From a phage: a stretch of 64,000 nucleotides of DNA. Shown here one piece after another: positions 1 to 64,000 of this stretch. How positions within the stretch are numbered: position 1 is the stretch's first letter; every line of letters starts with the position of its first letter. The notes under the pieces are model-generated. The model did not search any database. It had not been told where the DNA came from and saw only the letters and a program-made list of their open reading frames with translations. The stretch is from assembly GCA_027337125.1 (NCBI GenBank), contig GCA_027337125.1_3057.1. One strand, 5' to 3'. The position numbers and the translations under genes were made by a program.

Positions 1-2613
1 CGTGAAGTAGAATATCTTCCGACTATGTTTAGGCATTGTAAGGAAGAGTCAAAATACAAAGACATCTATGGTAAAAACTGTGCTCCTCAAAAATTTCCAT
101 CAATGAAAGATGCTCGAGATTGGATGAAGCGAATGGAAGACATCGGTCTCGAAGCTCTCGGTATGAACGATTTTAAACTCGCTTATATCAGTGATACATA
201 TGGTTCAGAAATTGTTTATGACCGAAAATTTGTTCGTGTAGCTAACTGTGACATTGAGGTTACTGGTGATAAATTTCCTGACCCAATGAAAGCAGAATAT
301 GAAATTGATGCTATCACTCATTATGATTCAATTGACGATCGTTTTTATGTTTTCGACCTTTTGAATTCAATGTATGGTTCAGTATCAAAATGGGATGCAA
401 AGTTAGCTGCTAAGCTTGACTGTGAAGGTGGTGATGAAGTTCCTCAAGAAATTCTTGACCGAGTAATTTATATGCCATTTGATAATGAGCGTGATATGCT
501 CATGGAATATATCAATCTCTGGGAACAGAAACGACCTGCTATTTTTACTGGTTGGAATATTGAGGGATTTGACGTTCCGTATATCATGAATCGCGTTAAA
601 ATGGTTCTCGGTGAACGTAGTATGAAACGTTTCTCTCCAATCGGTCGAGTAAAATCTAAACTAATTCAAAATGTGTACGGTAGCAAAGAAATTTATTCTA
701 TTGATGGCGTATCTATTCTTGATTATTTAGATTTGTATAAGAAATTCGCATTTACTAATTTACCGTCATTCTCTTTGGAATCAGTTGCTCAACATGAAAC
801 CAAAAAAGGTAAATTACCGTACGACGGTCCTATTAATAAACTTCGTGAGACTAATCATCAACGATACATTAGTTATAACATCATTGACGTAGAATCAGTT
901 CAAGCAATTGATAAAATTCGTGGGTTTATCGATCTAGTTTTAAGTATGTCTTATTATGCTAAAATGCCTTTTTCTGGTGTAATGAGTCCTATTAAAACTT
1001 GGGATGCTATTATTTTTAACTCGTTGAAAGGTGAACATAAGGTTATTCCTCAACAAGGTTCGCACGTTAAACAGAGTTTTCCGGGTGCATTTGTGTTTGA
1101 ACCTAAACCAATTGCTCGTCGATATATTATGAGTTTTGACTTGACGTCTCTGTATCCGAGTATTATTCGTCAGGTTAACATTAGTCCTGAGACTATTCGT
1201 GGGCAGTTTAAAGTTCATCCAATTCATGAATATATTGCAGGAACAGCTCCTAAACCGAGTGATGAATATTCTTGTTCTCCGAATGGATGGATGTATGATA
1301 AGCATCAAGAAGGTATCATTCCAAAGGAAATCGCTAAAGTATTTTTCCAGCGTAAAGACTGGAAAAAGAAAATGTTCGCTGAAGAAATGAATGCCGAAGC
1401 TATTAAAAAGATTATTATGAAAGGCGCAGGGTCTTGTTCAACTAAACCTGAAGTTGAACGATATGTTAAGTTCAGTGATGATTTCTTAAATGAACTATCG
1501 AATTACACCGAATCCGTTCTCAATAGTCTGATTGAAGAATGTGAAAAAGCAGCTACACTTGCTAACACAAATCAACTTAACCGTAAAATTCTTATTAACA
1601 GTCTTTATGGTGCTCTTGGTAATATTCATTTCCGTTACTATGATTTGCGAAATGCTACTGCTATCACAATTTTCGGCCAAGTCGGTATTCAGTGGATTGC
1701 TCGTAAAATTAATGAATATCTGAATAAAGTATGCGGAACTAATGGTGAAGATTTCATCGCAGCAGGTGATACTGATTCGGTATATGTTTGCGTAGATAAA
1801 GTTATTGAAAAAGTTGGTCTTGACCGATTCAAAGAGCAGAACGATTTAGTTGAATTCATGAATCAGTTCGGTAAGAAAAAGATGGAACCTATGATTGATG
1901 TTGCATATCGTGAGTTATGTGATTATATGAATAACCGCGAGCATCTGATGCATATGGACCGTGAAGCTATTTCTTGCCCTCCACTTGGTTCAAAGGGCGT
2001 AGGTGGATTTTGGAAAGCGAAAAAGCGTTATGCTCTGAACGTTTATGATATGGAAGATAAGCGATTTGCTGAACCGCATCTAAAAATCATGGGTATGGAA
2101 ACTCAGCAGAGTTCAACACCAAAAGCAGTGCAAGAAGCTCTCGAAGAAAGTATTCGTCGTATTCTTCAGGAAGGTGAAGAGTCTGTCCAAGAATACTACA
2201 AGAACTTCGAGAAAGAATATCGTCAACTTGACTATAAAGTTATTGCTGAAGTAAAAACTGCGAACGATATAGCGAAATATGATGATAAAGGTTGGCCAGG
2301 ATTTAAATGCCCGTTCCATATTCGCGGTGTGCTAACTTATCGTCGAGCTGTTAGTGGTCTAGGTGTAGCTCCAATTTTGGATGGAAATAAGGTAATGGTT
2401 CTTCCATTACGTGAAGGAAATCCATTTGGTGATAAGTGCATTGCTTGGCCATCGGGTACAGAACTTCCAAAAGAAATTCGTTCTGATGTGCTATCTTGGA
2501 TTGACCACTCAACTTTGTTCCAAAAATCGTTTGTTAAACCGCTTGCAGGTATGTGTGAATCGGCTGGCATGGACTATGAAGAAAAAGCTTCGTTAGACTT
2601 CCTGTTTGGCTGA
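1..2613 (+). CDS. 43: DNA polymerase gp43 (family B), 5'-truncated at window edge (frame open from nt 1)
   Basis: Long ORF whose translation matches T-even gp43 throughout; motifs SLYPS and GDTDS present; stop TGA 2611-2613. Confidence 0.95.
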   Translation, partial: REVEYLPTMFRHCKEESKYKDIYGKNCAPQKFPSMKDARDWMKRMEDIGLEALGMNDFKLAYISDTYGSEIVYDRKFVRVANCDIEVTGDKFPDPMKAEYEIDAITHYDSIDDRFYVFDLLNSMYGSVSKWDAKLAAKLDCEGGDEVPQEILDRVIYMPFDNERDMLMEYINLWEQKRPAIFTGWNIEGFDVPYIMNRVKMVLGERSMKRFSPIGRVKSKLIQNVYGSKEIYSIDGVSILDYLDLYKKFAFTNLPSFSLESVAQHETKKGKLPYDGPINKLRETNHQRYISYNIIDVESVQAIDKIRGFIDLVLSMSYYAKMPFSGVMSPIKTWDAIIFNSLKGEHKVIPQQGSHVKQSFPGAFVFEPKPIARRYIMSFDLTSLYPSIIRQVNISPETIRGQFKVHPIHEYIAGTAPKPSDEYSCSPNGWMYDKHQEGIIPKEIAKVFFQRKDWKKKMFAEEMNAEAIKKIIMKGAGSCSTKPEVERYVKFSDDFLNELSNYTESVLNSLIEECEKAATLANTNQLNRKILINSLYGALGNIHFRYYDLRNATAITIFGQVGIQWIARKINEYLNKVCGTNGEDFIAAGDTDSVYVCVDKVIEKVGLDRFKEQNDLVEFMNQFGKKKMEPMIDVAYRELCDYMNNREHLMHMDREAISCPPLGSKGVGGFWKAKKRYALNVYDMEDKRFAEPHLKIMGMETQQSSTPKAVQEALEESIRRILQEGEESVQEYYKNFEKEYRQLDYKVIAEVKTANDIAKYDDKGWPGFKCPFHIRGVLTYRRAVSGLGVAPILDGNKVMVLPLREGNPFGDKCIAWPSGTELPKEIRSDVLSWIDHSTLFQKSFVKPLAGMCESAGMDYEEKASLDFLFG

Positions 2614-2626
2614 TAGAATAAATCTA

Positions 2627-2648
2627 GGGACCTCCAGGTCCCTTTTTC
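2627..2648 (+). terminator. Intrinsic terminator downstream of gene 43
   Basis: GGGACC-tcca-GGTCCC hairpin followed by TTTTT. Confidence 0.65.
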
Positions 2649-2710
2649 ATACAAGTAATATAAATCTATACTTATGAAAAAGAGATGATTCTGGACCCTT
2701 TGGATTCCCT

Positions 2711-2760
2711 AAAAATTTTTTCACAAAACTGTTTACATCCCTGTTCTTCTATGGTACTAT
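2711..2760 (+). promoter_or_regulatory. T-even early promoter (A/T-rich UP region, -35 GTTTAC 2731-2736, -10 TACTAT 2755-2760)
   Basis: Matches T4 early promoter architecture; member of a repeated promoter cassette family. Confidence 0.6.
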
Positions 2761-2797
2761 ACAACTATCAACTACTGATACGGATTTGGAGAATGAA

Positions 2798-3034
2798 ATG
2801 AAAATTGTTATGGGATGCTTAGCAGTTTGTTTAGTTGCATTAGCAGCAGTTCCATTTGTTAGTGTTGAAAATGATACCCAACCTGTGATTGAATCTAGCA
2901 CTGTTATTCACACTAATGGTAAAATATCAGTTAAAATTGATGATAATCTTCATGTGAATACAAATGGATCTTTAGGTGTGCAAATAGGTAATACCTGCAT
3001 AAGCACTATTGGAGTAATTACTACTTGCATTTGA
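2798..3034 (+). CDS. Small secreted/membrane protein (N-terminal hydrophobic signal-like segment)
   Basis: ATG 2798 preceded by GGAG; track ORF 2786 uses TTG and is less likely; position between 43 and imm. Confidence 0.55.
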   Translation: MKIVMGCLAVCLVALAAVPFVSVENDTQPVIESSTVIHTNGKISVKIDDNLHVNTNGSLGVQIGNTCISTIGVITTCI

Positions 3035-3044
3035 GGAAATTATT

Positions 3045-3425
3045 ATGAAAATCGCTATTTTGGTTATTGCATTAGGTCTTACTGGTTGTGTAGCTCAAGG
3101 ACCGGTAGTAAATCAGTCTGATGTAGGAAAAATTGTAAACTGTTCAAGCAAGTTTTATAATCCTAATGTCAAGTGTTATAAAGAAGCTCCAAAACAGACA
3201 GTAGAACAAATGCAGGCGAATTTTGACGAAGCTATTCGTCCAGATGAATCTGCCCAAGCATATCGTAATTCAGATGTGATTACACGTGAAGAAAAAATTG
3301 AAAACTACTGTGCTGAACTTTGGGCAAATTGGGCTAATAATTACCAATGGCGTACCGGTAAAAATGCTCCGATGGAGTATGTAGTAAATTCTTATAATTC
3401 ATGCGTAAAAAATTTGACTAAGTGA
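3045..3425 (+). CDS. Putative lipoprotein (126 aa; signal peptide with LTGC lipobox)
   Basis: ATG with GAGG RBS; MKIAILVIALGLTGC N-terminus. Confidence 0.6.
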   Translation: MKIAILVIALGLTGCVAQGPVVNQSDVGKIVNCSSKFYNPNVKCYKEAPKQTVEQMQANFDEAIRPDESAQAYRNSDVITREEKIENYCAELWANWANNYQWRTGKNAPMEYVVNSYNSCVKNLTK

Positions 3426-3432
3426 GGAAAAT

Positions 3433-3684
3433 ATGGAAACTTTAGTAGCAGGTTCAATTTTTATGGTTTTAGTTTCAGGTGTGTTGGCTATTATTATATA
3501 CATGCTTCCTTGGTTCATTGCCTTGATGCGTGGGTCAAAATCGACAGTAGGAATCTTTTTTACATCTTTACTGTTTAACTGGTCAATCATTGGTTGGTTT
3601 ATTACATTTATTTGGTCAATTGCGGGTGAAACTAAAAAGTCAACACAGCCAAATCAAGTAATTATCATCAGAGAGAAGGAATGA
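3433..3684 (+). CDS. imm: Immunity to superinfection membrane protein Imm (83 aa)
   Basis: 83-aa two-TM protein at the position of T4 imm between 43 and 42; GAGG RBS. Confidence 0.8.
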   Translation: METLVAGSIFMVLVSGVLAIIIYMLPWFIALMRGSKSTVGIFFTSLLFNWSIIGWFITFIWSIAGETKKSTQPNQVIIIREKE

Positions 3685-3830
3685 AAAGCAAAATTTTAGC
3701 AGTATTGCTTTTAATCTTGATGATTATAATAAGTATATACTATAGTGTAACGGTTCCTCTTATGATTCCAACTATTATTTTAGGTTGGGGTTTATTACTG
3801 TTACAAGTTAAATATGAATGTATCAATTGA
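3681..3830 (+). CDS. Small hydrophobic membrane peptide (49 aa), not in ORF track
   Basis: ATG overlaps imm stop (ATGA); uninterrupted hydrophobic ORF fills the imm-42 gap; ends just before 42 RBS. Confidence 0.4.
   Translation: MKSKILAVLLLILMIIISIYYSVTVPLMIPTIILGWGLLLLQVKYECIN
3707..3730 (+). promoter_or_regulatory. Candidate MotA-dependent middle promoter upstream of gene 42 (MotA box TGCTTTTA, -10 TATAAT 3725-3730)
   Basis: TGCTT box about 18 nt upstream of a TATAAT hexamer. Confidence 0.35.
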
Positions 3831-3837
3831 GGTTTAA

Positions 3838-4578
3838 ATGATTAATGATTCTTTGACAGTTGAAGAAATCCGTCTTCATTTGGGAATTGCATTAAAGGAA
3901 AAAGATTTCGTAATTGATAAAACTGGTGTTAAAACTATTGAAATTATTGGCGCATCATTTGTAGCAGATGAACCGTTTATTTTTGGCGCTCTTAATGATG
4001 AATACATTCAGCGTGAACTTGAATGGTACAAGTCTCAAAGTCTGTTTGTTAAAGATATTCCAGGCGAAACGCCAAAGATTTGGCAACAGGTAGCATCTTC
4101 TAAAGGTGAAATTAACTCGAATTATGGTTGGGCTATCTGGTCAGAAGATAACTATGCCCAGTATGATATGTGTTTAGCTGAACTTGGTCAAAATCCTGAT
4201 TCTCGCCGCGGTATCATGATTTATACTCGTCCATCCATGCAGTTTGACTACAACAAAGATGGTATGTCAGATTTCATGTGTACGAATACAGTACAGTACC
4301 TGATTCGTGATAAGAAAGTCAATGCAGTAGTAAGCATGCGTTCAAATGACGTGGTCTTTGGATTCCGTAATGATTATGCATGGCAAAAATACGTACTAGA
4401 TAAATTAGTATCTGATTTGAATGCAGGTGATTCAACTCGTCAGTATAAAGCAGGTTCCATTATATGGAATGTTGGAAGCCTTCATGTGTATTCTCGTCAT
4501 TTTTATTTGGTTGACCATTGGTGGAAAACTGGCGAAACTCATATTGCGAAAAAAGATTATAACGGTGAGTGGAAATGA
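3838..4578 (+). CDS. 42: dCMP hydroxymethylase gp42 (246 aa)
   Basis: Translation matches T4 gp42 in sequence and length; thymidylate-synthase-like fold motifs. Confidence 0.93.
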   Translation: MINDSLTVEEIRLHLGIALKEKDFVIDKTGVKTIEIIGASFVADEPFIFGALNDEYIQRELEWYKSQSLFVKDIPGETPKIWQQVASSKGEINSNYGWAIWSEDNYAQYDMCLAELGQNPDSRRGIMIYTRPSMQFDYNKDGMSDFMCTNTVQYLIRDKKVNAVVSMRSNDVVFGFRNDYAWQKYVLDKLVSDLNAGDSTRQYKAGSIIWNVGSLHVYSRHFYLVDHWWKTGETHIAKKDYNGEWK

Positions 4579-5417
4579 TTCAATTCGTAATTCCAAGCTA
4601 TCAACGTGTAGGGGCAGTTTCTGCCCTTGATATGTTTCCGACTGATTATGAACCTCATATTGTAGTACGTAAACACGAAGAAAAAGCTTATTATGACGCT
4701 TATGGGTCTAGAGCTAAAATTATAACTATTCCTGATGATGTTAATGGAATTGCTGGAACTCGTAAAGCAATTACTGATATGTATGCAGGTCAACGAATCT
4801 GGATGATTGACGATGATACTACGATTCGTATGAGTTCAATACGAAAGAGAGACGATAAACGGCGCGTAGATAAAATTAATCAATTAACTCGTGAACAGTT
4901 CTATGAATTGATTCAATACGTTGAAGATGCCATGGATTGCGGGTATTATCATGGCCATGCTCGTCTACCAATTTTTAAAATTACTTCATCTTGGGGTAAT
5001 TATCGTGAAAACTCATATGGATTCACGAATACGTGGTATGACCTCGGAAAACTTACGACAGAACAAATTGGGTATGGAAAAATTGATTTATGCGAAGATA
5101 TGTATGCATTTCTCAATTTAATTAATCAAGGTTATCCGCATTTGGCCTTGTTCAAATATCTAGTTGTATCTGGAAAATCACACGCTCCCGGTGGGTGTAG
5201 TTCAATTCGTAGTAATTCTAAACATAATAGAGCGCTTGAGCAAATCAATAGAGAGTTTCCAGAGCAAGCTCGTTGGAAAACTTCTAATATTGAAAAACGA
5301 AAATCGTTGGGTGAAGAAGATGAACCATTAAAGGTTCTTCGCATGTGTGTTTCGCGTAAAGAAAAATCAGAAGCATTTCATAAGTTTAATGCTATTCATC
5401 CAATAGCAGTTGATTAA
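4575..5417 (+). CDS. GT2-like (GT-A fold) glycosyltransferase, putative HMC-DNA sugar transferase at the beta-gt locus
   Basis: ATG overlaps gene 42 stop (ATGA); N-terminal IPSYQR and DDD (DxD) motifs typical of family 2 glycosyltransferases; 280 aa, unlike T4 beta-gt (351 aa). Confidence 0.6.
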   Translation: MIQFVIPSYQRVGAVSALDMFPTDYEPHIVVRKHEEKAYYDAYGSRAKIITIPDDVNGIAGTRKAITDMYAGQRIWMIDDDTTIRMSSIRKRDDKRRVDKINQLTREQFYELIQYVEDAMDCGYYHGHARLPIFKITSSWGNYRENSYGFTNTWYDLGKLTTEQIGYGKIDLCEDMYAFLNLINQGYPHLALFKYLVVSGKSHAPGGCSSIRSNSKHNRALEQINREFPEQARWKTSNIEKRKSLGEEDEPLKVLRMCVSRKEKSEAFHKFNAIHPIAVD

Positions 5418-5494
5418 TGCCTAAATTTATTGTGTTATAATTACTCTATCTTTAACCAGTGAGGAAAATATAATGATGCCTATGGAAAAAATGA

Positions 5495-6676
5495 ATGTCT
5501 ATTGCAGATTTAAAATCCCGTTTGATTAAAGCTTCCACTTCTAAAATGACTGCTGAACTGACTACATCTAAATTCTTTAATGAAAAGGATGTAATTCGTA
5601 CAAAAATCCCAATGCTTAATATTGCTATTTCTGGTGCGATTGATGGCGGTATGCAGTCTGGTTTAACTATTTTCGCAGGGCCTTCTAAACACTTTAAATC
5701 AAATATGTCTTTGACTATGGTTGCGGCATATTTGAACAAATATCCTGATGCAGTTTGTCTATTCTATGATAGCGAATTTGGTATTACTCCAGCTTATTTG
5801 CGATCCATGGGAGTTGACCCGGAACGAGTAATTCATACGCCAATCCAGTCAGTTGAACAGCTAAAAATTGATATGGTGAATCAGCTTGAAGCTATTGAGC
5901 GCGGTGAAAAGGTTATTGTATTCATCGACTCAATCGGTAATATGGCTTCTAAGAAAGAAACGGAAGATGCCCTGAATGAAAAATCTGTGGCAGATATGAC
6001 TCGTGCTAAATCACTGAAGTCATTATTCCGTATTGTTACTCCTTACTTTAGCATTAAAAATATTCCGTGTGTTGCGGTTAACCATACAATTGAAACAATT
6101 GAAATGTTTAGTAAAACCGTGATGACAGGTGGTACAGGCGTAATGTATTCGGCTGATACCGTATTCATTATCGGTAAACGTCAGATTAAAGATGGTTCTG
6201 ATCTTCAGGGGTATCAATTTGTTCTAAATGTAGAAAAATCTCGTACTGTTAAAGAAAAAAGTAAATTCTTTATTGATGTTAAATTTGACGGTGGTATCGA
6301 TCCTTATTCTGGATTGTTAGATATGGCTCTAGAATTAGGATTTGTAGTAAAACCTAAAAATGGCTGGTATGCTCGTGAATTTCTTGACGAAGAAACCGGC
6401 GAGATGATTCGCGAAGAAAAATCTTGGCGTGCAAAAGATACCAACTGCACTACATTCTGGGGTCCTTTATTTAAGCATCAACCATTCCGAGATGCTATTA
6501 AACGTGCTTATCAGTTAGGTGCTATTGATAGTAATGAAATTGTTGAAGCTGAAGTTGATGAATTGATTAACTCAAAGGTTGAAAAATTTAAATCTCCAGA
6601 AAGTAAAAGTAAATCAGCTGCTGATTTAGAAACTGACCTCGAGCAGTTAAGTGATATGGAAGAATTTAATGAGTAA
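5495..6676 (+). CDS. uvsX: UvsX recombinase (RecA/Rad51 family)
   Basis: Translation matches T4 UvsX; Walker A-like GPSKHFKS; 393 aa. Confidence 0.93.
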   Translation: MSIADLKSRLIKASTSKMTAELTTSKFFNEKDVIRTKIPMLNIAISGAIDGGMQSGLTIFAGPSKHFKSNMSLTMVAAYLNKYPDAVCLFYDSEFGITPAYLRSMGVDPERVIHTPIQSVEQLKIDMVNQLEAIERGEKVIVFIDSIGNMASKKETEDALNEKSVADMTRAKSLKSLFRIVTPYFSIKNIPCVAVNHTIETIEMFSKTVMTGGTGVMYSADTVFIIGKRQIKDGSDLQGYQFVLNVEKSRTVKEKSKFFIDVKFDGGIDPYSGLLDMALELGFVVKPKNGWYAREFLDEETGEMIREEKSWRAKDTNCTTFWGPLFKHQPFRDAIKRAYQLGAIDSNEIVEAEVDELINSKVEKFKSPESKSKSAADLETDLEQLSDMEEFNE

Positions 6677-7019
6677 AGATGATTTAGATTTAGATTTAGA
6701 TCTAGAAATTATCGATGAATCCCCCTCTTCGGAGGGGGAAGAAGAAAGAAAAGAACGTCTTTTTAATGAATCTCTTAAGATAATTAAATCTGCCATGGAA
6801 AATGTTATCCAGGAGATTGTCATTAAACTAGAAGATGGTTCTACACACATTGTGTATGTGACAAAATTAGATTGGGTTGATGGAAAAGTCGTAATGGACT
6901 TTGCTGTTCTTGACCAAGAAAGAAAAGCTGAGTTAGCTCCTCATGTAGAAAAATGTATTACAATGCAACTACAAGATGCATTTAATAAAAGGTCAAAGAA
7001 AAAATTTAAATTCTTTTAA
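6669..7019 (+). CDS. 40: gp40 head-assembly membrane protein (start at ATG 6669; track start 6651 is GTG)
   Basis: Position between uvsX and 41; N-terminal DLDLDLDL acidic repeat; ATG in frame 18 nt downstream of track start. Confidence 0.7.
   Translation: MSKDDLDLDLDLEIIDESPSSEGEEERKERLFNESLKIIKSAMENVIQEIVIKLEDGSTHIVYVTKLDWVDGKVVMDFAVLDQERKAELAPHVEKCITMQLQDAFNKRSKKKFKFF
6721..6738 (+). other. Stable RNA hairpin inside gp40 coding sequence (CCCCCUC-UUCG-GAGGGGG)
   Basis: Perfect 7-bp G/C stem capped by UUCG tetraloop. Confidence 0.6.
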
Positions 7020-7028
7020 GGAGTAAGT

Positions 7029-8456
7029 GTGGTAGAAATTATTCTTTCTCATCTCATATTTGATCAAGCTTATTTTTCAAAAGTTTGGCCATATATGGAT
7101 TCAGAATATTTTGAAAGTGGTCCAGCTAAAAATACATTCAAATTAATTAAATCTCATGTTAATGAGTACCATAGCGTTCCATCTATTAATGCGTTAAATG
7201 TTGCATTAGAAAATAGTTCATTTACTGAAACAGAATATTCTGGTGTAAAAACACTTATTTCGAAACTAGCCGATTCTCCAGAAGACCACAGCTGGTTAGT
7301 AAAAGAAACAGAAAAATATGTTCAGCAAAGGGCGATGTTTAATGCTACGTCTAAAATAATTGAAATTCAAACTAATGCTGAGCTTCCTCCGGAAAAACGA
7401 AATAAGAAAATGCCGGATGTTGGTGCTATTCCTGACATCATGCGCCAAGCATTATCAATTTCATTTGATAGTTACGTTGGCCATGATTGGATGGATGACT
7501 ACGAAGCACGTTGGCTATCTTATATGAATAAAGCTCGTAAGGTTCCATTTAAACTCAAAATTCTAAATAAAATTACTAAAGGCGGAGCTGAGACTGGAAC
7601 ACTGAACGTTTTAATGGCTGGTGTTAACGTTGGTAAGTCATTAGGTCTATGTTCATTGGCAGCAGATTATTTACAACTCGGTCATAATGTTCTTTACATT
7701 TCAATGGAAATGGCAGAAGAAGTCTGTGCTAAACGTATTGACGCTAATATGCTCGATGTTTCTCTTGATGACATTGATGATGGGCATATTTCTTATGCTG
7801 AGTATAAAGGAAAAATGGAAAAATGGCGTGAGAAATCTACTCTCGGCCGTTTAATCGTTAAACAGTATCCTACTGGCGGAGCAGACGCTAATACATTTAG
7901 ATCGCTTTTAAACGAATTAAAGCTCAAGAAGAATTTTGTTCCAACAATCATTATTGTTGACTATCTAGGTATTTGTAAATCTTGCCGCATCAGAGTTTAC
8001 TCAGAAAATAGTTACACAACTGTTAAAGCTATCGCAGAGGAATTGCGTGCTCTGGCTGTTGAAACAGAAACTGTTCTTTGGACTGCAGCGCAGGTTGGTA
8101 AACAAGCTTGGGATTCTTCCGATGTTAACATGAGCGATATTGCAGAATCCGCCGGTCTTCCAGCAACAGCCGATTTTATGCTTGCGGTCATTGAAACCGA
8201 GGAGTTAGCAGCTGCTGAACAACAACTCATTAAGCAAATCAAATCACGATATGGTGATAAGAATAAATGGAATAAGTTTTTGATGGGTGTTCAAAAAGGA
8301 AATCAGAAATGGGTAGAAATTGAACAAGATTCTACTCCAACTGAAGTGAACGAAGTAGCAGGTTCACAGCAGATTCAGGCTGAACAGAACCGCTATCAAA
8401 GAAACGAATCTACTCGAGCTCAGTTAGATGCTTTGGCGAATGAATTAAAATTTTAG
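7029..8456 (+). CDS. 41: Replicative DNA helicase gp41 (DnaB-like), GTG start
   Basis: 475 aa; Walker A GVNVGKS; GGAG RBS 5 nt upstream of GTG. Confidence 0.93.
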   Translation: MVEIILSHLIFDQAYFSKVWPYMDSEYFESGPAKNTFKLIKSHVNEYHSVPSINALNVALENSSFTETEYSGVKTLISKLADSPEDHSWLVKETEKYVQQRAMFNATSKIIEIQTNAELPPEKRNKKMPDVGAIPDIMRQALSISFDSYVGHDWMDDYEARWLSYMNKARKVPFKLKILNKITKGGAETGTLNVLMAGVNVGKSLGLCSLAADYLQLGHNVLYISMEMAEEVCAKRIDANMLDVSLDDIDDGHISYAEYKGKMEKWREKSTLGRLIVKQYPTGGADANTFRSLLNELKLKKNFVPTIIIVDYLGICKSCRIRVYSENSYTTVKAIAEELRALAVETETVLWTAAQVGKQAWDSSDVNMSDIAESAGLPATADFMLAVIETEELAAAEQQLIKQIKSRYGDKNKWNKFLMGVQKGNQKWVEIEQDSTPTEVNEVAGSQQIQAEQNRYQRNESTRAQLDALANELKF

Positions 8457-8493
8457 TTTACAAGCTGACAAGACTATGGTATAGTAGTCTTGT
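8456..8493 (+). promoter_or_regulatory. Early promoter (GTTTAC 8456-8461, -10 TATAGT) with 9-bp inverted repeat 8468-8476/8485-8493 enclosing the -10
   Basis: Promoter consensus plus perfect inverted repeat ACAAGACTA/TAGTCTTGT. Confidence 0.55.
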
Positions 8494-8514
8494 TGGTTAA
8501 ATGAGGAGATCGTT

Positions 8515-8697
8515 ATGGAATTGGTAAAGGTAGTTTTTATGGGGTGGTTTAAGAATGAAAGCGTGTTTACTAAAGAAATCACAATGATGAAAGATGACGT
8601 TCAATGGGCTACTACTCAATATGCTGAAGTTAATAAAGCATTAGTTAAAGCTTTCATTGATGACAAGAAAGTGTGTGAAGTGGATTGCAGAGGATAA
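8515..8697 (+). CDS. dmd: Dmd antitoxin (inhibitor of host RnlA/LsoA toxins), 60 aa
   Basis: 60-aa ORF with GAGGAG RBS immediately downstream of 41; sequence matches T4 Dmd (gene 61.5). Confidence 0.75.
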   Translation: MELVKVVFMGWFKNESVFTKEITMMKDDVQWATTQYAEVNKALVKAFIDDKKVCEVDCRG

Positions 8698-8698
8698 T

Positions 8699-8941
8699 AT
8701 GCACATTGTTTTATTTAAACCTACTCCGTATAATGTCAAGAAAAATACTCAATTCAAAGCACTTGTTGCAGATACGTGGGAATTGGTGTTAGATATTCCA
8801 GCAGAAGAAAGTCCTCCATTTGGTCGAGTGGAATTTATTAAGTTTGCTGTGCGCCCTACGAAGCGACAGATTCGCCAATGCAAAAGATACTTTCGTAAAA
8901 TCGTCAAGTTAGAGAAACAGTTATTGATGCTAGTAAAATAG
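8699..8941 (+). CDS. Hypothetical protein (80 aa; basic C-terminus)
   Basis: ATG 8699 with AGAGGA RBS; 61.x-type small ORF. Confidence 0.5.
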   Translation: MHIVLFKPTPYNVKKNTQFKALVADTWELVLDIPAEESPPFGRVEFIKFAVRPTKRQIRQCKRYFRKIVKLEKQLLMLVK

Positions 8942-8943
8942 TA

Positions 8944-8985
8944 GTTTACAAGCTGATAGAGTTGTGTTATAGTAATTCTATCAGC
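8944..8985 (+). promoter_or_regulatory. Early promoter (GTTTAC 8944-8949, -10 TATAGT) with 9-bp inverted repeat 8952-8960/8977-8985
   Basis: GCTGATAGA ... TCTATCAGC flanks the -10. Confidence 0.55.
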
Positions 8986-9004
8986 TAATCGTGGAGAAAA
9001 GAAA

Positions 9005-9259
9005 ATGATGCTAGTTAATAGAGAATATCAGTTTAAATCAGAAGAAGATTTGGAAAAATTCGCGAGTGGTTGTGAACTGAATAGACGCACAGCTAAAGTC
9101 ATAGGATTAAAACCCTTTACAGTTCTAGATTGTGAAGTTTCTAAATTCCGCAGAGGGTGTTCTATTAGCGGTCATGCTCTGGTTGATGGGAACACATTTT
9201 TCTTTGTTTTTAGCGTCAGAGAACTTTTATTGATTAACGAACTTGAGGAAATAAAATAG
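9005..9259 (+). CDS. Hypothetical protein (84 aa)
   Basis: ATG with GGAGA RBS. Confidence 0.5.
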   Translation: MMLVNREYQFKSEEDLEKFASGCELNRRTAKVIGLKPFTVLDCEVSKFRRGCSISGHALVDGNTFFFVFSVRELLLINELEEIK

Positions 9260-9316
9260 TTTACTTTTGTTGGAAATTGAGATACTATATAAACATAAAC
9301 TACTGAGGAGATTATC

Positions 9317-9610
9317 ATGAAAAAATTTGTTTTTGCTGCAATTTTTGCTTTGGCTTCTTGTGCTGCTCAGCCTGCTATGGCGGGTTATGATAAAGATTTG
9401 TGCGAATGGTCTATGACTGCAGATCAGACTGAGGTTGAAACTCAGATTGAAGCAGATATTATGAATATCGTTGAACGTGATCGCCCTGAAATGAAAGCTG
9501 AAGTACAAAAACAGCTTAAGTCTGGTGGTGTAATGCAGTATAATTACGTTCTGTATTGTGATAAAAACTTCAATAATAAAAATATCATCGCTGAAGTAGT
9601 AGGTGAATAA
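9317..9610 (+). CDS. sp: Spackle periplasmic protein (superinfection exclusion / lysis inhibition), 97 aa
   Basis: Signal peptide MKKFVFAAIFALASCAAQPAMA; matches T4 Sp (61.3); GAGGAG RBS. Confidence 0.75.
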   Translation: MKKFVFAAIFALASCAAQPAMAGYDKDLCEWSMTADQTEVETQIEADIMNIVERDRPEMKAEVQKQLKSGGVMQYNYVLYCDKNFNNKNIIAEVVGE

Positions 9611-9622
9611 TTAGAGGCTAAT

Positions 9623-9787
9623 ATGAAAACGTTTAAAGAATTTATCAAAGAAGATATGGTCGCTGGAGATTCAGGTGGTAATCCTGAAAATATCTCTACT
9701 GGAACAACGTCAGGCGCTGTAGTAAATAAAGGTCCTGAACAGATTCCTAAAAAGAAAAAAGAGGAATCTAAAGAAAAAGAAGAGTAA
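9623..9787 (+). CDS. Hypothetical small protein (54 aa, lysine/glutamate-rich tail), not in ORF track
   Basis: ATG with AGAGG RBS fills the gap between sp and primase. Confidence 0.4.
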   Translation: MKTFKEFIKEDMVAGDSGGNPENISTGTTSGAVVNKGPEQIPKKKKEESKEKEE

Positions 9788-9789
9788 AA

Positions 9790-10818
9790 ATGTCATCAAT
9801 ACCTTGGATTGATAATGAGTTTGCATATCGTGCGCTAGCTCATTTACCTAAATTCACACAAGTAAATAATAGTTCAACTTTTAAATTACGGTTTAGATGC
9901 CCTGTTTGTGGAGATTCAAAAACCGACCAAAATAAAGCTCGTGGATGGTATTATGGCGATAATAATGAAGGAAATATTCATTGCTATAACTGTAACTATC
10001 ATGCACCAATCGGAATATATTTAAAGGAGTTTGAACCCGATTTATATCGTGAGTATATCTTTGAAATAAGAAAAGAAAAAGGTAAAAGTCGTCCAGCAGA
10101 AAAACCTAAAGAACTTCCTAAACAACCTGAGAAGAAAATAATTAAATCTCTTCCGTCATGCATTAGATTGGATAAACTGGCGGAAGACCATCCAATTATA
10201 AAATACGTAAAAGCTCGATGTATTCCAAAGGATAAATGGAAATATCTTTGGTTTACAACCGAATGGCCTAAATTAGTTAATAGTATAGCGCCAGGAACAT
10301 ATAAAAAGGAAATATCTGAGCCTCGTCTTGTTATTCCAATTTATAATGCTAATGGAAAAGCTGAGTCTTTTCAAGGACGTGCATTAAAGAAAGATGCTCC
10401 TCAAAAATATATCACCATCAAAGCTTATCCTGAGGCAACAAAAATCTATGGAGTCGAACGGGTTAAAGATGGTGATGTATATGTTCTAGAAGGACCTATA
10501 GATTCTCTTTTTATTGAAAATGGTATAGCTATTACGGGTGGTCAATTAGACCTAGAAATTGTTCCATTTAAAGATAGACGTGTATGGGTTTTAGATAATG
10601 AACCTCGTCACCCTGACACTATTAAACGAATGACTAAATTAGTTGATGCAGGAGAAAGGGTTATGTTTTGGGATAAATCTCCCTGGAAATCAAAAGATGT
10701 CAATGATATGATTAGAAAGGAAGGTGCAACCCCTGAACAAATTATGGAATATATGAAAAATAATATTGCCCAAGGGTTGATGGCTAAAATGCGGCTATCT
10801 AAATATGCTAAGATTTAA
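9790..10818 (+). CDS. 61: DNA primase gp61 (zinc-finger plus TOPRIM)
   Basis: 342 aa; CPVCGDSK...CYNCNYH zinc ribbon; TOPRIM-like VLEGPID; matches T4 gp61. Confidence 0.93.
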   Translation: MSSIPWIDNEFAYRALAHLPKFTQVNNSSTFKLRFRCPVCGDSKTDQNKARGWYYGDNNEGNIHCYNCNYHAPIGIYLKEFEPDLYREYIFEIRKEKGKSRPAEKPKELPKQPEKKIIKSLPSCIRLDKLAEDHPIIKYVKARCIPKDKWKYLWFTTEWPKLVNSIAPGTYKKEISEPRLVIPIYNANGKAESFQGRALKKDAPQKYITIKAYPEATKIYGVERVKDGDVYVLEGPIDSLFIENGIAITGGQLDLEIVPFKDRRVWVLDNEPRHPDTIKRMTKLVDAGERVMFWDKSPWKSKDVNDMIRKEGATPEQIMEYMKNNIAQGLMAKMRLSKYAKI

Positions 10819-11015
10819 ATTAACCCAACTAAAGCAAATGCTAAATCTACGAATGTATCAAGAGTAATTACTGGAATACTAACGCCATGAGCAATAGCAA
10901 CTGGCGATAAAACAAAATTCCAAAGTAAAATTCCTATCATAGCAGAAATAGTAAAAGCTATACGTTTTTTATTACCTTTGATGGCATTAACAAGTGCCAT
11001 TAATTTTTGTACCAT
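10815..11015 (-). CDS. Small hydrophobic membrane protein (66 aa) on opposite strand
   Basis: Strong SD AAGGAGG 6 nt upstream of ATG on - strand; two hydrophobic segments; no competing + strand ORF in this 300 bp. Confidence 0.55.
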   Translation of the reverse strand: MVQKLMALVNAIKGNKKRIAFTISAMIGILLWNFVLSPVAIAHGVSIPVITLDTFVDLAFALVGLI

Positions 11016-11063
11016 GCGTCGTCCTCCTTTAAATTAATATTTATCGCAAATTTTACAAAATTT

Positions 11064-11097
11064 GTTTACTTTCTCAGCTTGTTATGGTATTATAAAA
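11064..11097 (+). promoter_or_regulatory. Early promoter (GTTTAC 11064-11069, extended -10 TGGTATTATAAA)
   Basis: Consensus early promoter about 25 nt upstream of the 186-aa ORF RBS. Confidence 0.55.
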
Positions 11098-11118
11098 TAA
11101 ACTGCTGAGGATAATATA

Positions 11119-12458
<1,340 letters not shown>

Positions 12459-12518
12459 TTGCTTATATATTCAAATGATATAATTATTTAACTTATTAAT
12501 GAATTGAAAGGAAAAATA

Positions 12519-13037
12519 ATGGCATACTTTAATGAATGTTCACAACTGATTGAAGGCGCTGATAAAGCTCAAAATGAATACTGGGATATTCTCGGTGATG
12601 AAAAAGACCCGCTGCAGGTTATGCTTGATATGCAGAAATCTTTACAGGTTCGTTTAGCTAAAGATAAACCTGAATATAACCGTCATCCTGATGATTTGGC
12701 TACTGCAGGTGAAGTTGTTGATTGGCTACGTAATCAGAAAGATTATATTGACGATGAATTCCGCGAACTTCTGACTTCTCTTGGCGGTATGAGCAATGGT
12801 GAAAAAGATGCATCTGCTGTATGGAAGCCTTGGAAAGCTCAACATGGTGAACGCCGTGAAACTCTAATTACTGATTTGTCTCCACAAGACCAGTTGGAAA
12901 TTAAATTCGAAATGATTGATATTCTTCATTTCGTTCTGAACATGTTCCAAGGTCTCGGCCTTACAGCTGAAGAAATCTTTAAACTTTATTATCTGAAAAA
13001 TGCTGAAAACTTCGCGCGTCAAGACCGAGGTTATTAA
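12519..13037 (+). CDS. 56: dCTPase/dUTPase gp56
   Basis: Matches T4 gp56; ATG 12519 with AAGGA RBS (track start 12504 is TTG). Confidence 0.85.
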   Translation: MAYFNECSQLIEGADKAQNEYWDILGDEKDPLQVMLDMQKSLQVRLAKDKPEYNRHPDDLATAGEVVDWLRNQKDYIDDEFRELLTSLGGMSNGEKDASAVWKPWKAQHGERRETLITDLSPQDQLEIKFEMIDILHFVLNMFQGLGLTAEEIFKLYYLKNAENFARQDRGY

Positions 13038-13081
13038 TGGCTCGTTTATTTAAACGACGACTTAAAAGCCGTGAGAATTAT

Positions 13082-13089
13082 TATAAATA
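13082..13089 (+). promoter_or_regulatory. Late promoter TATAAATA for soc
   Basis: Exact T4 late promoter octamer about 30 nt upstream of soc ATG. Confidence 0.7.
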
Positions 13090-13119
13090 ATCATGTAATT
13101 TAAATAAAAGGAGAATTAC

Positions 13120-13365
13120 ATGGCTAGTACTCGCGGTTATGTTAATATCAAAACGTTTGAGCAGAAATTAGATGGAAATAAGAAAATTGAAGGAAAGGAA
13201 ATTTCTGTAGCTTTCCCTCTTTATTCTGACGTTCACAAAATTTCTGGCGCTCATTATCAGATATTCCCTTCAGAAAAAGCAGCATATACTACCGTATATG
13301 AAGAAAATCAACGTGCTGCGTGGATTGCTGCAAACGAAGATTTGTGGAAAGTAACTGGTGAATAA
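13120..13365 (+). CDS. soc: Small outer capsid protein Soc
   Basis: 81-codon ORF matching T4 Soc; AAAGGAG RBS. Confidence 0.9.
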   Translation: MASTRGYVNIKTFEQKLDGNKKIEGKEISVAFPLYSDVHKISGAHYQIFPSEKAAYTTVYEENQRAAWIAANEDLWKVTGE

Positions 13366-13370
13366 ATTCA

Positions 13371-13396
13371 GGGACTCCTTCGGGAGTCCTTTTTTC
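13371..13396 (+). terminator. Intrinsic terminator after soc (GGGACUCC-UUCG-GGAGUCC + U6)
   Basis: Perfect hairpin with UUCG loop and T-tract. Confidence 0.75.
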
Positions 13397-13405
13397 ATTT
13401 TACCG

Positions 13406-13435
13406 GTTTACTTTCCACAATGAGTATGGTATAAT
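13406..13435 (+). promoter_or_regulatory. Early promoter (GTTTAC 13406-13411, -10 TATAAT 13430-13435)
   Basis: 18-bp spacer, extended TGGTATAAT. Confidence 0.6.
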
Positions 13436-13461
13436 AGAATTATCTTATAGAGGAGAGCACT

Positions 13462-13674
13462 ATGTTAAATCGTTGGATTAAACCAAATGAAGACCTCCAG
13501 AAGGTTCTTGATAAAGCTATCTCTGATAAATGGGGTATGAAAAGCTGGGATTGTGATATCGTCACGCATTCATTCATGATGCATACAGATGGTTCAGTCG
13601 AGTTCAATGCTGAAATGCGATACACTGACTGGGGTGGATTTCAAAGAGTCGAATTTCAAAGAGGCTTTTTGTAA
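13462..13674 (+). CDS. Hypothetical protein (70 aa)
   Basis: AGGAGAG RBS; soc.1-type position. Confidence 0.55.
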   Translation: MLNRWIKPNEDLQKVLDKAISDKWGMKSWDCDIVTHSFMMHTDGSVEFNAEMRYTDWGGFQRVEFQRGFL

Positions 13675-14015
13675 TGTTTATCTTTAATTGGTTTAAAAGT
13701 TTCTTTACGGATTTTTTCTCTACAACTCCCGGAGAAGGTGTAGTTCCTATTTCAAATGACTACCTTCCTTTAACTGTAGTTGAATATGTTTATATGGGAG
13801 ATGGAACAGTAGAAGCAGTTACTATGACTTATGAAGAAGCCCAGGAATATTATAAAAATCCTTGGCGCTGGTCAACACCTACTACATCATCTAATACGCA
13901 GAATACACAGTCTAGTTCTGATTCATATGACACTAATGTTCCTGTTCATGTATGGGCAGGCGATTCGTGTGGAAGTTCTTGTGATTCTAGTTGTTCATCT
14001 ACATCTTGTGATTGA
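13674..14015 (+). CDS. Hypothetical protein (113 aa) with Ser/Cys-rich C-terminus
   Basis: ATG overlaps upstream stop (TAATG). Confidence 0.5.
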
Positions 14016-14023
14016 GGAAAATT

Positions 14024-14509
14024 ATGGAAGCGATTTTGTTTGAAATGTATATTAGCAGTGATAGCATGGCGTTTGCTAAAGATATTCCAATTACAGTAGC
14101 AGTAATGATTGATAAGGGTTATTGTGACCCAATGTATCTCGTAGAAAATTTCGTTTCAATGCCAGTTCCAGAAGATGCTGAAATAAAGCTTAAAAAGATT
14201 GGTATCATTGAAACTGTACCAAATATTCCGTTTAGAGCAATTGAAGCATTTACTAAATCCGAATACATTAATGTTAGCGCAGAACAATATAATGATAAGC
14301 CTTTATCTTTTTATTCGTACGATTCACTATATAGCTGGAAAATAGATAAAGGAAATAAATTTATAATTGCAAGTGAAGATGCTTTATCATACTTTATTTC
14401 TTCTGTATGGAATAGTTTACATCCAAATTTGCTAAAAATTCATGAATTTGATGATGCTCCTACTGTTGTTTTAGGTAAAACAAATGAAAGTTCTGAAGAA
14501 AATGTTTGA
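14024..14509 (+). CDS. Hypothetical protein (161 aa), possibly Mrh by size and position
   Basis: ATG 14024 with GAGGA RBS; track start 14012 is non-ATG. Confidence 0.55.
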
Positions 14510-14687
14510 ATGGTTCAATAGACCAAACTCAATGTACATTGACGATGGTTGGGTTGAACAGGCAAATAAAGAAATGCAGAACGAATCAGAAGAATGGATG
14601 AAATCAATGATTAGTGCCGAGAAAGAAAAGAAATTAGAACGCTCAGCGCTTAAATTGATGAGAGACATCTATGGGGATAAATCATGA
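14484..14687 (+). CDS. Hypothetical protein (67 aa; start uncertain, alternative ATG 14502)
   Basis: ORF overlapping neighbours; weak RBS. Confidence 0.4.
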
Positions 14688-14848
14688 ACAGAGATATGAC
14701 GTTAGAAGAGGCCAAGGCTAAAGCAAATGAAGCATTGGATTTGCTTCTTAAAATTGGCAGTAAAATGATGGAAGAAAATGAGAAATATATCCAGGAAAAC
14801 AAAATTCCTGACGGTCCATTAGTAGGCAAGAGGAAATCATATGATTGA
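14684..14848 (+). CDS. Hypothetical small protein (54 aa), not in ORF track
   Basis: ATGA overlap with upstream stop and downstream start; coupled chain of small ORFs. Confidence 0.4.
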
Positions 14849-15311
14849 AGTAGCAAAACATTATTCAATAGAATTTATGTCCAAAGAAGGTAAATCAGTA
14901 AATACACTTGATAAAAAGTGCTCATTAATTATTCCTTTAGCAGAAAATCCGGATCTTTTAATTAAAGATATAAAAGAAAGAAAATATCCAGAAAATGTTA
15001 TTCTAATTATAAAGCATACTGAAGATATTTTGCAGAATACTGATTCACCATTTTCTTCTTCTGAAGCTTTAACTATTAAAGGCTATAAAAGAGCTCGTGA
15101 ATATGGTCTTTTTGACCTGTTTGAAGACGATAAAGTTAAATTAGCGAGTCAACCTTCTAAAAGTAAAACATTCATTATTGAAGATATTAAAGATATAAAT
15201 GCATTTGTTAAGATGGTCTGGGCTCATTTTGATGTTGGACTACGCTGGAGAATGTCCGAAGAAGAAAGAAAGATTATTGAAGCTAATCGTCAATTTGGTT
15301 TTTATCGCTAG
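14841..15311 (+). CDS. Hypothetical protein (156 aa)
   Basis: ATG with AGGAAA RBS. Confidence 0.55.
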
Positions 15312-15319
15312 GAATTAGT

Positions 15320-15502
15320 ATGGATTTATTTGAGATGTTAGAAGATAATCATTCTACGAATATCCAGAATGATTCTAGTGATTATAAGAAAGAATACCGT
15401 ATAGTATTACAGAATTATGGAATTGAAGCCCCAGATGCTCTTCTAGAAGAACTGGCTTCATACCATCTTGACCCTCCGCCTTGGGCTCCCTGGGCAAAAT
15501 AA
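15320..15502 (+). CDS. Hypothetical protein (60 aa)
   Basis: Small ORF in operon context. Confidence 0.45.
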   Translation: MDLFEMLEDNHSTNIQNDSSDYKKEYRIVLQNYGIEAPDALLEELASYHLDPPPWAPWAK

Positions 15503-15512
15503 TTCAAAAAGT

Positions 15513-15541
15513 TGTTTACTTTCCTTTCTAACGATGATATG
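15513..15541 (+). promoter_or_regulatory. Early promoter (GTTTAC 15513-15518, -10 TATGAT)
   Basis: Promoter consensus upstream of modB. Confidence 0.5.
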
Positions 15542-15569
15542 ATAGCTTCTGAAGTATACGGAGGCTATC

Positions 15570-16193
15570 ATGATTATTAATCTTGCAGATGTTGAACAGT
15601 TATCTATAAAAGCTGAAAGCGTTGATTTTCAATATGATATGTATAAAAAGGTCTGTGAAAAATTTACTGACTTTGAACAGTCAATTCTTTGGCAATGTAT
15701 GGAAGCCAAAAAGAATGAAGCTCTTCATCGGCAGTTGAATAAAATCATTAAAAAGCATTTAACTAAATCACCTTATCAGCTATATCGTGGTATATCAAAA
15801 TCGACAAAAGAACTCATTAAAGATTTACAAGTCGGAGAAGTGTTTTCAACGAACAGAGTAGATTCATTTACTACTAGTTTGCACACAGCGTGTTCTTTTT
15901 CTTATGCTGAATATTTTACTGAAACAATACTTCGCTTAAAAACTGATAAAGCTTTTAATTACTCTGACCATATCAGCGATATTATACTTTCTTCTCCTAA
16001 TACTGAGTTTAAGTATACATATGAAGATACTGATGGATTAGATTCAGAACGTACTGATAACTTAATGATGATTGTGCGTGAACAAGAATGGATGATTCCA
16101 ATTGGAAAGTATAAAATAACTTCTATTTCAAAAGAAAAATTACATGATTCATTTGGAACATTTAAAGTGTATGATATTGAGGTAGTTGAATGA
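15570..16193 (+). CDS. modB: Mono-ADP-ribosyltransferase ModB (207 aa)
   Basis: ART signature R (LYRG), S-T-S (FTTS), E-x-E (EQEWMIP); length and position match T4 ModB. Confidence 0.8.
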   Translation: MIINLADVEQLSIKAESVDFQYDMYKKVCEKFTDFEQSILWQCMEAKKNEALHRQLNKIIKKHLTKSPYQLYRGISKSTKELIKDLQVGEVFSTNRVDSFTTSLHTACSFSYAEYFTETILRLKTDKAFNYSDHISDIILSSPNTEFKYTYEDTDGLDSERTDNLMMIVREQEWMIPIGKYKITSISKEKLHDSFGTFKVYDIEVVE

Positions 16194-16792
16194 AATATTC
16201 AGCAATGCAATTAAAAGATTTTAAAATCAAATCAATGGATGCATCGGTGCGTGCTTCTATTCGTGAAGAATTACTTTCTGAAGGATTTAATTTATCTGAA
16301 ATTGAACTTTTAATTCATTGTATTACTAATAAGCCAGACGATCATTCTTGGTTAAATGAAATAATCAAATCTCGTTTGGTTCCAAACGATAAACCTCTTT
16401 GGAGAGGTGTTCCAGTTGAGACTAAGCAGGTGTTAAATCAAGGAATTGATATTATTACATTTGATAAAGTAGTATCAGCTTCATATGATAAAAATATAGC
16501 TCTGCATTTTGCTTCTGGATTAGAATACAACACGCAAGTTATTTTTGAATTCAAAGCTCCTATGGTATTTAATTTTCAGGAGTATGCTATAAAAGCTCTA
16601 CGCTGTAAAGAATATAGTCCAAGTTTTAAGTTTCCGGATAGCCATCGCTATCGTAATATGGAATTAGTTTCAGATGAACAAGAAGTAATGATACCAGCTG
16701 GAAGTGTATTTAGAATTGCGGATAGATACGAGTATAAAAAGTATTCAACATACACTATCTATACTCTTGACTTTGAAGGATTTAATCTATAA
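16190..16792 (+). CDS. modA: Mono-ADP-ribosyltransferase ModA (200 aa)
   Basis: ART signature R (LWRG), S-x-S (VSAS), E-x-E (EQEVMIP); ATGA overlap with modB. Confidence 0.8.
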   Translation: MKYSAMQLKDFKIKSMDASVRASIREELLSEGFNLSEIELLIHCITNKPDDHSWLNEIIKSRLVPNDKPLWRGVPVETKQVLNQGIDIITFDKVVSASYDKNIALHFASGLEYNTQVIFEFKAPMVFNFQEYAIKALRCKEYSPSFKFPDSHRYRNMELVSDEQEVMIPAGSVFRIADRYEYKKYSTYTIYTLDFEGFNL

Positions 16793-16848
16793 TGGAAGGA
16801 CTTAGATTCATTATACCATGAAAGTTTTAAAGCATTTTTCATAAAGTT

Positions 16849-16878
16849 GTTTACAAGCTGAAGTAAAAATGTTATAAT
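16849..16878 (+). promoter_or_regulatory. Early promoter (GTTTAC 16849-16854, -10 TATAAT 16873-16878)
   Basis: 18-bp spacer. Confidence 0.6.
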
Positions 16879-16908
16879 ATAAGTAGTTAACCCGTCCGTG
16901 AGAAAAAT

Positions 16909-17655
16909 ATGAAACTGTCTAAAAATCAAATTCGTAAAATTACACGTCGTCTAGAGCATACTCAGGCATCAGCTAAAAGACGTTCTAAAGATTTTAACTT
17001 AGACTTCAATTACATTAAGAACATTTTAGATCAGAAAGTTTGCGCTTACTCAGGAGAACCTTTTGATAATCGTATTGAAGGAGAGAAATTATCGTTAGAA
17101 CGTTTTGATAATAACGTTGGATACATTAAAGGGAATGTTATTGCAGTAAAGAAAAAGTATAATACATTTCGTTCTGATTATACTTTAGAAGAGTTGATTG
17201 AAAAGCGTGATTTATTTGCTTTGCGAATTGGTCGTTCATCTGCGAAAAAAGTTCATAAACTAAATTTAGATGAAAAGAAATGGGCTAAAATCAAAAAGAC
17301 TTATAATCAAATTAAAGCTATACAGAAAAAACGTGAAAACCGAATTGAACACATTTCTCAGCTTTCTAAATCAAAACAAACTTCTGACGTTAAGCTAACG
17401 ATTATAGCACTTAAAGCTCGTATTGATGGTTCTCGTATAGCAGAAGGCGCTGAAGTTGTTAAATTGAACGTTCTTCTTAAAGGCTCGGATTGGAAAACTG
17501 TGAAAAAGCTGTCAGAAGCAGAAATGCAATATGATATGTGTGATAAAATTATTCAAGGTGTAGAGCGGTATCAAAACTTGTCTTTTATTGATAAACTTAA
17601 ACTGAAAAGAGGATACCCGCTAAATTGTTCAATTTTTAAACTTATCCGAGGATAA
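16909..17655 (+). CDS. srd: Srd (sigma-related, host transcription decay factor), 248 aa
   Basis: Length and position between modA and dda as in T4. Confidence 0.65.
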   Translation: MKLSKNQIRKITRRLEHTQASAKRRSKDFNLDFNYIKNILDQKVCAYSGEPFDNRIEGEKLSLERFDNNVGYIKGNVIAVKKKYNTFRSDYTLEELIEKRDLFALRIGRSSAKKVHKLNLDEKKWAKIKKTYNQIKAIQKKRENRIEHISQLSKSKQTSDVKLTIIALKARIDGSRIAEGAEVVKLNVLLKGSDWKTVKKLSEAEMQYDMCDKIIQGVERYQNLSFIDKLKLKRGYPLNCSIFKLIRG

Positions 17656-17656
17656 T

Positions 17657-17968
17657 ATGTTTTATGTATATGCGATAGTGTATAGAGATAAAGATGGTTT
17701 TGCGGTGCCTGTTCCTCTTGATGAACATCGCCCTGCTGTATTTTTTGAAAGGGAGATTGCTGATAAAGTATTTACAACTCTTAAAGAGCAGTATCGACTA
17801 GCTTTAGGTATGGGAATTCCTAGATTAGTTGAGACTCCACGCAAGTTTTGGTTTAATAAAATAGAAGTTAAACATGTTAAGCCTGATGTAGACACACAAA
17901 GATTATATCGGCGAATTTTAGATACTGGGCGTATTGTTAGTATACCAATTGCAGGGAATTTACGATGA
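17657..17968 (+). CDS. Hypothetical protein upstream of dda (dda.1 position), 103 aa
   Basis: Tightly packed ORF; stop overlaps dda start. Confidence 0.6.
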   Translation: MFYVYAIVYRDKDGFAVPVPLDEHRPAVFFEREIADKVFTTLKEQYRLALGMGIPRLVETPRKFWFNKIEVKHVKPDVDTQRLYRRILDTGRIVSIPIAGNLR

Positions 17969-19284
17969 CATTTGATGATTTGACCGAAGGCCAGAAAAAT
18001 GCCTTTAACATTGTTATGAGGGCTATTAAAGAAAAGAAACATCATGTAACTATTAATGGACCTGCTGGTACCGGTAAGACTACTCTTACTAAGTTCATCA
18101 TTGAAGCTTTAATATCTACAGGCGAAACTGGAATTATTTTAGCAGCTCCTACACATGCAGCTAAAAAGATTCTTTCAAAACTATCAGGGAAAGAAGCGAG
18201 TACTATTCACAGTATTCTTAAAATTAACCCAGTAACATACGAAGAAAACGTTCTTTTTGAGCAAAAAGAAGTACCGGATTTGGCTAAATGCAGGGTATTA
18301 ATCTGCGACGAAGTGTCAATGTATGATAGAAAGCTATTTAAAATTTTGCTTTCAACTATCCCGCCATGGTGTACTATAATTGGAATAGGCGATAATAAGC
18401 AAATTAGACCTGTTGACCCAGGAGAAAACACTGCTTATATCAGTCCGTTCTTTACGCACAAAGACTTTTATCAGTGTGAACTCACCGAAGTTAAACGCAG
18501 TAATGCTCCTATTATTGATGTAGCTACTGATGTTCGCAACGGTAAGTGGATTTATGATAAAATTGTTGACGGACATGGAGTACGTGGATTTACTGGTGAT
18601 ACCGCTTTACGCGATTTTATGGTAAATTATTTTTCAATCGTCAAATCACTAGATGATTTGTTTGAAAATCGTGTAATGGCATTTACGAATAAATCTGTTG
18701 ATAAGTTAAATAGCATTATTCGCAAAAAGATTTTTGAAACCGATAAAGATTTTATCGTTGGTGAAATTATTGTAATGCAGGAACCATTAATTAAAACATA
18801 TAAAATTGATGGAAAGCCTGTGTCAGAAATTATTTTTAATAACGGGCAATTAGTTCGTATTATAGAAGCAGAATATACATCAACATTTGTTAAAGCTCGT
18901 GGTGTTCCTGGAGAATATCTAATTCGTCATTGGGATTTAACAGTAGAAACTTACGGCGATGATGAATATTATCGTGAAAAGATTAAAATAATTTCATCTG
19001 ATGAAGAGCTGTATAAGTTTAACTTATTTTTAGGTAAAACTGCAGAAACTTACAAAAATTGGAATAAAGGCGGAAAGGCTCCATGGAGTGATTTTTGGGA
19101 TGCTAAATCACAATTTAGTAAAGTGAAAGCACTTCCTGCGTCAACATTCCATAAAGCTCAGGGCATGTCTGTAGATCGTGCTTTTATCTATACGCCTTGT
19201 ATTCATTATGCAGACGCTGAACTAGCTCAACAGCTTCTTTATGTTGGTGTCACTCGTGGTCGTTATGATGTGTTTTATGTATGA
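17965..19284 (+). CDS. dda: Dda DNA helicase (SF1B)
   Basis: 439 aa; Walker A GPAGTGKT; matches T4 Dda. Confidence 0.93.
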   Translation: MTFDDLTEGQKNAFNIVMRAIKEKKHHVTINGPAGTGKTTLTKFIIEALISTGETGIILAAPTHAAKKILSKLSGKEASTIHSILKINPVTYEENVLFEQKEVPDLAKCRVLICDEVSMYDRKLFKILLSTIPPWCTIIGIGDNKQIRPVDPGENTAYISPFFTHKDFYQCELTEVKRSNAPIIDVATDVRNGKWIYDKIVDGHGVRGFTGDTALRDFMVNYFSIVKSLDDLFENRVMAFTNKSVDKLNSIIRKKIFETDKDFIVGEIIVMQEPLIKTYKIDGKPVSEIIFNNGQLVRIIEAEYTSTFVKARGVPGEYLIRHWDLTVETYGDDEYYREKIKIISSDEELYKFNLFLGKTAETYKNWNKGGKAPWSDFWDAKSQFSKVKALPASTFHKAQGMSVDRAFIYTPCIHYADAELAQQLLYVGVTRGRYDVFYV

Positions 19285-19305
19285 TTAAATTTGAGGAAGC
19301 TATTC

Positions 19306-19551
19306 GTGGAAATAACTAAAGACCAGTTTTATCTGCTTCAAGATAAAGTAAGCGAAATTTATGAAATAGCTTATAGTAAAAATCGTAAAAACGTGAAAAT
19401 TGAATCAGGCAAGTTAATGCTTCAATTGGAAGAAATTGAACGAGATTTGATTGCGTTAGAATTCTTTTGTGGTGAAGTGAAAACTGTTACAATCAGTGAT
19501 TACGTTTTAGGTGAAATTAGCCATCTTTATAAGGCGGTTATTAATGATTGA
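19306..19551 (+). CDS. Hypothetical protein (81 aa), GTG start; paralog of next ORF
   Basis: GAGGA RBS 7 nt upstream of GTG 19306; shares LEEI...DY..G.I pattern with 19544..19786. Confidence 0.5.
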   Translation: MEITKDQFYLLQDKVSEIYEIAYSKNRKNVKIESGKLMLQLEEIERDLIALEFFCGEVKTVTISDYVLGEISHLYKAVIND

Positions 19552-19786
19552 ATTAAGTTTGCATCAGTTTAAATCTCTTATGACAAATGTTAAAGCTGTC
19601 ATTCAAGAAAATTCAGGACCTGATAATGTTACTATTCGCGAAAAAGCTTTAAAGATAGTATACAGTCTTGAAGAGATACAAAAAGATATTGAATCTATGG
19701 CAAAATTTATTGATGAGCCCATTAATAAAGTTTATATCCAAGATTATACTGTAGGTCAAATTCGCGATTTAGCGAGGAAAATTTAA
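19544..19786 (+). CDS. Hypothetical protein (80 aa), paralog of previous ORF
   Basis: ATG overlapping upstream stop; similar sequence pattern. Confidence 0.5.
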   Translation: MIELSLHQFKSLMTNVKAVIQENSGPDNVTIREKALKIVYSLEEIQKDIESMAKFIDEPINKVYIQDYTVGQIRDLARKI

Positions 19787-20469
19787 TGTTTGATTTTATT
19801 ATAGATTTTGAAACAATGGGAAGCGGTGAAAAGGCAGCTGTTATTGATTTGGCTGTTATTGCCTTTGACCCTAATCCAGAAGTAGTTGAATCATTTGATG
19901 AATTAGTTTCGCGCGGCATTAAAATCAAATTTGATTTAAAAAGCCAAAAAGGACATCGTCTTTTTACTAAAAGCACTATCGAATGGTGGAAAAATCAGTC
20001 TCCTGAAGCTCGAAAAAATATTGCACCATCAGATGAAGATGTAAGCACTATCGATGGTATTGTAAAATTTAATGATTACATCAATGCACATAACATCGAT
20101 CCTTGGAAATCTCAAGGATGGTGCCGTGGAATGTCGTTTGATTTTCCAATTTTAGTCGATCTCATTCGCGATATTCAACGTCTTAATGGCGTTTCTGAGA
20201 ATGAACTTGACACATTTAAGTTAGAACCATGTAAATTCTGGAATCAGCGTGATATTCGTACCAGAATTGAAGCACTTCTCCTTGTTCGTGATATGACCAC
20301 GTGTCCTCTTCCAAAGGGAACTTTAGATGGATTCGTTGCACATGATTCTATTCATGACTGTGCGAAAGACATCTTGATGATGAAGTATGCTTTGCGATAT
20401 GCTATGGGTCTTGAAGACGCTCCGTCAGAGGAAGAGTGCGATCCTCTATCTCTTCCAACAAAACGATAA
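19786..20469 (+). CDS. dexA: Exonuclease A (DnaQ-like 3'-5' exonuclease)
   Basis: 227 aa; N-terminal FIIDFETMG exonuclease motif; matches T4 DexA. Confidence 0.88.
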   Translation: MFDFIIDFETMGSGEKAAVIDLAVIAFDPNPEVVESFDELVSRGIKIKFDLKSQKGHRLFTKSTIEWWKNQSPEARKNIAPSDEDVSTIDGIVKFNDYINAHNIDPWKSQGWCRGMSFDFPILVDLIRDIQRLNGVSENELDTFKLEPCKFWNQRDIRTRIEALLLVRDMTTCPLPKGTLDGFVAHDSIHDCAKDILMMKYALRYAMGLEDAPSEEECDPLSLPTKR

Positions 20470-20475
20470 AAAGTT

Positions 20476-20505
20476 GTTTACTTCCTCGGTTAGTTGTGGT
20501 ATTAT
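20476..20505 (+). promoter_or_regulatory. Early promoter (GTTTAC 20476-20481, -10 TATTAT 20500-20505)
   Basis: 18-bp spacer, TGGTATTAT extended -10. Confidence 0.55.
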
Positions 20506-20532
20506 AACACCATAGTTACTGAGGATAATAAA

Positions 20533-21033
20533 ATGAAAATTTATCGTGTTGAATCATCGTTTAGTATTCTTGATTATGAAGATGCTATAACAATACGTCG
20601 AAATCTTTGTGTTCAAATAACACCGTACAGGAGTATAATAGATTCATGGAGCGAAGAGTGGCTATTACACGTAGGTTATGACAGACCTAATTTTATGCAT
20701 CATAGCGATAATAATAAAAGAATTCCTTTACCACACGAAGATAAACTATTAGTTAAAAACGCTAATATAGTAATTAATACTAAGTTCAAGAAAGATTATG
20801 TTGGAGTAGAATATCATATTCCAGGATGGTTTATAGCTCTTTATCATTTTGCTTTCGCTAGTGAATATGATATGATGAGATGGTTCACACGAGAAGAGCG
20901 GGAAGAATTATCTTCTAAAGGATTTTATCTCGCTGTATACGAAGTTCCTGAAGATGAAGTTATCATTGGCGGGCACCAAGTAATGTTCCGTAAATCCCAT
21001 GCTGAACTCGTAGATTTTATTGAAATGAGATAA
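20533..21033 (+). CDS. Hypothetical protein (166 aa)
   Basis: ATG 20533 with GAGGA RBS (track start 20494 is upstream of the promoter -10 and unlikely). Confidence 0.55.
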   Translation: MKIYRVESSFSILDYEDAITIRRNLCVQITPYRSIIDSWSEEWLLHVGYDRPNFMHHSDNNKRIPLPHEDKLLVKNANIVINTKFKKDYVGVEYHIPGWFIALYHFAFASEYDMMRWFTREEREELSSKGFYLAVYEVPEDEVIIGGHQVMFRKSHAELVDFIEMR

Positions 21034-21035
21034 TT

Positions 21036-21578
21036 ATGAAATTTAATTATAATCCTGAATATACACCAAATCCGGTAGCTAAACTGATTGATTTTGATGT
21101 TGTAAGCACTTATGTATGCCCTGTTAAACCACTGGAAATTAAGGAATCTACTATGACTACCGCTATTGAAATCGGCAAAACCTACAAACTAGTTGAACCT
21201 GAAATTAAAACCAATGCCTTGATTTCCGGCTATAAAACTTTGACTGATGTTTTTGGCGAAGGCGAATTTACTGTTGAAGACTTTGGAAAAAGTAAATGGT
21301 TTACTAAATCTTATATTGTCCACGGTCGTCGTTTAGACAATAACAAAATAGAGAAAATCCTGGTTTATGAAGCAGAGTTCATCCTGTTCCAAGAAGTTGA
21401 AGAACAAGACCCTACAGACCTTCTAACTCGTGCTATAGCTATCAAGACTCCATTTATTTCGGTCTGTGGTTGGGTAACAGACCAATGGATTGAAGATGGC
21501 GTTGAACTTCTGAACGTTGTTCATGCAGGTGATTTTAGTGTAGTACCTCGTAGTGCGGTGGTAGCTATTTTGAATTAA
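21036..21578 (+). CDS. Hypothetical protein (180 aa); C-terminal domain paralogous to next ORF
   Basis: Shares C-terminal TDQW(I/V)EDGV(E/K)L block with 21655..22146. Confidence 0.6.
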   Translation: MKFNYNPEYTPNPVAKLIDFDVVSTYVCPVKPLEIKESTMTTAIEIGKTYKLVEPEIKTNALISGYKTLTDVFGEGEFTVEDFGKSKWFTKSYIVHGRRLDNNKIEKILVYEAEFILFQEVEEQDPTDLLTRAIAIKTPFISVCGWVTDQWIEDGVELLNVVHAGDFSVVPRSAVVAILN

Positions 21579-21580
21579 TA

Positions 21581-21616
21581 GTTTACAAACTCTTGGGACC
21601 AGAGTATAATGGTCCC
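21581..21616 (+). promoter_or_regulatory. Early promoter (GTTTAC 21581-21586, -10 TATAAT 21605-21610) with GGGACC/GGTCCC inverted repeat flanking the -10
   Basis: Consensus hexamers; 6-bp inverted repeat 21595-21600/21611-21616. Confidence 0.6.
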
Positions 21617-21654
21617 GCGGAGTATAAAATCTTTTTAACAAGTGAGAGATAACT

Positions 21655-22146
21655 ATGATTATTAATATTGGTGAAATTGCTCGTGTATCTGATAAATCCC
21701 GTTCTAAAGCAGCAGGAAAATTGGTCGAAATTGTAAGCATTCAGCTTAAACATGGTGTTAAAGATGAAGATTCTGAAGTAAAAGTGCGTATCATTCCTAA
21801 AGATGGAAAGTCTAAACCTCAGTTTGGCTATGTTCGTGCGAAATTTCTTGAATCTGCGTTTTTGAAAGCTGTTCCTGCTAAAGGAATTGAAACGATTGAT
21901 ACTTCGCATGTAGGTGTAGACTTTAAGTGGAAACTCGGTCAGGCTATTAAGTTCGTTGCTCCTTGTGAATTCGAATTTACCGAAGGTGAGGAAGGTGTTG
22001 CTCACCGTACCCGCGCTATGTGTGCATACATTACCGATCAATGGGTAGAAGATGGCGTTAAGTTGTACAACGCAGTATTTTTAGGAACATACAAAGTCAT
22101 TCCCGAAAGTTGGATTAAACACTATAGCAAAGCCCGCTATGCATAA
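21655..22146 (+). CDS. Hypothetical protein (163 aa), possibly MotB by size and position
   Basis: GAGAG RBS; paralogous C-terminus with previous ORF. Confidence 0.6.
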   Translation: MIINIGEIARVSDKSRSKAAGKLVEIVSIQLKHGVKDEDSEVKVRIIPKDGKSKPQFGYVRAKFLESAFLKAVPAKGIETIDTSHVGVDFKWKLGQAIKFVAPCEFEFTEGEEGVAHRTRAMCAYITDQWVEDGVKLYNAVFLGTYKVIPESWIKHYSKARYA

Positions 22147-22151
22147 AATTT

Positions 22152-22221
22152 AAAATTTTTTCATAAAACTATATACATCAGTAGTTGATTATGGTACTAT
22201 ATCAATATCAACTACTGATAC
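22152..22221 (+). repeat. Promoter-cassette repeat copy lacking GTTTAC -35, with 13-bp perfect inverted repeat (22177-22189 / 22207-22219) around the -10
   Basis: ATCAGTAGTTGAT ... ATCAACTACTGAT encloses tatggtactata; shares 3' half with cassettes at 2711, 34138, 51432. Confidence 0.6.
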
Positions 22222-22244
22222 AGAAAAACAACTTGGAGAATAAA

Positions 22245-22514
22245 ATGGAAAACTTAATTATCATCGAACAATCTTTCAACGATTATGGTATGGCTTACGG
22301 TTATCGTGCGATAATGGAAGATTCTCGTGGATGTGTTATCGATATTGCTGAATGTAAAGATTTACTGCAGCTTTTGAAGACTGTTCGCAAAAATTGGGAT
22401 TGTGAAAATATTAAAGCTCGAGTTGTTACAGAAGAAGAAACTGTTTTTCATGATGTAAAATTCGCCAAAGGTGCTGCTACTCTTCTGAAACGTATCGCTC
22501 CACTGTTCAATTAA
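22245..22514 (+). CDS. Hypothetical protein (89 aa)
   Basis: ATG 22245 with GGAG RBS. Confidence 0.55.
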   Translation: MENLIIIEQSFNDYGMAYGYRAIMEDSRGCVIDIAECKDLLQLLKTVRKNWDCENIKARVVTEEETVFHDVKFAKGAATLLKRIAPLFN

Positions 22515-22527
22515 TGAGGAAATTGCA

Positions 22528-22743
22528 ATGAAACGTAAAATTGTTCAGAACTGCACTAATGATGAATTTGAAGATGTATTATTTGATCCAAATTTGGTAG
22601 TAGTTCAAAAGGAACATACTAGCAAGTTTACTCACTTGACTTCTGTTTATGTGTATGAGAAAGTCGGTGATAAACAGCCAATTTACGGTGTATTTCGTGA
22701 AATTACTGAAGACGGCACAACTTACTGGAAGGAAATTTATTAA
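22528..22743 (+). CDS. Hypothetical protein (71 aa), possibly Cef by size and position
   Basis: GAGGA RBS. Confidence 0.5.
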
Positions 22744-23162
22744 TGGCTATTAAATTTGAAGTTAATAAATGGTATCAATTTAAAAATAAACAAGCCCAAG
22801 AAAATTTTATTAAAGACCATACTGATAACGGAATCTATGCACGACGTTTAGGTATGGAGCCTTTTAAAATTTTAGATGCTGATTATCTTGGGCGTCCTAC
22901 TAAAATTATGACATCCATAGGTGTACTCAAACGTTGTGCCGGTGGTGATATCCTTGACGAAAACTTTATCTGGCTCTCTACTAACGAAGCTGGGTTCTTT
23001 GATGAAGTTGAAAATCCATATCAGGCAGCTGAAGAGCAAGAGCAGGAAGAGCAAGAACAAATAGAAGATTTCACAGCATTTCCTGTCATGAAAGTTACTA
23101 TTGAAAATAATGAACAGGCATGGTCCTTGTATCAGATGTTGAAAGCACACTTTAAGGAATAA
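22743..23162 (+). CDS. Hypothetical protein (139 aa) with acidic [10 protein letters not shown] low-complexity stretch, possibly GoF
   Basis: TAATG coupling to upstream ORF. Confidence 0.5.
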
Positions 23163-23164
23163 TT

Positions 23165-23341
23165 ATGCCAATGTATGATTATAAATGCCAATCTGAAGAC
23201 TGCGGGCATGAATATGAAAAAATTAAAAAGATTTCTGAACGAGAAAATGATGTTTGCCCTAAATGTCATCGTTTGTCTACTCGTCGGCCTTCTGCTCCTA
23301 AGCATGTGAATGGTGGTTTTTACGATTTACTTAAAGGGTGA
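23165..23341 (+). CDS. Zinc-ribbon small protein (58 aa; CxxC...CxxC), not in ORF track
   Basis: YKCQSEDCGH ... CPKCH; FmdB-like zinc ribbon pattern. Confidence 0.5.
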   Translation: MPMYDYKCQSEDCGHEYEKIKKISERENDVCPKCHRLSTRRPSAPKHVNGGFYDLLKG

Positions 23342-23343
23342 TT

Positions 23344-23715
23344 ATGTTTAAAATCGGTAAGAAATATCGTGTTCGCGAAGGTGAAGAAAAGAAATATCTA
23401 ATGTCTGCTATTTATAGGAATGGTTCTATTAATGCTGTAATATCTACAAGCGAATTTATCGTTGAAGATATGAAAGGTCATAATGTTACAATGATTAGTA
23501 CAGCATCTGGAAATGATGGAAAAATTCTTCACAGTATGCAGAGTAATGTTCTAATTTATGCTGAAGAATTTGACTTCTTCGAAGAAGTTTCCGAAAATTT
23601 TGATTTTGGATGCACTATCACTATGAAATCTGGCGACCCTCTTTCATTTACGGTTAAAGATGAAAGAAGTCGTTTGAGAATTATTAGTCTTCTTCAAGCC
23701 ATTAAATTTGAGTGA
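23344..23715 (+). CDS. Hypothetical protein (123 aa)
   Basis: ATG 23344 immediately after upstream stop. Confidence 0.55.
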   Translation: MFKIGKKYRVREGEEKKYLMSAIYRNGSINAVISTSEFIVEDMKGHNVTMISTASGNDGKILHSMQSNVLIYAEEFDFFEEVSENFDFGCTITMKSGDPLSFTVKDERSRLRIISLLQAIKFE

Positions 23716-23719
23716 AATT

Positions 23720-23980
23720 ATGAAATATATTAATCGTTCTATCGCAGCATTAGTATTAGCAGTGTCTTTAGCAGGATGTACTGATGCTGATAATGCAACC
23801 AAAGTTTTGTCTTCAAGTGGTTTTACTAATATTGAAATCACTGGATACAATTGGTTCGGTTGCTCTGAAAATGATTTCCAACATACTGGATTTCGCGCTA
23901 TTGGACCTACCGGACAGAAAGTAGAAGGAACCGTATGTTCTGGTCTATTCTTCAAGGATTCGACTATCCGTTTTAAATAA
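23720..23980 (+). CDS. Putative lipoprotein (86 aa; lipobox LAGC)
   Basis: Signal peptide MKYINRSIAALVLAVSLAGC. Confidence 0.55.
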   Translation: MKYINRSIAALVLAVSLAGCTDADNATKVLSSSGFTNIEITGYNWFGCSENDFQHTGFRAIGPTGQKVEGTVCSGLFFKDSTIRFK

Positions 23981-23997
23981 AAGGCCTTCGGGCCTTT
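23980..23997 (+). terminator. UUCG-capped hairpin (AAAGGCC-UUCG-GGCCUUU), terminator-like, upstream of gene 39
   Basis: 7-bp stem, weak U-tract; followed by candidate MotA box AGCTTTA and -10 TATAAT 24017-24022. Confidence 0.45.
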
Positions 23998-24049
23998 AGC
24001 TTTATGATTACCGGAGTATAATATTCCCGAAACCAAACGAGGATAAGTG

Positions 24050-25867
24050 ATGATTAAGAATGAAATTAAAATTCTGAGCGATATTGAACATATCAAAAAG
24101 CGTAGCGGCATGTACATTGGTTCTTCTGCTAATGAAATGCATGAGCGCTTTCTGTTTGGTAAATGGGAAAGTGTTCAGTATGTACCTGGTCTTGTTAAGC
24201 TTATTGATGAAATTATCGATAACTCAGTAGATGAAGGTATTCGTACTAAGTTTAAATTCGCGAATAAAATTAATGTTACTATTAAAAACAATCAAGTAAC
24301 AGTTGAAGATAACGGTCGTGGTATTCCACAAGCGATGGTTAAAACACCTACTGGTGAAGAAATTCCTGGTCCTGTTGCTGCCTGGACTATTCCAAAAGCA
24401 GGTGGTAACTTCGGTGATGATAAAGAACGCGTCACTGGCGGTATGAACGGTGTTGGTTCTAGTTTAACTAACATTTTTTCTGTGATGTTTGTCGGTGAAA
24501 CTGGCGACGGTCAAAATAATATTGTAGTTCGTTGTTCAAATGGCATGGAAAATAAATCATGGGAAACTATTCCTGGAAAATGGAAGGGAACACGTGTTAC
24601 TTTCATTCCTGATTTTATGTCATTTGAAACTAATGAGCTATCTCAAGTTTATCTTGACATTACATTAGATCGCCTCCAGACACTTGCAGTAGTTTATCCT
24701 GATATTCAATTTACCTTTAATGGTAAAAAGGTTCAGGGTAATTTTAAGAAATATGCACGCCAATATGATGAGCATGCTATCGTTCAAGAACAGGAAAATT
24801 GCTCTATTGCGGTTGGTCGTTCACCGGATGGTTTTCGTCAATTAACATACGTCAATAACATTCATACTAAGAATGGTGGTCATCACATTGACTGTGTTAT
24901 GGATGATATTTGTGAAGACCTTATTCCACAAATCAAACGTAAGTTCAAAATTGATGTAACTAAAGCACGTGTTAAAGAATGTTTGACTATCGTTATGTTT
25001 GTCCGTGATATGAAAAACATGCGATTTGATTCTCAAACTAAAGAGCGTTTGACTTCTCCATTTGGTGAAATTCGTAGTCATATTCAGCTTGATGCTAAAA
25101 AGATTTCACGTGCTATTTTAAATAATGAAGCAATTTTAATGCCAATTATTGAAGCTGCTTTGGCTCGTAAATTGGCGGCAGAAAAAGCAGCAGAAACTAA
25201 AGCAGCTAAAAAGGCTTCTAAAGCTAAGGTTCATAAACATATTAAAGCGAATCTTTGTGGTAAAGATGCTGACACTACTCTTTTCTTGACTGAGGGTGAT
25301 TCGGCTATTGGGTATCTTATTGATGTTCGTGATAAAGAACTTCATGGTGGTTATCCATTACGTGGTAAAGTTCTCAACAGCTGGGGTATGTCATATGCTG
25401 ATATGCTTAAAAATAAAGAACTGTTTGATATTTGCGCAATCACTGGATTAGTTCTTGGTGAAAAAGCCGAAAACTTGAATTATCATAATATTGCTATTAT
25501 GACTGACGCTGACCACGATGGTCTAGGAAGCATTTATCCTTCTCTGCTCGGATTTTTTAGTAATTGGCCAGAACTGTTTGAACAAGGAAGAATTCGCTTT
25601 GTCAAAACTCCTGTAATCATCGCTCAGGTCGGTAAAAAACAAGAATGGTTTTATACAGTCGCTGAATATGAGAGTGCCAAAGATGCTCTACCTAAACATA
25701 GCATCCGTTATATTAAAGGACTTGGCTCTTTGGAAAAATCTGAATATCGTGAGATGATTCAAAACCCAGTATATGATGTTGTTAAACTTCCTGAGAATTG
25801 GAAAGAGCTTTTTGAAATGCTCATGGGAGATAATGCTGACCTTCGTAAAGAATGGATGAGCCAGTAG
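24050..25867 (+). CDS. 39: DNA topoisomerase II large subunit gp39, unsplit form (605 aa)
   Basis: GHKL ATPase, TOPRIM (EGDSA, DADHDG), KGLG and C-terminal LMGD motifs all in one ORF; no separate gene 60. Confidence 0.9.
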   Translation: MIKNEIKILSDIEHIKKRSGMYIGSSANEMHERFLFGKWESVQYVPGLVKLIDEIIDNSVDEGIRTKFKFANKINVTIKNNQVTVEDNGRGIPQAMVKTPTGEEIPGPVAAWTIPKAGGNFGDDKERVTGGMNGVGSSLTNIFSVMFVGETGDGQNNIVVRCSNGMENKSWETIPGKWKGTRVTFIPDFMSFETNELSQVYLDITLDRLQTLAVVYPDIQFTFNGKKVQGNFKKYARQYDEHAIVQEQENCSIAVGRSPDGFRQLTYVNNIHTKNGGHHIDCVMDDICEDLIPQIKRKFKIDVTKARVKECLTIVMFVRDMKNMRFDSQTKERLTSPFGEIRSHIQLDAKKISRAILNNEAILMPIIEAALARKLAAEKAAETKAAKKASKAKVHKHIKANLCGKDADTTLFLTEGDSAIGYLIDVRDKELHGGYPLRGKVLNSWGMSYADMLKNKELFDICAITGLVLGEKAENLNYHNIAIMTDADHDGLGSIYPSLLGFFSNWPELFEQGRIRFVKTPVIIAQVGKKQEWFYTVAEYESAKDALPKHSIRYIKGLGSLEKSEYREMIQNPVYDVVKLPENWKELFEMLMGDNADLRKEWMSQ

Positions 25868-25898
25868 TTTAATTATACCACAAGGATGTGGTATAATT
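25866..25898 (+). promoter_or_regulatory. Hairpin-promoter element: -35-like GTTTAA followed by perfect 12-bp inverted repeat AATTATACCACA/TGTGGTATAATT
   Basis: Right arm contains extended -10 TGGTATAAT; loop agga. Confidence 0.5.
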
Positions 25899-25922
25899 AA
25901 TTGGGCAAATGAGGATATTGAA

Positions 25923-26126
25923 ATGAAATCATATAAAGTAAATTTAGAACTTTTTGATAAAGCAGTTCATCGAGAATATAGAATCATTCAACGCTTTTTC
26001 GATATGGGAGAAGCCGAAGAGTTTAAAAACCGCTTTAAGGATATTAGAGATAAAATTCAATCCGACACTGCAACTAAAGATGAACTACTAGAAGTTGCTG
26101 AAGTTATTAAACGCAATATGAATTAA
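25923..26126 (+). CDS. Hypothetical protein (67 aa), rIIA.1 position
   Basis: GAGG RBS. Confidence 0.55.
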
Positions 26127-26136
26127 TGAGGAAATT

Positions 26137-28314
26137 ATGATTATCACCACTGAAAAAGAAACAATTCTTGGTAATGGTGCTAAATCAAAAGCATTTAGCA
26201 TCGCAGCAAATCCTAAAGTATTTAAAATTCTGTCATCTGATTTGTATACAAACAAGATTCGCGCAGTGGTTCGTGAATTGATTACCAACATGATTGATGC
26301 CCATGCTCTTAATGGAAATCCTGAAAAATTTATCATTCAAGTCCCAGGACGATTAGATCCGCGATTTGTTTGCCGAGATTTTGGTCCAGGTATGAGCGAT
26401 TTTGATATTCAGGGTGATGATAATTCTCCTGGGTTGTATAATTCATACTTCAGTTCATCTAAGGCTGAATCTAACGATTTCATTGGTGGATTTGGTTTAG
26501 GTTCTAAATCTCCGTTTAGTTATACTGATACGTTTAGTATTACTTCGTATCATAAAGGTGAAATTCGTGGTTATGTAGCTTACATGGATGGTGATGGTCC
26601 GCAGATTAAACCTACATTCGTAAAAGAAATGGGTCCAGATGATAAAACTGGTATTGAAATCGTAGTTCCAGTTGAAGAAAAAGACTTTAGAAACTTTGCT
26701 TATGAAGTTTCTTATATCATGCGACCATTCAAAGATTTGGCTATCATTAATGGTCTTGACCGCGAAATTGATTATTTTCCGGATTTTGATGACTATTACG
26801 GTGTAAATCCAGAAAGATACTGGCCAGATCGTGGTGGATTGTACGCTATCTATGGTGGTATTGTTTATCCTATTGACGGTGTTATTAGAGACCGTAACTG
26901 GTTAAGCATTCGCAATGAAGTGAATTATATTAAGTTTCCAATGGGTTCACTTGATATTGCTCCATCGCGTGAGGCTCTTTCGCTGGATGATCGTACTCGT
27001 AAAAATATTATTGAGCGTGTTAAAGAGCTCAGTGAGCGGGCGTTTAATGAAGATGTAAAACGATTTAAAGAATCTACATCTCCTCGTCATACATACCGTG
27101 AATTGATGAAGATGGGGTATTCTGCTCGAGATTATATGATTAGTAATTCAGTCAAATTCACGACTAAAAATCTGTCATATAAGAAGATGCAGAGCATGTT
27201 TGAACCTGACAGTAAGTTATGCAATGCAGGAGTTGTGTATGAAGTAAATCTTGACCCTCGACTGAAACGCATTAAACAAAGTCATGAAACTTCAGCCGTT
27301 GCATCAAGTTATCGTCTGTTTGGTATTAATACGACAAAAATTAATATTGTTATTGATAATATTAAAAATCGTGTTAATATTGTCCGTGGATTAGCACGTG
27401 CATTAGATGATAGCGAATTTAATAACACTTTGAATATTCATCACAATGAACGCCTTTTGTTTATTAATCCGGAAGTAGAATCGCAGATTGATTTGCTTCC
27501 TGATATTATGGCAATGTTTGAAAGTGATGAAGTTAACATTCATTATCTGTCAGAAATTGAAGCTTTAGTTAAAAGTTATATTCCAAAGGCAGTAAAAAGT
27601 ACAGCTCCTCGTCCTAAAACTGCTACTGCATTTAAGTTTGAAATTAAAGACGGGCGCTGGGAAAAAGAGGAATTGTTTACGCTCACATCAGAAGCAGATG
27701 AAATTACTGGTTATGTAGCATACATGCATCGTTCTGATATTTTCTCTATGGATGGTACTACATCGCTTTGTCATCCATCTACGAGTATTTTGACTCGTAT
27801 GGCTAATCTTATTGGCATTAATGAATTTTATGTTATTCGTCCGCTTTTGCAGAAAAAGGTAAAAGAACTTGGTCAGTGCCAATGTATTTTTGAAACTCTA
27901 CGTGATTTATATGTAGATGCTTTTGATGATGTAGATTATGATAAGTATGTAGGTTATTCAAGTTCAGCTAAACGATATATTGATAAAATTATCAAGTATC
28001 CTGAGTTAGATTTTATGATGAAGTACTTCAGTGCAGATGAAGTTTCTGAAGAATATACACGACTCGCTAATATGGTTAGTTCATTGCAGGGTGTATATTT
28101 TAATGGTGGAAAAGATACCATCGGTCATGACATCTGGACAGTAACTAATCTTTTTGATGTATTATCAAATAATGCTTCAAAAAACAGTGATAAAATGGTT
28201 GCTGAGTTTACCAAGAAATTCCGTATTGTTTCTGACTTCATCGGATATCGTAACTCTTTGAGTGATGATGAAGTTTCCCAAATCGCTAAAACTATGAAGG
28301 CCCTTGCGGCCTAA
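26137..28314 (+). CDS. rIIA: rIIA protein (membrane-associated, GHKL-like ATPase fold)
   Basis: 725 aa; N-terminus [14 protein letters not shown] matches T4 rIIA. Confidence 0.93.
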
Positions 28315-28325
28315 TAAGGAAAATT

Positions 28326-29264
28326 ATGTACAATATTAAATGCCTGACCAAAAACGAACAAGCTGAAATTGTTAAACTGTATTCAAGCGGTAATTATACC
28401 CAACAGGAATTGGCTGATTGGCAAGGTGTATCGGTTGACACAATCCGTCGTGTTTTGAAAAATGCTGAAGAAGCTGAGCGCTCCAAAGTTGCCATTAGCG
28501 GTGACATTACAGTTGAAGTTAAGAGCGATGTAGCTATTGCTCCAGTTGCTAAATCTGACATTATTTGGAATGCATCTAAAAAATTCATTTCAATTACTGT
28601 TGACGGCGTAACTTATAACGCAACTCCTAATACTCATTCAAACTTCCAGGAAATTCTTAACCTGCTTGTTGCAGATAAATTGGAAGAAGCGGCACAAAAA
28701 ATTAATGTTCGTCGCGCTGTTGAAAAATATATTTCCGGTGATGTTCGAATTGAAGGTGGAAGCCTGTTCTATCAAAATATTGAATTGCGGTCTGGTTTAG
28801 TTGATCGTATTCTTGATTCGATGGAAAAAGGTGAAAACTTTGAATTTTATTTTCCGTTCTTGGAAAATCTGCTGGAAAACCCAAGCCAAAAAGCAGTATC
28901 TCGACTCTTTGATTTCTTGGTAGCAAACGATATTGAAATTACAGAAGACGGCTACTTCTATGCTTGGAAAGTAGTTCGCAGCAATTACTTTGACTGTCAC
29001 TCAAATACCTTTGATAACAGTCCTGGTAAAGTAGTTAAAATGCCACGTACTCGTGTGAATGACGATGATACACAAACTTGTTCTCGTGGTCTGCATGTGT
29101 GTTCTAAATCTTATATTCGTCACTTTGGCAGTTCAACCAGCCGAGTTGTAAAAGTTAAAGTACATCCTCGCGATGTAGTATCAATTCCGATTGATTACAA
29201 TGATGCTAAAATGCGTACCTGCCAATACGAAGTAGTTGAAGACGTTACTGAACAATTTAAATAA
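28326..29264 (+). CDS. rIIB: rIIB protein
   Basis: 312 aa; matches T4 rIIB. Confidence 0.93.
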   Translation: MYNIKCLTKNEQAEIVKLYSSGNYTQQELADWQGVSVDTIRRVLKNAEEAERSKVAISGDITVEVKSDVAIAPVAKSDIIWNASKKFISITVDGVTYNATPNTHSNFQEILNLLVADKLEEAAQKINVRRAVEKYISGDVRIEGGSLFYQNIELRSGLVDRILDSMEKGENFEFYFPFLENLLENPSQKAVSRLFDFLVANDIEITEDGYFYAWKVVRSNYFDCHSNTFDNSPGKVVKMPRTRVNDDDTQTCSRGLHVCSKSYIRHFGSSTSRVVKVKVHPRDVVSIPIDYNDAKMRTCQYEVVEDVTEQFK

Positions 29265-29278
29265 GGGCTTCGGCCCTT
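29252..29278 (+). repeat. 27-bp direct repeat, left copy (covers rIIB stop and UUCG hairpin AAGGGC-UUCG-GCCCUU)
   Basis: ACAATTTAAATAAGGGCTTCGGCCCTT identical to 29475-29501. Confidence 0.85.
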
Positions 29279-29292
29279 AACTAAGGAAAATT

Positions 29293-29487
29293 ATGTTAGG
29301 TTATCAAGCACGAGTAAAAGAAGAATACGAACAATTAATGCTCAAAATTAATGCACTGAGCAAATTTTTAGAAAGTGAAAAGTTTTCAACGGTTAATGCA
29401 GTTGAGCAAGAACTGCTGCTTTCACAGTTTATCTCAATGAAATCTTACGCAGATTGTTTAGAGAAAAGAATTGCACAATTTAAATAA
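29293..29487 (+). CDS. Hypothetical coiled-coil protein (64 aa) flanked by 27-bp direct repeats
   Basis: AAGGA RBS; ends with the same QFK-stop as rIIB. Confidence 0.55.
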   Translation: MLGYQARVKEEYEQLMLKINALSKFLESEKFSTVNAVEQELLLSQFISMKSYADCLEKRIAQFK

Positions 29488-29501
29488 GGGCTTCGGCCCT
29501 T
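29475..29501 (+). repeat. 27-bp direct repeat, right copy
   Basis: Identical to 29252-29278. Confidence 0.85.
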
Positions 29502-29507
29502 TTGTTT
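29486..29507 (+). terminator. UUCG hairpin plus U-rich tract (terminator-like)
   Basis: AAGGGC-UUCG-GCCCUU followed by TTGTTTT. Confidence 0.55.
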
Positions 29508-29518
29508 TAAGGAAAATT

Positions 29519-29848
29519 ATGATTTATTGTATGAATATCGGTGATTCCGACATAAAAGAAATTTCTCTACACGGTAATCATCACGCTAATATTGTGTACT
29601 GTAATAAATTTGAGTTTGGTCATGAAAAACTTGGAGTTCTTTACTGCAATGATGTTATAGTCATGGATAAAAAGAATCTCGATGAACTTGATCGTAATTC
29701 TTTAGATGAAAATGATCGAATTTATTATGGTACTCTTAAAGTATATAACGCTTATCTTAGTGGTAAAAAGGAAAGTCTAAATGCAGAAAACGAATCCAGG
29801 TTTACAAAGACTATTTCAGATTCCGACATTTACCCTATCGAACAATGA
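29519..29848 (+). CDS. Hypothetical protein (109 aa; His/Cys-containing N-terminus)
   Basis: ATG 29519 with AAGGA RBS. Confidence 0.5.
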   Translation: MIYCMNIGDSDIKEISLHGNHHANIVYCNKFEFGHEKLGVLYCNDVIVMDKKNLDELDRNSLDENDRIYYGTLKVYNAYLSGKKESLNAENESRFTKTISDSDIYPIEQ

Positions 29849-30338
29849 CTTGACTAGTGAAATGAAGGTCAAAATTGCTGATACAGCAAGATACTCTTTA
29901 AAACAAAATCCTAATCAGGATAAAGCAGAAGTTATCGAAAGATGCCGTATTGCGGTGTACGCAGAGTTTTTTGTAGCAGATTGGCTAAGCGGATATGTTA
30001 ACAAAGGACAAGAGGATGTTAATGACCCGTATACATATGCATGGGATGTACTGGCGCATCCAAAATACTGCGGGCTTCGTGTAGAAGTCAAAACACATCA
30101 AACTGACTCACGTTGGATTTCGGTAACAACCGGATGCAGCGGAGAGTATCCATACGGTTCTGGAATAAATCTAGGGCCCATTCTGAATCACCAAGTCGCT
30201 GACTGTATAATTATATTCAACACTAAAGAAATTCATCCAGGTGTCATCAAGTACACTCCGAAGTTCATCGGTGATAGAGAAGACCTTCGTAAAGTTGTAA
30301 GAAAAAGCAACTACAACGGATGGTATCTTTCCATTTAA
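29781..30338 (+). CDS. denB: Endonuclease IV (DenB), 185 aa; start uncertain (overlaps upstream ORF by 68 nt)
   Basis: Size and position (rIIB to ndd) as T4 denB; AAAGGA RBS 8 nt upstream. Confidence 0.55.
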   Translation: MQKTNPGLQRLFQIPTFTLSNNDLTSEMKVKIADTARYSLKQNPNQDKAEVIERCRIAVYAEFFVADWLSGYVNKGQEDVNDPYTYAWDVLAHPKYCGLRVEVKTHQTDSRWISVTTGCSGEYPYGSGINLGPILNHQVADCIIIFNTKEIHPGVIKYTPKFIGDREDLRKVVRKSNYNGWYLSI

Positions 30339-30354
30339 AAATTTTCACAAAACG

Positions 30355-30385
30355 GTTTACAAACCACAAGGACTGTGGTACTATA
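30355..30385 (+). promoter_or_regulatory. Early promoter cassette (GTTTAC 30355-30360, -10 TACTAT 30380-30385)
   Basis: Near-identical to cassettes at 2711, 34138, 51432. Confidence 0.6.
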
Positions 30386-30412
30386 CAACTATCAACTGCG
30401 GAGGAGCGGAAA

Positions 30413-30676
30413 ATGAAATTTAAATTTTATTATGCTAAACATAAAATAACTGATGAGTTTGTGTCAGTTGAATATTCTAGCGATGATGAAGGTATGATTT
30501 ATACTCGCTTAGGATTATCGCATTGGGAATCTGATCAGCCTTATTTTTCAACTCCTGAAGAAATTACACGCTTAGTTAATGGTCATATGAATGACCACTG
30601 GAATGTAATTCTTTCAGATAGTCTTAAAGCGGCTATTAATAGTAATGAAATGAAAATCGCTGAGATTGAACTATGA
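30413..30676 (+). CDS. Hypothetical protein (87 aa)
   Basis: GGAGGAG RBS; ATG 30413. Confidence 0.55.
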   Translation: MKFKFYYAKHKITDEFVSVEYSSDDEGMIYTRLGLSHWESDQPYFSTPEEITRLVNGHMNDHWNVILSDSLKAAINSNEMKIAEIEL

Positions 30677-30860
30677 GTTCGTTATGGTGGTGTTTTGTTT
30701 GGTTAATTAGTATTCCAGTAATTTGTTTAACATTTACTTTTGTAATGAGGCTATTATGAAAATTTTGAATTCTGTACTTATTGCTTGTGCGTGGTGGGTT
30801 GCGCAAGTTTCGGCAGTTGTGATTGGCATTCACATTTATTACGAATATTTTTAAAAAGTG

Positions 30861-30890
30861 GTTTACAAGACTGTTCCTCTGTGGTATTAT
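30861..30890 (+). promoter_or_regulatory. Early promoter (GTTTAC 30861-30866, -10 TATTAT 30885-30890)
   Basis: Consensus early promoter. Confidence 0.55.
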
Positions 30891-30915
30891 TCTATCAACT
30901 ATGGAGGAACAGAAA

Positions 30916-31029
30916 ATGAAAAAGATTGTTAAAGCTATATGGAATGTAATTATAATTTTAGTTGTTTTGAGTATATTCCCAATCGTTTTAATGATTGATG
31001 TATTAAACGCTTACTTTGGATTTATGTGA
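30916..31029 (+). CDS. Tiny hydrophobic membrane peptide (37 aa)
   Basis: GGAGG RBS 8 nt upstream; single TM helix. Confidence 0.45.
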   Translation: MKKIVKAIWNVIIILVVLSIFPIVLMIDVLNAYFGFM

Positions 31030-31036
31030 GGAAAAC

Positions 31037-31234
31037 ATGAAGCATAAACGCAGTGCTTTTACATTTATAGAATGGTTTTTCGATAATATTTTTCCGGCTT
31101 TATTCATTTTCATGCTGATTTTTGCATTAGGTTCAGTTGTAGTTGGAATCTATTTGATGACGGTAGTCGGAATGGATATTCATCAGAATGGTTTAAAATC
31201 CGTGGTTGAAACAATTTGGAATGGTGTAAAATGA
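31037..31234 (+). CDS. Small membrane protein (65 aa)
   Basis: GAGG RBS; hydrophobic core. Confidence 0.5.
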   Translation: MKHKRSAFTFIEWFFDNIFPALFIFMLIFALGSVVVGIYLMTVVGMDIHQNGLKSVVETIWNGVK

Positions 31235-31349
31235 TGAATTTGCTGAGTGGTTGGTTTTATATTCTCATGTTTTACGTTGGTGCAAATTTTCCGTATTGGA
31301 TGGGATGGTCAACAACTGCATTTGGATTTTATACTCCCTGAGGTGAATT

Positions 31350-31565
31350 ATGAAAATTTTTAAAGATGTAAAAGTTGGCGAAATTTTTTGCTTGGATAGT
31401 GGTGATCAGTTAATTCGTATTTCACCTCTTAAGAGCACTAGCGAGAAAATGACAGTTAACGCTACTTTAGCAAACAACAGTAATGAACGTTTCTGTATTG
31501 AAAATGATACTGAAACTTATACTGTAGAAGAGTTCTGGGAATTGAGCGTCGATTGCGACGATTAA
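31350..31565 (+). CDS. Hypothetical protein (71 aa)
   Basis: GAGGTG RBS. Confidence 0.5.
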   Translation: MKIFKDVKVGEIFCLDSGDQLIRISPLKSTSEKMTVNATLANNSNERFCIENDTETYTVEEFWELSVDCDD

Positions 31566-31624
31566 TTTATTGGCCGTGTGTATTCATGCGGCCTTGGAGT
31601 AGAAAATAATTAGAGGAAATTAAT

Positions 31625-32077
31625 ATGAAATACATGACTGTTACTGATCTGAATAATGCAGGTGCTACTGTTATTGGTACAATCAAGGGTGGTGAATGGT
31701 TTTTGGGAACTCCGCACAAAGATATTTTATCTAAACCTGGATTTTACTTTTTGGTAAGTGAATTCGATGGTTCATATGGTTCATGCGTATCTGCACGATT
31801 TTATGTAGGTAATCAGCGTTCTAAGCAAGGATTCAGTGCAGTTCTAAGTCATATTCGTCAACGCCGGTCTCAACTTGCACGTACTATTGCAAATAACAAT
31901 ATGGCATACACTGTATTTTATCTGCCTTCTTCTAAGATGAAACCTCTGACGACAGGATTTGGAAAAGGTCAGTTAGCTTTGGCGTTTACTCGTAATCATC
32001 ATTCTGAGTATCAAACGCTTGAAGAAATGAACCGTATGTTGGCTGATAACTTTAAATTTGTTTTACAGGCATATTAA
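31625..32077 (+). CDS. ndd: Nucleoid disruption protein Ndd
   Basis: 150 aa; matches T4 Ndd; AGAGGA RBS. Confidence 0.85.
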
Positions 32078-32157
32078 TGAGTAATTTCCACAACGAACAC
32101 GTGATGCAGTTCTATCGTAATAATCTTAAAACTAAAGGCGTCTTCGGACGCCAGTGA
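32077..32157 (+). CDS. stp: Stp peptide (26 aa; activator of host PrrC anticodon nuclease), not in ORF track
   Basis: [26 protein letters not shown] matches T4 Stp; TAATG coupled to ndd; contains GGCGUC-UUCG-GACGCC hairpin 32137-32152. Confidence 0.8.
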
Positions 32158-32164
32158 GGAAAAT

Positions 32165-32320
32165 ATGAAATTTGTTCACGGTATAGCCTTTTTCTGTTGG
32201 TTCTTTTTATGCATCGGAACAGTAATAACTGGAGAAACTTCAGTATTTTTGCAAGCATCAGCTCAGGGCGTATTAGCGATTTTATCATTATTCGCGTACA
32301 TTGGTTCTAAAAATAGTTGA
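32165..32320 (+). CDS. ac: Ac (acridine sensitivity) membrane peptide, 51 aa, not in ORF track
   Basis: 51-aa hydrophobic peptide at ac position between stp and 52. Confidence 0.65.
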   Translation: MKFVHGIAFFCWFFLCIGTVITGETSVFLQASAQGVLAILSLFAYIGSKNS

Positions 32321-32330
32321 GGAGAATATT

Positions 32331-32489
32331 ATGAATATCGCAAAATTATTAGGAGTTATTTCATTTATTTGTTGGATAGTAGCATGTGTTTTAACTATCT
32401 GTATTGATGCCAGCAGTGTGTTTTCACAAGCTTTAGCCCAGGGTATGTGTGCATATTTAACATTTGTGTTGTTATCTACTAATGATTAA
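32331..32489 (+). CDS. Ac-like paralogous membrane peptide (52 aa)
   Basis: GAGGAG RBS; shares ICW...SVF.QA.AQG pattern with ac. Confidence 0.5.
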   Translation: MNIAKLLGVISFICWIVACVLTICIDASSVFSQALAQGMCAYLTFVLLSTND

Positions 32490-32622
32490 GAAAATCTTGG
32501 GCTATTCACTAGCCCTTGCTACTTTATTGGTAGCGTTATATTACGGAATAATGTTCGGGTTAATTCAAGTCGTGCTTTTCATTTCTGATGTTATTATGGC
32601 ACTACATTCACTAGTATGGTAA
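32482..32622 (+). CDS. Hydrophobic membrane peptide (46 aa), not in ORF track
   Basis: Uninterrupted hydrophobic ORF filling gap before gene 52. Confidence 0.35.
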   Translation: MIKKILGYSLALATLLVALYYGIMFGLIQVVLFISDVIMALHSLVW

Positions 32623-32626
32623 ATTT

Positions 32627-33955
32627 ATGCAACTGAATAATCGTGATTTAAAAAGTATCATTGATAATGAAGCATTGGCTTATGCTATGTACACGGTTGA
32701 AAATCGTGCTATCCCAAATATGATTGACGGATTTAAGCCAGTCCAACGATTTGTTATTGCTCGAGCTCTTGATTTGGCACGAGGAAATAAAGATAAGTTT
32801 CACAAACTTGCTTCTATTGCAGGTGGTGTAGCTGACCTTGGATATCATCATGGTGAAAACTCTGCACAAGATGCAGGTGCTTTGATGGCTAACACTTGGA
32901 ATAATAATTTTCCTCTGTTAGATGGTCAAGGAAACTTTGGTTCTCGTACCGTCCAAAAAGCAGCAGCAAGTCGTTATATTTTTGCTCGTGTAAGTAAAAA
33001 TTTCTATAACGTATATAAAGATACTGAATATGCTCCGGTACATCAAGATAAAGAACACATTCCGCCTGCTTTCTATTTGCCTATTATTCCTACTGTTCTT
33101 CTTAATGGCGTTTCCGGTATTGCAACTGGTTATGCAACTTACATTCTTCCTCATAGTGTTTCTTCTGTCAAGAAAGCTGTACTGCAAGCTCTTCAAGGAA
33201 AGAAAGTAACTAAACCGAAGGTAGAATTCCCAGAATTTCGTGGTGAAGTCGTTGAAATTGATGGGCAATATGAAATTCGTGGAACATATAAGTTTACTTC
33301 ACGAACTCAAATGCATATCACTGAGATTCCGTATAAGTATGATCGTGAAACTTATGTGAGTAAAATTTTAGACCCGCTTGAAGATAAAGGCTTCATTACG
33401 TGGGATGATGCTTGTGGTGAGCACGGCTTTGGCTTCAAAGTTAAATTCCGTAAAGAATACTCTTTGAGCGATAATGAAGAAGAACGACACGCAAAAATTA
33501 TGAAAGACTTCGGGTTGATTGAGCGTCGTTCTCAGAATATTACGGTTATTAATGAGAAAGGAAAACTACAAGTTTACGATAACGTAGTCGATTTAATTAA
33601 AGACTTTGTTGAAGTTCGTAAAACTTATGTCCAAAAACGAATTGATAACAAAATCAAAGAAACTGAATCAGCATTTCGTTTAGCCTTTGCCAAGGCACAT
33701 TTCATTAAGAAAGTAGTTTCAGGTGAAATCGTTGTGCAGGGTAAAACTCGCAAAGAACTGACTGAAGAACTTTCTAAAATTGATATGTATTCTTCTTATG
33801 TTGATAAACTAGTTGGTATGAATATTTTTCATATGACTTCTGATGAAGCAAAGAAACTTGCTGAAGAAGCTAAAGCTAAAAAAGAAGAAAACGAATATTG
33901 GAAAACTACTGATGTAGTTACCGAATACACCAAAGATTTAGAGGAAATCAAATGA
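32627..33955 (+). CDS. 52: DNA topoisomerase II medium subunit gp52 (GyrA-like)
   Basis: 442 aa; matches T4 gp52. Confidence 0.9.
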   Translation: MQLNNRDLKSIIDNEALAYAMYTVENRAIPNMIDGFKPVQRFVIARALDLARGNKDKFHKLASIAGGVADLGYHHGENSAQDAGALMANTWNNNFPLLDGQGNFGSRTVQKAAASRYIFARVSKNFYNVYKDTEYAPVHQDKEHIPPAFYLPIIPTVLLNGVSGIATGYATYILPHSVSSVKKAVLQALQGKKVTKPKVEFPEFRGEVVEIDGQYEIRGTYKFTSRTQMHITEIPYKYDRETYVSKILDPLEDKGFITWDDACGEHGFGFKVKFRKEYSLSDNEEERHAKIMKDFGLIERRSQNITVINEKGKLQVYDNVVDLIKDFVEVRKTYVQKRIDNKIKETESAFRLAFAKAHFIKKVVSGEIVVQGKTRKELTEELSKIDMYSSYVDKLVGMNIFHMTSDEAKKLAEEAKAKKEENEYWKTTDVVTEYTKDLEEIK

Positions 33956-34101
33956 GTCCATTCATTGGTATTACAAGCGCGGCGTTAGTATCCGGTAGCA
34001 TTTTACTGGCGGGTTTAGGCGTTGTTCCAGCCGTAGCAGGAGGTCTTCTTGCGTTCGGAATTCAACGTGTTATCATGACAGTTATCACAGTCATGCAGTA
34101 A
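33952..34101 (+). CDS. Small membrane peptide (49 aa), not in ORF track
   Basis: ATGA overlap with gene 52 stop; glycine/alanine-rich TM segment. Confidence 0.4.
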   Translation: MSPFIGITSAALVSGSILLAGLGVVPAVAGGLLAFGIQRVIMTVITVMQ

Positions 34102-34106
34102 TTTTA

Positions 34107-34134
34107 GGGAGAGCCGAGGCTCTCCCTTTTTTAT
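34107..34134 (+). terminator. Intrinsic terminator (GGGAGAGCC-gag-GGCUCUCCC + U6)
   Basis: 9-bp perfect stem and T-tract. Confidence 0.8.
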
Positions 34135-34157
34135 TTTAAAAATTTTTTCACAAAACG

Positions 34158-34187
34158 GTTTACAACCAAAGCATACTGTGGTACTAT
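34158..34187 (+). promoter_or_regulatory. Early promoter cassette for motA (GTTTAC 34158-34163, -10 TACTAT 34182-34187)
   Basis: Near-identical copy of the repeated promoter cassette. Confidence 0.65.
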
Positions 34188-34228
34188 ACAACTATCAACT
34201 ACTGATACAGAATTACGGAGATTAGAAA

Positions 34229-34864
34229 ATGTCTAAAGTAACTTACATCATCAAAGCTTCTAACGATGTTCTGAATGAAAAAACTGCTGCGATTTTAATT
34301 ACCATTGCTAAGAAAGATTTCATTACAGCTGCAGAAGTTCGTGAGGTGCATCCAGATTTAGGTAATGCAGTAGTTAATAGTAATATTGGGGTATTGATTA
34401 AAAAAGGCCTGGTGGAGAAATCTGGTGATGGATTAATCATTACTGGTGAAGCTCAGGATATTATTTCAAATGCAGCAACTTTATACGCGCAAGAAAACGC
34501 TCCTGAACTGCTGAAAAAACGAGCAACTCGTAAAGCTCGCGAGATTACTTCTGATATGGAAGAAGATAAAGACCTCATGTTAAAACTGCTAGATGAAAAT
34601 GGATTTGTTCTTAAAAAGGTTGAAACTTACCGCAGTAACTATCTTGCTATTTTAGAAAAACGCACTCACGGAATTCGCAATTTTGAAATTAACAATAATG
34701 GAAACATGCGAATTTTTGGATACAAAATGATGGAACATCATATTCAGAAATTTACTGACATCGGAATGTCATGTAAAATCGCTAAAAACGGTAATGTGTA
34801 TCTTGACATTAAACGCTCGGTAGAAAACATTGAAGCTGTAATCACTGTAGCATCTGAACTGTGA
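34229..34864 (+). CDS. motA: MotA middle-transcription activator
   Basis: 211 aa; matches T4 MotA. Confidence 0.92.
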   Translation: MSKVTYIIKASNDVLNEKTAAILITIAKKDFITAAEVREVHPDLGNAVVNSNIGVLIKKGLVEKSGDGLIITGEAQDIISNAATLYAQENAPELLKKRATRKAREITSDMEEDKDLMLKLLDENGFVLKKVETYRSNYLAILEKRTHGIRNFEINNNGNMRIFGYKMMEHHIQKFTDIGMSCKIAKNGNVYLDIKRSVENIEAVITVASEL

Positions 34865-34874
34865 GGAATAAATA

Positions 34875-35204
34875 ATGAACAAGTTAGAAATTGTCAATGA
34901 ACTTCGTCGTTGTGCAGAACCTACTCAAGAGGGTTGGGACATCTGGTATCATGGAGCTTATCTTGGAACTATCGTAAAGATTAAGACTGGTAAATACATG
35001 ATTATTCGTGAAAGTAAAGATGCTCCAGTAGGTATTCGTAATAATTTTATGGCAGCGATAAGTTCCTTTACAGATGCAGCTTACGAAATTTATCTTGCTG
35101 ATTATAAAGAATTCCAGGAATCTCAACCGGTTATTCGCTCAATTGGTGTTAACAAAGCTCAACAGAAAACTTTGTGGCAACGTATTAAAGGATGGTTTAA
35201 ATGA
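34875..35204 (+). CDS. Hypothetical protein (109 aa)
   Basis: GAGGAA RBS. Confidence 0.55.
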
Positions 35205-35662
35205 AAACTTTTAAAGAACGTTTAGCTCTGTTAGATAAAGCTTTGTTACGTGAGACTCCGGAAAGTCTGGCTGCTAAATTAGCTTCTTACAGTGGTGAAT
35301 ATACAGAACAAAATGTTTTAGATGAAGTTCCTGAAATATGTTGGCAGACTGCGTATTGGGATGAAAACCAAAAGTATCAACGACGAATTGTCTGTGCAGC
35401 CAACCGTTTTAAATTAAAAGATGGACGAACTCTCGTTATTCCAGGTGCTCGTCATTATTCTAAAGATATGGCAGAAGTTTTAGATGTAGTTAAACCTCAA
35501 TTAGTTACTCAACAAGTTTGTGATGATGACCAAGGGTTTATTGACCAATACAGTAATTATTGGACACGTGAAGAAGCAATGATTATTGCAACTTACGCTG
35601 GACAAGTACGTATTGAACGTGGTGGTAGTGAAAAAGAACTTTACTCTGAGGACCTTTACTAA
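35201..35662 (+). CDS. Hypothetical protein (153 aa)
   Basis: ATGA-coupled ORF. Confidence 0.55.
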
Positions 35663-35958
35663 TGAATATTAAAAAGTTTCAAATTGATGGAATTATGAAT
35701 CAAATTCAGGCACTGGAATATGCCAATAAAATGATGTCAACTAATTGGGGAATTTATGCCAATGAACCGGCATTTCAGTTCTGTAATATGGAATTCACCA
35801 AAAAGCTCGTAGGAAAAGATTATGTATGTCCATTTAGTTCTCCAGTAAATGGAATGTTAAAACCTGCTTTACGAGATCTTTATATTGCGATGAACGAAGA
35901 AATGATAAAAGAACTAAAACGTCAACTGAAGGTGATTCAATTTGGCCAGGGAAATTAA
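35662..35958 (+). CDS. Hypothetical protein (98 aa)
   Basis: TAATG-coupled ORF. Confidence 0.55.
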   Translation: MNIKKFQIDGIMNQIQALEYANKMMSTNWGIYANEPAFQFCNMEFTKKLVGKDYVCPFSSPVNGMLKPALRDLYIAMNEEMIKELKRQLKVIQFGQGN

Positions 35959-36243
35959 TTCAAAATCCGATTATTTTAATTCTCTCAATGATAAAGATAA
36001 AAATCTAATACGGCATTTTATTGTTGAGATGGGATATACTGACACACGTGATTTAAGAGAACATATATTTGAATGTGGTGTAGCTAAAAAGTTTTCATTC
36101 ACATGCAAATGTTTGAGAGAGGTAATTCAGCACTATGAACAATTTAGTCGCAAAACATAATTTTAATAAAGCTTCTGTCCATAAGGATAAAAAGAAAGCG
36201 TTTAAAGAATCTAATCGCAAACAGAAACATAAGGGGAAGGTCT

Positions 36244-36522
36244 ATGATTATTGATTCTCAGTCTGTGGTTCAATACACAATCAAAATTGATATTCTAGAA
36301 AAGCTATACAAGTTACTACCAAATTTATACCACTCAATTGTTAATGAATTAGTTGAAGAACTACATCTCGAGAATAATGATTTCTTGGTTGGAACTTATA
36401 AAGACCTCTCAAAAGCAGGGTATTTTTACGTAATTCCAGCTCCAGGAAAAAGTATTGATGATGTATTAAAAACTATAATGATTTACGTCCATGATTACGA
36501 AATTGAAGATTATTTCGAATGA
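36244..36522 (+). CDS. arn: Probable Arn (anti-restriction; McrBC inhibitor), 92 aa
   Basis: 92 aa with acidic C-terminus at arn position upstream of asiA; AAGGGGAAGG RBS. Confidence 0.5.
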   Translation: MIIDSQSVVQYTIKIDILEKLYKLLPNLYHSIVNELVEELHLENNDFLVGTYKDLSKAGYFYVIPAPGKSIDDVLKTIMIYVHDYEIEDYFE

Positions 36523-36671
36523 GTCATAATCTTGAAAAGGTAATCGAGCATAATGTAGCTCAGGAACGTGAGTCGTTCAAGGAATTCGTAGAAAAAATTT
36601 TTGAAGAAAATAACACAGACCAGTTTACAAATCAAACGTCTGATGATATTATAACAAAGTCAACTAATTGA
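36519..36671 (+). CDS. Hypothetical small acidic protein (50 aa), not in ORF track
   Basis: ATGA overlap with upstream stop. Confidence 0.35.
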   Translation: MSHNLEKVIEHNVAQERESFKEFVEKIFEENNTDQFTNQTSDDIITKSTN

Positions 36672-36683
36672 GTGGTATAGTTA

Positions 36684-36956
36684 ATGAATAAAAACATTGA
36701 TACAGTTCGTGAAATTATTACTGTTGCGTCTATTTTGATTAAATTTTCCAGAGAAGATATTGTTGAAAATCGTGCTAATTTTATTGCATTTCTGAATGAG
36801 ATTGGAGTAACGCATGAAGGTAGAAAATTAAATCAGAATTCATTCCGTAAAATTGTTTCTGAATTAACTCAAGAAGATAAGAAAACCCTCATCGACGAAT
36901 TCAACGAGGGTTTTGAGGGTGTATATCGATATCTAGAGATGTATACGAACAAATAA
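36684..36956 (+). CDS. asiA: AsiA anti-sigma70 factor
   Basis: 90 aa; matches T4 AsiA. Confidence 0.92.
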   Translation: MNKNIDTVREIITVASILIKFSREDIVENRANFIAFLNEIGVTHEGRKLNQNSFRKIVSELTQEDKKTLIDEFNEGFEGVYRYLEMYTNK

Positions 36957-37613
36957 TTATTTAGCCCTTCCTAATATTCTGGCCGCCTGAGCACATATTG
37001 ATTCAAGGCGGTCATTACTTATATGATCATTTCTATACCAGTACATGGTTATTGTTCCAGCATAGATATTATCCAAATTGAAATATGGACAACTGTACAT
37101 GTAGTTTATTTCGGGAGTAGGCTTTTTAGTTGGTAAAAAAGCAAATTTTGAGTTGGAATAATAATGACGTCCATTTAAATGAACTGTATATTCATCCATA
37201 GTTTTATCAACAGGATATCCTCCAAGTGATTTTTCACTTATTGTTGAAGGTAATTTTCCTTCATATGCTATAATATCGACAAAATAGTTTAAGTTTTTAG
37301 GGCGGAAAGAATACACCGCACTAAAGTCTGCCTCAGATGATATGTGAACTATCTGGAGTTGTTCCAGGGCGACAGATTCAAAGCGTGCATTTCTTTCCTT
37401 TTCAATAATTTCACTGTATGTTTCATACTTTGATTGCTTATAGTACTCAAAGAAACTATCTCCCCTATACCAAACAATCGCCATCATAAATAAAAGAATT
37501 ACGACAGCTACCCGGGAAGCAAGAACTTTCCCGGTAGCATTATCTTTGAACAAGCGATCTAGAACACCAAACAGAATACCAGAGGGCGAAAGTGATATTC
37601 TAGGTGCTGCCAT
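36957..37613 (-). CDS. t: Holin T
   Basis: 218 aa; matches T4 gpt; N-terminal TM then periplasmic domain; GGAGG RBS. Confidence 0.92.
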   Translation of the reverse strand: MAAPRISLSPSGILFGVLDRLFKDNATGKVLASRVAVVILLFMMAIVWYRGDSFFEYYKQSKYETYSEIIEKERNARFESVALEQLQIVHISSEADFSAVYSFRPKNLNYFVDIIAYEGKLPSTISEKSLGGYPVDKTMDEYTVHLNGRHYYSNSKFAFLPTKKPTPEINYMYSCPYFNLDNIYAGTITMYWYRNDHISNDRLESICAQAARILGRAK

Positions 37614-37632
37614 ATTACCTCCAATTTATCAA

Positions 37633-37640
37633 TATTTATA
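37633..37640 (-). promoter_or_regulatory. Late promoter TATAAATA for t
   Basis: Exact octamer on - strand about 20 nt upstream of t ATG. Confidence 0.7.
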
Positions 37641-37658
37641 ACTGAGAGGTATTATCGT

Positions 37659-38432
37659 TTAAATCCAGGAGCCGTAGATCGTGCCTGTAGCACCCCATGA
37701 CGGTGAACTTCCGAATACTGCTCTGCCAGGAGCACCACCGCCAGATCTAGATAAGTGATTACCCCATCCATCTCCGCCCCGACCTCCAGCATCACCGCCA
37801 TTGCCTCCGCCGAATTGGGAAGTGTAGCCGGCACCGCCCGGCGCGTCATAACTAGCATTACCACCCGGCCAATTAACGCCGCCTCCGCCGATGCCAAATG
37901 GTCTACCGCCACCGCCACCTGCTGTAGCATTTGGCGCCCAGCTATTCTTTAATGACACTGCACCACCACCGCCACCGCCTGATGCAATAACGCCATAGTT
38001 CCAAATACGAAGTCTTCCGCCGATATCATTTTGGATTACATCGCCGCCATTTGTGCCTGGGTTTCCATTTACGCTACCGTTACCACCTCGTCCCCACATA
38101 TGAACTCCACCATGAATATTCAAAGTAACATATTCATTTGGTGTATCTCCGTACATGAAGAATAAAGGAACGTCTCTAGAATATGATACCAAATTTCCAG
38201 TGATATTAAACACTATAGGTGCACTACCTGCCTCAAAACATCTATCTCGGAACCATTGACCATTGAAGTTATGGTCTGCTCCAAGTGTGTGAATTACTTC
38301 AACAGATCGACCTATCATATTACTCATCCAAAATGGAGTACCCATTCTTAATCGTTGGGCCGCGCCGCCCATCCAATTTTGTCCTGTATTAACTACTGCA
38401 GACGATCCTACCCACGGTCCTGTTACTGCCAT
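37659..38432 (-). CDS. 38: gp38 tail-fiber adhesin of the T2/T6 type (glycine-rich motifs separating variable segments)
   Basis: 257 aa; conserved N-terminus [20 protein letters not shown]; multiple poly-Gly stretches; GGAGG RBS. Confidence 0.88.
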
Positions 38433-38444
38433 ATAAACCTCCAA

Positions 38445-38458
38445 GGGGCCGAAGCCCC
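38445..38458 (-). other. UUCG hairpin (GGGGC-UUCG-GCCCC) between 37 and 38, immediately upstream of the gene 38 SD
   Basis: Perfect stem and tetraloop on - strand RNA; no U-tract. Confidence 0.55.
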
Positions 38459-38463
38459 TCTTA

Positions 38464-41400
38464 TTATTTTAACAATGATTTAACTAATGCTTTAAGTTCT
38501 TCAATTTCTGATTTAAGTTCCGCAATTTCTGCAGTATGCTCATTGATTGCAGCTGTATTTAAACCAATTACACCGTTATAGTTCAAACGAAGTAAAGCTT
38601 CGCCATCAGGGTCACCTTCAACTAATTCAGGCAAAATAGCTTGAACTTCTTGAGCTATCAAACCGGCGTTTGGTTCCCATTTCTGATTACCTTCTTCATC
38701 TAGGCCTCGCTTCTGCATATAAGTGTAACCATTAATTTTTGAAAGCTTCTCAGAAGCATTTTCAAATTTAACTAGGTCCTTTTTGACACGAATATCAGAG
38801 CGGACATAAACATCGCGGACATATGTTGAATAGTTGTCATTCGCCTGAACTAAATGACCATGAGAAATAACTGCTTTGCCAACTTCTGTCCACAAAGCAC
38901 CGTTTGTCTCCCAAAGGCCAGGATGAGAATGATAAGATGAAGACCATGAAGCTATATGCACTCCATTTGCAACCATATTGATTCGGCCGTCACCACCGTG
39001 AACTAATCCAGTATCATTATCACCAATAACAAGACACGGTCCAGTCCACACCGGGTCGCCACCACCAGCTGATAATCTTGCTCCGGTTTTAACCATGTTA
39101 GGAACATACATAACTCCATTGTGGTGAAATTCATAGATAGCTTGTGGGTCAGAACCGTTTTCCTGGTTACCTACACAAATAATACCTTGTGCCCAGTTAT
39201 TAGTAATGCGTCGCATACCAAAATCTACGCCGGAAAAATATCCTTCGTTAGTAATACCAGATTTTCCTTTAATAATAGGATAATAGCAGTCATTGCTGAC
39301 GGATCCAAAATCTACAAATATAGGAGCTTCTAAACCCCATTGGTCACCCCAGGCGCCAGATTTATGCGCAACCCATTGTGTACCGTTTATATGAAGGCGG
39401 TCTCTATTAAAATTAAATGTTCCTTGACCTTGAGGAGAAAGCGATATTTCGCCATTATTTGTTATGTATACACCGCCTTGTGTAATGTAACTATAAAAAC
39501 CTAGACCATTGTCGCCGCCGCCTTTGCCTATATACCAGTTACCTGTACCACCTACATCACTACGGATGTGCGATGAAGCACCCACGCCTGCAGTTAAAAC
39601 AAGGGCATCATTTCCAGCAGATAAAGTCAACTTACCGGTCATCGTATCGCCTTCTTTAGCAACACGAGTAGCTATCGCATCGCGAATATTTGTAGTGTCT
39701 CCCGCAGAAGTAAACGATTTCCAAATATCTGAGAAAATATTACCATTGCGAGCAATAGTAGCTTCACCGCCGCCGACCTGAACGTTATCGGGGAAATTAA
39801 CTGTACCATCAGCATTAAATCTTGATGTATGGCCCTGTGAACCATCTTCTTTCAGATGATGAATAACGAATGTACCCGAATTAATTTCAGTACCTAAAGA
39901 CCAAACGGCTTTACCATTTAAAAACTTCTGTTTAACAATAGGATAATATTTGCTTATAGCATCATCATCAATTTCCTGGAAAATAGGAGCCGCTTGAACA
40001 TATTGAATATCATAACCACCAGCGCCTGCGCCATGACCAGTAAATTTAATATAGCCGTTTGCCGCGAACGTATTGTAACTTGATTGTAAATCTGGAATAG
40101 TAACTTTACCAGTATCTAAAGCTATACTAAACGGGCGAAGTGGACCGATATCACCATTTTTACCTTCACCGTAAGCAGTTGGAATAATATGAAGACTGCC
40201 TTCTGAACGTCTAAAAATGGCTCCGTAATCATTATTCCAAATACGAAGACCATTAACAGCATTTGTAGTGATTTCGCCAAGGGTGTGAACTGCTCGGTCA
40301 ACCCAAATATCCTTTTTTGCAATAATATTTTCGTTAATTGTCTGTTGACCATTTAATACGGCTTCAACTGTATTATCTTTATTTCGTTGAATATAATGCA
40401 TCCATCCAATATCATCAGAAATTTCCATGACATTTTTACGGGTGCCTTCACTTGGATTAGTAAAAGTATTTCCCCAAACAGCTATATACATGTTATCAAC
40501 GGAGCTTTGACCCATGGTATAGCCTTTAAACATTAAAGTTGAATTATTATTTCTACCATCAATATTAACAGAACCGCCAATAACATCAATATTACCTGGA
40601 GTAACTAACAAACCGCCGTGAGTATTAATGTTTGTAGTACCTTTACCGCGGAAATAGTGATGATAATTACCGCCTTGATAATATCCTAAAAGAGTCTGAC
40701 CGTCACCGTATGCGTTATTATCATGGTAAGTAACAACAGTGGCTAATGCATAGTTTTCAGTCGGAGGAGTAGTTAAATCTGTTCCATTAGTAGAATATCC
40801 AGCTACAAATTTTCTTAGGCTAGTTGTTTCGCTAGGGCTAAATAAAAATGTTTTCGTTCCATTATTGACGCTGAAATAATATCCATCCTGATGCCATTTT
40901 AGCCCGGTATCATTATCGCCAAGAGAAATTGAAGCAGTCCCTAATTCAGAGTATCCTTTATTGCCACCAGGAGTACCAACAGAAATAGAATGGCCTGCTT
41001 TCAATCCACCGGACCAGGTAAACGACCAAAGATAGGCATCTAACCCGTCACCGGCGTACCAGGTTATCCCGTCGTTATCTTTAACTTCATGGAATATACC
41101 AGATCCTACGGCATTTCGCATAACACGGAGGTGGTTAATAGCCGTTTCGCTTTCTGCCAATGGAGTGTTATTTGCTAATGAAGATATATCATAATCGCCC
41201 GTCTTCTTCCCATCTGTAATAACTTTATCGGTCAGAATTTGTGGAGACGAAATAGATTTCCATGCTGATACTTCAGGTGAAGTAAATAGGCCACTGCCTG
41301 AAAATGCATAAGTGCTTTCATCACCAGCGGCGTAGTCTTGAACCCTGATATTAAGTACTTGTGTAGTTAAACCATCATTAGCCGGGGCATAAATGATTCC

Positions 41401-41793
41401 GCGTTCGCGACTATTGCCATCGAAAAAACGAACATGTGCTGTACCTGAACTTTTTGTAATAAGTTCACCGCCTTCGGTCATAATCTGCCCGGCGGCAATA
41501 ATATCGCGAGTTACTCGAGCAATACCAGTTAAATTAAAATTACCTGTCTGAGTGAAAGTGCCATTTAAAGTATAATCACCAGTTTGATTATAGTTTCCTG
41601 TATGAATAACATTCCCGTCAATGCTACCGCCTTTAGCAAAACCCAGATCAATAATATTTCCTTGGTCGTCTTTAGTAAAAAGTACGCGGTCTTTTAAGTT
41701 TATAGCCAATTCACCTTCGGCTAATACTGAAGCGGCAGGACGTGCTCCTGCAGTTTTGCTTCTTTTAAATTGTATTTGTTTTAAAGTAGCCAT
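38464..41793 (-). CDS. 37: Long tail fiber distal subunit gp37 with C-terminal intramolecular-chaperone-like domain
   Basis: 1109 aa; N-terminus matches T-even gp37; C-terminal RSDIRVKKD motif and coiled-coil tail resemble autoproteolytic chaperone domains. Confidence 0.9.
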
Positions 41794-41801
41794 AAGTCCT
41801 C

Positions 41802-42458
41802 TTAATAATAGCCGAAATCTTGAACAGAATCCTTAATAACAATTTGATCAAATCGTGGAACATGCGAAGGTTGAGATGCAGGATTCTGTGAAAAAAGGTT
41901 TGGCGCAGTTAAATTTCCTGTCATAGTATCTCCAGAGCGTAATACTCTAGAGTTTGCGTTTGCTGTAACAATATTTATTGCTCCATCAACATAATCTTTC
42001 CTTGTAAGGTCATAATTATTTACTGGAGATAATGAAGCTGCGCGTATTTGTGATGCTTCAATTACACCCTTTGAGCTAATATCTCCATTTCGCGTGTTAA
42101 TTACTACAGTTCTACCTGCTGTTCCTTGTGATGATTTAAAACCAATACCATACCACGAAACAATATCCATATTTGTAGTATCAAATGTTGCTCCATCATC
42201 ATTACCAGGATATATACCATTTCCAGAATTACTTGCTAATGGAATCGTTATTCCATTATTAAAAATTACTCTATTTAAATAAGTACCACCATTAGCTTTA
42301 GAAACGAAATCGTTATCAGCAGCTTGTGGTTTATTGTATTCTGAATATATTTTAAATGATTTATAGAGTACATCGTCACCGGCTGGATTCAATGGAAAAT
42401 TTCCTTGATGCCAAATGACAGAGCCTCCAGTTGTTGAACCTACTTTTAAATCAGCCAT
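41802..42458 (-). CDS. 36: Long tail fiber hinge protein gp36
   Basis: 218 aa; matches T4 gp36. Confidence 0.9.
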   Translation of the reverse strand: MADLKVGSTTGGSVIWHQGNFPLNPAGDDVLYKSFKIYSEYNKPQAADNDFVSKANGGTYLNRVIFNNGITIPLASNSGNGIYPGNDDGATFDTTNMDIVSWYGIGFKSSQGTAGRTVVINTRNGDISSKGVIEASQIRAASLSPVNNYDLTRKDYVDGAINIVTANANSRVLRSGDTMTGNLTAPNLFSQNPASQPSHVPRFDQIVIKDSVQDFGYY

Positions 42459-42482
42459 TGTATGCCCCTTTATTTTAATAGT

Positions 42483-42490
42483 ATTTATAA
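42483..42490 (-). promoter_or_regulatory. Late promoter TATAAATA for gene 36
   Basis: Exact octamer on - strand between 35 and 36. Confidence 0.65.
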
Positions 42491-42496
42491 AGAAAA

Positions 42497-42516
42497 AGGG
42501 AACCCGAAGGCTCCCT
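42497..42516 (-). terminator. UUCG hairpin plus U-rich tract after gene 35 (AGGGAGCC-UUCG-GGUUCCCU)
   Basis: 8-bp stem with one G-U pair on - strand RNA, followed by UUUUCUUU. Confidence 0.6.
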
Positions 42517-42520
42517 CAAT

Positions 42521-43639
42521 TTAAACTTCTCTAAATTCTTGTCCAAACACTTTACCAGTTTTAGACGATGCTTGTGTAGGAAGTACCATTATGTCCGGAG
42601 GTGAAGCAGATTCACAGACATAATTAACTCGAATACCATTAACGCCAAATTCAGCAGGTTTAGAAATACCTCCATTTCTTGACACTTCAGAAAAGCTTAA
42701 ATTTCTCATACCGCCTTGACCAGCTTGTGCAGTTCTTTGTGCGTATATCGTAAATCCTACTGCGTTTTCTGGAATAACTACATAATCTTCCTTTAATTCC
42801 CATGACCCAGCTTGTCCAGTAAACTCAGCATGTGTTGAGGAAATATATCCATTCGACTCATCATAAAATCTAATAGATATATTCGTAGTTCCAAGAGCGA
42901 GTAAATCTGCATCAGCATATAGTTGTGCTTTAAGATAAAGCACATCGCCTGGAATTAAATTATAATCAGATAATTTACTTATAGCAGCTGAAGTTGGTAG
43001 ACGCGCAATTTCGTTATTAGTTCCACCAACCGCTGACATAAATTGCTCCACGCTTTCATATGTTCTTTTAGGAAATCCCGTAGCTCCAACGTCTTCTAAA
43101 CTATCAAATACAACATCTAAAATAGTTTGATAATCATCTGTGCTTTTTCTATTGCTCAGTTTAACATGCTCTAATGCAATAGCTCTTTTAGAAGAAGTGT
43201 AAAAAGCAGCATATGATACGTCAAATCTTGACAATACAGAATCAGATGGAAAAGCAGACGTTCCTGCGGTTCTTATCCAAGATACTACCTCAGGAGGAAA
43301 ATTAACTTTTCCGTTAGTTAATATAGCAACAAGTCTATTATTCGTCAAAGAGTTCATGAAACTAACAAAAGCAGCTGATGTAGTATCATTTGAAGTCGAA
43401 AAAGCATATGACTTACTATCAACTAATGCACCGGTGGAAGGATCAAAAACTCTTAAATGAAGACCCGCGCTAAATGTTTGACTTCCGACAGGATTATCCT
43501 GAAATTTAACGTATGGTCCTTCTGCAGTAGAAAGCGGGCAAGAACCCGCTATACTTATTTTATATCTTACTGAATTACTTTCCGATAAAAATGGCGTTTG
43601 GACATATCCTTGTCCAAACTCTGCCATAAATTTTTCCAT
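42521..43639 (-). CDS. 35: Long tail fiber proximal connector gp35
   Basis: 372 aa; matches T4 gp35. Confidence 0.9.
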   Translation of the reverse strand: MEKFMAEFGQGYVQTPFLSESNSVRYKISIAGSCPLSTAEGPYVKFQDNPVGSQTFSAGLHLRVFDPSTGALVDSKSYAFSTSNDTTSAAFVSFMNSLTNNRLVAILTNGKVNFPPEVVSWIRTAGTSAFPSDSVLSRFDVSYAAFYTSSKRAIALEHVKLSNRKSTDDYQTILDVVFDSLEDVGATGFPKRTYESVEQFMSAVGGTNNEIARLPTSAAISKLSDYNLIPGDVLYLKAQLYADADLLALGTTNISIRFYDESNGYISSTHAEFTGQAGSWELKEDYVVIPENAVGFTIYAQRTAQAGQGGMRNLSFSEVSRNGGISKPAEFGVNGIRVNYVCESASPPDIMVLPTQASSKTGKVFGQEFREV

Positions 43640-43647
43640 AATACCTC

Positions 43648-46600
43648 TTATTCAACCCATTCAAATTTAACCGTTTTATTCACTGGGTCAGGAATAATGC
43701 GAACATTACCAATTCGTAAGAAATCACGAATAGTAAGATTCCCCATTATAGCATTATCAGATGGTAAAGCACCGATATCAGACGGCTGAGGAGGGTTACC
43801 CCCATCAAATACCTGAACAAAACTTGACCAAGAGTTTTTGGTTTTCTGCCATGTGCGCGTCCAGCGAGTGGTGCGCGCTTCTGGGGTCGTTGGATAAGTA
43901 ATCCAATCTTGATAAAGCGAATCGAGTGTGTTACCAAACTGAGTCAATGTACCAGGAGATTTAACTTCTTCGCCACGTTCTAAGTATGGAAGTCCAGTCA
44001 CTTCATTAGTCTTTTCAACCATCTTAAAATAACCCGGGAACTGGTTATAAGTGGCTGAATCATTAATATCGATTGACCAGAATCCTACAGTATCAGATGT
44101 TGGCGCACGAGTATATAAATCAGAGGTTTTAGTGCCTTGAGAACGAATTCTCGAGTTGACAGTTAAACCACCTGAAGTTATAGTAGCACCTTTGGCAATG
44201 ATTAAGCTTTCACCAATTGTAACCTGACCAGATTGATTATTAATTGATAATGGACGTAATCCATTAAATCCACCAGTCTGATCACCAGATGCAGTAAGCA
44301 TAAAATAGGTGTTAGCAGCATCATTACGAATAAAGAATCCATAATCACCGTTTATTGCTCTAAAAGCATTCGACGATTTACTGATAAATTCGCCATTAGC
44401 AGTAACTGAACTACCGAATGTTGCAACGCCGTTCGCGTTCAAAGAACCTAAAGCATTCACATTTATTGGCATTACAGTACCATTAATGCTAAATGCTATA
44501 TTACCATCCGTATCGCGTTGAGAATAAAAGTGATAAGATGTTTCATCACTAACTTCAAATACGGTAGAACGTGTTGTGTTTGATTCCCCGCTAAATTGAT
44601 TCCCCCACACGCTGACTGTCATCGTTTGAGCCGGGTTCGTTCCAGTTTGAGGTCCTTTCTCAAAAATCAGACGAGTTGCTGTTCCATCAGTATTAGAAAT
44701 GGTTAGTGTACTATTTGCTGAAACTGATCCACCAAACGTAGCAGTACTAGATGATACAAGAGGGGCACCCAGATTCGTTTGTTGGGTTAAGGTTAGTGAA
44801 CCATTAACCGTTTGTGCAATATCCCTACGAATGAACTGAGATGAATTTAGACCATCCAGTAAATTACTATCTACGGCTTTTGCTTTTAACGGCAAATAAT
44901 TTGCTAATACACGGTTTAATTCATATGGCGATACTGCATAGCTATTTTTCTCGTATAATTCTAATGACTGGGTTGAACCAACTGTATCATTACCAACGAA
45001 TGTAATTGAACCAGATGAAGTTTTAACAAAACCTCTTACCAGGGTAGTAGCTGCCCAAGTAGGTTCACTCTGTACAATCCATTTTAAATTTTTTGGAGAT
45101 ACAGCAGTGTTCGCTGACGTTCCAGTCACAGTTTCAGACTGGGTTGCAACTTTAATAACACCTTCTTGTGCTTCGGTAGATTTAGTACCTAAAAGCTTTT
45201 TAGGAGTTATTAAAACATTATCTAATATTCCTGCAGCAGCTTCAACTTGTGTAGCTACACGAAGTGTACCACGTTGTGTCTCATTTGCTTCAAGAATATT
45301 AAGGGTATAATGGTCCCAGAGAGTTCCTGATTCAACTAATCCAGATAGAGCAACAACAGAAGTACGATCAGTACTATTAAATCTGGTTTTAATTTTTAAT
45401 GGTGTAGAGATACGAGTATCATCGACGCCTGCGTCGAATTCAACTTGTGTAGCAATTTCAGCTATACCACTTAAACTTTCAGTTGCTCTACGGTCATTTA
45501 AAGTTTTAGGAGTGACTGCACGAGTATAATCAGTTCCTGTATTAACTTCACTTTGCGTAGCAATTTCAATTAAACCAATTCTTGCATCAGTTGATGTCTT
45601 TTTATGTAACGTTTCTGGTGTTACAACCGCATTTGCCCATCCTTCTTGGCTTTGTCCAGCAATTACTTCACTTTCAACTGCTAAAATTACTGCACCTTGT
45701 TGTGTTGGAGTAGCTTTATACTGATCCAAAGCTTTAGGCGAAACAACTAAATTATTAGTGTTTTTATTATAAACGTTTGTACCATTTAATTCACGACTAG
45801 AAGCTGGAGTAGCTCCTGCGGTAGATACAAAGGTTACAATACCAGATAATGATTCAGAACCCTGACGAGCTTGAAGCTTTTTAGGAGTGATGATTGTAGT
45901 ATCATCAGTACCTGCATTAGTTTCTTGCTGCGTAGCAATTTCAGCGACACCTCTACGAGTTTCTGTAGCAGTTCTTTCATTCAGCTTTTTAGGGGTGATG
46001 ATAAGGTCATCAGCAAAAGAGAATGTGGTGTTCTGATTCACTTGAGCAGTTGTTGCTATTCTTGCAATACCTCTACGAGTTTCTGTAGCAGTACGATTAG
46101 CTAACGTTTCTGGAGTAATTGCCAATTCTTTTTGCGGAGAATTTTCTAAATCGGCATTAGCTTGAGCTTGTGTAGCTAAAGCAATTACGCCTAATCTCGC
46201 TCTAGTAGAATCATTTAAAGAATCAACTCTTTCTACAGTTGGAACGTTTTGCTGTACAACCCAGTATTTTCCATCAGAATCTTCTATATAAGCAAGCTCT
46301 AAAACTGGAACATAATTAGTTTCACCGTTAAAAACTAATTCTTGAACTGTAACCCACTCAGCTTCAGGCGGATATTCTGAGCGTTTTGGGAATTGCAGCA
46401 ATTGAACTGAAGAAGCAATTTTATCTTCATCAGCAGCTTTGATTTTAACTGTTTGTCCTTTTCTCATGTAATTCATGGAAATTTTAACAGTATCGCCAAT
46501 GGAAATATCGGTCGGAAGCTGAAGTTCAATTGTTTGAGTTGTTCCATTATTCGCACCAAATACCATAACTTCTTCGTTTGGACGAATATTAGAATTAGTT

Positions 46601-47520
46601 GTTATAACGCGTAAACGTGCTTTACTATCCCCGTCAAATAATCTCCATAATTTCTCATTATCATCATACATCAAGAAACCATCAATAGATGTACGGCCTT
46701 CAATGGAATGAGTTCCATCTTCTTGTACTGATGTAGTTTCATCATATGTAGTAACAATTGTATGATAAAGAGGATTTAATTTATCTAAATCAACGAAATT
46801 AATAATATCGCCATGATTAGCAAATCTCGGAAGTTTAATATTTATCGGTGCAGCAGAAGTAAATCTGCGCACGATAAAATCGTTTGACTGCGCCTGGTAG
46901 AGACTTGCTGGCGTCACAACTACCGCTTCTCTGCTATAATCAGCCACATACATTTGCCACAGACGATTACTAAAAATTAAAACTATCTGTGATTTTGGAT
47001 GGGTCATTAGTACTGATCGTACTTGTTCGCCTCTAAAGTTTACAATACTTTGCACTGGAGCTACAATTAAAACTTGGTTAACTCCCGGTTTTCCTCCAAT
47101 ATCTTGGAGAACGATAGTATCACCATCAATTGGAGAAGATGGCAAAGTAAATGTAATGTCATTACCAGCTGCGGTGTTAACTGAAATTGATTCACCTGAT
47201 TTTAATTGATACGGTCCTGATGAAACAGTTGTCCAATTTGCATCAGTACGTAATGCTCTCCATCGTACGCTATTAAAAGCTCCTGCTGGTTTTGGAATAT
47301 CATTTATAGCAGCCCAAAAACGGTTATCATAAATGATTACAAAATCTTTTAAATATCCACGAGTTGGATCATATTGTTGAACTGTGTTTTCTTGAATTAA
47401 GTAATCAACGTTAACACCGTCAGTTCCTACGGTACGATCAGCTAAAGCTACATTGATTACTTTATCGCCACCTGCGTCCAGACCGTCTTCTGCTCTGAAC
47501 TTTCTTTTAATCTCGGCCAT
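43648..47520 (-). CDS. 34: Long tail fiber proximal subunit gp34
   Basis: 1290 aa; matches T4 gp34. Confidence 0.93.
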   Translation of the reverse strand: MAEIKRKFRAEDGLDAGGDKVINVALADRTVGTDGVNVDYLIQENTVQQYDPTRGYLKDFVIIYDNRFWAAINDIPKPAGAFNSVRWRALRTDANWTTVSSGPYQLKSGESISVNTAAGNDITFTLPSSPIDGDTIVLQDIGGKPGVNQVLIVAPVQSIVNFRGEQVRSVLMTHPKSQIVLIFSNRLWQMYVADYSREAVVVTPASLYQAQSNDFIVRRFTSAAPINIKLPRFANHGDIINFVDLDKLNPLYHTIVTTYDETTSVQEDGTHSIEGRTSIDGFLMYDDNEKLWRLFDGDSKARLRVITTNSNIRPNEEVMVFGANNGTTQTIELQLPTDISIGDTVKISMNYMRKGQTVKIKAADEDKIASSVQLLQFPKRSEYPPEAEWVTVQELVFNGETNYVPVLELAYIEDSDGKYWVVQQNVPTVERVDSLNDSTRARLGVIALATQAQANADLENSPQKELAITPETLANRTATETRRGIARIATTAQVNQNTTFSFADDLIITPKKLNERTATETRRGVAEIATQQETNAGTDDTTIITPKKLQARQGSESLSGIVTFVSTAGATPASSRELNGTNVYNKNTNNLVVSPKALDQYKATPTQQGAVILAVESEVIAGQSQEGWANAVVTPETLHKKTSTDARIGLIEIATQSEVNTGTDYTRAVTPKTLNDRRATESLSGIAEIATQVEFDAGVDDTRISTPLKIKTRFNSTDRTSVVALSGLVESGTLWDHYTLNILEANETQRGTLRVATQVEAAAGILDNVLITPKKLLGTKSTEAQEGVIKVATQSETVTGTSANTAVSPKNLKWIVQSEPTWAATTLVRGFVKTSSGSITFVGNDTVGSTQSLELYEKNSYAVSPYELNRVLANYLPLKAKAVDSNLLDGLNSSQFIRRDIAQTVNGSLTLTQQTNLGAPLVSSSTATFGGSVSANSTLTISNTDGTATRLIFEKGPQTGTNPAQTMTVSVWGNQFSGESNTTRSTVFEVSDETSYHFYSQRDTDGNIAFSINGTVMPINVNALGSLNANGVATFGSSVTANGEFISKSSNAFRAINGDYGFFIRNDAANTYFMLTASGDQTGGFNGLRPLSINNQSGQVTIGESLIIAKGATITSGGLTVNSRIRSQGTKTSDLYTRAPTSDTVGFWSIDINDSATYNQFPGYFKMVEKTNEVTGLPYLERGEEVKSPGTLTQFGNTLDSLYQDWITYPTTPEARTTRWTRTWQKTKNSWSSFVQVFDGGNPPQPSDIGALPSDNAIMGNLTIRDFLRIGNVRIIPDPVNKTVKFEWVE

Positions 47521-47554
47521 TCTCCCGGGCTCCTATTGTGTTTTCAATAATAAG

Positions 47555-47562
47555 TATTTATA
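47555..47562 (-). promoter_or_regulatory. Late promoter TATAAATA for gene 34
   Basis: Exact octamer on - strand about 35 nt upstream of gene 34 ATG. Confidence 0.7.
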
Positions 47563-47565
47563 CTT

Positions 47566-47595
47566 GTTTACTTTAAGATTTGGATGGTATATAAT
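47566..47595 (+). promoter_or_regulatory. Early promoter for rnh (GTTTAC 47566-47571, -10 TATAAT 47590-47595), divergent from and overlapping the gene 34 late promoter
   Basis: 18-bp spacer; extended TGGTATATAAT. Confidence 0.6.
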
Positions 47596-47624
47596 AGAAA
47601 TCTCACTAATTGAACGAGGTTCAT

Positions 47625-48542
47625 ATGGATTTAGAAATGATGCTGGATGAAGATTACAAAGAAGGAATTTGCTTAATTGACTTTAGTCAAATTGCGCTTT
47701 CAACTGCTTTGGTAAACTTCCCAGATAAAGAAAAAATTAATTTATCAATGGTTCGTCATTTGATATTGAACTCAATTAAGTTTAATGTCAAAAAAGCAAA
47801 AACTCTTGGATACACTAAAATTGTACTGTGTATCGATAACGCGAAATCTGGATACTGGCGTCGTGATTTCGCTTATTACTATAAGAAAAACCGTGGAAAA
47901 GCACGAGAAGAATCTACTTGGGATTGGGAAGGTTATTTTGAATCCAGTCATAAAGTTATAGATGAATTGAAAGCTTATATGCCATACATTGTTATGGATA
48001 TTGATAAGTATGAAGCAGATGACCACATTGCTGTGCTTGTTAAAAAGTTCTCTTTAGAAGGACATAAGATTTTAATCATTTCATCGGATGGCGACTTTAC
48101 TCAACTTCACAAATATCCAAATGTTAAGCAATGGTCTCCGATGCATAAGAAATGGGTTAAAATTAAAAGTGGTTCTGCTGAAATTGACTGTATGACTAAA
48201 ATCCTTAAAGGCGACAAAAAGGATAACGTTGCTTCAGTTAAAGTACGATCTGACTTTTGGTTTACCAGAGTTGAAGGTGAACGAACTCCTTCAATGAAAA
48301 CTTCAATCGTTGAAGCTATTGCTAATGACCGTGAGCAAGCTAAGGTGCTTCTCACAGAATCTGAATATAATCGTTATAAAGAAAATTTAGTTCTAATTGA
48401 TTTTGATTATATTCCTGATAATATTGCTTCAAACATTGTGAATTATTATAATTCATATAAATTACCACCGCGTGGCAAAATTTATTCATATTTTGTAAAA
48501 GCGGGTCTTTCTAAATTAACTAATAGCATTAATGAATTTTGA
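47625..48542 (+). CDS. rnh: RNase H (5'-3' exonuclease, FEN-1 family)
   Basis: 305 aa from ATG 47625 (MDLEMMLDEDYKEG) matching T4 RNase H. Confidence 0.92.
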   Translation: MDLEMMLDEDYKEGICLIDFSQIALSTALVNFPDKEKINLSMVRHLILNSIKFNVKKAKTLGYTKIVLCIDNAKSGYWRRDFAYYYKKNRGKAREESTWDWEGYFESSHKVIDELKAYMPYIVMDIDKYEADDHIAVLVKKFSLEGHKILIISSDGDFTQLHKYPNVKQWSPMHKKWVKIKSGSAEIDCMTKILKGDKKDNVASVKVRSDFWFTRVEGERTPSMKTSIVEAIANDREQAKVLLTESEYNRYKENLVLIDFDYIPDNIASNIVNYYNSYKLPPRGKIYSYFVKAGLSKLTNSINEF

Positions 48543-48550
48543 GGTGAATA

Positions 48551-48820
48551 ATGGCTAAAAAAGAAATGGTTGAATTTGATGAAGCTATCCATGGCGAAGA
48601 CTTGGCTAAATTTATTAAAGAAGCATCTGATCATAAACTGAAAATTTCTGGTTATAATGAATTGATTAAAGATATTCGAATTCGTGCTAAAGATGAACTC
48701 GGTGTTGATGGTAAGATGTTTAATCGTCTATTAGCTTTGTATCATAAAGATAATCGTGATGTGTTTGAAGCTGAAACTGAAGAGGTAGTTGAACTTTATG
48801 ACACAGTTTTCTCTAAATGA
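48551..48820 (+). CDS. dsbA: DsbA double-stranded DNA-binding late transcription enhancer
   Basis: 89 aa; matches T4 DsbA. Confidence 0.88.
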   Translation: MAKKEMVEFDEAIHGEDLAKFIKEASDHKLKISGYNELIKDIRIRAKDELGVDGKMFNRLLALYHKDNRDVFEAETEEVVELYDTVFSK

Positions 48821-49136
48821 TATTCGTCCGGTCGATGAGGCCGGTCTTTCAGAAAAAGAACTTTCAATTAAGAAAGAAAAGGATGAAATAGCAAAGCTTC
48901 TTGATCGTCAAGAAAATGGATTTATTATTGAAAAAATGGTAGAAGAGTTTGGAATGAGTTATCTTGAAGCTACAACAGCATTCTTAGAAGAAAATTCTAT
49001 TCCTGAAACTCAATTTGCTAAATTTATTCCTTCGGGTATAATTGAAAAAATTCAGTCAGAAGCTATTGACGAAAATCTTTTACGTCCTTCTGTTGTTCGT
49101 TGTGAAAAAACTAATACATTAGATTTTCTACTATGA
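48798..49136 (+). CDS. 33: gp33 late transcription co-activator
   Basis: 112 aa from ATG 48798 (MTQFSLNDIRP) matching T4 gp33. Confidence 0.9.
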   Translation: MTQFSLNDIRPVDEAGLSEKELSIKKEKDEIAKLLDRQENGFIIEKMVEEFGMSYLEATTAFLEENSIPETQFAKFIPSGIIEKIQSEAIDENLLRPSVVRCEKTNTLDFLL

Positions 49137-49786
49137 TTAAACTCCGCATGCCTGCTGGTGGTGAAAGATACATTGATGGTAAATCAGTTTATAAATTATA
49201 CTTAATGATAAAACAACATATGAATGGAAAGTATGATGTAATTAAGTATAATTGGTGCATGCGGGTGTCTGATGCCGCTTATCAAAAGCGAAGGGATAAG
49301 TATTTTTTCCAGAAGTTATCAGAAAAATATAAATTAAAGGAACTTGCTTTAATCTTTATAAGCAATCTTGTTGCTAACCAAGATGCTTGGATTGGTGACA
49401 TCTCTGACGCTGATGCACTTGTGTTTTATCGTGAATATATCGGACGCTTAAAGCAAATTAAATTTAAGTTTGAAGAAGATATTCGCAACATTTATTATTT
49501 TAGTAAAAAAGTTGAAGTTTCTGCTTTTAAAGAAATCTTTGAGTATAATCCAAAAGTCCAATCAAGTTATATTTTTAAACTACTTCAATCGAATATAATT
49601 TCGTTTGAGACGTTTATCTTGCTTGATTCGTTTTTAAATATAATCGATAAACATGATGAACAGACTGATAATTTAGTCTGGAATAATTATTCTATAAAGT
49701 TAAAGGCTTATAGAAAAATTTTAAATATTGATTCACAGAAAGCTAAAAGTGTTTTTATTGAAACTGTGAAATCTTGTAAGTATTGA
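49133..49786 (+). CDS. 59: gp59 helicase loader
   Basis: 217 aa; matches T4 gp59. Confidence 0.92.
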   Translation: MIKLRMPAGGERYIDGKSVYKLYLMIKQHMNGKYDVIKYNWCMRVSDAAYQKRRDKYFFQKLSEKYKLKELALIFISNLVANQDAWIGDISDADALVFYREYIGRLKQIKFKFEEDIRNIYYFSKKVEVSAFKEIFEYNPKVQSSYIFKLLQSNIISFETFILLDSFLNIIDKHDEQTDNLVWNNYSIKLKAYRKILNIDSQKAKSVFIETVKSCKY

Positions 49787-49787
49787 T

Positions 49788-50420
49788 ATGAATATAGTAT
49801 ATTGGTTTACATTTGAAGACCGTGTCAAAAATAAGACTCCGCCATACTACTATATCGGTAGTAAATTAAATTGCTCATTTGAGAACGGAATAATATATGA
49901 CTCTTCCGGAAAGGAATACTGGAGTTCGTGTAAACAAAAAAGATTTTTGAATGCGGTAATGCTTCAAAAACCGAGCGTTAAAATAATTCAAATTGATGAT
50001 GATTTGGATGTTATTGAAGCAGAGCGAAAATACCAACTTGAAGTAAATGCCAGAGATAATCCAGACTATTTTAATCTGGTATATGCTGGCGGCGGATTTG
50101 GTGTGAGTGGTGAAACTCACCCAGCTAAAGACCCGGAAGTTAGAGAGCATATGAGATTGGCTAATTATATGAACCGTGACGATTTCAGACCTTGGAAAAC
50201 ATCACGAGCTAATATAGAGTCTTGGAAATTATCTCATATTGCTTACGAGAATTATGTGTTATTATTATCCTCTAATCTGTACGGTAAAACTCCTGGATGG
50301 CGAAGAGTTAAAGGTAATATAAATATAACTGATACAACTGCTAAATCGATGGTAAAGTATTTCAACTCAGGTTGGATACCTCTCGAAGACCCAGAGTATT
50401 GCAAATTATGCCAGCTATGA
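49788..50420 (+). CDS. Seg-like GIY-YIG homing endonuclease (210 aa) inserted between 59 and 32
   Basis: N-terminal IVY...YYIGSK (GIY-YIG-like) with downstream R, E, N residues at expected spacing; occupies the T4 segG (32.1) position. Confidence 0.6.
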   Translation: MNIVYWFTFEDRVKNKTPPYYYIGSKLNCSFENGIIYDSSGKEYWSSCKQKRFLNAVMLQKPSVKIIQIDDDLDVIEAERKYQLEVNARDNPDYFNLVYAGGGFGVSGETHPAKDPEVREHMRLANYMNRDDFRPWKTSRANIESWKLSHIAYENYVLLLSSNLYGKTPGWRRVKGNINITDTTAKSMVKYFNSGWIPLEDPEYCKLCQL

Positions 50421-50474
50421 GGTAAAGTGTCATAGCACCAACTGTTAATTAAATTAAGTTAAAAAGGAAATAAA
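50411..50474 (+). promoter_or_regulatory. Gene 32 translational operator: leader hairpin/pseudoknot (GCUAUGA...UCAUAGC) plus unstructured A/U-rich tract before the start
   Basis: Sequence and layout match the known T4 gene 32 autoregulatory leader. Confidence 0.65.
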
Positions 50475-51380
50475 ATGTTTAAACGTAAATCTACTGCTGA
50501 ACTTGCTGCGCAAATGGCTAAACTGAATGGCAATAAAGGTTTTTCTTCTGAAGATAAAGGCGAGTGGAAACTGAAACTCGATAATGCGGGTAACGGTCAA
50601 GCAGTAATTCGTTTTCTTCCGTCTAAAAATGATGAACAAGCACCATTCGCAATTCTTGTAAATCACGGTTTCAAGAAAAATGGTAAATGGTATATTGAAA
50701 CATGTTCATCTACCCATGGTGATTACGATTCTTGCCCAGTATGTCAATACATCAGTAAAAATGATCTGTACAACACTGACAATAAAGAGTACAGTCTTGT
50801 TAAACGTAAAACTTCTTACTGGGCTAACATTCTTGTTGTAAAAGACCCAGCTGCTCCAGAAAACGAAGGTAAAGTATTTAAATATCGTTTCGGTAAGAAA
50901 ATCTGGGATAAAATCAACGCGATGATTGCGGTTGATGTTGAAATGGGCGAAACTCCGGTTGATGTAACTTGTCCGTGGGAAGGTGCTAACTTTGTACTGA
51001 AAGTTAAACAAGTTTCTGGTTTTAGTAACTACGACGAATCTAAATTCCTGAATCAATCTGCGATTCCAAACATTGATGATGAATCTTTCCAGAAAGAACT
51101 GTTCGAACAAATGGTTGACCTTTCTGAAATGACTTCTAAAGATAAATTCAAATCGTTTGAAGAACTGAGCACTAAATTCAGTCAAGTTATGGGAACTGCT
51201 GCTATGGGTGGTGCCGCAGCGACTGCCGCTAAGAAAGCTGATAAAGTTGCTGATGATTTGGATGCATTCAATGTTGATGACTTCAAAACAAAAACTGAAG
51301 ATGATTTTATGAGCTCAAGCTCTGGCAGTTCATCTAGTGCTGATGACACGGACCTGGATGACCTTTTGAATGACCTTTAA
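50475..51380 (+). CDS. 32: Single-stranded DNA-binding protein gp32
   Basis: 301 aa; matches T4 gp32 including zinc site and acidic C-terminus. Confidence 0.95.
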
Positions 51381-51402
51381 TAGATTATATTACTAATTAA
51401 TT

Positions 51403-51428
51403 GGGGACCCTAGAGGTCCCCTTTTTTA
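51403..51428 (+). terminator. Intrinsic terminator after gene 32 (GGGGACC-cuaga-GGUCCCC + U6)
   Basis: 7-bp G/C stem and T-tract. Confidence 0.8.
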
Positions 51429-51452
51429 TTTCAAAAATTTTTTCACAAAACG

Positions 51453-51482
51453 GTTTACAAGCATAAAGCTTTATGGTACTAT
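51453..51482 (+). promoter_or_regulatory. Early promoter cassette (GTTTAC 51453-51458, -10 TACTAT 51477-51482)
   Basis: Near-identical to cassettes at 2711, 30338, 34138. Confidence 0.65.
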
Positions 51483-51525
51483 ACAACTATCGGCAATACT
51501 GCTGATGATTAAAGAGGAAAATAAT

Positions 51526-51756
51526 ATGGCTAAAGTTGATATTGACATCGTTGATTTTGAATATATTGAAGAAATTATTCGTAATCGTTATCCTGAACTT
51601 AGTATCACAAGTATTCACGATGACCCTAATTATTGCAATTTTTCTATTGTCATTGAAGGTCCTCTTGAAGACCTCACCCGCTTTATGGCTAATGAATATT
51701 GTGATGGCATGGATGCCGAAGACGCAGAATTTTACATGGGACTGATTGAACAATAA
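51526..51756 (+). CDS. Hypothetical acidic protein (76 aa)
   Basis: ATG 51526 with AAGAGGA RBS. Confidence 0.55.
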
Positions 51757-51801
51757 TTATCAAGGGGCTATTACAGCCCCTATCAAAATGAGGAAAACAC
51801 A

Positions 51802-52182
51802 ATGTATATTGGCAAAAAGTATGAACTTGTTCCAAGACTTATTGATACATTTATTAATTATAGTCCACGTTCTAATTCATCAATAGTTAAAATTATTCAA
51901 GATAATGGCGGATGGTTTGAAGTCAAAGAAGTTTTCTTTGCTAATGGATTTAAAGCAGTAAAACACATTGAATGCGCTAATGGAAAGCATTTTTACCTCA
52001 AAGATAGACTTTTAGAAATTTGCGAAGACGAATTTCATTGTTTCCGCGAGTATAAAGAACCGACTTCTGAAGAAGATGAAGTCGAAGACAAGATTTCTGG
52101 CGTAACAAAAATTCACTGCGTTGTAGACGAAAACAATGTAGATGAAATTATTGAACTTTTGCGAAAAACTTTCAAAAAGTAG
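51802..52182 (+). CDS. Hypothetical protein (126 aa)
   Basis: GAGGAAAA RBS; preceded by hairpin AGGGGCU-auuac-AGCCCCU (51763-51781). Confidence 0.55.
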   Translation: MYIGKKYELVPRLIDTFINYSPRSNSSIVKIIQDNGGWFEVKEVFFANGFKAVKHIECANGKHFYLKDRLLEICEDEFHCFREYKEPTSEEDEVEDKISGVTKIHCVVDENNVDEIIELLRKTFKK

Positions 52183-52217
52183 TTTACAGTAGGGTAGTAG
52201 TGTGATACTATTACCCT
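52182..52217 (+). promoter_or_regulatory. Early promoter (GTTTAC 52182-52187, -10 TACTAT) with AGGGTA/TACCCT inverted repeat flanking the -10
   Basis: Consensus hexamers and 6-bp inverted repeat. Confidence 0.55.
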
Positions 52218-52236
52218 ATCAACTAAGGAGAATAAA

Positions 52237-52479
52237 ATGAGATTACAACGCCAGAGCATCAAAGATTCAGAAGTTAAAGGTAAATGGTATTTTAATATCA
52301 TTGGTAAAGATTCTGAGCTTGTTGAAAAAGCTGAACATCTTTTACGTGATATTGGATGGGAAGATGAATGTGATGGATGCCCTCTTTATGAAGATGGAGA
52401 AAGCGCAGGATTCTGGATTTACCATTCTGACGTTGAACAGTTTAAAGCCGATTGGAAAATTGTGAAAAAGTCTGTTTGA
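52237..52479 (+). CDS. Hypothetical protein (80 aa)
   Basis: AAGGAG RBS. Confidence 0.55.
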   Translation: MRLQRQSIKDSEVKGKWYFNIIGKDSELVEKAEHLLRDIGWEDECDGCPLYEDGESAGFWIYHSDVEQFKADWKIVKKSV

Positions 52480-52489
52480 GGAAAATAAT

Positions 52490-52732
52490 ATGATTTTTGT
52501 TTTTGAATTTATGAATGACGAATTCGATTATGCAATTTTTAACGCATTACATAATCCTGATTTAAGTGAATTTAATGAAATGTTTTCTGACGCTTTGAGT
52601 ATGTCAGAAGAATACTGTGGAGAATGTCAACGTGTTTGTGTGACAGTTTTTGAAAACAAAGAAAAGACATATGAAGAGTTATTCTTTGATGCTAATAAAG
52701 CCACTGAATGGTTTATTGAAAAGGGGTTTTGA
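52490..52732 (+). CDS. Hypothetical acidic protein (80 aa)
   Basis: GAGGAAAA RBS. Confidence 0.55.
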   Translation: MIFVFEFMNDEFDYAIFNALHNPDLSEFNEMFSDALSMSEEYCGECQRVCVTVFENKEKTYEELFFDANKATEWFIEKGF

Positions 52733-53690
<958 letters not shown>

Positions 53691-53703
53691 TTATAGGTGC
53701 TAA

Positions 53704-54252
53704 ATGAAACAATACCAAGATTTAATTAAAAATATCCTTGAAAACGGCTATGAAACCGATGACCGAACAGGCACAGGAACAATTGCTTTGTTTGGTACTA
53801 AATTGCGTTGGGATTTAACTAAAGGTTTTCCTGCAGTAACAACAAAAAAGCTCGCCTGGAATGCTTGTATTTCTGAGTTATTGTGGTTCTTATCAGGAAG
53901 TACTAACGTAAATGACCTGCGTCAGCGTACTCACGGGTCTTTAATTGCAGGGAAAACGATTTGGGATGAAAATTACGAAAAACAAGCAAAAGATTTAGGA
54001 TATCATAGCGGTGAGCTTGGCCCAATTTATGGAAAACAATGGCGTGATTTTGGCGGTGTAGACCAAATTGTAGAAGTTATTGATCGTATTAAAACATTTC
54101 CTAATGATAGACGCCAAATTGTTTCTGCGTGGAATCCGGCAGAACTTAAGCAGATGGCATTACCACCTTGTCATATGTTCTATCAGTTTAATGTTCGTAA
54201 TGGCTATTTGGATTTGCAGTGGTATCAACGATCAGTAGATGTTTTCTTGGGT
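53704..54252 (+). CDS. td: Thymidylate synthase, exon 1 (ends at ...DVFLG; 5' splice site after GGT)
   Basis: Matches ThyA N-terminal half; interrupted exactly where the T4 td intron sits. Confidence 0.93.
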
Positions 54253-55268
54253 TAATTGAGGCCTGAGTATAAGGTGACTTATACTTGTAATCTATCTAAA
54301 CGGGGAACCTCTCTAGTAGACAATCCCGTGCTAAATTGTAGGACTGCCCTTTAATAAATACTTCTATATTTAAAGAGGTATTTATGAAAAGCGGAATTTA
54401 TCAGATTAAAAATACTTTAAACAATAAAGTATATGTAGGAAGTGCTAAAGATTTTGAAAAGAGATGGAAGAGGCATTTTAAAGATTTAGAAAAAGGATGC
54501 CATTCTTCTATAAAACTTCAGAGGTCTTTTAACAAACATGGTAATGTGTTTGAATGTTCTATTTTGGAAGAAATTCCATATGAGAAAGATTTGATTATTG
54601 AACGAGAAAATTTTTGGATTAAAGAGCTTAATTCTAAAATTAATGGATACAATATTGCTGATGCAACGTTTGGTGATACATGTTCTACGCATCCATTAAA
54701 AGAAGAAATTATTAAGAAACGTTCTGAAACTGTTAAAGCTAAGATGCTTAAACTTGGACCTGATGGTCGGAAAGCTCTTTACAGTAAACCCGGAAGTAAA
54801 AACGGGCGTTGGAATCCAGAAACCTATAAGTTTTGTAAGTGCGGTGTTCGCATACAAACTTCTGCTTATACTTGCAGTAAATGCAGAAATCGTTCAGGTG
54901 AAAATAATTCATTCTTTAATCATAAGCATTCAGACATAACTAAATCTAAAATATCAGAAAAGATGAAAGGTAAAAAGCCTAGTAATATTAAAAAGATTTC
55001 ATGTGATGGGGTTATTTTTGATTGTGCAGCAGATGCAGCTAGACATTTTAAAATTTCGTCTGGATTAGTTACTTATCGTGTAAAATCTGATAAATGGAAT
55101 TGGTTCTACATAAATGCCTAACGACTATCCCTTTGGGGAGTAGGGTCAAGTGACTCGAAACGATAGACAACTTGCTTTAACAAGTTGGAGATATAGTCTG
55201 ATCTGCATGGTGACATGCAGCTGGATATAATTCCGGGGTAAGATTAACGACCTTATCTGAACATAATG
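54253..55268 (+). mobile_element. Group I self-splicing intron in td (1016 nt) carrying I-TevI
   Basis: Starts TAATTGAGGCCTGAGTATAAGGTGAC, ends ...CATAATG; length identical to T4 td intron; splicing restores the ThyA frame. Confidence 0.93.
54384..55121 (+). CDS. I-TevI: Homing endonuclease I-TevI (GIY-YIG) encoded within td intron
   Basis: 245 aa; MKSGIYQIKNTLNNKVYVGSAKDFEKRW GIY-YIG domain and C-terminal zinc-finger/HTH DNA-binding region; AAGAGG RBS. Confidence 0.95.
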   Translation: MKSGIYQIKNTLNNKVYVGSAKDFEKRWKRHFKDLEKGCHSSIKLQRSFNKHGNVFECSILEEIPYEKDLIIERENFWIKELNSKINGYNIADATFGDTCSTHPLKEEIIKKRSETVKAKMLKLGPDGRKALYSKPGSKNGRWNPETYKFCKCGVRIQTSAYTCSKCRNRSGENNSFFNHKHSDITKSKISEKMKGKKPSNIKKISCDGVIFDCAADAARHFKISSGLVTYRVKSDKWNWFYINA

Positions 55269-55580
55269 CTACCATTTAACATCGCGAGCTATGCTGCTCT
55301 TTTGCATATTGTTGCTGACATGTGTGAACTAGTTCCAGGTGATTTGATATTCTCTGGTGGTAATACACACATTTATTCTAACCATATTGAGCAATGCAAA
55401 GAGATATTAAATAGAACCCCTATGGACCTATGTAAACTCAGTATCAATTGGCCTAATGGATTCAGTCAATACGATACTGAAACTCAAATGTATTGGTTAA
55501 CTGAATATATGACAGCACGAGATTTCGTTCTCAAAGATTATCAGTCCCATGGTGTCTTGAAAGGAAAAATGGCAGTGTAA
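55269..55580 (+). CDS. td: Thymidylate synthase, exon 2
   Basis: LPFNIASYAALLHIV... continues the ThyA active-site region; joined product 286 aa. Confidence 0.93.
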   Translation, partial: LPFNIASYAALLHIVADMCELVPGDLIFSGGNTHIYSNHIEQCKEILNRTPMDLCKLSINWPNGFSQYDTETQMYWLTEYMTARDFVLKDYQSHGVLKGKMAV

Positions 55581-55603
55581 TTTTAATTTAATTGTGAGGA
55601 TAT

Positions 55604-55867
55604 ATGATTTTACGATTTAAAGATACTTCTGGTGTAGTTCTTTTTACACTTCCTAACCCAAGCGAGTTAGAAGTTCCAGGACCAAATCAGCCTATTATAA
55701 TTTATGGCAAAAAATATTATACTCATAAAATGACTCGTGAGTATTTTGATAATAAAATTTCCACAGTTAAAACTTCTTCTGACTGTTATTATGATATTAC
55801 TGTTTTAACGGAAAAACAATATGAAGAATTATCACCGCGCGGGCCGTCTATGCCAGGTAGTGAATAA
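55604..55867 (+). CDS. Hypothetical protein (87 aa)
   Basis: GAGGA RBS. Confidence 0.5.
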
Positions 55868-56147
55868 ATATAAATCCGACTTTGATGTTAATATTCACCG
55901 TGGTACATTTTGGGGAAATTACGTCGGTAAAGATGCTGGCAGCCGGGAGGCTGCCATTGAATTATTCAAAAAAGATTTTATACGTCGAATTAAATCCGGA
56001 GAAATAACTAAAGCACATTTAGAGCCTTTACGTGGAATGAGGCTAGGATGCACATGTAAACCGAAGCCGTGTCATGGTGATATAATAGCTCATATAGTTA
56101 ACCGATTGTTTAAAGACGATTTTCAAGTTGAGGACTTATGCAATTAA
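55821..56147 (+). CDS. Hypothetical protein (start uncertain; alternative GTG 55857) with CxC...C-H cluster
   Basis: ORF overlapping upstream gene; ends overlapping nrdA start. Confidence 0.45.
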
Positions 56148-58402
56148 TTAATGTTATCAAAAGTAGTGGTGTTTCTCAGAGCTTTGACCCGCAAAAAATT
56201 ATTAAAGTTTTATCTTGGGCAGCTGAAGGAACATCAGTCGATCCTTATGAATTATATGAAAATATTAAATCTTATCTCCGTGATGGAATGACAACTGATG
56301 ATATTCAGACTATTGTCATTAAGGCCGCTGCGAATTCTATTTCAGTCGAAGAGCCTGATTATCAATATGTAGCTGCACGCTGTTTAATGTTCGCTCTTCG
56401 TAAGCATGTTTATGGGCAGTATGAACCGCGTTCATTTATTGACCATATTTCTTATTGCGTAAATGAAGGGAAATATGACCCTGAATTATTGTCAAAATAT
56501 TCTGCAGAAGAAATTACATTTTTAGAATCAAAAATTAAGCATGAGCGGGATATGGAATTTACTTATTCCGGGGCAATGCAATTAAAAGAAAAATATCTAG
56601 TTAAAGATAAAAGCACTGGTCAAATTTATGAAACTCCGCAGTTTGCATTTATGACTATCGGAATGGCATTGCACCAAGATGAACCTGTTGATAGATTAAA
56701 ACATGTTATCCGTTTTTATGAAGCAGTATCTACTCGACAGATTTCACTGCCAACTCCTATTATGGCTGGTTGTCGTACTCCGACTCGACAGTTTAGTTCA
56801 TGTGTTGTTATTGAGGCAGGTGATTCATTGAAGTCTATCAATAAGGCTTCTGCTTCAATTGTTGAATATATCTCTAAACGCGCTGGAATTGGTATTAACG
56901 TTGGTATGATTCGTGCCGAAGGTTCTAAGATTGGTATGGGCGAAGTACGACATACTGGTGTTATTCCTTTTTGGAAACATTTTCAGACTGCTGTTAAATC
57001 GTGTTCACAGGGTGGAATTCGTGGCGGCGCTGCTACTGCTTATTATCCTATTTGGCATTTGGAAGTTGAAAATCTTCTCGTTTTGAAAAATAACAAAGGC
57101 GTAGAAGAAAACCGTATCCGTCATATGGATTATGGTGTTCAGCTGAATGATTTGATGATGGAACGTTTTGGAAAGAACGATTACATTACTTTGTTCAGTC
57201 CACATGAAATGGGTGGCGAGCTTTATTATTCTTATTTTAAAGACCAAGACCGTTTCCGTGAATTATACGAAGCTGCAGAAAAAGACCCTAATATTCGTAA
57301 AAAGCGTATTAAAGCCCGTGAACTGTTTGAATTGCTCATGACTGAACGCTCAGGAACAGCAAGGATTTATGTGCAGTTCATTGATAATACGAATAACTAT
57401 ACTCCATTTATTCGTGAAAAGGCACCTATTCGTCAGAGTAACTTGTGCTGTGAAATTGCTATTCCAACAAATGATGTGAATAGTCCTGATGCTGAAATTG
57501 GATTATGCACTTTATCTGCATTTGTATTGGATAACTTCGATTGGCAAGACCAAGATAAAATTAATGAATTGGCAGAAGTTCAAGTTCGTGCTCTTGATAA
57601 TCTGTTGGATTACCAAGGATATCCAGTTCCTGAAGCAGAAAAAGCTAAAAAGCGTCGTAATCTTGGCGTAGGTGTTACTAACTATGCAGCTTGGCTGGCA
57701 AGTAACTTTGCTTCTTATGAAGATGCTAACGATTTAACACATGAACTATTTGAGAGATTACAGTATGGACTCATTAAAGCATCCATTAAGCTCGCCAAAG
57801 AAAAAGGACCTTGCGAATATTATTCAGACACTCGTTGGTCTCGAGGCGAATTACCTATCGACTGGTACAATAAAAAGATTGACCAAATCGCAGCTCCAAA
57901 ATACGTTTGTGATTGGTCGTCGCTGCGGGAAGACCTTAAGCTCTTTGGCATCCGTAATAGCACATTATCAGCACTTATGCCATGTGAGTCATCTTCCCAA
58001 GTTTCTAACAGTACAAACGGTATCGAGCCTCCACGTGGACCAGTCTCTGTTAAAGAATCAAAAGAGGGTTCCTTTAATCAAGTCGTGCCCAATATTGAAC
58101 ATAACATAGACCTCTATGATTATACATGGAAATTAGCTAAGAAAGGTAATAAACCGTATCTTACGCAGGTAGCTATTATGCTGAAATGGGTGTGTCAATC
58201 AGCTTCAGCGAATACATATTATGACCCCCAAATCTTCCCTAAAGGAAAGGTTCCAATGTCAATAATGATTGATGACATGCTATACGGATGGTATTATGGC
58301 ATTAAAAATTTCTATTATCATAATACCCGTGATGGTTCTGGTACTGATGATTATGAAATAGAAACTCCTAAAGCCGACGATTGTGCAGCGTGTAAATTGT
58401 AA
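56138..58402 (+). CDS. nrdA: Aerobic ribonucleotide reductase large subunit NrdA
   Basis: 754 aa; ATP-cone and class I RNR catalytic motifs; matches T4 NrdA. Confidence 0.95.
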   Translation: MQLINVIKSSGVSQSFDPQKIIKVLSWAAEGTSVDPYELYENIKSYLRDGMTTDDIQTIVIKAAANSISVEEPDYQYVAARCLMFALRKHVYGQYEPRSFIDHISYCVNEGKYDPELLSKYSAEEITFLESKIKHERDMEFTYSGAMQLKEKYLVKDKSTGQIYETPQFAFMTIGMALHQDEPVDRLKHVIRFYEAVSTRQISLPTPIMAGCRTPTRQFSSCVVIEAGDSLKSINKASASIVEYISKRAGIGINVGMIRAEGSKIGMGEVRHTGVIPFWKHFQTAVKSCSQGGIRGGAATAYYPIWHLEVENLLVLKNNKGVEENRIRHMDYGVQLNDLMMERFGKNDYITLFSPHEMGGELYYSYFKDQDRFRELYEAAEKDPNIRKKRIKARELFELLMTERSGTARIYVQFIDNTNNYTPFIREKAPIRQSNLCCEIAIPTNDVNSPDAEIGLCTLSAFVLDNFDWQDQDKINELAEVQVRALDNLLDYQGYPVPEAEKAKKRRNLGVGVTNYAAWLASNFASYEDANDLTHELFERLQYGLIKASIKLAKEKGPCEYYSDTRWSRGELPIDWYNKKIDQIAAPKYVCDWSSLREDLKLFGIRNSTLSALMPCESSSQVSNSTNGIEPPRGPVSVKESKEGSFNQVVPNIEHNIDLYDYTWKLAKKGNKPYLTQVAIMLKWVCQSASANTYYDPQIFPKGKVPMSIMIDDMLYGWYYGIKNFYYHNTRDGSGTDDYEIETPKADDCAACKL

Positions 58403-59133
58403 TGAATTATCAAAAAATCTATAATGACCTAATTTCCCGAGCTCAGGCTCGGGAACCTTTATCTGAATATAAAGAGACACATCATATAGTCCCTAAATGC
58501 ATGGGAGGTTCTGATGATAAAGAAAATTTAGTTGAATTAACGGCTAGAGAACATTTTATAGCGCATCTATTACTATGTAAGATAAATGAAGGCCATTTTG
58601 GGCTTGCCTCTGCGTTAACGTTAATGGCAACAGATAAAGCTGGTAATAGAATTAATAACAGATTGTATAGCTTGCACAGAAAATTATTTGCTAAAGCTAA
58701 TTCTGATTTCTTTAAGAAATATTGGAAAAATAATCCTCATCCTAGAGGAATGTTAGGCAAGCATCATAAAAACGAAACTAAACAACATGTATCAAACGTG
58801 AATAGGTATGCATGCCCATCTATCGAAATACATAAATTCTCATTAGATGGGGATTTCATAGAAACCTTTCACTCTATTGCGGCAGCGTCCAGGTCAGTTA
58901 ATGGAAACGGGTCAAATATCAAATATTGTGCTGAGGGTAAATTTCAATATGCCTATGGATTTAGATGGTCATATCAACTTGATACAAAGTTTGATAAAAT
59001 ACAACCAAGAGATTATAAAGGAATCCGCGGTAAGAAATGGATTAATAACGGAAGTGAATGCACGCTTATAGGTAAAGATGATATTATACCGCCAGGTTGG
59101 AAACGCGGCAGAATTTTAAAGAGGAAAAATTAA
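58402..59133 (+). CDS. mobE: Free-standing HNH homing endonuclease MobE between nrdA and nrdB
   Basis: 243 aa; HNH motif ETHHIVPKCMGGSDDKENLVELTAREH; ATGA/TAATG coupling to both neighbours. Confidence 0.8.
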   Translation: MNYQKIYNDLISRAQAREPLSEYKETHHIVPKCMGGSDDKENLVELTAREHFIAHLLLCKINEGHFGLASALTLMATDKAGNRINNRLYSLHRKLFAKANSDFFKKYWKNNPHPRGMLGKHHKNETKQHVSNVNRYACPSIEIHKFSLDGDFIETFHSIAAASRSVNGNGSNIKYCAEGKFQYAYGFRWSYQLDTKFDKIQPRDYKGIRGKKWINNGSECTLIGKDDIIPPGWKRGRILKRKN

Positions 59134-59808
59134 TGTCTACAGTTTTTAATACAAATCCAGTTAATATTTTGACTGAGCCAATGTTTTTTGGTTCTGGATT
59201 AGGTTTAGCTCGATATGATATTCAACGGCATCGAGTATTTGAAGAACTTATTGAGAAGTCTTTATCATTTTTCTGGCGTCCTGAAGAAGTAAACTTAATG
59301 ATGGATGCTGCACAATTTAATAAACTTCCTCAGTATCAGCAAAATATTTTTACTAATAACCTGAAGTATCAATCACTTTTGGATAGCATTCAGGGTCGTG
59401 CACCGTCTGCTGTACTTATGTCATTAATTTCAGACCCAAGCCTTGATACATGGGTTGCAACATGGACATTCAGTGAAACTATTCACTCTCGTTCGTATAC
59501 TCATATTATGCGAAATCTTTATACTGATCCATCAAAGGTATTTGATGAGATTGTATTAGATAAAGCTATTATGAAACGTGCTGAATCTATTGGTCGCTAT
59601 TACGATGATGTTCTGATTAAAACCCGCGAATGGGAAAATGCTAAAGAATTTGTAGAACTAGCTAAAGAATCTCCTGATGCTGTCTTTCGTTTAAACCGAG
59701 CTATTAAACAAGAAGCCGAAGCTAAACGTGCTTTAATGAAATCTCTTTACCTCTGTTTGCACGTTATTAATGCCTTAGAAGCTATTCGTTTTTATGTATC
59801 TTTTGCGT
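59133..59808 (+). CDS. nrdB: Ribonucleotide reductase small subunit NrdB, exon 1 (ends ...RFYVSFA + T of Cys codon)
   Basis: Matches RNR R2 N-terminal part; AGAGGA RBS; frame interrupted at conserved SFAC site. Confidence 0.9.
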
Positions 59809-59894
59809 AAAATGCGCCTTTAAACGGTAACGTTTATCGAAAACTCCTTTAATTGCTGGAAAGTCCTTTATAGGAAAACTAGCAGCCAAGGTTT

Positions 59895-59926
59895 TGCTTG
59901 CACCTTTAATTAGTATAATATAAATA
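59895..59926 (+). promoter_or_regulatory. Stacked candidate middle (MotA box TGCTTGCA + TATAAT) and late (TATAAATA 59919-59926) promoters inside nrdB intron upstream of I-TevIII
   Basis: Exact late octamer; TGCTT box 19 nt upstream of TATAAT. Confidence 0.5.
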
Positions 59927-59953
59927 TGATTATACTTTTAAGAGGATGCACAA

Positions 59954-60763
59954 TTGAACTATAGAAAAATTTGGATAGATGCCAACGGACCTATACCTAA
60001 AGATTCTGATGGAAGAACATACGAAATCCATCATAAAGACGGTAACCGTGAAAATAATGATTTAGATAATTTGATGTGTCTTTCTATACAGGAACATTAT
60101 GATATACATTTAGCTCAAAAAGACTACCAGGCTTGTCATGCTATAAAGCTCAGAATGAAATATTCTCCTGAAGAAATTTCTGAATTAGCTTCTAAAGCCG
60201 CAAAATCTAGAGAAATCCAGGTTTTTAATATCCCTGAAGTACGAGCTAAAAATATTGCCTCTATTAAATCTAAGATAGAAAATGGTACATTTCATCTTTT
60301 AGGTGGTGAAATACAACGTAAATCTAATTTAAATAGAGTTGCATTAGGTATACATAATTTTCAACAAGCTGAGCATGTTGCAAAAGTTAAAGAACGCAAT
60401 ATTGCAGCTATAAAAGAAGGTACTCATGTATTTTGCGGTGGTAAAATGCAGTCAGAAACTCAATCAAAACGGGTAAATGACGGTTCACATCATTTCTTAT
60501 CAGAAGACCATAAGAAAAGAACATCAGCAAAAACATTAGAAATGGTTAAGAACGGGACTCATCCTGCACAAAAAGAAATCACATGTGATTTCTGTGGTCA
60601 TATTGGTAAAGGTCCTGGATTTTATCTAAAACATAATGACAGATGCAAATTAAATCCAAATAGAATTCAATTGAATTGCCCGTATTGTGAAAAGAAAGAT
60701 TTATCACCATCGACGTATAAAAGATGGCACGGCGACAATTGCAAAGCAAGGTTCAACGACTAG
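59954..60763 (+). CDS. I-TevIII: HNH homing endonuclease I-TevIII (full-length, 269 aa; TTG start inferred)
   Basis: HNH motif EIHHKDGNRENNDLDNL...H; C-terminal zinc finger CDFCGH...CPYCEK; AGAGGA RBS 7 nt upstream of TTG. Confidence 0.8.
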   Translation: MNYRKIWIDANGPIPKDSDGRTYEIHHKDGNRENNDLDNLMCLSIQEHYDIHLAQKDYQACHAIKLRMKYSPEEISELASKAAKSREIQVFNIPEVRAKNIASIKSKIENGTFHLLGGEIQRKSNLNRVALGIHNFQQAEHVAKVKERNIAAIKEGTHVFCGGKMQSETQSKRVNDGSHHFLSEDHKKRTSAKTLEMVKNGTHPAQKEITCDFCGHIGKGPGFYLKHNDRCKLNPNRIQLNCPYCEKKDLSPSTYKRWHGDNCKARFND

Positions 60764-60899
60764 TCTTCGGACGTAGGGTCAAGCGACTCGAAATGGGGAG
60801 AATCCCTCCGGGATTGTGATATAGTCTGGTCTGCATGGTAACATGCAGCAGTTCATAAGAGAACGGGTTGAGAATTAGCGAGCTCAATCGAACATAACG

Positions 60900-61402
60900 G
60901 TACCTTTAACTTCCATAAGAACATGGAAATCATGGAAGGTAATGCCAAGATTATGAAGTTCATTGCACGTGATGAGCAGCTTCACCTTAAAGGCACTCAA
61001 TATATTATTCGTCAGCTTCAATCCGGTACTGATGGTGATGAATGGGTTAAAATTGCTCAAGAGTGTGAACAAGAAGCAGTTGATATTTTCATGGAAGTTA
61101 ACCGTCAAGAAAAAGACTGGGCAGTTCATTTATTTAAAGATGGCGATGTTCCTGGATTAAATACAAATAGCATGTGGAGCTTTATTGATTACTTAACTGT
61201 ATCTCGTATGAAACAGTGTGGTCTTCCATGCCCAATTACCGATGCTCCGGTTAAACACCCATATCCTTGGATTCGTGAATATCTTAATTCTGATAATGTT
61301 CAATCCGCGCCACAAGAAGTAGAACTGTCATCTTACCTTGTTGCACAGATTGATAATGATGTTGATGATAAAGTTATGATGAGTTTTAAAAAATACTTTT
61401 AA
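60900..61402 (+). CDS. nrdB: Ribonucleotide reductase small subunit NrdB, exon 2
   Basis: (C)TFNFHKNMEIMEGNAKIMKFIARDEQLHL... continues R2; joined product about 392 aa. Confidence 0.9.
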
Positions 61403-61429
61403 GGAGTGGGCCGCAAGGCCCATTTTATT

Positions 61430-63017
<1,588 letters not shown>

Positions 63018-63078
63018 GCTGTTTACAAGTCCCTCGTGTTGTGTTATAGTAGTCTTACTGACATAACATGAGGACTTT

Positions 63079-63585
63079 ATGATGGATTTACAACTTATTA
63101 CTACTGAAATGGTCGTTGAAGCATATGGTGATACTACAGATGGGATTTCTGTATTTAAAGGAAATCGTCGAGTTGGATATATCACCGATCTTAAGAAAGA
63201 TTTAGCTAAGCAAGTCAAGCGGAAAACGACCATTAAAGAATATCGAAATCGTCGTCTTGAGCAAGCCCGTGATATGCTTCCTGATGCGGTTGAGGAGATG
63301 AAAGTCTTTTTAGAAAATCAGCTTGCGAAATATGATTGTGAAGTGTTTATTAATCAGACTCAACCTAATGTTCATATCAATAATTGTAAATGCTACATCA
63401 TCGTTAATCCTTTGACGGGAAAACATCGTCTTGGAATTAGTAATCCAAATCGTAGTGCATCAGATATGGCAGAAGATGTTGAGGCATGCTTTAAAATTTC
63501 TAAATCTCCAGCTAAACATCATATTTTAATTAACGGTCTTTCTCAAGACGATATTGTAGAGGTTATTAAAACTTTATGCATGTAA
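63079..63585 (+). CDS. alc: Alc (blocks transcription of cytosine-containing DNA)
   Basis: About 168 aa; position after gene 63 as in T4. Confidence 0.75.
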   Translation: MMDLQLITTEMVVEAYGDTTDGISVFKGNRRVGYITDLKKDLAKQVKRKTTIKEYRNRRLEQARDMLPDAVEEMKVFLENQLAKYDCEVFINQTQPNVHINNCKCYIIVNPLTGKHRLGISNPNRSASDMAEDVEACFKISKSPAKHHILINGLSQDDIVEVIKTLCM

Positions 63586-63929
63586 GTAATTTTACAGCTG
63601 GATTGCTATTACTTGTAATAGCATTTGGCGGAACATCTATTATTTTAAAAAATAAGGTAGAAAGATTAGAAACATCGGTTACTGAAATTACAAAAACGGC
63701 CAATGAAAACGCTTTAGCATTGAATGATTTAAAAATTCAATATAATTATATTGATGCGATGAATAATAAAAATCGTGAGGCAATTGCTGCTATTGAGCGT
63801 GAAAATGAAAAACTGCGCAAAGATGCAAAGAAGGCGGATGTGGTGGCTCATAAGCCAGGATTGGTTGAAAAACAAATCAACAACTCCTTCAACAAGTTCG
63901 CAGAAGACATCCAGGACCTTTCTAAATGA
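63576..63929 (+). CDS. Hypothetical membrane-anchored coiled-coil protein (117 aa), pseT.3 position
   Basis: N-terminal TM segment then charged helical region. Confidence 0.55.
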   Translation: MHVSNFTAGLLLLVIAFGGTSIILKNKVERLETSVTEITKTANENALALNDLKIQYNYIDAMNNKNREAIAAIERENEKLRKDAKKADVVAHKPGLVEKQINNSFNKFAEDIQDLSK

Positions 63930-64000
63930 TTAAACTATCAGCAGTAATATTATCTATTGGTCTTCTAGTTGGTTGTTCGACAAAGCCTCTAGAAGTAAAG
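63926..64000 (+). CDS. Putative lipoprotein, 3'-truncated by window edge
   Basis: ATGA-coupled start; signal peptide with LLVGCS lipobox. Confidence 0.45.
   Translation, partial: MIKLSAVILSIGLLVGCSTKPLEVK

Follow-up and report, generated by a model that had tools for sequence, protein, structure and literature searches.

Conserved small genes and a second, divergent ac-family gene in a T4-like phage

Gene content and transcription signals of the region

The DNA analyzed here is a 64,000-nt stretch (the window) whose source is a Tequatrovirus, a T4-like phage. Many Tequatrovirus genomes match the region considered at 93-96% identity, and the segment between 30.3 and 34.2 kb is very likely the denB-ndd-52-motA early region of this genus; this grading covers gene identity, membrane role and Ac function jointly, as parts of one best explanation. 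The features are as follows.

30356..30384, + strand: early-promoter-like cassette, TTTACA-17-TACTAT with upstream TG; precedes the first unit (87-aa ORF, ndd.6, ndd.5)
30413..30676, + strand: 87-aa hydrophilic ORF; PHROG 2390 (E = 1.3e-46); stop overlaps the ndd.6 start
30673..30759, + strand: ndd.6, 28 aa, single hydrophobic segment; 28/28 identical to T4 Ndd.6; PHROG 8851
30756..30854, + strand: ndd.5, 32 aa, hydrophobic; 31/32 identical to T4 Ndd.5; PHROG 5011
30862..30890, + strand: second early-promoter-like cassette, TTTACA-17-TATTAT with upstream TG, 10/12 matches; precedes ndd.4
30916..31029, + strand: ndd.4, 37 aa, single-pass, basic N-terminus; 33/37 identical to T4 Ndd.4; PHROG 3098
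31037..31234, + strand: 65-aa membrane protein; Pfam DUF7248, 70.6 bits (cut-off 27); PHROG 2401
31231..31341, + strand: ndd.2, 36 aa, aromatic-rich, no charged residues; 34/36 identical to T4 Ndd.2; PHROG 4135
31350..31565, + strand: ndd.1 (context), 71 aa, soluble; 68/71 identical to T4 Ndd.1; PHROG 2183
31625..32077, + strand: ndd, nucleoid disruption protein (context); 139 identical residues in 151 alignment columns with T4 Ndd; annotated as ndd in related records
32077..32157, + strand: stp, 26 aa, hydrophilic; 26/26 identical to T4 Stp; PF08133 'Anticodon nuclease activator', 75.3 bits (cut-off 25)
32165..32320, + strand: ac-1, extra ac-family gene, 51 aa, of the type that is the sole ac in RB32 and RB68; PHROG 2501
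32331..32489, + strand: ac-2, T4 ac ortholog, 52 aa; 51/52 identical to T4 Ac; PHROG 2501
32482..32622, + strand: 52.1, 46-aa membrane peptide; 44/46 identical to T4 gp52.1; Pfam DUF7396, 80.1 bits (cut-off 27)
32627..33955, + strand: gene 52, topoisomerase II medium subunit (context); annotated at the equivalent position in T4 and relatives
33952..34101, + strand: motA.1, 49 aa, Gly/Ala/Val-rich, hydrophobic; 49/49 identical to T4 MotA.1; PHROG 3487
34106..34127, + strand: intrinsic-terminator-like hairpin, 9-bp stem with 6 G-C pairs, then TTTTTTATTTT; ends the unit

The small genes are closely packed on one strand and translationally coupled; the string is preceded by two early-promoter-like cassettes and followed, after motA.1, by a strong terminator. 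Approximately 80 nt around the cassette at 30356..30384 align with two further cassettes (30841-30918 and 34138-34231), all three having in common GGTTTACA, TGTGGTA(C/T)TAT and CTATCAACT. Going by the consensus, we take these elements to be of the T4 early-promoter type. The units are bounded by the three cassettes and the one terminator; terminators are annotated at the equivalent position in Kha5h and G4498. The transcripts of T4 ndd.2 to ndd.6, stp, ac, 52.1 and motA.1 belong to the class 'early' (PMC9697503, Table S2).

All ORFs listed in the first-pass annotation were found, with ATG starts and stops, and so were the coupling and the ribosome-binding sites that it described: ATGA overlaps at 30673, 30756, 31231 and 33952 (the last coupling motA.1 to gene 52), a TAATG overlap at 32077, and GAGGA-type Shine-Dalgarno sequences before 30916, 31037, 32165 and 32331. 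The list had overlooked the 65-aa hydrophobic ORF lying in the same string. The T4 equivalents of the listed ORFs are ndd.6, ndd.5, ndd.4, ndd.2, stp, ac, 52.1 and motA.1, and the ndd.2-ndd.6, 52.1 and motA.1 genes have the same order, strand and coupling as in T4. With the T4 annotation as reference, identities range from 33/37 (ndd.4) up to 100% (49/49), ac-1 excepted. All peptides fall into known PHROGs; Pfam cut-offs are also exceeded by Stp, 52.1 and the 65-aa protein. The cluster originally reported is thus one of real small genes, mostly for predicted membrane peptides, but all are already annotated in T4; the hydrophobic frames are conserved, catalogued and ordinary for T4-type phages. 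Among the ORFs first listed, the sole departure from T4 is the second, old and divergent ac-family gene, also present in about one-tenth of related phages.

Coding status and conservation of the small frames

Since hydrophobic pseudo-peptides arise readily from T-rich codons, the small ORFs could be untranslated chance frames of AT-rich intergenic DNA. The other frames of the region hold many spurious ORFs of similar length, and a T4 proteome study by shotgun methods detected none of the small peptides (Class_P = NA throughout; PMC9697503), although Ndd.1 was detected early (same source). However, same-strand ORFs starting with ATG cover 0.92 of the interval 30673..31341 and 0.97 of 32077..32622, as compared to mean values of 0.35 and 0.27 in dinucleotide shuffles; neither the coverage nor the number of hydrophobic ORFs was reached in any of 1000 shuffles. 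Variable columns, pooled over the genes in a set of eight Tequatrovirus sequences (the window and seven loci), fall 29/12/67 at the three codon positions, a third-position excess (p = 2.7e-10), and pairwise dN/dS values are mostly 0-0.3, far under 1. Frames are kept between genera at 30-60% amino-acid identity, where synonymous sites are saturated, and for ac and stp there is published genetics. The chance-frame explanation, which we consider exceedingly improbable, is effectively refuted by the comparative data. The small genes are under purifying selection.

The first-pass annotation had named lack of ribosome occupancy together with lack of conservation in related phages as what would speak against these frames; they are conserved. 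Orthologs are intact and of the same length in all eight Tequatrovirus sequences, the exceptions being ac and the 65-aa gene in T4/T2. Beyond the genus, Ndd.6, Ndd.4, DUF7248, Ac and 52.1 keep their order in six further genera of the Tevenvirinae, each being present in all or part of them: Gaprivervirus, Dhakavirus, Mosigvirus, Jiaodavirus, Karamvirus and Gelderlandvirus. Homologs of Ndd.6 are 44-50% identical in Gaprivervirus, Mosigvirus, Dhakavirus and Gelderlandvirus (dN/dS 0-0.14 among close relatives), and those of Ndd.4 are 61% identical in Gaprivervirus and Dhakavirus and 39% in Karamvirus. Ndd.5 was not found outside Tequatrovirus among the sampled genera; its variable columns are distributed 2/0/10 by codon position, with dN/dS of 0.02-0.08. 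The corresponding figures for motA.1 are 5/3/17 and 0-0.21, and for ndd.2 dN/dS is 0-0.1 against most relatives.

On the ndd side the window differs from T4 in three respects. Ahead of ndd.6 lies the 87-aa ORF, a counterpart of which was sought in T4 and not found; identity is 96-100% in ADUt, Kha5h, SsoM_113 and G4498 and 67% in a Mosigvirus. Second, for ndd.4 a length of 37 aa is preferable to the 42 aa of the T4 annotation, in which the start lies five codons further upstream; a GGAGGA sequence is found 8 nt ahead of the window ATG. Third, one intact 65-aa gene occupies the ndd.3/ndd.2a locus. The T4 annotation splits this gene into two ORFs because of a frameshift, a 1-nt deletion just past the ATG; in T2 the gene carries a TAA nonsense codon. 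Its variable columns by codon position are 3/2/16, and homologs of the protein occur in Gaprivervirus, Jiaodavirus and Karamvirus. As the 65-aa gene has been lost in laboratory T4/T2, and ac in T2, both are dispensable in standard culture.

The two ac-family genes

The first-pass annotation described a tandem ac duplication in which the gene at 32165..32320 was ac and that at 32331..32489 a paralog. The labels are reversed. It is ac-2, the downstream gene, that corresponds to T4 ac, lying just upstream of 52.1 with the same 8-nt overlap as in T4, whereas ac-1 has 18 residues identical to T4 Ac in 54 alignment columns and is the extra copy. Matches to ac-2 occur in 463 phage records; it is the variant with an extra threonine, as described in 10.1101/2025.06.30.662393. 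Of 502 matching phage records, 51 have the tandem arrangement, which is already labelled 'acridine resistance (x2)' in some GenBank entries.

Two adjacent ac-family genes are thus present, but as an old, divergent pair. A recent in-place tandem duplication would agree with their adjacency, common strand and similar length, with the GAGGA ribosome-binding site that each possesses, and with their assignment to one PHROG. The two genes, however, share just 41% or so of their residues and 84 of 165 aligned bases (approximately 51%). Moreover, ac-1 is much nearer the single ac genes of RB32 (72%), RB68 (76%) and a Gaprivervirus (72-79% for the three) than ac-2, and its 3' end, AAAAATAGTTGA, seems to descend from the sequence AAAAATGATTAA, where ac and 52.1 overlap in single-ac phages. 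We consider a recent duplication very improbable.

Alternatively, ac-1 might be a redundant leftover of recombination among phages with differing ac alleles or of an ancestral tandem state, in the course of being lost and adding no function. The limited occurrence of the tandem would fit this explanation, as would the situation in T2 and SHFML-11, where only the final ~30 nt of ac-1 are retained, joined in frame to a shortened stp. Selection on ac-1 is somewhat relaxed (dN/dS of 0.37-0.43 against the nearest alleles), and the gene is frameshifted by a 1-nt deletion in one phage record, BCH953P4. This deletion, though, falls in a T5 run and may reflect a sequencing error. The reading frame of the window ac-1 is intact and has a Shine-Dalgarno sequence of its own; 48 phage records, from several hosts and countries, hold copies with 95% identity or more; and both window genes keep the SVFxQAxAQG motif around a functionally critical glycine, equivalent to G38 of T4 Ac. 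Altogether, we find it unlikely that ac-1 is such a leftover.

Ac increases intracellular acridine, rendering the phage acridine-sensitive, an effect ascribed in the older reading to increased membrane permeability. A 2025 preprint proposes that Ac obstructs AcrAB-TolC efflux; it reports that ac deletion leads to acriflavine resistance, that Ac expression sensitizes E. coli to acriflavine and ampicillin, and that the G38R substitution in T4 Ac abolishes function (10.1101/2025.06.30.662393). The window phage has two copies where T4 has one, and ac-1 (~41% identical) belongs to the RB32/RB68 single-ac allele group and ends in KNS with its own stop, not in ND overlapping the 52.1 start. In other respects ac-1 resembles T4 Ac: it is of the same length class, has the CW motif in helix 1, includes the glycine affected by G38R, and is predicted to fold as a two-helix hairpin (AlphaFold2: helix 2-22, turn 23-26, helix 27-50; mean pLDDT 75.8). 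We think it fairly probable that ac-1 and ac-2 are both functional and share one mode of action, though their target preferences may differ.

E. coli AcrZ provides a functional analogy only. Like Ac, it is an inner-membrane peptide of about 50 aa (49 aa) and it binds AcrB; it is a single helix and enhances export of some substrates, whereas Ac is a predicted hairpin proposed to block export. BLASTP between Ac and AcrZ gave no alignment at E <= 100. Modulation of an RND efflux pump is demonstrated for AcrZ (PMC7267776); for Ac it is proposed.

Membrane character and possible roles of the peptides

The description of the cluster as hydrophobic holds for seven of the eight peptides other than Stp: the best 19-residue Kyte-Doolittle windows of these seven score at least 2.15, while the value for Ndd.2 is just 1.16. 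Hydropathy profiles display hydrophobic segments in all peptides except these two, and Ndd.2 lacks a convincing transmembrane segment. Stp falls outside the group because it is hydrophilic (GRAVY -1.03). It lies in the same place as in T4, after ndd, with no sequence difference, and is a soluble peptide that activates the PrrC anticodon nuclease. Stp and Ndd.2 aside, the peptides would insert into the inner membrane of the host in the first minutes after infection. Single-pass helices are presumed for Ndd.6, Ndd.5, Ndd.4 and the 65-aa protein, and a helical hairpin for Ac. 52.1 and MotA.1 each contain one long uncharged stretch that could form one helix or two.

We also considered that 52.1 and MotA.1, whose genes lie on either side of gene 52 and are coupled to it in translation, might tether the T4 topoisomerase or replication complex to the membrane rather than act on host targets. 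52.1 (54-89% identical in Dhakavirus, Gaprivervirus, Mosigvirus and Jiaodavirus) always lies directly upstream of gene 52, in 7 of 7 genera examined, and its C-terminal motif is strongly conserved; the gene 52 stop overlaps with a small ORF for a hydrophobic peptide in Tequatrovirus, Gaprivervirus and Dhakavirus. Furthermore, gp52 is called 'membrane-associated' in the RB32 annotation, and topoisomerase genes 39 and 60 also carry acridine-resistance mutations (10.1101/2025.06.30.662393, introduction). Synteny within a compact phage operon is, however, weak evidence of physical partnership, and no similarity to MotA.1 is detectable in the peptides encoded after gene 52 in other genera. Tethering seems to us quite unlikely.

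Modulation of host membrane proteins or defenses, the role first suggested for these peptides, has published support for Ac and for Stp only, the latter being soluble; for the ndd.x peptides, 52.1 and MotA.1 we infer it. Binding and modulation of host envelope proteins during takeover is the likeliest role for the peptides other than Ac and Stp, a view that we hold with about even confidence. In T4, ac lies in one of three clusters of genes for predicted membrane proteins (10.1101/2025.06.30.662393, citing the T4 genome review).

The small genes of the denB-motA interval

A megablast search with window positions 30300-34400 matched 897 phage records, the best matches being to Tequatrovirus (T4-like) genomes with approximately 96% identity over the full length. 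The gene order of the T4 RefSeq record (denB, ndd.6, ndd.5, ndd.4, ndd.3, ndd.2a, ndd.2, ndd.1, ndd, stp, ac, 52.1, 52, motA.1, motA) is reproduced in the window on the + strand. The ORFs that the first-pass annotation had described here as tiny hydrophobic peptide genes were all found where it had placed them, each running from an ATG to a stop codon.

Small genes of the interval. Coordinates are window positions; fractions are residues identical to the T4 protein.
30673..30759, + strand, Ndd.6, 28/28 residues as in T4
30756..30854, + strand, Ndd.5, 31/32 residues as in T4
30916..31029, + strand, Ndd.4, 33/37 residues as in T4
31037..31234, + strand, 65-aa protein, 'ndd.3' plus 'ndd.2a' of T4
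31231..31341, + strand, Ndd.2, 34/36 residues as in T4
32077..32157, + strand, Stp, 26/26 residues as in T4
32165..32320, + strand, ac-1, 51 aa, RB32/RB68-type
32331..32489, + strand, ac-2, 52 aa, T4 ac ortholog
32482..32622, + strand, gp52.1, 44/46 residues as in T4
33952..34101, + strand, MotA.1, 49/49 residues as in T4

The close coupling and good ribosome binding sites claimed for these genes are also borne out: ATGA overlaps occur at 30673, 30756, 31231 and 33952, a TAATG at 32077, and GAGGA-type sites precede the ORFs starting at 30916, 31037, 32165 and 32331. Furthermore, ac-2 and 52.1 overlap by 8 nt, and 52.1 lies directly upstream of the gene 52 start with a gap of 4 nt. A mechanical ORF list contains longer, TTG-started versions of ndd.5 (30723..30854), ndd.4 (30823..31029), ac-2 (32301..32489) and 52.1 (32464..32622). 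For these four genes, Shine-Dalgarno sites or start-stop overlaps favour the shorter ATG starts, as does the annotation of related phages. The start annotated for the 42-aa ndd.4 of T4 is probably 5 codons too long.

In profile searches, every peptide gave a full-length match to an existing PHROG. Ndd.6, Ndd.5, Ndd.4, Ndd.2 and MotA.1 matched PHROGs 8851, 5011, 3098, 4135 and 3487, respectively, over the whole peptide (E from 1.6e-17 to 2.2e-31). Stp matched PF08133 (Nuclease_act) with 75.3 bits (gathering cut-off 25), and 52.1 matched DUF7396 with 80.1 bits (cut-off 27) over residues 1-46 of 46. All genes of the cluster are known and annotated; the cluster was correctly observed, and its biology is ordinary. 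It carries little weight as a finding: T4 annotations have included its genes for decades, and several GenBank records already annotate both members of the tandem ac pair. A passage in a preprint (10.1101/2025.06.30.662393) that cites the T4 genome review places ac in one of three T4 clusters of predicted membrane-protein genes.

Three cassettes of approximately 80 nt share GGTTTACA, a 17-nt spacer, TGTGGTA(C/T)TAT and then CTATCAACT. We take this three-cassette pattern to be the T4 early-promoter pattern. All three lie within 3.9 kb, and the repeats could serve as recombination points for the swapping of gene modules.

Putative expression signals. Coordinates are window positions.
30335-30415, cassette 1, upstream of the 87-aa ORF
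30841-30918, cassette 2, upstream of ndd.4
34106-34127, strong predicted terminator, after motA.1
34138-34231, cassette 3, upstream of motA

In T4, the transcripts of ndd.2 to ndd.6, stp, ac, 52.1 and motA.1 belong to the early class, and the products of the same genes went undetected in shotgun proteomics (PMC9697503, Table S2). Non-detection by proteomics is expected for tiny hydrophobic peptides such as these, whose translation is unproven at the protein level. Literature searches on T4 ribosome profiling or small proteins returned nothing specific; those by gene name (ndd.2 to ndd.6, motA.1) led only to papers on neurodevelopmental disorders (abbreviated 'NDD'), and these genes are absent from the main text of the CRISPRi-ART T4 paper.

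Coding status and conservation

ATG-initiated ORFs on the same strand, counted from 25 aa upwards, occupy 0.92 of the segment 30673..31341 and 0.97 of the segment 32077..32622, as compared to means of 0.35 and 0.27 in 1000 dinucleotide shuffles. Neither this coverage nor the number of hydrophobic ORFs found in the real sequence was equalled in any of the 1000 shuffles. Among eight Tequatrovirus sequences (the window and seven loci), orthologs are intact and of equal length, except for ac and the 65-aa gene in T4/T2. Variable columns pooled from this set distribute as 29/12/67 over codon positions 1/2/3 (p = 2.7e-10), and pairwise dN/dS values are mostly between 0 and 0.3. The shuffle results, the excess at third positions and the low dN/dS led us to reject the idea that these are chance ORFs. 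The first-pass annotation had named lack of frame conservation in related phages as an argument against its ORFs; the frames are conserved. Taken with the excess over shuffles, this conservation indicates that the ORFs are genuine protein-coding genes.

Outside the genus, homologs of Ndd.6, Ndd.4, the DUF7248 (65-aa) protein, Ac and 52.1 occur in Gaprivervirus, Dhakavirus, Mosigvirus, Jiaodavirus, Karamvirus and/or Gelderlandvirus, where they keep their order with 29-89% identity and saturated synonymous sites. Homologs of Ndd.5 and MotA.1 were not found outside Tequatrovirus among the sampled genera, and Ndd.2 gave one weak match beyond it, in Karamvirus (39% identity, E = 4e-4). As judged from sequence comparison, purifying selection acts clearly on the small peptides in several T-even genera, and they are therefore reasonable candidates for functional studies of small proteins.

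The 65-aa gene, missed by the first-pass annotation, encodes a predicted membrane protein and is intact in the window phage and in wild isolates. Its product belongs to PHROG 2401 and matches DUF7248 (Ndd.2a-like) with 70.6 bits (cut-off 27) over profile positions 4-57 of 58; this match over the full domain indicates that 65 aa is the normal length of the family. T4 carries a 1-nt deletion just past the ATG (T4 reference locus L003, 5925-6140, minus strand), as a result of which the annotation is split into 'ndd.3', which is out of frame, and 'ndd.2a', which begins at an ATG inside the gene. In T2, the gene is interrupted by a nonsense mutation, TCA to TAA (T2 locus L004, 2400-2615). A practical outcome is that the two T4 entries are shown to be halves of one frameshifted gene.

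Another gene of the interval is a hydrophilic 87-aa ORF (30413..30676, PHROG 2390) between denB and ndd.6. It is missing from T4, found in some Tequatroviruses, and 67% identical in a Mosigvirus. The same slot holds a different, 68-aa gene in T2 and RB32, and some phages have both genes.

The two ac genes

The order stp, ac-1, ac-2, 52.1 in the window corresponds to stp, ac, 52.1 in T4 and RB32. The first-pass annotation had labelled the upstream gene (32165..32320) as ac and the downstream gene (32331..32489) as its paralog. These labels are reversed: the ac-2 product has 51 of 52 residues as in T4 Ac, and that of ac-1 shares with it 18 identical residues over 54 columns, which settles which copy is the true ac ortholog. 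Both match PHROG 2501 (ac-1 residues 1-50, E = 4.9e-26; ac-2 residues 1-51, E = 3.7e-25). The ac-1 product is 72-79% identical to that of the sole ac gene of RB32, RB68 and a Gaprivervirus; the RB32 record describes its own ac as 'more similar to RB69'.

The pair had been presented as a tandem ac duplication. Two adjacent ac-family genes are indeed present; a recent duplication is rejected, since the two share only 41% of residues and 84 of 165 aligned bases, and ac-1 is nearer to the single ac of RB32/RB68. By tblastn, the T4-type ac is present in 463 records, and 48 records have an ac-1-type gene with at least 95% identity; with the pair as blastn query, at least 80% of the query is covered in 51 of 502 records. 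'Acridine resistance' is already annotated twice in ADUt, vB_Eco_Geo and T4_ev151, among others. From their sequences, ac-1 and ac-2 are an old paralog or allele pair, already in public annotation.

The Ac family is very small: a search of 1.84 billion representative proteins recovered seven at E <= 1e-3, and in one of these, an unrelated protein of 859 aa, the match is weak (E = 2.2e-4) and confined to a short stretch. Neither distant nor cellular relatives turned up in this set. Neither Ac copy matched in a Pfam profile search; PF26944.1 is listed for two Ac homologs in a large protein database.

The junction between stp and a single ac is clean in T4, G4498 and RB32. In T2 and SHFML-11, the last 30 nt or so of ac-1 (the GSKNS tail plus spacer) are kept and joined to a truncated stp, resulting in an altered Stp C-terminus. 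This remnant points to deletion from a tandem ancestor, at least in the T2/SHFML-11 lineage. We think it unlikely that the pair represents both the older Tequatrovirus state and a set of Ac paralogs specialised for different host membrane targets. If the tandem state were older, ac-1 would have been lost by T4 and ac-2 by RB32 and RB68, and stp would have become joined to the ac-1 tail in T2 and SHFML-11. Specialised paralogs might act on different RND pumps or pump alleles, for example, and carrying both would then widen the host range for subverting efflux or envelope function.

Several ac loci show further peculiarities. In SHFML-11 (locus L015, 532-630), stp runs in frame into GSKNS, a tail that has the look of a leftover from a deleted ac-1. 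In the T2 RefSeq record (L004, 3459-3712), ac is cut short by a nonsense codon at position 11, and the annotation gives only a 13-aa ORF. The ac-1 gene of T4_ev151 (L016, 1873-2028) is mosaic in its 5' third, with 10 base changes in the first 57 nt affecting 6 codons non-synonymously and the remainder identical. That of BCH953P4 (L017, 401-552) lacks 1 nt within a T5 run, which reflects either a true frameshift or an error in sequencing.

Membrane character and possible functions

Hydropathy analysis upholds the description as hydrophobic for Ndd.6, Ndd.5, Ndd.4, both Ac copies, 52.1 and MotA.1, and only weakly for Ndd.2, which is aromatic-rich and uncharged; Stp is hydrophilic. A single strongly hydrophobic segment is seen in each of Ndd.6, Ndd.5, Ndd.4 and the 65-aa protein, a single long uncharged stretch in 52.1 and in MotA.1, and a pair of hydrophobic, uncharged segments in each Ac copy. 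An AlphaFold2 model of ac-1, made with the Ac alignment, shows helices at residues 2-22 and 27-50 separated by a turn at 23-26 (mean pLDDT 75.8). Both copies have the form of the Ac family (approximately 50 aa, two hydrophobic helices, a short polar turn), ac-1 being the one modelled. Neither the Ac profile nor 52.1 matched any PDB sequence, and the 65-aa protein gave a single insignificant match (E = 0.15).

Among these peptides, only Stp and Ac have a published function. Stp is the activator of the host PrrC anticodon nuclease (Pfam and T4 annotations). A 2025 preprint reports that deletion of ac confers acriflavine resistance, that Ac expression sensitises E. coli to acriflavine and to ampicillin, and that the G38R change abolishes T4 Ac function, while a variant with an extra threonine behaves as wild type (10.1101/2025.06.30.662393). 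The ac-2 product is this extra-threonine variant. The glycine of the AQG motif is kept in both copies, G35 of ac-1 aligning with G38 of ac-2, as is the surrounding motif. A block of AcrAB-TolC efflux by Ac was proposed in the same 2025 preprint (10.1101/2025.06.30.662393), and a 2026 PNAS paper restates the model as an assumption. Our best reading is that both Ac copies are active inner-membrane hairpin peptides that would raise intracellular acridine. The proposed action resembles, in mechanism only, that of the small peptide AcrZ on an RND pump: AcrZ has a single transmembrane helix, whereas Ac is predicted to form a two-helix hairpin, and BLASTP found no alignment between Ac and AcrZ at E <= 100. 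The putative link to the efflux pump exemplifies the questions open to small-protein functional work.

The other peptides may bind host envelope proteins early in infection. Alternatively, 52.1 and MotA.1 might tether the topoisomerase subunit gp52, as gene 52 is flanked in a conserved way by their genes.

A single-pass hydrophobic ORF of 32-34 aa overlaps the gene 52 stop in Gaprivervirus and Dhakavirus, as motA.1 does (5201-5299 in the MN01 locus, L005; 5153-5257 in the MX01 locus, L008). These ORFs have no detectable similarity to MotA.1 and are thus positional analogues. Finally, a conserved 57-60-aa protein with two hydrophobic segments and no Tequatrovirus counterpart is encoded beside ac/52.1 in Jiaodavirus, Karamvirus and Gelderlandvirus (L007, 3444-3617; L009, 1850-2032; L010, 2650-2832); in the latter two genera it starts with MSPFKQIW.

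Follow-up and report, generated by a model that had tools for sequence, protein, structure and literature searches.

A T-even gp37-gp38 host-range cassette with an RB51/RB69-type tip adhesin and a probable OmpF receptor

Layout of the locus

The window, i.e., the whole stretch of 64,000 nucleotides of phage DNA that we analyzed, carries genes 36, 37, 38, and t in this order on the minus strand. The features of the locus are the following:

36957..37613, minus strand: gene t (holin), which adjoins gene 38 on its downstream side (Pfam Phage_holin_T, 1.8e-116)
37633-37640: late promoter of gene t, its own
37659..38432, minus strand: gene 38, stop codon included, encoding the 257-aa tail-fibre tip adhesin (receptor-recognizing protein), assigned from Pfam, PDB, and homologues
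38444..38459, minus strand: intercistronic hairpin AGGGGC-UUCG-GCCCCU, between the stop of gene 37 (UAAUAA) and the Shine-Dalgarno sequence of gene 38
38464..41793, minus strand: gene 37, stop codon included, encoding the 1109-aa precursor of the distal long-tail-fibre subunit
41802..42458, minus strand: gene 36, encoding the 218-aa hinge connector, which opens the 36-37-38 late transcription unit (Pfam Phage_T4_gp36)
42482..42489, minus strand: T4-type late promoter, TATAAATA, 5' of gene 36

Gene 38 lies between gene 37, immediately upstream, and t, a layout that relatives have too, and is co-transcribed with genes 36 and 37. A late promoter is annotated at the equivalent place, upstream of gene 36, in a relative, and no T4-type late promoter motif was found directly 5' of gene 37 or gene 38. 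The hairpin between genes 37 and 38 is conserved among relatives; Bas47 and fPS-2/-90 have variants of it that preserve the stem. A scan of the entire 64-kb window against Rfam, at the gathering cutoffs, gave zero matches. The ATG of gene 38 is found 5 nt past a GGAGG and gives the protein of 257 aa; the longer ORF in the program-made list (261 aa) uses an upstream TTG that falls within the Shine-Dalgarno sequence.

The gp38 adhesin

Two domains of gp38 are needed for what follows:

38313..38432, minus strand: gp38 codons 1-40, the N-terminal attachment domain (Gp38_N match to residues 1-40), with Trp7, Trp20, and Trp35
37662..38093, minus strand: gp38 codons 114-257, the glycine-rich receptor-binding domain (polyglycine-II sandwich), which is also the GC-rich island (35% Gly, GC 0.56)

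The protein matches two Pfam models over their full length, GP38 (PF05268; 1e-82, 277.7 bits for a cutoff of 25, profile 1-218 of 218) and Gp38_N (PF21721; 9.5e-22, 77.2 bits for a cutoff of 25, profile 1-40 of 40). Among PDB entries, it matches gp38 of PP01 (9V85, E 2e-74) and gp38 of S16 (6F45_D, E 7e-51). The exact sequence is already present in NCBI (EKH7476279.1), where it is named receptor-recognizing protein. Given the solved structures 9V85 and 6F45 and the 900+ phage records, the assignment of gp38 and gp37 to their families is settled.

The initial annotation, made from the letters alone, had described gp38 as a glycine-rich protein of 257 aa with a conserved N-terminus. This holds, with exact coordinates: 65 of the 257 residues are glycines and the N-terminus is covered by the full-length Gp38_N match. 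Of the 15 runs of at least two glycines in gp38, 12 are in residues 114-257, where short non-glycine segments separate them, and in a sequence-level alignment these runs match column for column those of T2, T6, and the sequences of the PP01 and S16 crystal structures. A GC-rich island produced by glycine codons had also been placed at 37700-38000, and we recover it, with a GC content of 56-59% against a mean of 35.5%. In windows of 200 nt, the values range from 0.50 to 0.595 across 37600-38099, for 0.355 in the whole window. Glycine codons (25 GGC, 24 GGT, and 16 GGA) explain most of the rise, and the non-glycine codons of the segment are also somewhat raised (GC 0.43).

One might have expected gp38 to be, as in T4, a mere assembly chaperone that is not part of the virion, with gp37 bearing the receptor-binding tip. 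T4 has the same locus, a homologous gp36, and a homologous N-terminal gp37 shaft, but its gp37 has its own receptor-binding tip and lacks the S74 domain. The gp38 of T4 is a chaperone without relation to the adhesin, and it is not found in virions (PMC6851490). Several GenBank relatives of our gp38 are still labelled 'distal long tail fiber assembly catalyst', but these are legacy name transfers, as the note in the RB69 record itself states. In the Pfam search, gp38 matched only the adhesin models GP38 and Gp38_N, and the T4-type assembly-chaperone or tail-fibre-assembly family was absent. Likewise, a full-length PDB search with gp37 returned S16 gp37 and gp34 structures, the T4 receptor-binding tip was absent from the matches, and the protein has an S74 chaperone domain at its end instead. 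We consider a T4-like arrangement extremely improbable, and the earlier proposal that gp38 is a receptor-binding adhesin rather than the T4 chaperone is upheld by the two Pfam models and by 9V85 and 6F45.

The three tryptophans of the attachment domain (W7, W20, and W35) align with W7, W20, and W36 of S16 gp38. Conserved tryptophans of this domain insert into the tip of the gp37 trimer, and in the S16 structure a gp37 trimer holds a gp38 monomer via three of them, the adhesin having ten glycine-rich motifs and five distal loops (PMC6851490). Our module resembles that of this Salmonella phage (PDB 6F45) in the three-domain gp38, the three tryptophan prongs, the pattern of glycine-rich motifs, and the cleavage motif and chaperone domain of gp37. 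It differs in that the two gp38 are only 48% identical overall, loop B of S16 is 5 residues shorter, and the loops are different.

The closest modules are those of RB51, RB68, RB69, and FL31 (OmpF-type; Tequatrovirus and Mosigvirus). Their gp38 have equal length, are 96-98% identical to ours, and have the same attachment domain; these modules also share our intergenic hairpin, letter for letter, and the order 36-37-38-t. Their gp37 has 1103 aa instead of 1109 and is 85-90% identical to ours. A megablast search of complete E. coli genomes with the module gave a distant prophage copy as its only match. Compared with RB51, gp38 is 98% identical and shows 35 synonymous for 5 non-synonymous codon differences, which indicates strong purifying selection. 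Relative to RB51-type proteins, the substitutions are T120S, Q162K, I32T, D80N, and K86R.

The gp37 shaft and its C-terminal domain

Three parts of gp37 can be delimited:

38467..38799, minus strand: gp37 codons 999-1109, a 111-aa intramolecular chaperone (Peptidase S74, PF13884), predicted to be autocleaved before Ser999
38800..41793, minus strand: gp37 codons 1-998, the predicted mature fibre shaft, ending in ...RDVYVR998, from the alignment to S16 gp37
40123..40446, minus strand: gp37 codons 450-557, a module common to the C-terminal trimerization domain of gp34 (PF21446; gp34 structures 4UXE/5NXF)

The Pfam matches of gp37 are Peptidase_S74 and Gp34_trimer, the former over residues 999-1058 of 1109 (PF13884, 48.5 bits for a cutoff of 22). 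The chaperone region also aligns with S16 gp37 (6F45_A, E 9e-36) across the whole chaperone domain of the latter, and gives weak matches to the self-cleaving domain of MYRF and to another phage tail fibre. It is identical (100%) to that of RB51, RB68, FL31, and PP01, and 98% identical to that of RB69. The last ~28 residues have a heptad-like hydrophobic spacing and align, at the level of sequence, with the tail of the S16 chaperone. The C-terminus of gp37 had been likened to autoproteolytic intramolecular chaperones, in good agreement with the S74 match and the S16 alignments. The same annotation had gp37 ending with an RSDIRVKKD motif: the motif is present, at residues 998-1006, but it does not close the protein, since it lies 111 residues from the C-terminus and starts the C-terminal domain.

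The stretch VYVR^SDIRVKK aligns with the cleavage site of S16 gp37, DLNVS^SDRRIKK, which was mapped by experiment (PMC7917993). The S-D-x-R-x-K spacing of Ser and Lys+5 is present (S999-D-I-R-V-K1004), as in Ser1264/Lys1269 of T5 pb1, and the motif (D/N)VY(V/I)R^SD is conserved in the gp37 of RB51, FL31, RB69, PP01, Bas47, fPS-2, T2, and T6. A literature search for Ser911/Lys916 returned nothing. From the homologues, we predict that gp37 is cut at R998^S999 by a Ser999/Lys1004 dyad. This C-terminal domain, predicted to be self-cleaving, is akin to those of K1F endosialidase and T5 pb1 (Peptidase S74) in the scissile serine, the lysine at +5, and possibly the terminal coiled-coil helix. In those proteins the upstream fibre domains are unrelated and the cleaved tip is an enzyme or a receptor binder, whereas here the predicted cleavage would open a place where another protein, the adhesin, can dock. 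If the S74 domain were degenerate and non-cleaving, it could be kept in the mature fibre, with gp38 attached elsewhere. We give this very little credence: Ser999 and Lys1004 are intact, the domain is invariant in RB51, FL31, and PP01, and the S16 and T2 homologues do undergo cleavage (PMC7917993, PMC3157838). In phages of the T2 type, gp38 caps gp37 after the latter has been processed (PMC3157838), and the strand at the end of mature gp37 is the docking face of gp38 (PMC7917993).

Over its whole length, gp37 is most similar to that of FL31 (90.5%), EC128 (90.1%), PP01 (88.7%), and RB51 (87.6%). The most divergent block spans residues ~441-520 and overlaps the gp34-like module: the windows 451-500 and 481-520 are only 42-52% identical to gp37 of the RB51, FL31, and PP01 types. 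We considered a gene conversion from gp34 to gp37 and rejected it, since gp37 of MLF4, SfPhi01, and Ec_O157kw matches this block with 98.8% identity. A second divergent block, at ~931-1000, is 95-97% identical to gp37 of Jbel, ECP52, and Ac3. At these two places (441-520 and ~931-1000) the protein is of the MLF4/Ac3 type, unlike RB51, RB68, RB69, and FL31. On the basis of these alignments, gp37 is a block mosaic of known alleles, i.e., a case of ordinary allele mosaicism.

Receptor prediction and modular exchange

The positions of gp38 on which the receptor prediction depends are three codons of the receptor-binding domain:

37815..37817, minus strand: CAA at codon 206 (Gln), part of HVS3/loop D, retained as in RB51
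37947..37949, minus strand: AAG at codon 162 (Lys), part of receptor loop B (HVS2), where relatives have CAG (Gln)
38073..38075, minus strand: AGC at codon 120 (Ser), where receptor loop A (HVS1) begins; RB51-type relatives have Thr

The initial annotation had assigned the locus to the T2/T6 type and proposed to align the variable segments of gp38 with characterized adhesins. We made this alignment against T2, T6, and others, and it yields the prediction of OmpF. The architecture is indeed that of T2 and T6, with the same adhesin family, the same gene order, and a YIR^SD.RLK motif ~113-118 residues from the end of gp37. The allele is not: the receptor-binding domain is 56% identical to that of T2 (FadL/OmpF) and 49% to that of T6 (Tsx), and the gp37 shafts have other lengths (1341 aa in T2 and 994 aa in T6). 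It is instead 97-99% identical to the domains of RB51, RB69, FL31, EC128, Bas47, fPS-2, and fPS-90, i.e., of the RB51/RB69 OmpF type. Compared with typed OmpF binders, 142 of the 144 residues are the same, including all of HVS3 and HVS4 as well as Gln206, and the two that differ are T120S and Q162K.

The receptor of RB51 determined by RB-TnSeq is OmpF, and the change Q206L in its gp38 moves the receptor from OmpF to OmpW (bioRxiv 10.64898/2026.04.02.716166). Reported receptors are OmpF, FhuA, and LPS core for RB51/RB69, OmpF and LPS core for Bas47, and OmpF and LPS for fPS-2/-90 (PMC7917993). With a loop set of the RB51/RB69 type, the adhesin most likely uses OmpF, a porin of E. coli, as its primary receptor, judging from these homologues, and would also depend on LPS core.

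The same architecture might serve another main receptor than the OmpF of K-12, if T120S and Q162K retarget the adhesin to OmpW, FadL, OmpC, or an OmpF allele, or make it depend more on LPS. Counting against the OmpF call, both changes are located in distal loops, A and B, and loop B is essential for adsorption in PP01 gp38. Single loop changes are known to switch the receptor in this family, as Q206L does, and as do the few residues by which PST differs from T6 and SV76 from T2. Residue 162 maps to loop B of PP01 (Q161-V170), and T2 gp38 reads SLKNS at the aligned position, a motif that K162 recreates and that belongs to a phage using FadL/OmpF. Furthermore, FL31, the nearest relative of the whole module, has a weak OmpF/TolC dependence, the effect of OmpF being just 1 log. 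Yet the near-identity to experimentally typed OmpF binders extends over HVS3, HVS4, and Gln206; T120S is conservative and Ser120 is also found in gp38 of UPEC01 (P0004); and K162 recurs in a deposited coliphage, NHEP11. We therefore find it unlikely that the main receptor has changed, and equally doubtful that the two substitutions, with their T2-like SLKNS, alter or widen the specificity toward another OmpF allele, FadL, OmpW, or a stronger LPS dependence. Were this the case, it would be the second natural one-residue receptor switch in an RB51-type adhesin, after Q206L.

Lys162 is rare among the sequences that we inspected. Residue 162 is a glutamine in 16 of 17 other RB51-type (OmpF-allele) gp38, the exception being an ambiguous X in fPS-2. 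A megablast search of GenBank phages with the 63-nt stretch around codon 162 found it exact in NHEP11 only, among 41 records, and we found nothing on this phage in the literature. In IMG/VR, two DNA patterns for the allele, one degenerate and one near-exact, had zero matches, so this collection seems to be without it.

The features, family matches, structure alignments, and near-identity to receptor-typed adhesins are direct observations, and they can be assembled into a mechanism. gp37 would form a trimeric beta-helical fibre, its folding aided by its own C-terminal chaperone of 111 residues. In a correctly formed trimer, Lys1004 would activate Ser999 to cut the R998-S999 bond; with the chaperone gone, three DVYVR strands would be exposed as a flat, hydrophobic tip. 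A single gp38 monomer would then dock in this tip via Trp7, Trp20, and Trp35, and its polyglycine-II sandwich would form the distal extremity of the fibre, where five short loops would bind the receptor. A gp38 monomer at the tip of the virion fibre is established for S16 and T2-type phages (PMC6851490, PMC3157838), and we infer from these homologues the 3:1 assembly of gp37 and gp38 and the presence of gp38 in the virion. Hence, we regard it as very probable that genes 36-37-38 are a late-transcribed Tequatrovirus host-range cassette of the T2/T6/S16 kind, with a self-processed gp37, a gp38 tip adhesin, and OmpF as the likely receptor; none of our results speaks against this architecture. The gp37-gp38 module is an ordinary, well-studied T-even host-recognition cassette and as such already known: earlier work covers the mechanism and structures of this adhesin family as well as what determines its receptors, and no new question is raised. 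The new element is the receptor call (OmpF), the rest of the interpretation being textbook for this group of phages. In practice, a confident prediction of the host receptor from sequence (OmpF and LPS core) is of value for the design of phage cocktails with complementary receptors.

The comparisons above also reveal which parts of the cassette travel together. The attachment domain of gp38 co-varies with the tip and chaperone of gp37, and the receptor-binding domain swaps independently. In PP01, gp37 also has 1109 aa, with an identity to ours of 93% in the beta-helix domain and 100% in the chaperone; for the attachment domain of gp38 the value is 80%. The receptor-binding domain of PP01 (9V85) is different, with 54-56% identity, and its loops D and E bind the OmpC of O157. 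In line with the known modular evolution of these fibres, exchange is independent for the receptor-binding domain of gp38, for its attachment domain paired with the gp37 tip, and for blocks within the shaft of gp37. Bas47 shows the reverse of the PP01 pattern, with a near-identical receptor-binding domain and a divergent attachment domain: the latter is 98% identical to ours in RB51/FL31 and only 57-59% in Bas47/fPS-2.

Architecture of the gene 37-38 module

The interval 37659-41793, which the initial annotation had singled out as a host-range module of the T2/T6 type, coincides exactly with two adjacent genes on the minus strand:

37659-38432, minus strand: gene 38 (gp38, 257 aa), with an ATG start 5 nt after GGAGG
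38464-41793, minus strand: gene 37 (gp37, 1109 aa), as given in the ORF listing

The listing also gives a longer, 261-aa reading of gene 38, which begins at a TTG within the GGAGG Shine-Dalgarno. In Pfam, gp38 matched two adhesin models, GP38 over the whole profile (1e-82) and Gp38_N (9.5e-22), and no further family. gp38 also aligns with two proteins solved by crystallography, the PP01 receptor-binding domain (9V85, 2e-74) and S16 gp38 (6F45_D, 7e-51). Its Trp7, Trp20 and Trp35 occupy the aligned positions of the S16 tryptophans, and the pattern of glycine-rich motifs is also that of S16. The protein has 65 glycines; residues 114-257 are 35% glycine and contain 12 of its 15 runs of at least two glycines (the longest has six), with short non-glycine segments between them. 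These matches, alignments and runs bear out the glycine-rich adhesin architecture that had been proposed for gp38. The GC-rich island attributed to glycine codons was also recovered: GC content is 0.50-0.595 in 200-nt windows across 37600-38099, against 0.355 window-wide, mostly because of these codons, and the non-glycine codons of the glycine-rich segment are slightly GC-richer as well (0.43).

The glycine-rich motifs give rise to short direct repeats (11-25 nt) in the DNA of gene 38. Two out-of-frame or antisense ORFs lie within the glycine-rich part of the gene. They are not genes, and the high content of Ala, Val, Pro, Thr and Ser in their products is what a by-product of GGN-repeat DNA would be expected to show:

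37652-37930, minus strand: 92-aa ORF
37755-37952, plus strand: 65-aa ORF

In gp37, Pfam identified a gp34-like trimerization module (residues 450-557) and Peptidase_S74 (residues 999-1058), and the C-terminal 190 residues can be aligned with those of S16 gp37 (6F45_A, 8e-44). The RSDIRVKKD motif reported earlier is present, but it does not end the protein as had been stated: it opens the C-terminal domain, at residues 998-1006, 111 residues from the protein end. The S16 cleavage site DLNVS^SDRRIKK has RDVYVR^SDIRVKK as its aligned counterpart here, the gp37 proteins of T2 and T6 have the same motif equally distant from their C-terminal ends, and Ser999/Lys1004 match the arrangement of Ser1264/Lys1269 in T5 pb1. 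The peptidase match, the site alignment and this residue pair argue for the suggested likeness to autoproteolytic intramolecular chaperones. The defining features of the gp38 adhesin and S74 chaperone families that can be assessed from sequence all appear to be present. In the T4-type arrangement gp38 is an assembly chaperone and gp37 carries its own tip. This alternative fails, as neither feature was found: gp38 matched adhesin models only (GP38 and Gp38_N in Pfam), as the initial annotation had anticipated, and a PDB search with gp37 gave no match to the T4 gp37 tip structure.

In S16, trimerization of gp37 is followed by self-cleavage: the bond joining the two serines of the site is cut, which splits off the intramolecular chaperone (the last 113 residues) and exposes the gp38 docking surface (PMC7917993). 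In T5 pb1, Ser1264 is scissile and activated by Lys1269, and a trimeric coiled coil forms the end of the domain (PMC4690869). T2-type gp37 undergoes processing, after which gp38 caps it (PMC3157838). In the S16 structure, one gp38 monomer sits on the gp37 trimer via three conserved tryptophans, its ten glycine-rich motifs form a polyglycine-II sandwich, and host range is set by the five hypervariable loops at the distal end (PMC6851490). By analogy, the gp37 of the window would trimerize and its chaperone self-cleave before Ser999, with Lys1004 activating. The cleaved tip would then dock gp38 at a gp37:gp38 ratio of 3:1, placing gp38 at the fibre tip of the virion, attached through Trp7, Trp20 and Trp35.

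Predicted receptor

The alignment with T2 and T6 adhesins that had been proposed for predicting the receptor placed gp38 in the same family, but its receptor-binding domain is not of their type. Residues 114-257 are only 49-56% identical to the domains of T6, PP01, S16 and T2, against 97-99% for seven phages: RB51, RB69, FL31, EC128, Bas47 (AlbertHofmann), fPS-2 and fPS-90. RB69 and RB51 use OmpF, FhuA and the full LPS core (PMC3157838), and RB-TnSeq also gave OmpF for RB51 (bioRxiv 10.64898/2026.04.02.716166). The receptors are OmpF and LPS core for Bas47 (PMC8594841), and OmpF and LPS, in Yersinia, for fPS-2 and fPS-90 (PMC7917993); the OmpF/TolC dependence of FL31 is weak (PMC12032242).

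A single substitution, Q206L, redirects RB51 from OmpF to OmpW (bioRxiv 10.64898/2026.04.02.716166), and Gln206 is kept here with the RB51 codon, CAA. Relative to RB51, gene 38 has 35 synonymous and 5 non-synonymous codon differences (I32T, D80N, K86R, T120S and Q162K). T120S and Q162K correspond in position to loops A and B of PP01, and loop B is required for PP01 adsorption. Despite these two changes, the near-identity to OmpF-typed adhesins together with Gln206 leads us to predict, with good confidence, that the receptor is OmpF. A shifted or broadened specificity seems unlikely. Lys162 results from a single C-to-A change. Of the 17 other RB51-type (OmpF-allele) gp38 sequences inspected, 16 have Gln (fPS-2 has an ambiguous X), and a megablast against GenBank phages found the variant in NHEP11 (1 of 41 records). 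IMG/VR scans with DNA patterns for this allele gave no match. With Lys162, loop B has the motif SLKNS, and T2 gp38 has SLKNS at the aligned position too.

The gp38 of RB68 in GenBank (KM607004; positions 360-1133 of that locus) is identical to that of RB51, including Gln206. Since the 2026 preprint attributes the OmpW specificity of RB68 to Leu206 (bioRxiv 10.64898/2026.04.02.716166), the GenBank record and the sequenced laboratory stock therefore differ at this residue.

Modularity and known relatives

The gp37 has no single close relative (FL31 90.5%, EC128 90.1%, PP01 88.7% and RB51 87.6% identity). It is a patchwork: for every 40-residue block a near-identical known allele exists. The two blocks unlike RB51-type fibres occur in MLF4/SfPhi01-type and Jbel/ECP52/Ac3-type gp37. 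The attachment domain of gp38 (residues 1-40) is 98% identical to RB51 and FL31 and 80% to PP01, and the chaperone domain is 100% identical in all three. For Bas47 and fPS-2 the attachment domain is 57-59% identical, and the chaperone domains only 61% and 32%, respectively. The OmpF-type receptor-binding domain is common to both groups. In these alignments, the attachment domain co-varies with the tip and the chaperone of gp37, a pattern of modular exchange that Trojet et al. 2011 described.

Residues 418-567 of gp37 (40093-40542, minus strand) have a homologous counterpart in gp34, its C-terminal trimerization region at residues ~949-1102 (44215-44676, minus strand), and match gp34 crystal structures at about 1e-15, an internal duplication common to the proximal and distal half-fibres. 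Gene conversion from gp34 was considered as the source of a divergent gp37 block and rejected, as the block occurs in MLF4/SfPhi01-type gp37.

The initial interpretation is supported, yet it is textbook biology. The exact gp38 sequence has an NCBI entry, EKH7476279.1. It is named there "receptor-recognizing protein [Escherichia coli]" and comes from a 170,267-bp contig, and its cluster at 90% identity has 123 members; the exact gp37 sequence is also on record. The contig is probably a lytic T-even genome assembled within a bacterial-isolate sequencing project rather than a phage submission. A megablast of the module against 5,426 complete E. coli genomes gave one match only, a distant copy in a chromosomal prophage of ETEC4085 (NZ_CP122634), where a complete T-even-type module (positions 5549-9787 of the comparison locus) adjoins tail-tube and capsid genes. 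It encodes a 1139-aa tail fibre (Gp34_trimer and Peptidase_S74) and, next to it, a 260-aa GP38 adhesin that shares 63% identity with the gp38 of the window and has a PP01-like receptor-binding domain.

Transcription signals and mobile elements

The window is ~95% identical overall to Tequatrovirus genomes, e.g., RB3. Genes 37-38 are flanked by gp36, gp35 and gp34 upstream and by the t holin downstream. T4-type late promoters TATAAATA precede genes 34, 36 and t, but none was found before gene 37 or gene 38, so that genes 36-37-38 make up a single late transcription unit.

47555-47562: late promoter of gene 34
42496-42517, minus strand: terminator-like UUCG-loop hairpin and T-run, 35/36 intergenic region
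42482-42489, minus strand: late promoter TATAAATA of gene 36, directly after this hairpin and T-run
38444-38459, minus strand: stable hairpin AGGGGC-UUCG-GCCCCU, after the UAAUAA stop of gene 37 and ahead of the Shine-Dalgarno of gene 38
37633-37640: late promoter of t

The 37/38 hairpin is identical in RB51, FL31, RB69, EC128 and PP01; Bas47 has GGGCC-UUCG-GGCCC, with the stem preserved, and fPS-2/-90 have GGGGC-UUU-GCCCC, with a shorter loop. Its fold z-score is only -2.1; a role in mRNA stability or translational coupling is possible.

The mobile-element content of the window lies at 53704-55121 and 58402-61402 (plus strand); a gathering-threshold Rfam scan of the whole window gave no hits, group I introns included.

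53704-54255, plus strand: ORF that we take to be td exon 1, followed, within 53704-55121, by a full I-TevI ORF (245 aa; GIY-YIG, zinc finger and DNA-binding domains)
58402-59133, plus strand: NUMOD1 ORF between nrdA and nrdB
59097-59810 and 60923-61402, plus strand: nrdB in two parts, split by a 269-aa HNH endonuclease ORF (59954-60763; I-TevIII-like)

Elsewhere in the window, a single uninterrupted ORF of 606 aa encodes the topoisomerase II large subunit (gene 39; 24047-25867, plus strand; HATPase_c, DNA_gyraseB, TOPRIM_C), the unsplit T2/T6-like form, whereas T4 has the gene 39/60 split.

Follow-up and report, generated by a model that had tools for sequence, protein, structure and literature searches.

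The free-standing homing-endonuclease gene segG ends inside the translational operator of gene 32 in the phage DNA studied here (contig GCA_027337125.1_3057.1; the whole stretch of 64,000 nucleotides is called the window in the following). We consider it highly probable that this is the T4-type gene 59/segG/gene 32 junction, in which segG runs into a pseudoknot older than itself, that the overlap is largely harmless and that segG and its pseudoknot type are linked by co-conversion. The overlap is real and it is an already known T4 arrangement, as it has been stated explicitly by Borjac-Natour, Petrov and Karam (2004, Virol J 1:4, PMC535899), who also proposed that the pseudoknot is older than segG and that segG is a chimera which was extended into the pseudoknot of the recipient. 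New support for this proposal was drawn from about 500 deposited genomes and is described below.

A search with the region 49133–51400 matched 726 phage records with a best identity of 98.6%, and from its sequence we assign the source to the genus Tequatrovirus, as a T4-like phage distinct from T4. All features named below are located on the plus strand unless stated otherwise. Gene 59, encoding the helicase loader, is present in the ORF list at 49133–49786 (Pfam T4_Gp59_N, E 1e-53; T4_Gp59_C, E 5e-52) and ends with a TGA at 49784–49786. After a gap of 1 nt the ATG of segG follows (T4 gene 32.1; 210 codons, 49788–50420, stop TGA at 50418–50420), so that the position and orientation of segG between genes 59 and 32 match the gene order of the T4 record. 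Gene 32 at 50475–51380 (ORF list; Pfam gp32, E 1.5e-66) encodes the single-stranded-DNA-binding protein of 301 aa and is both the regulated gene and the repressor; 3' of it a terminator-like hairpin with a T run is found at 51403–51421. The exact 85-nt junction together with the leader is already contained in 18 deposited records, including RB3, RB5–RB10 and Sf24, where it is annotated as "segG" followed by "single-stranded DNA binding protein". In the frd region 3' of gene 32 we also observed an 80-aa ORF (52490–52732) between a frd.1-like ORF and frd, and a 115-aa ORF (53343–53690) which overlaps the end of frd.

The original prediction of a Seg-family endonuclease was borne out, as the ORF product shares 208 of its 210 residues with T4 SegG (NP_049855) and matches PHROG 7504, "homing endonuclease", with an E value of 1e-133. 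Judged by its sequence the ORF 49788–50420 is SegG, the ortholog of the T4 enzyme. Pfam gave no match to a GIY-YIG domain in SegG even at an E value of 10 and with five homologues, and neither NCBIfam nor a PDB sequence search returned a match for the protein. A comparison of a SegG profile with I-TevI reached a probability of only 4%, with the invariant residues E79 and N96 aligning to one I-TevI segment. This segment presumably holds the catalytic Glu75 and Asn90 of I-TevI. The pattern VYW...YIG can be seen at residues 4–24 of SegG, and an AlphaFold single-sequence model had a pLDDT of 30, which made it unusable for a fold search. The GIY-YIG assignment is taken from the literature, in which T4 SegG, nearly identical to the protein studied here, is described as an active GIY-YIG free-standing homing endonuclease with gene 32 as its target (PMC2988022, PMC2330249). 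It is reported to cleave gene 32 of segG-less phages site-specifically, resulting in homing and co-conversion (Liu et al. 2003, cited in PMC2988022, PMC2330249), and in mixed infections it excludes T2 gene 32 (PMC2330249). As expected for a mobile gene, segG is sporadic among close relatives and was found in 141 of about 498 Tequatrovirus records. Since the segG ATG is located 1 nt past the gene 59 stop and shows no clear Shine-Dalgarno sequence, the sequence suggests that segG translation is coupled and low-level.

The ORF had been predicted to terminate at 50420 inside a hairpin that forms the 5' part of the autoregulatory leader of gene 32. Its end and the inverted repeat were confirmed: GCTATGA (50414–50420) and TCATAGC (50430–50436) are 100% complementary over 7 bp with a spacer of 9 nt. 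The regulatory element also stood, by its identity to T4 and its position, but the simple hairpin did not, because the sequence identifies these 7 bp as stem 2 of the T4 gene 32 H-type pseudoknot. The full structure, UGCC-A-GCUAUGA-GGUA-AAGUG-UCAUAGC, covers 28 nt (50409–50436). It consists of the 5' strand of stem 1 (UGCC, 50409–50412, within segG and identical to T4), loop 1 (a single A at 50413, invariant in 9 of 9 leaders compared), the 5' strand of stem 2 (GCUAUGA, 50414–50420), whose last three bases are the segG stop, the 3' strand of stem 1 (GGUA, 50421–50424), loop 2 (AAGUG, 50425–50429, the same as in RB69) and the 3' strand of stem 2 (UCAUAGC, 50430–50436). Both stems were found by a pairing scan and by covariation, stem 2 by the inverted repeat in addition, and loop 2 by the pairing scan and the comparison with RB69. 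The architecture is that of the H type, with the 5' strand of stem 2 sitting in the loop of stem 1 and a loop 1 of 1 nt. Because the 5' strand of stem 1 also lies within the ORF, segG and the pseudoknot overlap by 12 of the 28 nt and not by 7, comprising Cys207, Gln208, Leu209 and the stop codon (UGC CAG CUA UGA, the last four segG codons).

Folding of the RNA (81 nt and 36 nt) recovered the 7-bp hairpin as the dominant local structure in both cases, with energies within the range of chance (z = -0.4 and z = -1.7, respectively). As the folding energy alone is unremarkable, the reality of the structure rests on comparison. Compared with the T4 leader, the segment 50404–50457 shows no difference from the gene 32 operator that was mapped by experiment and footprinted in T4 (PMC535899). 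Measured from the gene 32 start the pairing scan places the pseudoknot at -66 to -39, compared to the published -67 to -40 in T4 (PMC3014915), and the shift of 1 nt is due to the leader being 1 nt shorter here. On T4 RNA, gp32 protects positions +3 to -70 and thus reaches into the last segG codons (PMC535899), so that the structure does not lie wholly 3' of the ORF stop.

For the covariation analysis nine distinct leaders were used, namely the T4, T2 and RB69 types, five other Tevenvirinae variants and Bp7. All of their stem positions are paired (100%, a percentage inflated by the fact that the leaders were picked by a scan demanding pairing), and 7 of the 11 pairs are altered on both sides. 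The covariation score of 0.76 was reached by 0 of 500 shuffles, and slid controls gave at most 0.20. Random 160-nt windows trigger the pairing scan in 5.5% of cases. Covariation of both stems extends to seven other leader types, in which the pseudoknot is equally far from the gene 32 start. As MAFFT misplaced the 3' strand of the T2 type when applied to full pseudoknots, loop 2 was trimmed to 3 nt, which leaves the paired columns in register.

An Rfam scan of 49000–52000 with E values up to 10 gave no family for the gene 32 pseudoknot. Its only hit was a sub-threshold match to DUF2815 RNA at 50420–50477 (20.3 bits compared to a gathering score of 41.2, E = 1.7), with the resemblance mainly over the UAAaguUAAAAAGGaAaUAA..AUG part, which is probably a chance likeness of strong ribosome-binding sites. 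On the minus strand a sigma-70-like match (ATGACA-17-CATAAT with an upstream TG, 10/12) runs from 50433 to 50405, antisense over the pseudoknot DNA; promoter-like matches in this region are no commoner than in shuffled sequences. PMC3014915 cites work on antisense transcription of T4 gene 32.

The operator continues at 50437–50474 with the A/U-rich tract UUAAUUAAAUUAAGUUAAAAAGGAAAUAAA, which carries the AACUGU box (50440–50445), UUAAA-type repeats and the Shine-Dalgarno sequence AAGGA (50464–50468) and formed no stable structure in the fold. The phage shares with T4 the gene order, the pseudoknot sequence, the position of the stop within stem 2 and 99% of the SegG residues, but three single-base differences are found near the junction: G to A at 50403, which changes Glu205 to Lys beside the RNase E site, A to G at 50458 within a UUAAA repeat, and one A fewer before the ATG, the latter two belonging to the operator tract. 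The UUAAA-type repeats (50445–50463) differ in number and sequence among near-identical phages, with UUAAAUUAAAUUAAA in T4, UUAAAUUAAGUUAAA with the G at 50458 in the window and one unit fewer in the T2 type and in the IMG/VR metagenomic contig L002. Binding of gp32 and translational repression have been shown for T4 and RB69 (PMC535899), and by sequence identity we infer both for the leader of the phage studied here.

Within the segG coding sequence the T4 late promoter TATAAATA for gene 32 is found at 50318–50325, about 150 nt 5' of the gene 32 ATG, as the only plus-strand match between genes 59 and 32, and in phage SA20RB a late promoter is annotated at the equal offset in segG. This agrees with Edgell et al. 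(2010, PMC2988022), according to whom both the middle and the late promoter of gene 32 are located within segG and segG transcripts are affected by RNase E processing. Two candidate middle promoters in segG were read from the sequence, a MotA-type one with the pattern GCTT-N14-TAAAAT (49961–49984) and an alternative one with GCTT-N15-TATTAT (50241–50265), a form used by one deposited record to annotate T4 middle promoters. A MotA-box-like match ATGCTTCA is located at 49959–49966, and the motif is not enriched. As scans with MotA-box and sigma-70 patterns showed no enrichment over shuffles, their matches are candidate sites only. The ortholog of the RNase E "-71" site, AAAUUA at 50403–50408 in segG codons 205–206, was assigned by T4 alignment and numbering. 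It occupies T4 positions -73 to -68, lies 4 nt 5' of the pseudoknot and differs from T4 only by the G to A at 50403. For T4, Uzan and Miller (2010, PMC3014915) describe RNase E cleavage at -71 in every gene 32 mRNA species and fast decay of the part upstream of it, and cleavage at the equivalent position is likewise expected for the phage studied here.

Promoters of essential genes are known to be embedded in free-standing homing-endonuclease genes of T4 (PMC2988022), and segG fits this pattern in carrying the late promoter of gene 32 and, according to the literature, its middle promoter as well, which favours retention of the endonuclease gene. In contrast to the cases of that review, which embed promoters, the 3' end of segG embeds an RNA operator.

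To place the overlap in an evolutionary context, phages of the T2/T6 type and RB69 are most informative. T2 and T6 have an H-type pseudoknot and share with the window stem 2 (GCUAUGA/UCAUAGC, with its UGA), the single A of loop 1 and the downstream operator, and the NMR structure of the T2 gene 32 pseudoknot is available (2TPK, cited in PMC3014915). They lack segG, however, and their pseudoknot is wholly intergenic, with a stem 1 of 5 bp (UGACC/GGUCA) and a loop 2 of 7 nt; the leader reads TGACC-A-GCTATGA-GGTCA-TACATCG-TCATAGC. In Tequatroviruses of this type the gene 59 stop and the pseudoknot are separated by the 35 nt TTGCTTATTATAAATAGATTATAATTATCTCACTGA, at the site where segG sits in T4, and these promoter-like 35 nt carry TTGCTTA, TATAAATA and TATAAT. 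The sequence then runs CCAGCTATGAGGT, the same as in the window from 50411 on. None of the 43 T2-type records among the matches listed has an annotation over the pseudoknot. Since these segG-less phages carry the same CCAGCUAUGAGGU block with its UGA in non-coding DNA, the UGA of stem 2 exists without any ORF, and the sequences indicate that the pseudoknot is older than segG and that the segG frame was extended into it.

The protein side points in the same direction. Up to about residue 206, SegG can be aligned with the SegG-like proteins of Bp7 (60% identity) and RZ, whose tails beyond this point are unrelated to it. Homology to Bp7 and RZ thus ends at about Lys/Glu205-Leu206 while homology to T2 begins at CCAGC, 50411. 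Because the leader homology starts where the SegG homology ends, the C-terminal tail of SegG appears to be chimeric with its last three codons and stop taken from the older leader, in agreement with the hypothesis from 2004.

RB69 provides the second comparison. Its pseudoknot is located at the equivalent place, autoregulation by RB69 gp32 has been shown by experiment (PMC535899), and the 3' strand of stem 1 together with loop 2 (GGUAU-AAGUG) is almost of the T4 type. Unlike T4, RB69 has no segG and a longer leader, and a compensated change from U-A to C-G in stem 2 (GCUACGA/UCGUAGC) removes the UGA. As GGUA-AAGUG is nearly the same in this segG-less phage, the T4-type stem-1 3' strand and loop 2 do not appear to be a response to segG.

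In our preferred model the H-type pseudoknot would nucleate cooperative gp32 binding on the gene 32 leader. Gene 32 would be transcribed from promoters within segG, giving RNAs without the segG start codon, and RNase E would cut every gene 32 transcript at about 50405, 4 nt 5' of the pseudoknot. Because of this cleavage and of the promoters within segG, the stable mRNA that is translated and repressed would start 4 nt before the pseudoknot and would be free of segG ribosomes. Only where polycistronic RNA stays uncut would a ribosome finishing segG need to open the pseudoknot, and RNase E cleavage would leave the segG mRNA without a stop codon. A SegG cut within gene 32 would cause the leader, which lies between the cut and the endonuclease gene, to be copied along. 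The view that the overlap is largely harmless is thereby derived from the T4 literature and the sequence identity.

Three other explanations have to be weighed against this model. That the 7-bp repeat is a chance hairpin which regulates nothing, and that the ORF ends there without any meaning, is almost certainly wrong: the unremarkable folding energies (81 nt and 36 nt) and the missing Rfam family would fit such a coincidence, but there is sequence identity to the T4 operator known from footprinting, both stems covary in the other leader types and the T2 version has an NMR structure. We rejected it on the basis of the T4 identity and the covariation. A functional coupling between segG translation and gene 32 regulation is regarded as improbable. 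Ribosomes ending segG at the UGA might unfold the pseudoknot on unprocessed RNA and relieve the repression by gp32, or the gp32-bound pseudoknot might block the last segG codons. The geometry is suitable for both, as a ribosome terminating within stem 2 would cover both stems, the T4 gp32 footprint extends to -70 and into segG (PMC535899), and the RNase E site is located 13–15 nt before the stop, so that a cleaved segG mRNA would have no stop codon. However, the segG-internal promoters and the cleavage at -71 would strip segG ribosomes from the stable message, the start of segG suggests low translation, and T2-type phages regulate gene 32 without any ORF over the pseudoknot. A published test of coupling between segG and gp32 was not found in our literature search.

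The remaining explanation is an adaptive co-evolution in which the 3' strand of stem 1 and loop 2 changed after the fusion, restoring the pairing with the 5' strand encoded by segG. It draws on the linkage of gene and operator: the T4-type variant (UGCC/GGUA, loop AAGUG) and segG appear fully linked, with 141 records for the T4-type pseudoknot and 141 for a complete segG (a 142nd segG match is a T4 fragment ending within the ORF), and the T2 type (UGACC/GGUCA, loop UACAUCG; 353–357 records) occurs only without segG, this linkage being taken from record counts and not record by record. We nevertheless find this scenario very unlikely. GGUA and AAGUG are also present in RB69, which belongs to a different genus and has no segG, and are therefore no novelty acquired after the insertion, and the T4 pairing was kept via a G-U wobble with the loss of one pair, which is a weakening and not a compensation. 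The linkage itself would be expected without selection, because SegG cuts within gene 32 and homing co-converts the DNA up to the endonuclease gene. Taken together, the sequence data favour hitch-hiking by co-conversion over adaptive co-evolution, and the conflict or co-evolution between endonuclease gene and RNA structure that the original prediction had raised is disfavoured by the RNase E cut 5' of the pseudoknot, the promoters in segG and the strand and loop shared with RB69. A quantitative effect on repression is possible since stem 1 of the T4 type, with 4 bp including one G-U (-3.1 kcal/mol), is shorter and weaker than that of the T2 type with 5 bp (-6.1 kcal/mol, both calculated for isolated hairpins).

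The metagenomic contig L002, a close relative whose gp59 and gp32 are identical to those of the window, carries an extra T in a T run of segG (49944–49948 in the window), resulting in a frameshift after about 45 codons. The embedded promoter and the pseudoknot are intact and the leader is shortened by one 5-nt repeat unit. This is either a decaying gene or a homopolymer sequencing error.

SegG-like genes occupy the same site between genes 59 and 32 in other genera. In Jiaodavirus 19 records carry an endonuclease gene, and about 125 records without it have the pseudoknot GUCC-A-GUUGCAA-GGAC-CCAUG-UUGCAAC. Jiaodavirus genomes with the endonuclease gene (Boboto, L084; KPV15, L089) have no pseudoknot, and the SegG-like ORF of Klebsiella phage Boboto (1801–2463) runs through the AACUGU box and the Shine-Dalgarno sequence to a stop 3 nt before the gene 32 ATG, an overlap that goes further than the one in the window. 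Dhakavirus genomes of the Bp7 type (L085, 2191–2288) have an endonuclease gene and a pseudoknot located entirely 3' of its stop. This pseudoknot (ACCU-A-GUUAUCA-AGGU-AAACG-UGAUAAC) was found only in the 14 records with an insert between genes 59 and 32, and JS98 (L088, 410–499) has no endonuclease gene or insert, no pseudoknot and a different gene 32 N-terminus; the operator of this genus seems to come and go with the insert. In the Gaprivervirus phages RZ and VR7 the endonuclease gene is present and the pseudoknot is not. The annotated 32.1 endonuclease of VR7 (L082, 1800–2535) has 182 aa compared to 212 aa in its relative RZ, followed by a gap of 187 nt that resembles the part coding for the cysteine-rich C-terminus of Boboto, and its sequence suggests an endonuclease gene in decay. 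We rejected the idea of a pseudoknot that invariably accompanies the endonuclease cassette, as all four combinations of presence and absence exist across genera. Across these sequences the pseudoknot appears to be evolutionarily labile, with an operator type that tracks the endonuclease gene within each genus.

The AACTGT motif (50440–50445 in the window) recurs 23–65 nt 5' of gene 32 with or without a pseudoknot (L006–L015, L020 and others). It is present in 27 of 30 Tevenvirinae loci and reaches 20.8 per kb in the 80 nt upstream compared to 0.61 per kb in the flanks. Pseudoknot-less phages have three to four copies in the last gene 59 codons, in three different codon phases, with the gene 59 stop 10–27 nt before the gene 32 ATG. 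AACTGT may be an operator element at the nucleotide level.

In summary, the window itself adds nothing beyond published knowledge on T4, and our addition is a modest one: hundreds of genomes support the chimera hypothesis from 2004 and argue for hitch-hiking over co-adaptation. The junction is a textbook case of a selfish gene lodged against an essential regulatory element, in which the embedded host promoters and half of the operator make the endonuclease gene hard to delete and the linked operator variant is spread through the population by homing. In three genera, Tequatrovirus, Jiaodavirus and Dhakavirus, presence of the endonuclease goes along with a different operator architecture, which in Tequatrovirus with segG is a pseudoknot overlapped by the gene and weakened in stem 1. 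Though this is unlikely, the gene 59/32 junction could be a hot spot where the traffic of homing endonucleases swaps the whole translational operator of gene 32 along with the endonuclease gene. If the operators differ in repression strength, or if ribosomes ending the endonuclease ORF open the operator, selfish elements would rewire the autoregulation of an essential replication protein.

Follow-up and report, generated by a model that had tools for sequence, protein, structure and literature searches.

How does a phage make intact NrdB from a gene whose reading frame is interrupted by 1091 nt of other sequence, and what does the interrupting segment encode? The question is raised by the nrdB gene in a 64,000-nt stretch of phage DNA (contig GCA_027337125.1_3057.1; here called the window), in which the gene order frd - td - nrdA - mobE - nrdB - denA - rnlA is that of a T4-like phage (Tequatrovirus). 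The interrupting segment is almost certainly a full-length, RB3-type mobile group I intron of T-even phage nrdB, together with the gene for its homing endonuclease, I-TevIII. In the model that we propose, the RNA would fold as a ribozyme of IA2 type that comprises helices P1-P9.2 and a pseudoknot of P3 and P7, would excise itself between U59808 and G60899 to leave a continuous NrdB mRNA, and would carry the I-TevIII gene within its P6 region.

The analysis computed on the window covers the anatomy of the sequence, its orthology, the retention of essential residues, covariation in the RNA and purifying selection; the steps of splicing, cleavage, homing and regulation are proposed by analogy with published work on T4 and RB3. 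The element is already known. A full-length intron was described in phage RB3 in 1991 (Eddy & Gold 1991, as cited in PMC1865063 and PMC2988022), and the window has an allele of it that diverges slightly from those in print, at an identity of about 98%. Publications on the intron and its endonuclease, on their regulation and on the relationship to the td intron date from 1988 to 2010, and no open question is advanced here. All features described below are on the strand shown (+).

Exons and splice junctions

Exon 1 of nrdB (59133-59808) was delimited from the translation of the joined exons, and RB3 has an annotated two-piece nrdB CDS at the same place. The exon ends ...CGT TTT TAT GTA TCT TTT GCG T, and this last base, at 59808, is the T of a split TGT (Cys) codon; exon 2 (60900-61402) begins GT ACC TTT.... 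When 59133-59808 and 60900-61402 are joined, the resulting 1179 nt encode an uninterrupted NrdB of 392 aa, reading ...RFYVSFACTFNFHKNMEIMEGNAK..., which is colinear with the NrdB proteins of RB3 and T4, and the conserved motif FYVSFAC-TFNF spans the junction. The frame is restored only by exact removal of 59809-60899. An earlier note, made from the sequence alone, had the frame broken after RFYVSFA-T and resumed at 60900, with an intron of about 1091 nt ending in G; these coordinates are exact, and the joined frame is intact.

The interrupting segment (59809-60899, 1091 nt) is assigned to the group I (IA2-type) self-splicing introns of RB3 type on the basis of its identity to the introns of RB3 (97.7%) and Pu-Krd-SF4 (98.5%), a helix model, covariation and a partial match to Rfam RF00028. 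A U in the exon precedes its 5' splice site, and its last base is G60899. From -69 to +70 around the insertion site, the exon sequence is identical in the window, T4 and RB3, and thus the homing site is the biochemically characterised one; the characterised cuts, 14 and 16 bp upstream, fall at 59792/3 and 59794/5 in the window.

The endonuclease gene

Within the intron, a TTG-initiated open reading frame (59954-60763) encodes I-TevIII, 269 aa, as identified by matches to Pfam HNH_3 and PHROG 12324, by orthology with RB3 and by dN/dS. The TTG lies 7 nt past AAGAGGA, and the annotated RB3 CDS uses the same one. The protein is laid out as an N-terminal HNH domain, five repeats of about 22 aa with the pattern G-[TSI]-H-x-F (aa 109-205) and two C-terminal zinc fingers with CX2CX12-13HX3C motifs (aa 211-231 and aa 242-263). 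The HNH_3 match covers aa 4-48 (E 6e-13), and the match to PHROG 12324 ('intron-like DNA endonuclease') covers 1-269 of 269 aa (E 8e-192). With RB3 I-TevIII (YP_009098611), which is encoded at the same intron location, 264 of 269 residues are identical (98.1%). The reading of this frame as a complete HNH and zinc-finger I-TevIII of 269 aa with a TTG start is thus borne out by the characterised RB3 enzyme, down to the start codon. A Pfam FlgM match at aa 74-117 (26.7 bits) was treated as spurious, and a search of PDB sequences for relatives of I-TevIII found none (best E 0.2).

How this gene fares elsewhere can be followed in related phages. A query of 1301 nt spanning the intron has matches in 775 phage records; 127 of these contain the 5' part of the intron, and 85 of the 127 also the 491-nt segment that is deleted in laboratory T4 (60018-60508). 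Among sequenced relatives, the intact form is therefore commoner than the T4 laboratory deletion (85/127 intron-bearing records). The best matches are to the Pu-Krd-SF phages (98.5-98.7%), with RB3 and its relatives next (97.8%). The orthologues that were fetched span every stage of endonuclease decay: the 269-aa ORF is intact in the window, RB3, Pu-Krd-SF4, S16 and Biddle_MM4; there are internal deletions in T4 (intron of 598 nt), AV116 and G8 (592 nt) and SG1 (420 nt); the ORF is broken in U5 (1083 nt); and DCP80 has an ORF-less intron of 309 nt. The DCP80 junction maps to a 7-nt direct repeat, ACAATTG, which occurs in the window at 59950-59956 and 60735-60741.

Is the window allele itself active? 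The RB3 enzyme is an HNH endonuclease that acts as a dimer, makes a double-strand break and uses its two zinc fingers for DNA binding, with low specific activity (PMC1865063). The allele in the window differs from it by five substitutions (D23Y, I90V, D117G, I142V and D246E), of which D23Y lies 3 residues ahead of the catalytic pair H26/H27 and D246E within zinc finger 2. Such changes could mean that the intron splices and the endonuclease is dead or much weakened, at an early stage of the decay seen in T4, with the intron persisting only by trans-homing through mobE. This gene, which encodes an intact free-standing HNH homing endonuclease of 243 aa (58402-59133), is directly upstream of nrdB and has a role in co-mobilising the nrdB intron, including a defective one (PMC2790892); the low activity of even the RB3 enzyme and the many decayed versions listed above (T4, AV116, G8, U5, SG1, DCP80) also fit such a history.

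Yet Y23 is common to four other intact or formerly intact alleles (Pu-Krd-SF4, S16, Biddle and U5), including that of the distant Salmonella phage S16, whose I-TevIII copy is 87% identical. The ORF is full length and retains 8/8 of the residues (H26, H27, N39, H48, C211, C214, C242 and C245) that cannot be replaced by alanine without loss of cleavage or binding (Robbins et al. 2007, PMC1865063); in I-TevIII, the histidine/asparagine set is needed for cleavage and the cysteine set for zinc and DNA binding (PMC1865063). Relative to the four intact copies in RB3, Pu-Krd-SF4, Biddle and S16, the dN/dS of the ORF is 0.07-0.12, which indicates continuing purifying selection on the gene. Loss or serious weakening of the enzyme is on this evidence improbable, and we keep to the reading in which the intron carries an intact I-TevIII.

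Signals upstream of the endonuclease gene

The 145 nt from the 5' splice site to the ORF are identical to RB3 and one base off T4. Just upstream of the ORF, where a middle-promoter-like signal and an exact late promoter had been pointed out beforehand, both are found. The first (59895-59919) is an imperfect MotA-type middle promoter, with the MotA box TGCTTGC, a 12-nt spacer and TATAAT (TGCTT from 59895, then N14, then TATAAT at 59914-59919), and its sequence is identical in T4 and RB3; the MotA-like box is statistically ordinary on its own. The second is an exact copy of the T4 late-promoter consensus, TATAAATA, at 59919-59926. In the AT-rich window this octamer is no more frequent than expected (8 copies against 10.6), and as a candidate promoter it gains weight from a position identical in T4 and RB3, not from statistics. 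Both signals are presumed to function because middle and late promoters have been mapped for three intron ORFs in T4 (PMC2988022). A generic scan for sigma-70 promoters and terminators over 59100-61500 returned background numbers only; T4 middle and late promoters are of another type.

The transcript of this region can form a hairpin (59899-59950) that pairs the Shine-Dalgarno sequence AAGAGG (59940-59945), with a predicted stability of -17.9 kcal/mol (z = -3.4; 0/200 shuffles as stable). The late promoter is in the loop of the hairpin, so that late transcripts would start without its 5' arm. [quoted passage not shown] If it operates here, I-TevIII expression would be held back until late in infection: in read-through and middle transcripts the hairpin would sequester the ribosome-binding site, and transcripts from the late promoter, lacking the 5' arm, would be translatable.

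Overlapping the promoters is an operator-like copy of the intronless nrdB homing site (59891-59918), which matches that site at 17/20 core positions and 21/28 overall, values reached by 0/500 shuffles. The same arrangement has been described as a putative I-TevIII autorepression site (PMC2988022), and by analogy the homing-site-like sequence over the promoters of the window copy would probably let I-TevIII repress its own gene.

Ribozyme fold

Guanosine-dependent self-splicing is established for the T4 orthologue of the nrdB intron (cited in PMC1865063 and PMC2988022), and the helices of a group I core can be laid out on the window sequence on either side of the ORF. On the 5' side, P1 pairs the exon GCGU and the first intron base A (59805-59809) with UGCGC (59813-59817), has its U.G wobble at the 5' splice site (U59808.G59814) and is invariant in 10 orthologues. 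P2 is the hairpin UAAACG-GUAA-CGUUUA (59821-59836), with compensatory changes in 3/6 pairs among orthologues. The 5' strand of P3, CUCCUU (59844-59849), pairs with GGGGAG (60795-60800); the td and nrdD introns pair here with different sequences. P4 (59854-59859 with 59879-59884) is built around P5 (59864-59867 with 59872-59875), and P5 has a compensatory change in SG1 and DCP80.

On the 3' side, the segment 60750-60762 contains the 3' strand of P6 (60750-60752), J6/7 and the 5' strand of P7, GACUA (60758-60762), and is overlapped by the last codons of the ORF and its TAG stop (60761-60763). The extra helices P7.1 (GUC-UUCG-GAC, 60763-60772) and P7.2 (GGGUC-AAGC-GACUC, 60776-60789), which together occupy 60763-60789, are typical of T4 IA2 introns; homologous hairpins are present in td and nrdD, and P7.2 has one compensatory pair. 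The segment 60795-60848 then provides the 3' strand of P3 (60795-60800), P8 (60801-60815), J8/7, the 3' strand of P7, UAGUC (60822-60826), and P9 (60831-60848). The peripheral hairpins P9.1 (60851-60864) and P9.2 (60866-60889) follow, the latter with two compensatory pairs in DCP80.

Folding of the intron with the ORF removed recovers P1, P2, P4, P5, P7.1, P7.2, P9, P9.1 and P9.2; P3, P6, P7 and P8 were placed via homology with td and nrdD, and all are fully complementary. The core helices P3-P9 pair fully and follow the canonical order, and P3 and P7 form the pseudoknot. Covariation was examined in an alignment of 10 nrdB introns (window, RB3, Pu-Krd-SF4, T4, S16, SG1, DCP80, AV116, G8 and Biddle_MM4) in which the row of the window is gap-free. 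The model of 13 helices and 67 pairs forms standard pairs in 668/668 cells across these orthologues, and in eight pairs both partners have changed: P2 has three of these, P9.2 two, and P5, P7.2 and P9 have one each. Slid controls contained 0 compensatory pairs, and 0/500 shuffles reached the observed values. The non-coding flanks of the ORF (145 nt and 136 nt) together form a group I core that covaries.

Covariation was read from the orthologues; for the paralogues, the helices were verified by looking directly for complementary strands. When the td, nrdB and nrdD cores were aligned with MAFFT after removal of the ORFs, the P4-P5 region of nrdB came out misaligned, and this alignment was dropped from pair counting. 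A P6a stem closing the ORF loop (59894-59902 with 60740-60749) is plausible in the window and unsupported by the changes in DCP80, and is kept as tentative. As a separate observation, the stop codon of the ORF (60761-60763) sits within the 5' strand of P7, so that ribosomes finishing the ORF would unwind the core; this agrees with the published reason for delayed translation, which was shown only for I-TevI.

Segments shared with the td intron

The window contains a paralogue, the td group I intron (54253-55268, 1016 nt) with the gene for I-TevI (54384-55121). The earlier note had singled out two segments as nearly identical between the td and nrdB introns, and the counts agree: 55141-55160 of td matches 60774-60793 of nrdB at 19/20 positions, and 55191-55221 matches 60819-60849 at 29/31, with 0 chance matches expected for either pattern (100 shuffles of the window). 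The first segment is P7.2 with its 3' joiner and the second is J8/7-P7'-P9. Outside them the two introns barely align, and the td and T4 nrdD (1033 nt) introns have the same helices in the same order as the nrdB intron.

Two segments 95% and 94% identical, while the remaining intron sequence barely aligns, could be the trace of a recent exchange, by recombination or gene conversion, between the td and nrdB introns of this phage, and Bryk and Belfort reportedly described, in 1990, recombination between T4 introns via shared homologous segments. The segments coincide exactly with the core elements P7.2, J8/7, P7' and P9, however, and the same two are kept in a third paralogue, the T4 nrdD intron. 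They are also nearly invariant in all 10 nrdB-intron orthologues, and the mismatches between td and nrdB are identical in T4. A recent exchange is therefore very unlikely. The shared segments reflect an IA2 ancestor common to the three T4 introns, together with constraint on the catalytic core; the descent of the T4 introns is the subject of Shub et al. 1988, as given in reference 71 of PMC2988022.

Rfam matching and annotation

At the gathering threshold, Rfam gives no match in 50000-64000. Scored directly, RF00028 (Intron_gpI) gives the nrdB intron of the window 36.4 bits (E 3e-7), where the threshold is 50, with a correct alignment of the 3' half alone; the score stays below gathering because about 0.85 kb of ORF splits the core. 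The T4 td and T4 nrdB introns are missed alike, and the T4 nrdD intron, with a contiguous core, scores 105 bits. The ORF-less nrdB intron of DCP80 (309 nt) scores 74.1 bits over the full RF00028 model, with an identical helix assignment. The sub-threshold result is no evidence against an intron, since the model is unable to bridge the ORF.

That there is no intron at all, and that nrdB has been broken up by a free-standing HNH gene into two genes translated on their own (nrdB_1 and nrdB_2), as the two nrdB fragments and 'hypothetical protein' annotated here in many GenBank records and the lack of an Rfam match at gathering score in the window might suggest, has next to no probability, given that exon 1 stops in mid-codon and exact excision alone carries the frame through FYVSFAC, that the non-coding flanks form a covarying core, that Rfam recognises this core when the ORF is absent (DCP80) and that the T4 orthologue is experimentally established as self-splicing (PMC1865063, PMC2988022). 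In annotation, nrdB should appear as one spliced gene and the internal ORF as I-TevIII, not as two fragments and a hypothetical protein; the RB3 record already has a two-piece nrdB CDS and I-TevIII.

Spread and local mosaic

Between the window and Klebsiella phage Biddle_MM4, identity is 97-99% in the intron and only 65-83% in the nrdB exons, a difference that indicates natural horizontal spread of the intron. The surroundings of the window copy are also uneven. Over 24 kb, this phage is about 95% identical to its closest relative in the collection. The mobE gene and the block of intron, exon 2 and denA are 97-100% identical to RB3; the approximately 600 nt of nrdB exon 1 between the mobE and I-TevIII genes have only 85-95% identity with RB3, and in about 50,700 phage records no sequence exceeds 94.8% identity to them. 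It is possible, though rather doubtful, that this local mosaic records natural gene conversion driven by endonucleases, in which an intron of RB3 type homed into an nrdB lineage that is otherwise unsampled, or tracts from mobE and I-TevIII converged on it. If so, the edges of the tracts co-converted by two adjacent homing endonucleases would still be visible in the window, in a wild phage.

Comparison with known systems

The nearest system is the nrdB intron of RB3 (NC_025419, RB3_224/225), which has the same host gene, insertion site, boundaries and 1091-nt length. ORF position, ORF length and TTG start are also shared, the identities are 97.7% (nucleotide) and 98.1% (protein), and the promoter, hairpin, RBS region and homing site are identical. 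Against RB3, the intron has 25 base substitutions and the protein 5 amino-acid substitutions; P9 has one compensatory pair and one change from G-C to G.U, and nrdB exon 1 is only 85-95% identical over its 5' 600 nt.

Comparison with the RB3 and T4 introns had been proposed together with the claim that laboratory T4 carries a shorter intron and a truncated endonuclease ORF. RB3 has the same length, and T4 (NC_000866, T4p230/231) is indeed the deletion form: it lacks the internal 491 nt (60018-60508) and the single bases 59872 and 60896, which leaves an intron of 598 nt. As 491 cannot be divided by 3, the frame shifts, and all that is left in T4 is a chimeric ORF of 97 aa. The deletion removes the HNH domain, and the intron core, splice sites, promoters and C-terminal zinc-finger part are the same as in the window. 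The T4 nrdB intron is not mobile on its own (PMC1865063, PMC2790892).

The td intron with I-TevI and the T4 nrdD intron with I-TevII are paralogous IA2 group I introns. P7, P7.2, J8/7 and P9 are near-identical to those of the nrdB intron, the 3' end is likewise GAACAYAAYG-like, and the ORFs of both introns likewise have a late promoter and an RBS hairpin (PMC2988022). They differ in host gene and in the sequences of P3, P4, P5, P7.1 and P8. The ORF is in P9.1 in the nrdD intron and in P6 in the nrdB intron, and I-TevI and I-TevII are GIY-YIG endonucleases, whereas that of the nrdB intron is of the HNH type. I-HmuI and other phage HNH homing endonucleases likewise combine an HNH (beta-beta-alpha-Me) module with a separate DNA-binding region (PMC1865063); compared with the I-HmuI group, I-TevIII is distinguished by a dimer that makes a double-strand break and by two zinc fingers that bind DNA (PMC1865063).

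Intron transfer and decayed or absent endonuclease ORFs

A clear sign of movement of the nrdB intron (59809-60899) comes from a distant relative, Klebsiella phage vB_KpnM_Biddle_MM4. It shares 97-99% identity with the window in the intron and I-TevIII, whereas its nrdB exons are only 65-83% identical, and the fall in identity is located right at the splice sites. The intron has clearly passed horizontally from one T4-like phage to another that is only distantly related.

Other phages carry the intron with its endonuclease ORF decayed or missing. The ORF has decayed in at least five distinct ways (SG1, U5, AV116, G8 and T4), in introns of 420, 592, 598 and 1083 nt. U5, SG1 and G8 also lack the 6 nt from which the TATAAATA late promoter arises; T4 retains this promoter. 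In phage DCP80, the nrdB intron (positions 1801-2109 of its locus) measures 309 nt and has no ORF. In the window, the I-TevIII ORF is bracketed by two direct copies of the 7-nt sequence ACAATTG (59950-59956 and 60735-60741), and the DCP80 intron junction lies exactly at the position of this repeat. The DCP80 intron looks like the product of a clean ORF loss via microhomology, or else like an ancestral ORF-free state.

Repeats in I-TevIII and variants of P9

The part of I-TevIII that links the HNH domain to the zinc fingers, amino acids 109-205 (window 60278-60568), is made up of five tandem repeats of ~22 residues, each opening with x-G-(T/S/I)-H-x-F. The repeats overlap the minimal DNA-binding region (166C), which was mapped by deletion (PMC1865063); that paper makes no mention of repeats. 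A Pfam match to FlgM at amino acids 74-117 (26.7 bits) is probably spurious.

In the intron core, the P9 helix (60831-60848) of the window differs from that of RB3 in two pairs: 60837 with 60842 shows a compensatory G-C/A-U exchange, and at 60846 a G-C pair replaces G.U. Each of the two P9 forms is found in about half of the ten orthologues examined, the window included.

Possible sequence mosaic and closest genomes

Identity to RB3 varies around nrdB exon 1. The mobE region (58350-59099) is 99-100% identical, and identity is 97-100% from 59736 onward, across the intron and exon 2 to denA; the 5' part of exon 1 (59100-59735), placed between mobE and the intron, reaches only 85-95%, and no phage record in the collection exceeds 94.8% identity to it. 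Together with its flanks, this patch looks like a recombination mosaic that would have the two homing-endonuclease genes as its bounds.

Over the 24 kb from 40000 to 64000, identity to the nearest genomes in the August 2025 version of the collection, those of Salmonella phage pSe_SNUABM_01, EC128 and the Pu-Krd-SF phages, is no more than ~94.7-94.9%. The source phage is therefore absent from that version and lies near the species boundary.

Neighboring genes compared with RB3 and T4

In the window, mobE (58402-59133) is a single intact ORF of 243 aa with HNH and NUMOD1 domains, whose stop overlaps the start codon of nrdB (TAATG). RB3 likewise has one intact mobE ORF; the T4 reference differs, with a mobE of 141 aa followed by nrdB.1. 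Between frd, here 205 aa, and td lies a 115-aa ORF (53343-53690) that matches PHROG 1928, of unknown function (E 8e-36), and has no match in Pfam. T4, in contrast, has no gene at this position, and its frd overlaps td directly.

Follow-up and report, generated by a model that had tools for sequence, protein, structure and literature searches.

A conserved hairpin between the Shine-Dalgarno sequence and the start codon of denA probably forms a split ribosome-binding site in T4-type phages

In two genes of bacteriophage T4, a folded structure brings a distant Shine-Dalgarno (SD) sequence into range of its start codon. In gene 38, the structure lies between the SD and the AUG and cuts their spacing from 22 to 5 nt; in gene 25, a stem-loop cuts it from 27 to 11 nt. 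In both cases, destabilising mutations lower translation (PMC3014915). The work on gene 25 (Nivinskas et al. 1999; Malys & Nivinskas 2009, as reviewed in PMC3014915) includes the phylogenetic conservation of the stem among its evidence, and the structure was reported only in close T-even phages. The initial annotation of the locus studied here had pointed out that structure-bridged initiation regions are known for a few T4 genes, and genes 38 and 25 are indeed established cases (PMC3014915). A related arrangement is the "split ribosome binding site" of Escherichia coli thrS (Sacerdot et al., discussed in PMC3936740), where a folded hairpin is accommodated by the ribosome and not unfolded. We describe here the junction between nrdB and denA, which would be a third natural example in this very small class, in which a folded hairpin between SD and start is accommodated by the ribosome. 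Our literature search found no description of the denA initiation region (a prior mention is possible in the older T4 literature, which lay outside the search).

The window, i.e., the whole stretch of 64,000 nt that was analysed, comes from a T4-type myovirus (Tequatrovirus); over positions 61250-61600, its identity is 99.7% with RB32/RB33 and 98.9% with T4 and T6. Upstream of the junction lie nrdA (56138-58402) and, directly 3' of it, a mobE-like HNH gene (58402-59133, 243 aa). The latter is longer than the annotated mobE of T4 (426 nt), which is followed in that phage by a separate nrdB.1. The mobE-like gene carries a 9-bp stem with a 4-nt loop at 58434-58455, 32 nt past its ATG, which is where a weak internal terminator was mapped in T4 mobE (PMC2790892). 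The nrdB intron encodes a full-length HNH protein (59954-60763, 269 aa, Pfam HNH_3, I-TevIII-like), whereas its T4 counterpart is truncated and annotated as defective; this ORF is preceded at 59895 by a motif resembling a middle promoter and at 59919 by a late-promoter motif, TATAAATA. Exon 2 of nrdB (ORF 60923-61402, plus strand) ends in ...SFKKYF, and its UAA stop codon (61400-61402, plus strand) shares two bases with the SD of the next gene, denA (61430-61840, plus strand), which encodes the GIY-YIG endonuclease II from an ATG start (136 aa, Pfam GIY-YIG). A gap of 52 nt separates denA from rnlA and contains a MotA-box-like middle promoter (TGCTTCC, 13 nt, TACTAT; 61841-61866, plus strand), which was identified by pattern scan and serves rnlA. 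The same type of scan gave no promoter-like site between the end of the intron ORF (60763) and the denA start (61430), the next site being the one at 61841. Since rnlA has its own promoter there and is thus transcribed independently, denA is the last gene of the nrdB transcription unit; since denA has none of its own, it must be transcribed through the hairpin, and any termination at this point must be partial or leaky.

The junction RNA reads ...UUU UAA GGAG U GGGCC GCAA GGCCC A UUUUAUU AUG AAA... The SD of denA, AAGGAG (61401-61406, plus strand), directly precedes a 16-nt hairpin of 6 bp (61407-61422, plus strand; 5' arm 61407-61412, 3' arm 61417-61422), made of a core stem GGGCC/GGCCC (61408-61412 and 61417-61421), a closing pair U61407-A61422 and a GNRA loop, GCAA (61413-61416). 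The U-rich spacer UUUUAUU (61423-61429, plus strand), a potential weak terminator U-tract, then leads to the AUG. The hairpin GGGCC-GCAA-GGCCC, which the initial annotation had placed at 61407-61422 between SD and ATG, is present in the sequence as described. The same annotation had put the SD 24 nt from the ATG and judged this too far for direct function; the judgement stands, but 24 is the difference between coordinates, and 23 nt actually intervene, beyond the range of about 15 nt for direct use. It was also correct that folding brings the SD to about 7 nt from the AUG, since the folded 16-nt hairpin leaves only 61423-61429 between them.

The hairpin has a calculated energy of -10.0 kcal/mol (5 bp) or -11.6 kcal/mol (6 bp), and its pair probability is 0.99-1.0 when folded in a 231-nt context. 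The duplex of the SD with the 3' end of the 16S rRNA is calculated at -8.0 to -8.7 kcal/mol, or roughly -8 to -9 kcal/mol, compared with a cost of about 4.5 kcal/mol for opening the SD in the T4 type. This cost accompanies a minimum-energy fold in which the T4-type stem is lengthened by weak G-U and A-U pairs between GGAG and UUUU (probabilities 0.14-0.96), an extension that would partly mask the SD and cut the spacer to about 4 nt. It occurs in the T4 type only and was not found in other genera. In the ensemble predicted for naked T4-type RNA, both the SD and the AUG have a low unpaired probability. The spacer UUUUAUU contains no conventionally spaced SD. Two loop bases and two stem bases at 61415-61418 spell another AAGG, 11 nt ahead of the AUG. 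The folded stem sequesters it, but it could act as an SD upon hairpin melting; it is missing in the relatives with a UUCG loop. An Rfam scan of 61200-61600 at permissive E-values gave no match near any gathering score.

These features suggest that the folded hairpin probably bridges the SD and the AUG and enhances the translation of denA. The gene would be read from transcripts running through nrdB, on which its sole SD overlaps the nrdB stop codon and, at 23 nt from the AUG, would be out of range for positioning the 30S subunit. With the tetraloop hairpin looped out, the 7-nt U-rich spacer that is left would allow an SD-bound 30S to have the AUG in its P site, by a mechanism analogous to the one experimentally shown for T4 genes 38 and 25. 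Given the usual ribosome footprint and helicase position, a ribosome with the UAA in its A site would span roughly 61397 to about 61412, including the whole 5' arm, and the hairpin would thus form only after termination on nrdB. Its formation after ribosome release would tie denA initiation to the end of nrdB translation. In the T4 type, a closely following ribosome may in addition suppress transcription termination, and the hairpin with its UUUUAUU tail is probably also a weak, leaky intrinsic terminator (with partial termination) and/or a barrier to 3' exonucleases for the nrdB mRNA. The unit of stop/SD, tetraloop and AUG would offer a compact natural part for the study or engineering of the coupled expression of a toxic nuclease.

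The closest likeness is to gene 38. Its junction with gene 37 in T4, UAAGGAG-AGGGGC-UUCG-GCCCUU-CUAAAU-AUG, gives the published 22 nt when counted in the same way, compared with 23 nt for denA. Both sites have an upstream UAA that overlaps AAGGAG, a 6-bp GC stem, a stable tetraloop and a spacer of 6-7 nt before the AUG, and the denA junction of Karamvirus, UAAGGAG-AGGGCC-UUCG-GGCCCU-UCUGUU-AUG, is close to that of gene 38 in sequence too. The two genes differ in timing (gene 38 is late, denA pre-replicative) and in their tails, which are not U-rich in gene 38 and resemble that of a terminator in T4-type denA. The effect at gene 38 is also backed by mutations (PMC3014915), whereas that at denA is a prediction from sequence. 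Gene 25 resembles denA in that a stem-loop brings a distant SD into range, but its stem is AU-rich and weaker (-6.4 compared with -11.6 kcal/mol), it has several candidate SDs, and its structure is reported only from close T-evens (PMC3014915), whereas that of denA spans about ten genera and reaches phages of Klebsiella, Serratia, Erwinia and Proteus. In thrS, the ribosome likewise contacts single-stranded segments flanking a hairpin; there, however, the hairpin parts a standby/binding segment from an SD-AUG unit, not the SD from the AUG, and belongs to a protein-operated operator (PMC3936740).

To assess conservation, we drew DenA homologues from GenBank phages and IMG/VR and obtained 25 distinct nrdB-denA junctions that represent about ten genera of Tevenvirinae. 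The sample comprises Tequatro-, Mosig-, Dhaka-, Gelderland-, Winkler-, Gapriver-, Karam- and Marfavirus as well as Klebsiella, Serratia and Proteus phages, and its hosts are Escherichia, Salmonella, Klebsiella, Enterobacter, Cronobacter, Serratia, Erwinia and Proteus. The hairpin is present in 24 of the 25 junctions, always in the order stop/SD, GC-rich stem, tetraloop, stem, short spacer and AUG (one of the 24 has a five-base loop), with a linear spacing of 21-27 nt that folding reduces to 6-13 nt. In all 24, the UAA stop overlaps or adjoins an SD-like motif, and an AAGG, AAAGG or AAGAG directly precedes the stem, while no such motif follows it; in eight of them (AAGGU, AAGGC, AAGAG), this motif is weaker than -4 kcal/mol. 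The ATG start of denA is kept in all relatives.

The stem itself varies (GGGCC/GGCCC, GGGAC/GUCCC, GGAGAC/GUCUCC, GGGGC/GCCCC, AGGGCC/GGCCCU) while its pairing is retained. Across 20 distinct loop-centred junctions, double changes affect four of the six stem pairs and 95.8% of the cells are paired. None of 500 shuffles reached the observed covariation, and displacing the 3' partner in a slid-register control left only 19-67% pairing. The loops of the 24 hairpins are UUCG (19), GNRA (three, GCAA or GUAA), UUUG (one) and a pentaloop (one). Among four aligned Tequatrovirus sequences, the sole changes over 100 nt are in a synonymous nrdB codon and from GCAA to GUAA, the latter falling at the degenerate N of GNRA. 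Because the loops are tetraloops of the sense strand (cUUCGg, GNRA), selection appears to act on RNA, and the comparative data indicate that the hairpin is selected as such and is more than a chance occurrence. A function as a DNA-level palindrome was considered and rejected, given these sense-strand UUCG/GNRA loops and a minus strand with neither a gene nor a T-tract. The denA site would be the most widely conserved of the three, and its natural compensatory variants could be used as a mutational series.

The exception is a junction from IMG/VR (L040; IMGVR_UViG_2974786931_000001, 640-720), where SD, hairpin and spacer are all missing and the denA start codon shares bases with the nrdB stop (cuuAUGA). 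This overlap shows that the two genes are transcribed together and that denA can be translated by coupling alone, which tempers any claim that the hairpin is indispensable. Ranked on DenA identity with the query, its nearest neighbour in our sample is L038, whose hairpin has an unusual 5-nt loop, GGGAG-CUUGA-CUCCC. Phage mar005P1 (H138), a different phage from L040, has a normal junction. In distant phages where denA does not follow nrdB, we found a hairpin followed by a normal SD (Krischvirus) or a stop/start overlap (Tulanevirus). As a separate observation, the SD of the window holds a GGAG (61403-61406), the core motif of the T4 RegB endoribonuclease, where most relatives have GGA(A/U/C). 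RegB cleavage at the SD was considered and rejected, as the 3' context is the hairpin and not the A-rich consensus GGAGRAYARAA; this context, and the lack of GGAG in most relatives, place RegB outside the conserved mechanism.

The argument depends on where denA starts, and the records disagree. The T4 GenBank record AF158101.6 (137517-137951) gives denA as 435 nt and 144 aa from a GTG, equivalent to 61406-61408 of the window, and gene tables on T4 coordinates likewise start at this GTG; most other records annotate 411 nt from the ATG. The crystallised protein likewise uses the ATG, since the chain in PDB 2WSH is MHHHHHH followed by MKEIATEY..., and the denA product differs from it at two positions over the aligned 139 residues. 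If the GTG were the start, which had been left open in the initial annotation as an outcome fatal to its model, the protein would have 144 aa and the hairpin would lie inside the coding sequence. The GTG is in frame with the ATG with no stop between them, and Dhakavirus WG01 is also annotated from an upstream in-frame ATG. Yet only five of the 25 distinct junctions, those of the T4 type, of Dhakavirus and of one Serratia phage, have an in-frame start within the gap. The frame of the gap shifts among junctions, with an in-frame stop from -9 to -63 and unrelated extension peptides, so that the gap does not evolve as coding sequence, and the compensatory variation of the stem at the RNA level also speaks against a coding role. 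Moreover, AAGGA adjoins the GTG, leaving no spacer for an SD, and two of its bases (U61407 and G61408) are within the stem at a pair probability of about 1. We thus consider a start at the GTG highly improbable: it is not conserved, its frame varies, it has no SD spacer and it is partly paired, all of which identify the ATG at 61430, 24 nt downstream, as the start of a 136-aa protein on comparative grounds. This evidence would settle the discrepancy with the T4 reference genome in favour of the ATG.

To place the site within the T4 genome, we took the ATG/GTG codons at the head of an ORF of 30 aa or more, 2,614 over both strands of the complete genome, and screened them. A match required an SD of -5.5 kcal/mol or better, a stem of 5 bp or more that follows the end of the SD by at most 3 nt and itself ends 3-12 nt before the start, a tail without SD, and a linear spacing of at least 15 nt. 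These rules, which both gene 25 and denA satisfy, gave four matches: gene 38, gene 25, the denA ATG and one ORF of 45 aa antisense to gene 39 (L053; AF158101.6 4358, plus strand; AAUGGAGA, a 7-bp hairpin and AUG), which is probably a false positive. The counts are those of a unified rule set; two earlier sets missed denA, probably because one took the AAGG within the hairpin for a conventional SD, while in the other the choice of hairpin boundary may have truncated the SD, and a set restricted to Watson-Crick pairs missed gene 38. The nrdB-denA junction is thus, as judged from comparison with its relatives and with genes 38 and 25, most likely a third and deeply conserved member of the T4 class of split ribosome-binding sites. 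This kind of site was already known, and what stands out is the conservation across many genera, the near identity to the layout of gene 38 and the annotation correction. Gene finders and terminator predictors will tend to mishandle such a site, calling a terminator without a ribosome-binding site or choosing the wrong start.

The main alternative to bridging is that the hairpin serves only as the intrinsic terminator and/or 3'-end stabiliser of nrdB, its folded geometry being irrelevant. The denA gene would then be translated from read-through RNA by termination-reinitiation coupling or from an A/U-rich leader, and the AAGGAG by the stop codon would be incidental or would merely help to retain the 30S subunit. 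A 6-bp GC stem followed by UUUUAUU has the look of a terminator and is annotated as one in several GenBank records, and the first eight spacer nucleotides include at least five U in 18 of the 24 junctions, as would also be expected under selection for termination, a point that counts to that extent against bridging. In T4, a comparable hairpin inside mobE stops only 30-50% of transcripts (PMC2790892). Like that of denA, it has a short stem rich in GC, a loop of 4 nt and a short tail rich in U, and it is placed between or at the start of co-transcribed genes; its stem has 9 bp instead of 6, and the U-tract of denA is not conserved among relatives. That even this longer hairpin stops no more than such a share limits the terminator reading. 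A run of at least four U occurs in only nine of the 24 junctions, and L045 and L046 keep the hairpin with the tails GUAAAGCU and AUAAAGCU, which have two U in eight nucleotides and no run of at least four. The ATGA overlap of L040, with neither SD nor hairpin, and the abundance of intercistronic cUUCGg hairpins in the window are compatible with a terminator. The latter, however, have the SD 3' of the stem when they adjoin a start, whereas at denA the SD-like motif is 5' of the stem in all 24 junctions. The site is also missing from our consensus terminator scan, for which our guess is that a G-T extension of the stem consumed the T-run. Termination must moreover be leaky for a gene with no promoter of its own, and T4-infected cells contain both denA RNA and EndoII protein (transcriptome/proteome supplement, temporal classes). 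Finally, the twin junction of T4 gene 38 has a non-U tail and is a documented split initiation region (PMC3014915). We therefore regard a role in termination or stabilisation alone as unlikely. The suggestion in the initial annotation that the hairpin could terminate or stabilise nrdB transcripts fares better as a second role: partial termination or protection of the nrdB 3' end is plausible in T4-type phages, given the tail and the annotated terminators, although it would be inefficient in view of the missing denA promoter and, with the U-run in nine of 24 junctions, not the conserved defining function. Our search found no T4 Term-seq or ribosome-profiling data, and no 3'-RACE data covering the site.

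Two further readings concern regulation. The layout could be a brake that keeps a potentially toxic EndoII low, in which case loss of the hairpin would not reduce, and might raise, denA translation. The predicted extended stem masks part of the SD, consistent with the low accessibility of SD and AUG in naked RNA; structured initiation regions commonly keep the expression of T4 homing-endonuclease genes low (PMC3014915); and the temporal class of the denA protein is late compared with that of its RNA (transcriptome/proteome supplement). Yet only the T4 type has the SD-masking extension, and SD and AUG are both free when the conserved core stem alone is formed. A melted stem would leave a 23-nt spacing unable to position the 30S, and in genes 38 and 25 it is the destabilising mutations that lower translation (PMC3014915), all of which makes a brake improbable. 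The other reading is a ribosome-operated switch that combines attenuation and translational coupling within 30 nt, which we regard as quite unlikely. The nrdB stop is 5 nt from the stem, and a ribosome on or near it would keep the 5' arm single-stranded. When this ribosome is close behind RNA polymerase, no terminator hairpin would form and transcription would read through into denA; when translation lags, the hairpin would form and transcripts would end after nrdB. On read-through RNA, release of the ribosome would let the hairpin close and the AUG reach the SD-held 30S. If true, synthesis of the host-DNA-degrading nuclease would be gated by the efficiency of nrdB translation at the levels of both transcription and translation, and the stop/SD-tetraloop-AUG unit, found also at the gene 37-38 junction, would be a reusable cassette. 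Bridging by the folded hairpin, which we favour, has to accommodate the weakness of the SD-like motif in a third of the lineages. Also against it, ribosomes of E. coli are reportedly able, to go by the title of one study (PMC7043885), to find the right start in the absence of SD pairing.

The position of the SD relative to the hairpin distinguishes denA from its surroundings. The other intercistronic tetraloop hairpins and weak intrinsic terminators compared here, such as that of mobE, precede the next SD or lie within coding sequence, and not between an SD and its AUG. Four start-adjacent tetraloop hairpins occur in the window, and that of denA alone has an SD 5' of the stem and none in the tail; the other three follow the order hairpin, SD, AUG. 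One of these three, at the junction between gene 37 and a gene 38 of the T2 type (38464-38428, minus strand), reads UAAUAA-GAGGGGC-UUCG-GCCCCUU-GGAGG-UUUAU-AUG. The glycine-rich ORF of 257/261 aa is identified as T2-type gp38 by position and composition only. This junction has a cUUCGg hairpin like that of the split gene 38 of T4, but in the conventional order of hairpin, GGAGG and AUG. The comparison between T4 and T2-type gene 38 thus suggests that one intercistronic hairpin serves in different T-even phages with the SD placed 5' of it in some and 3' of it in others.
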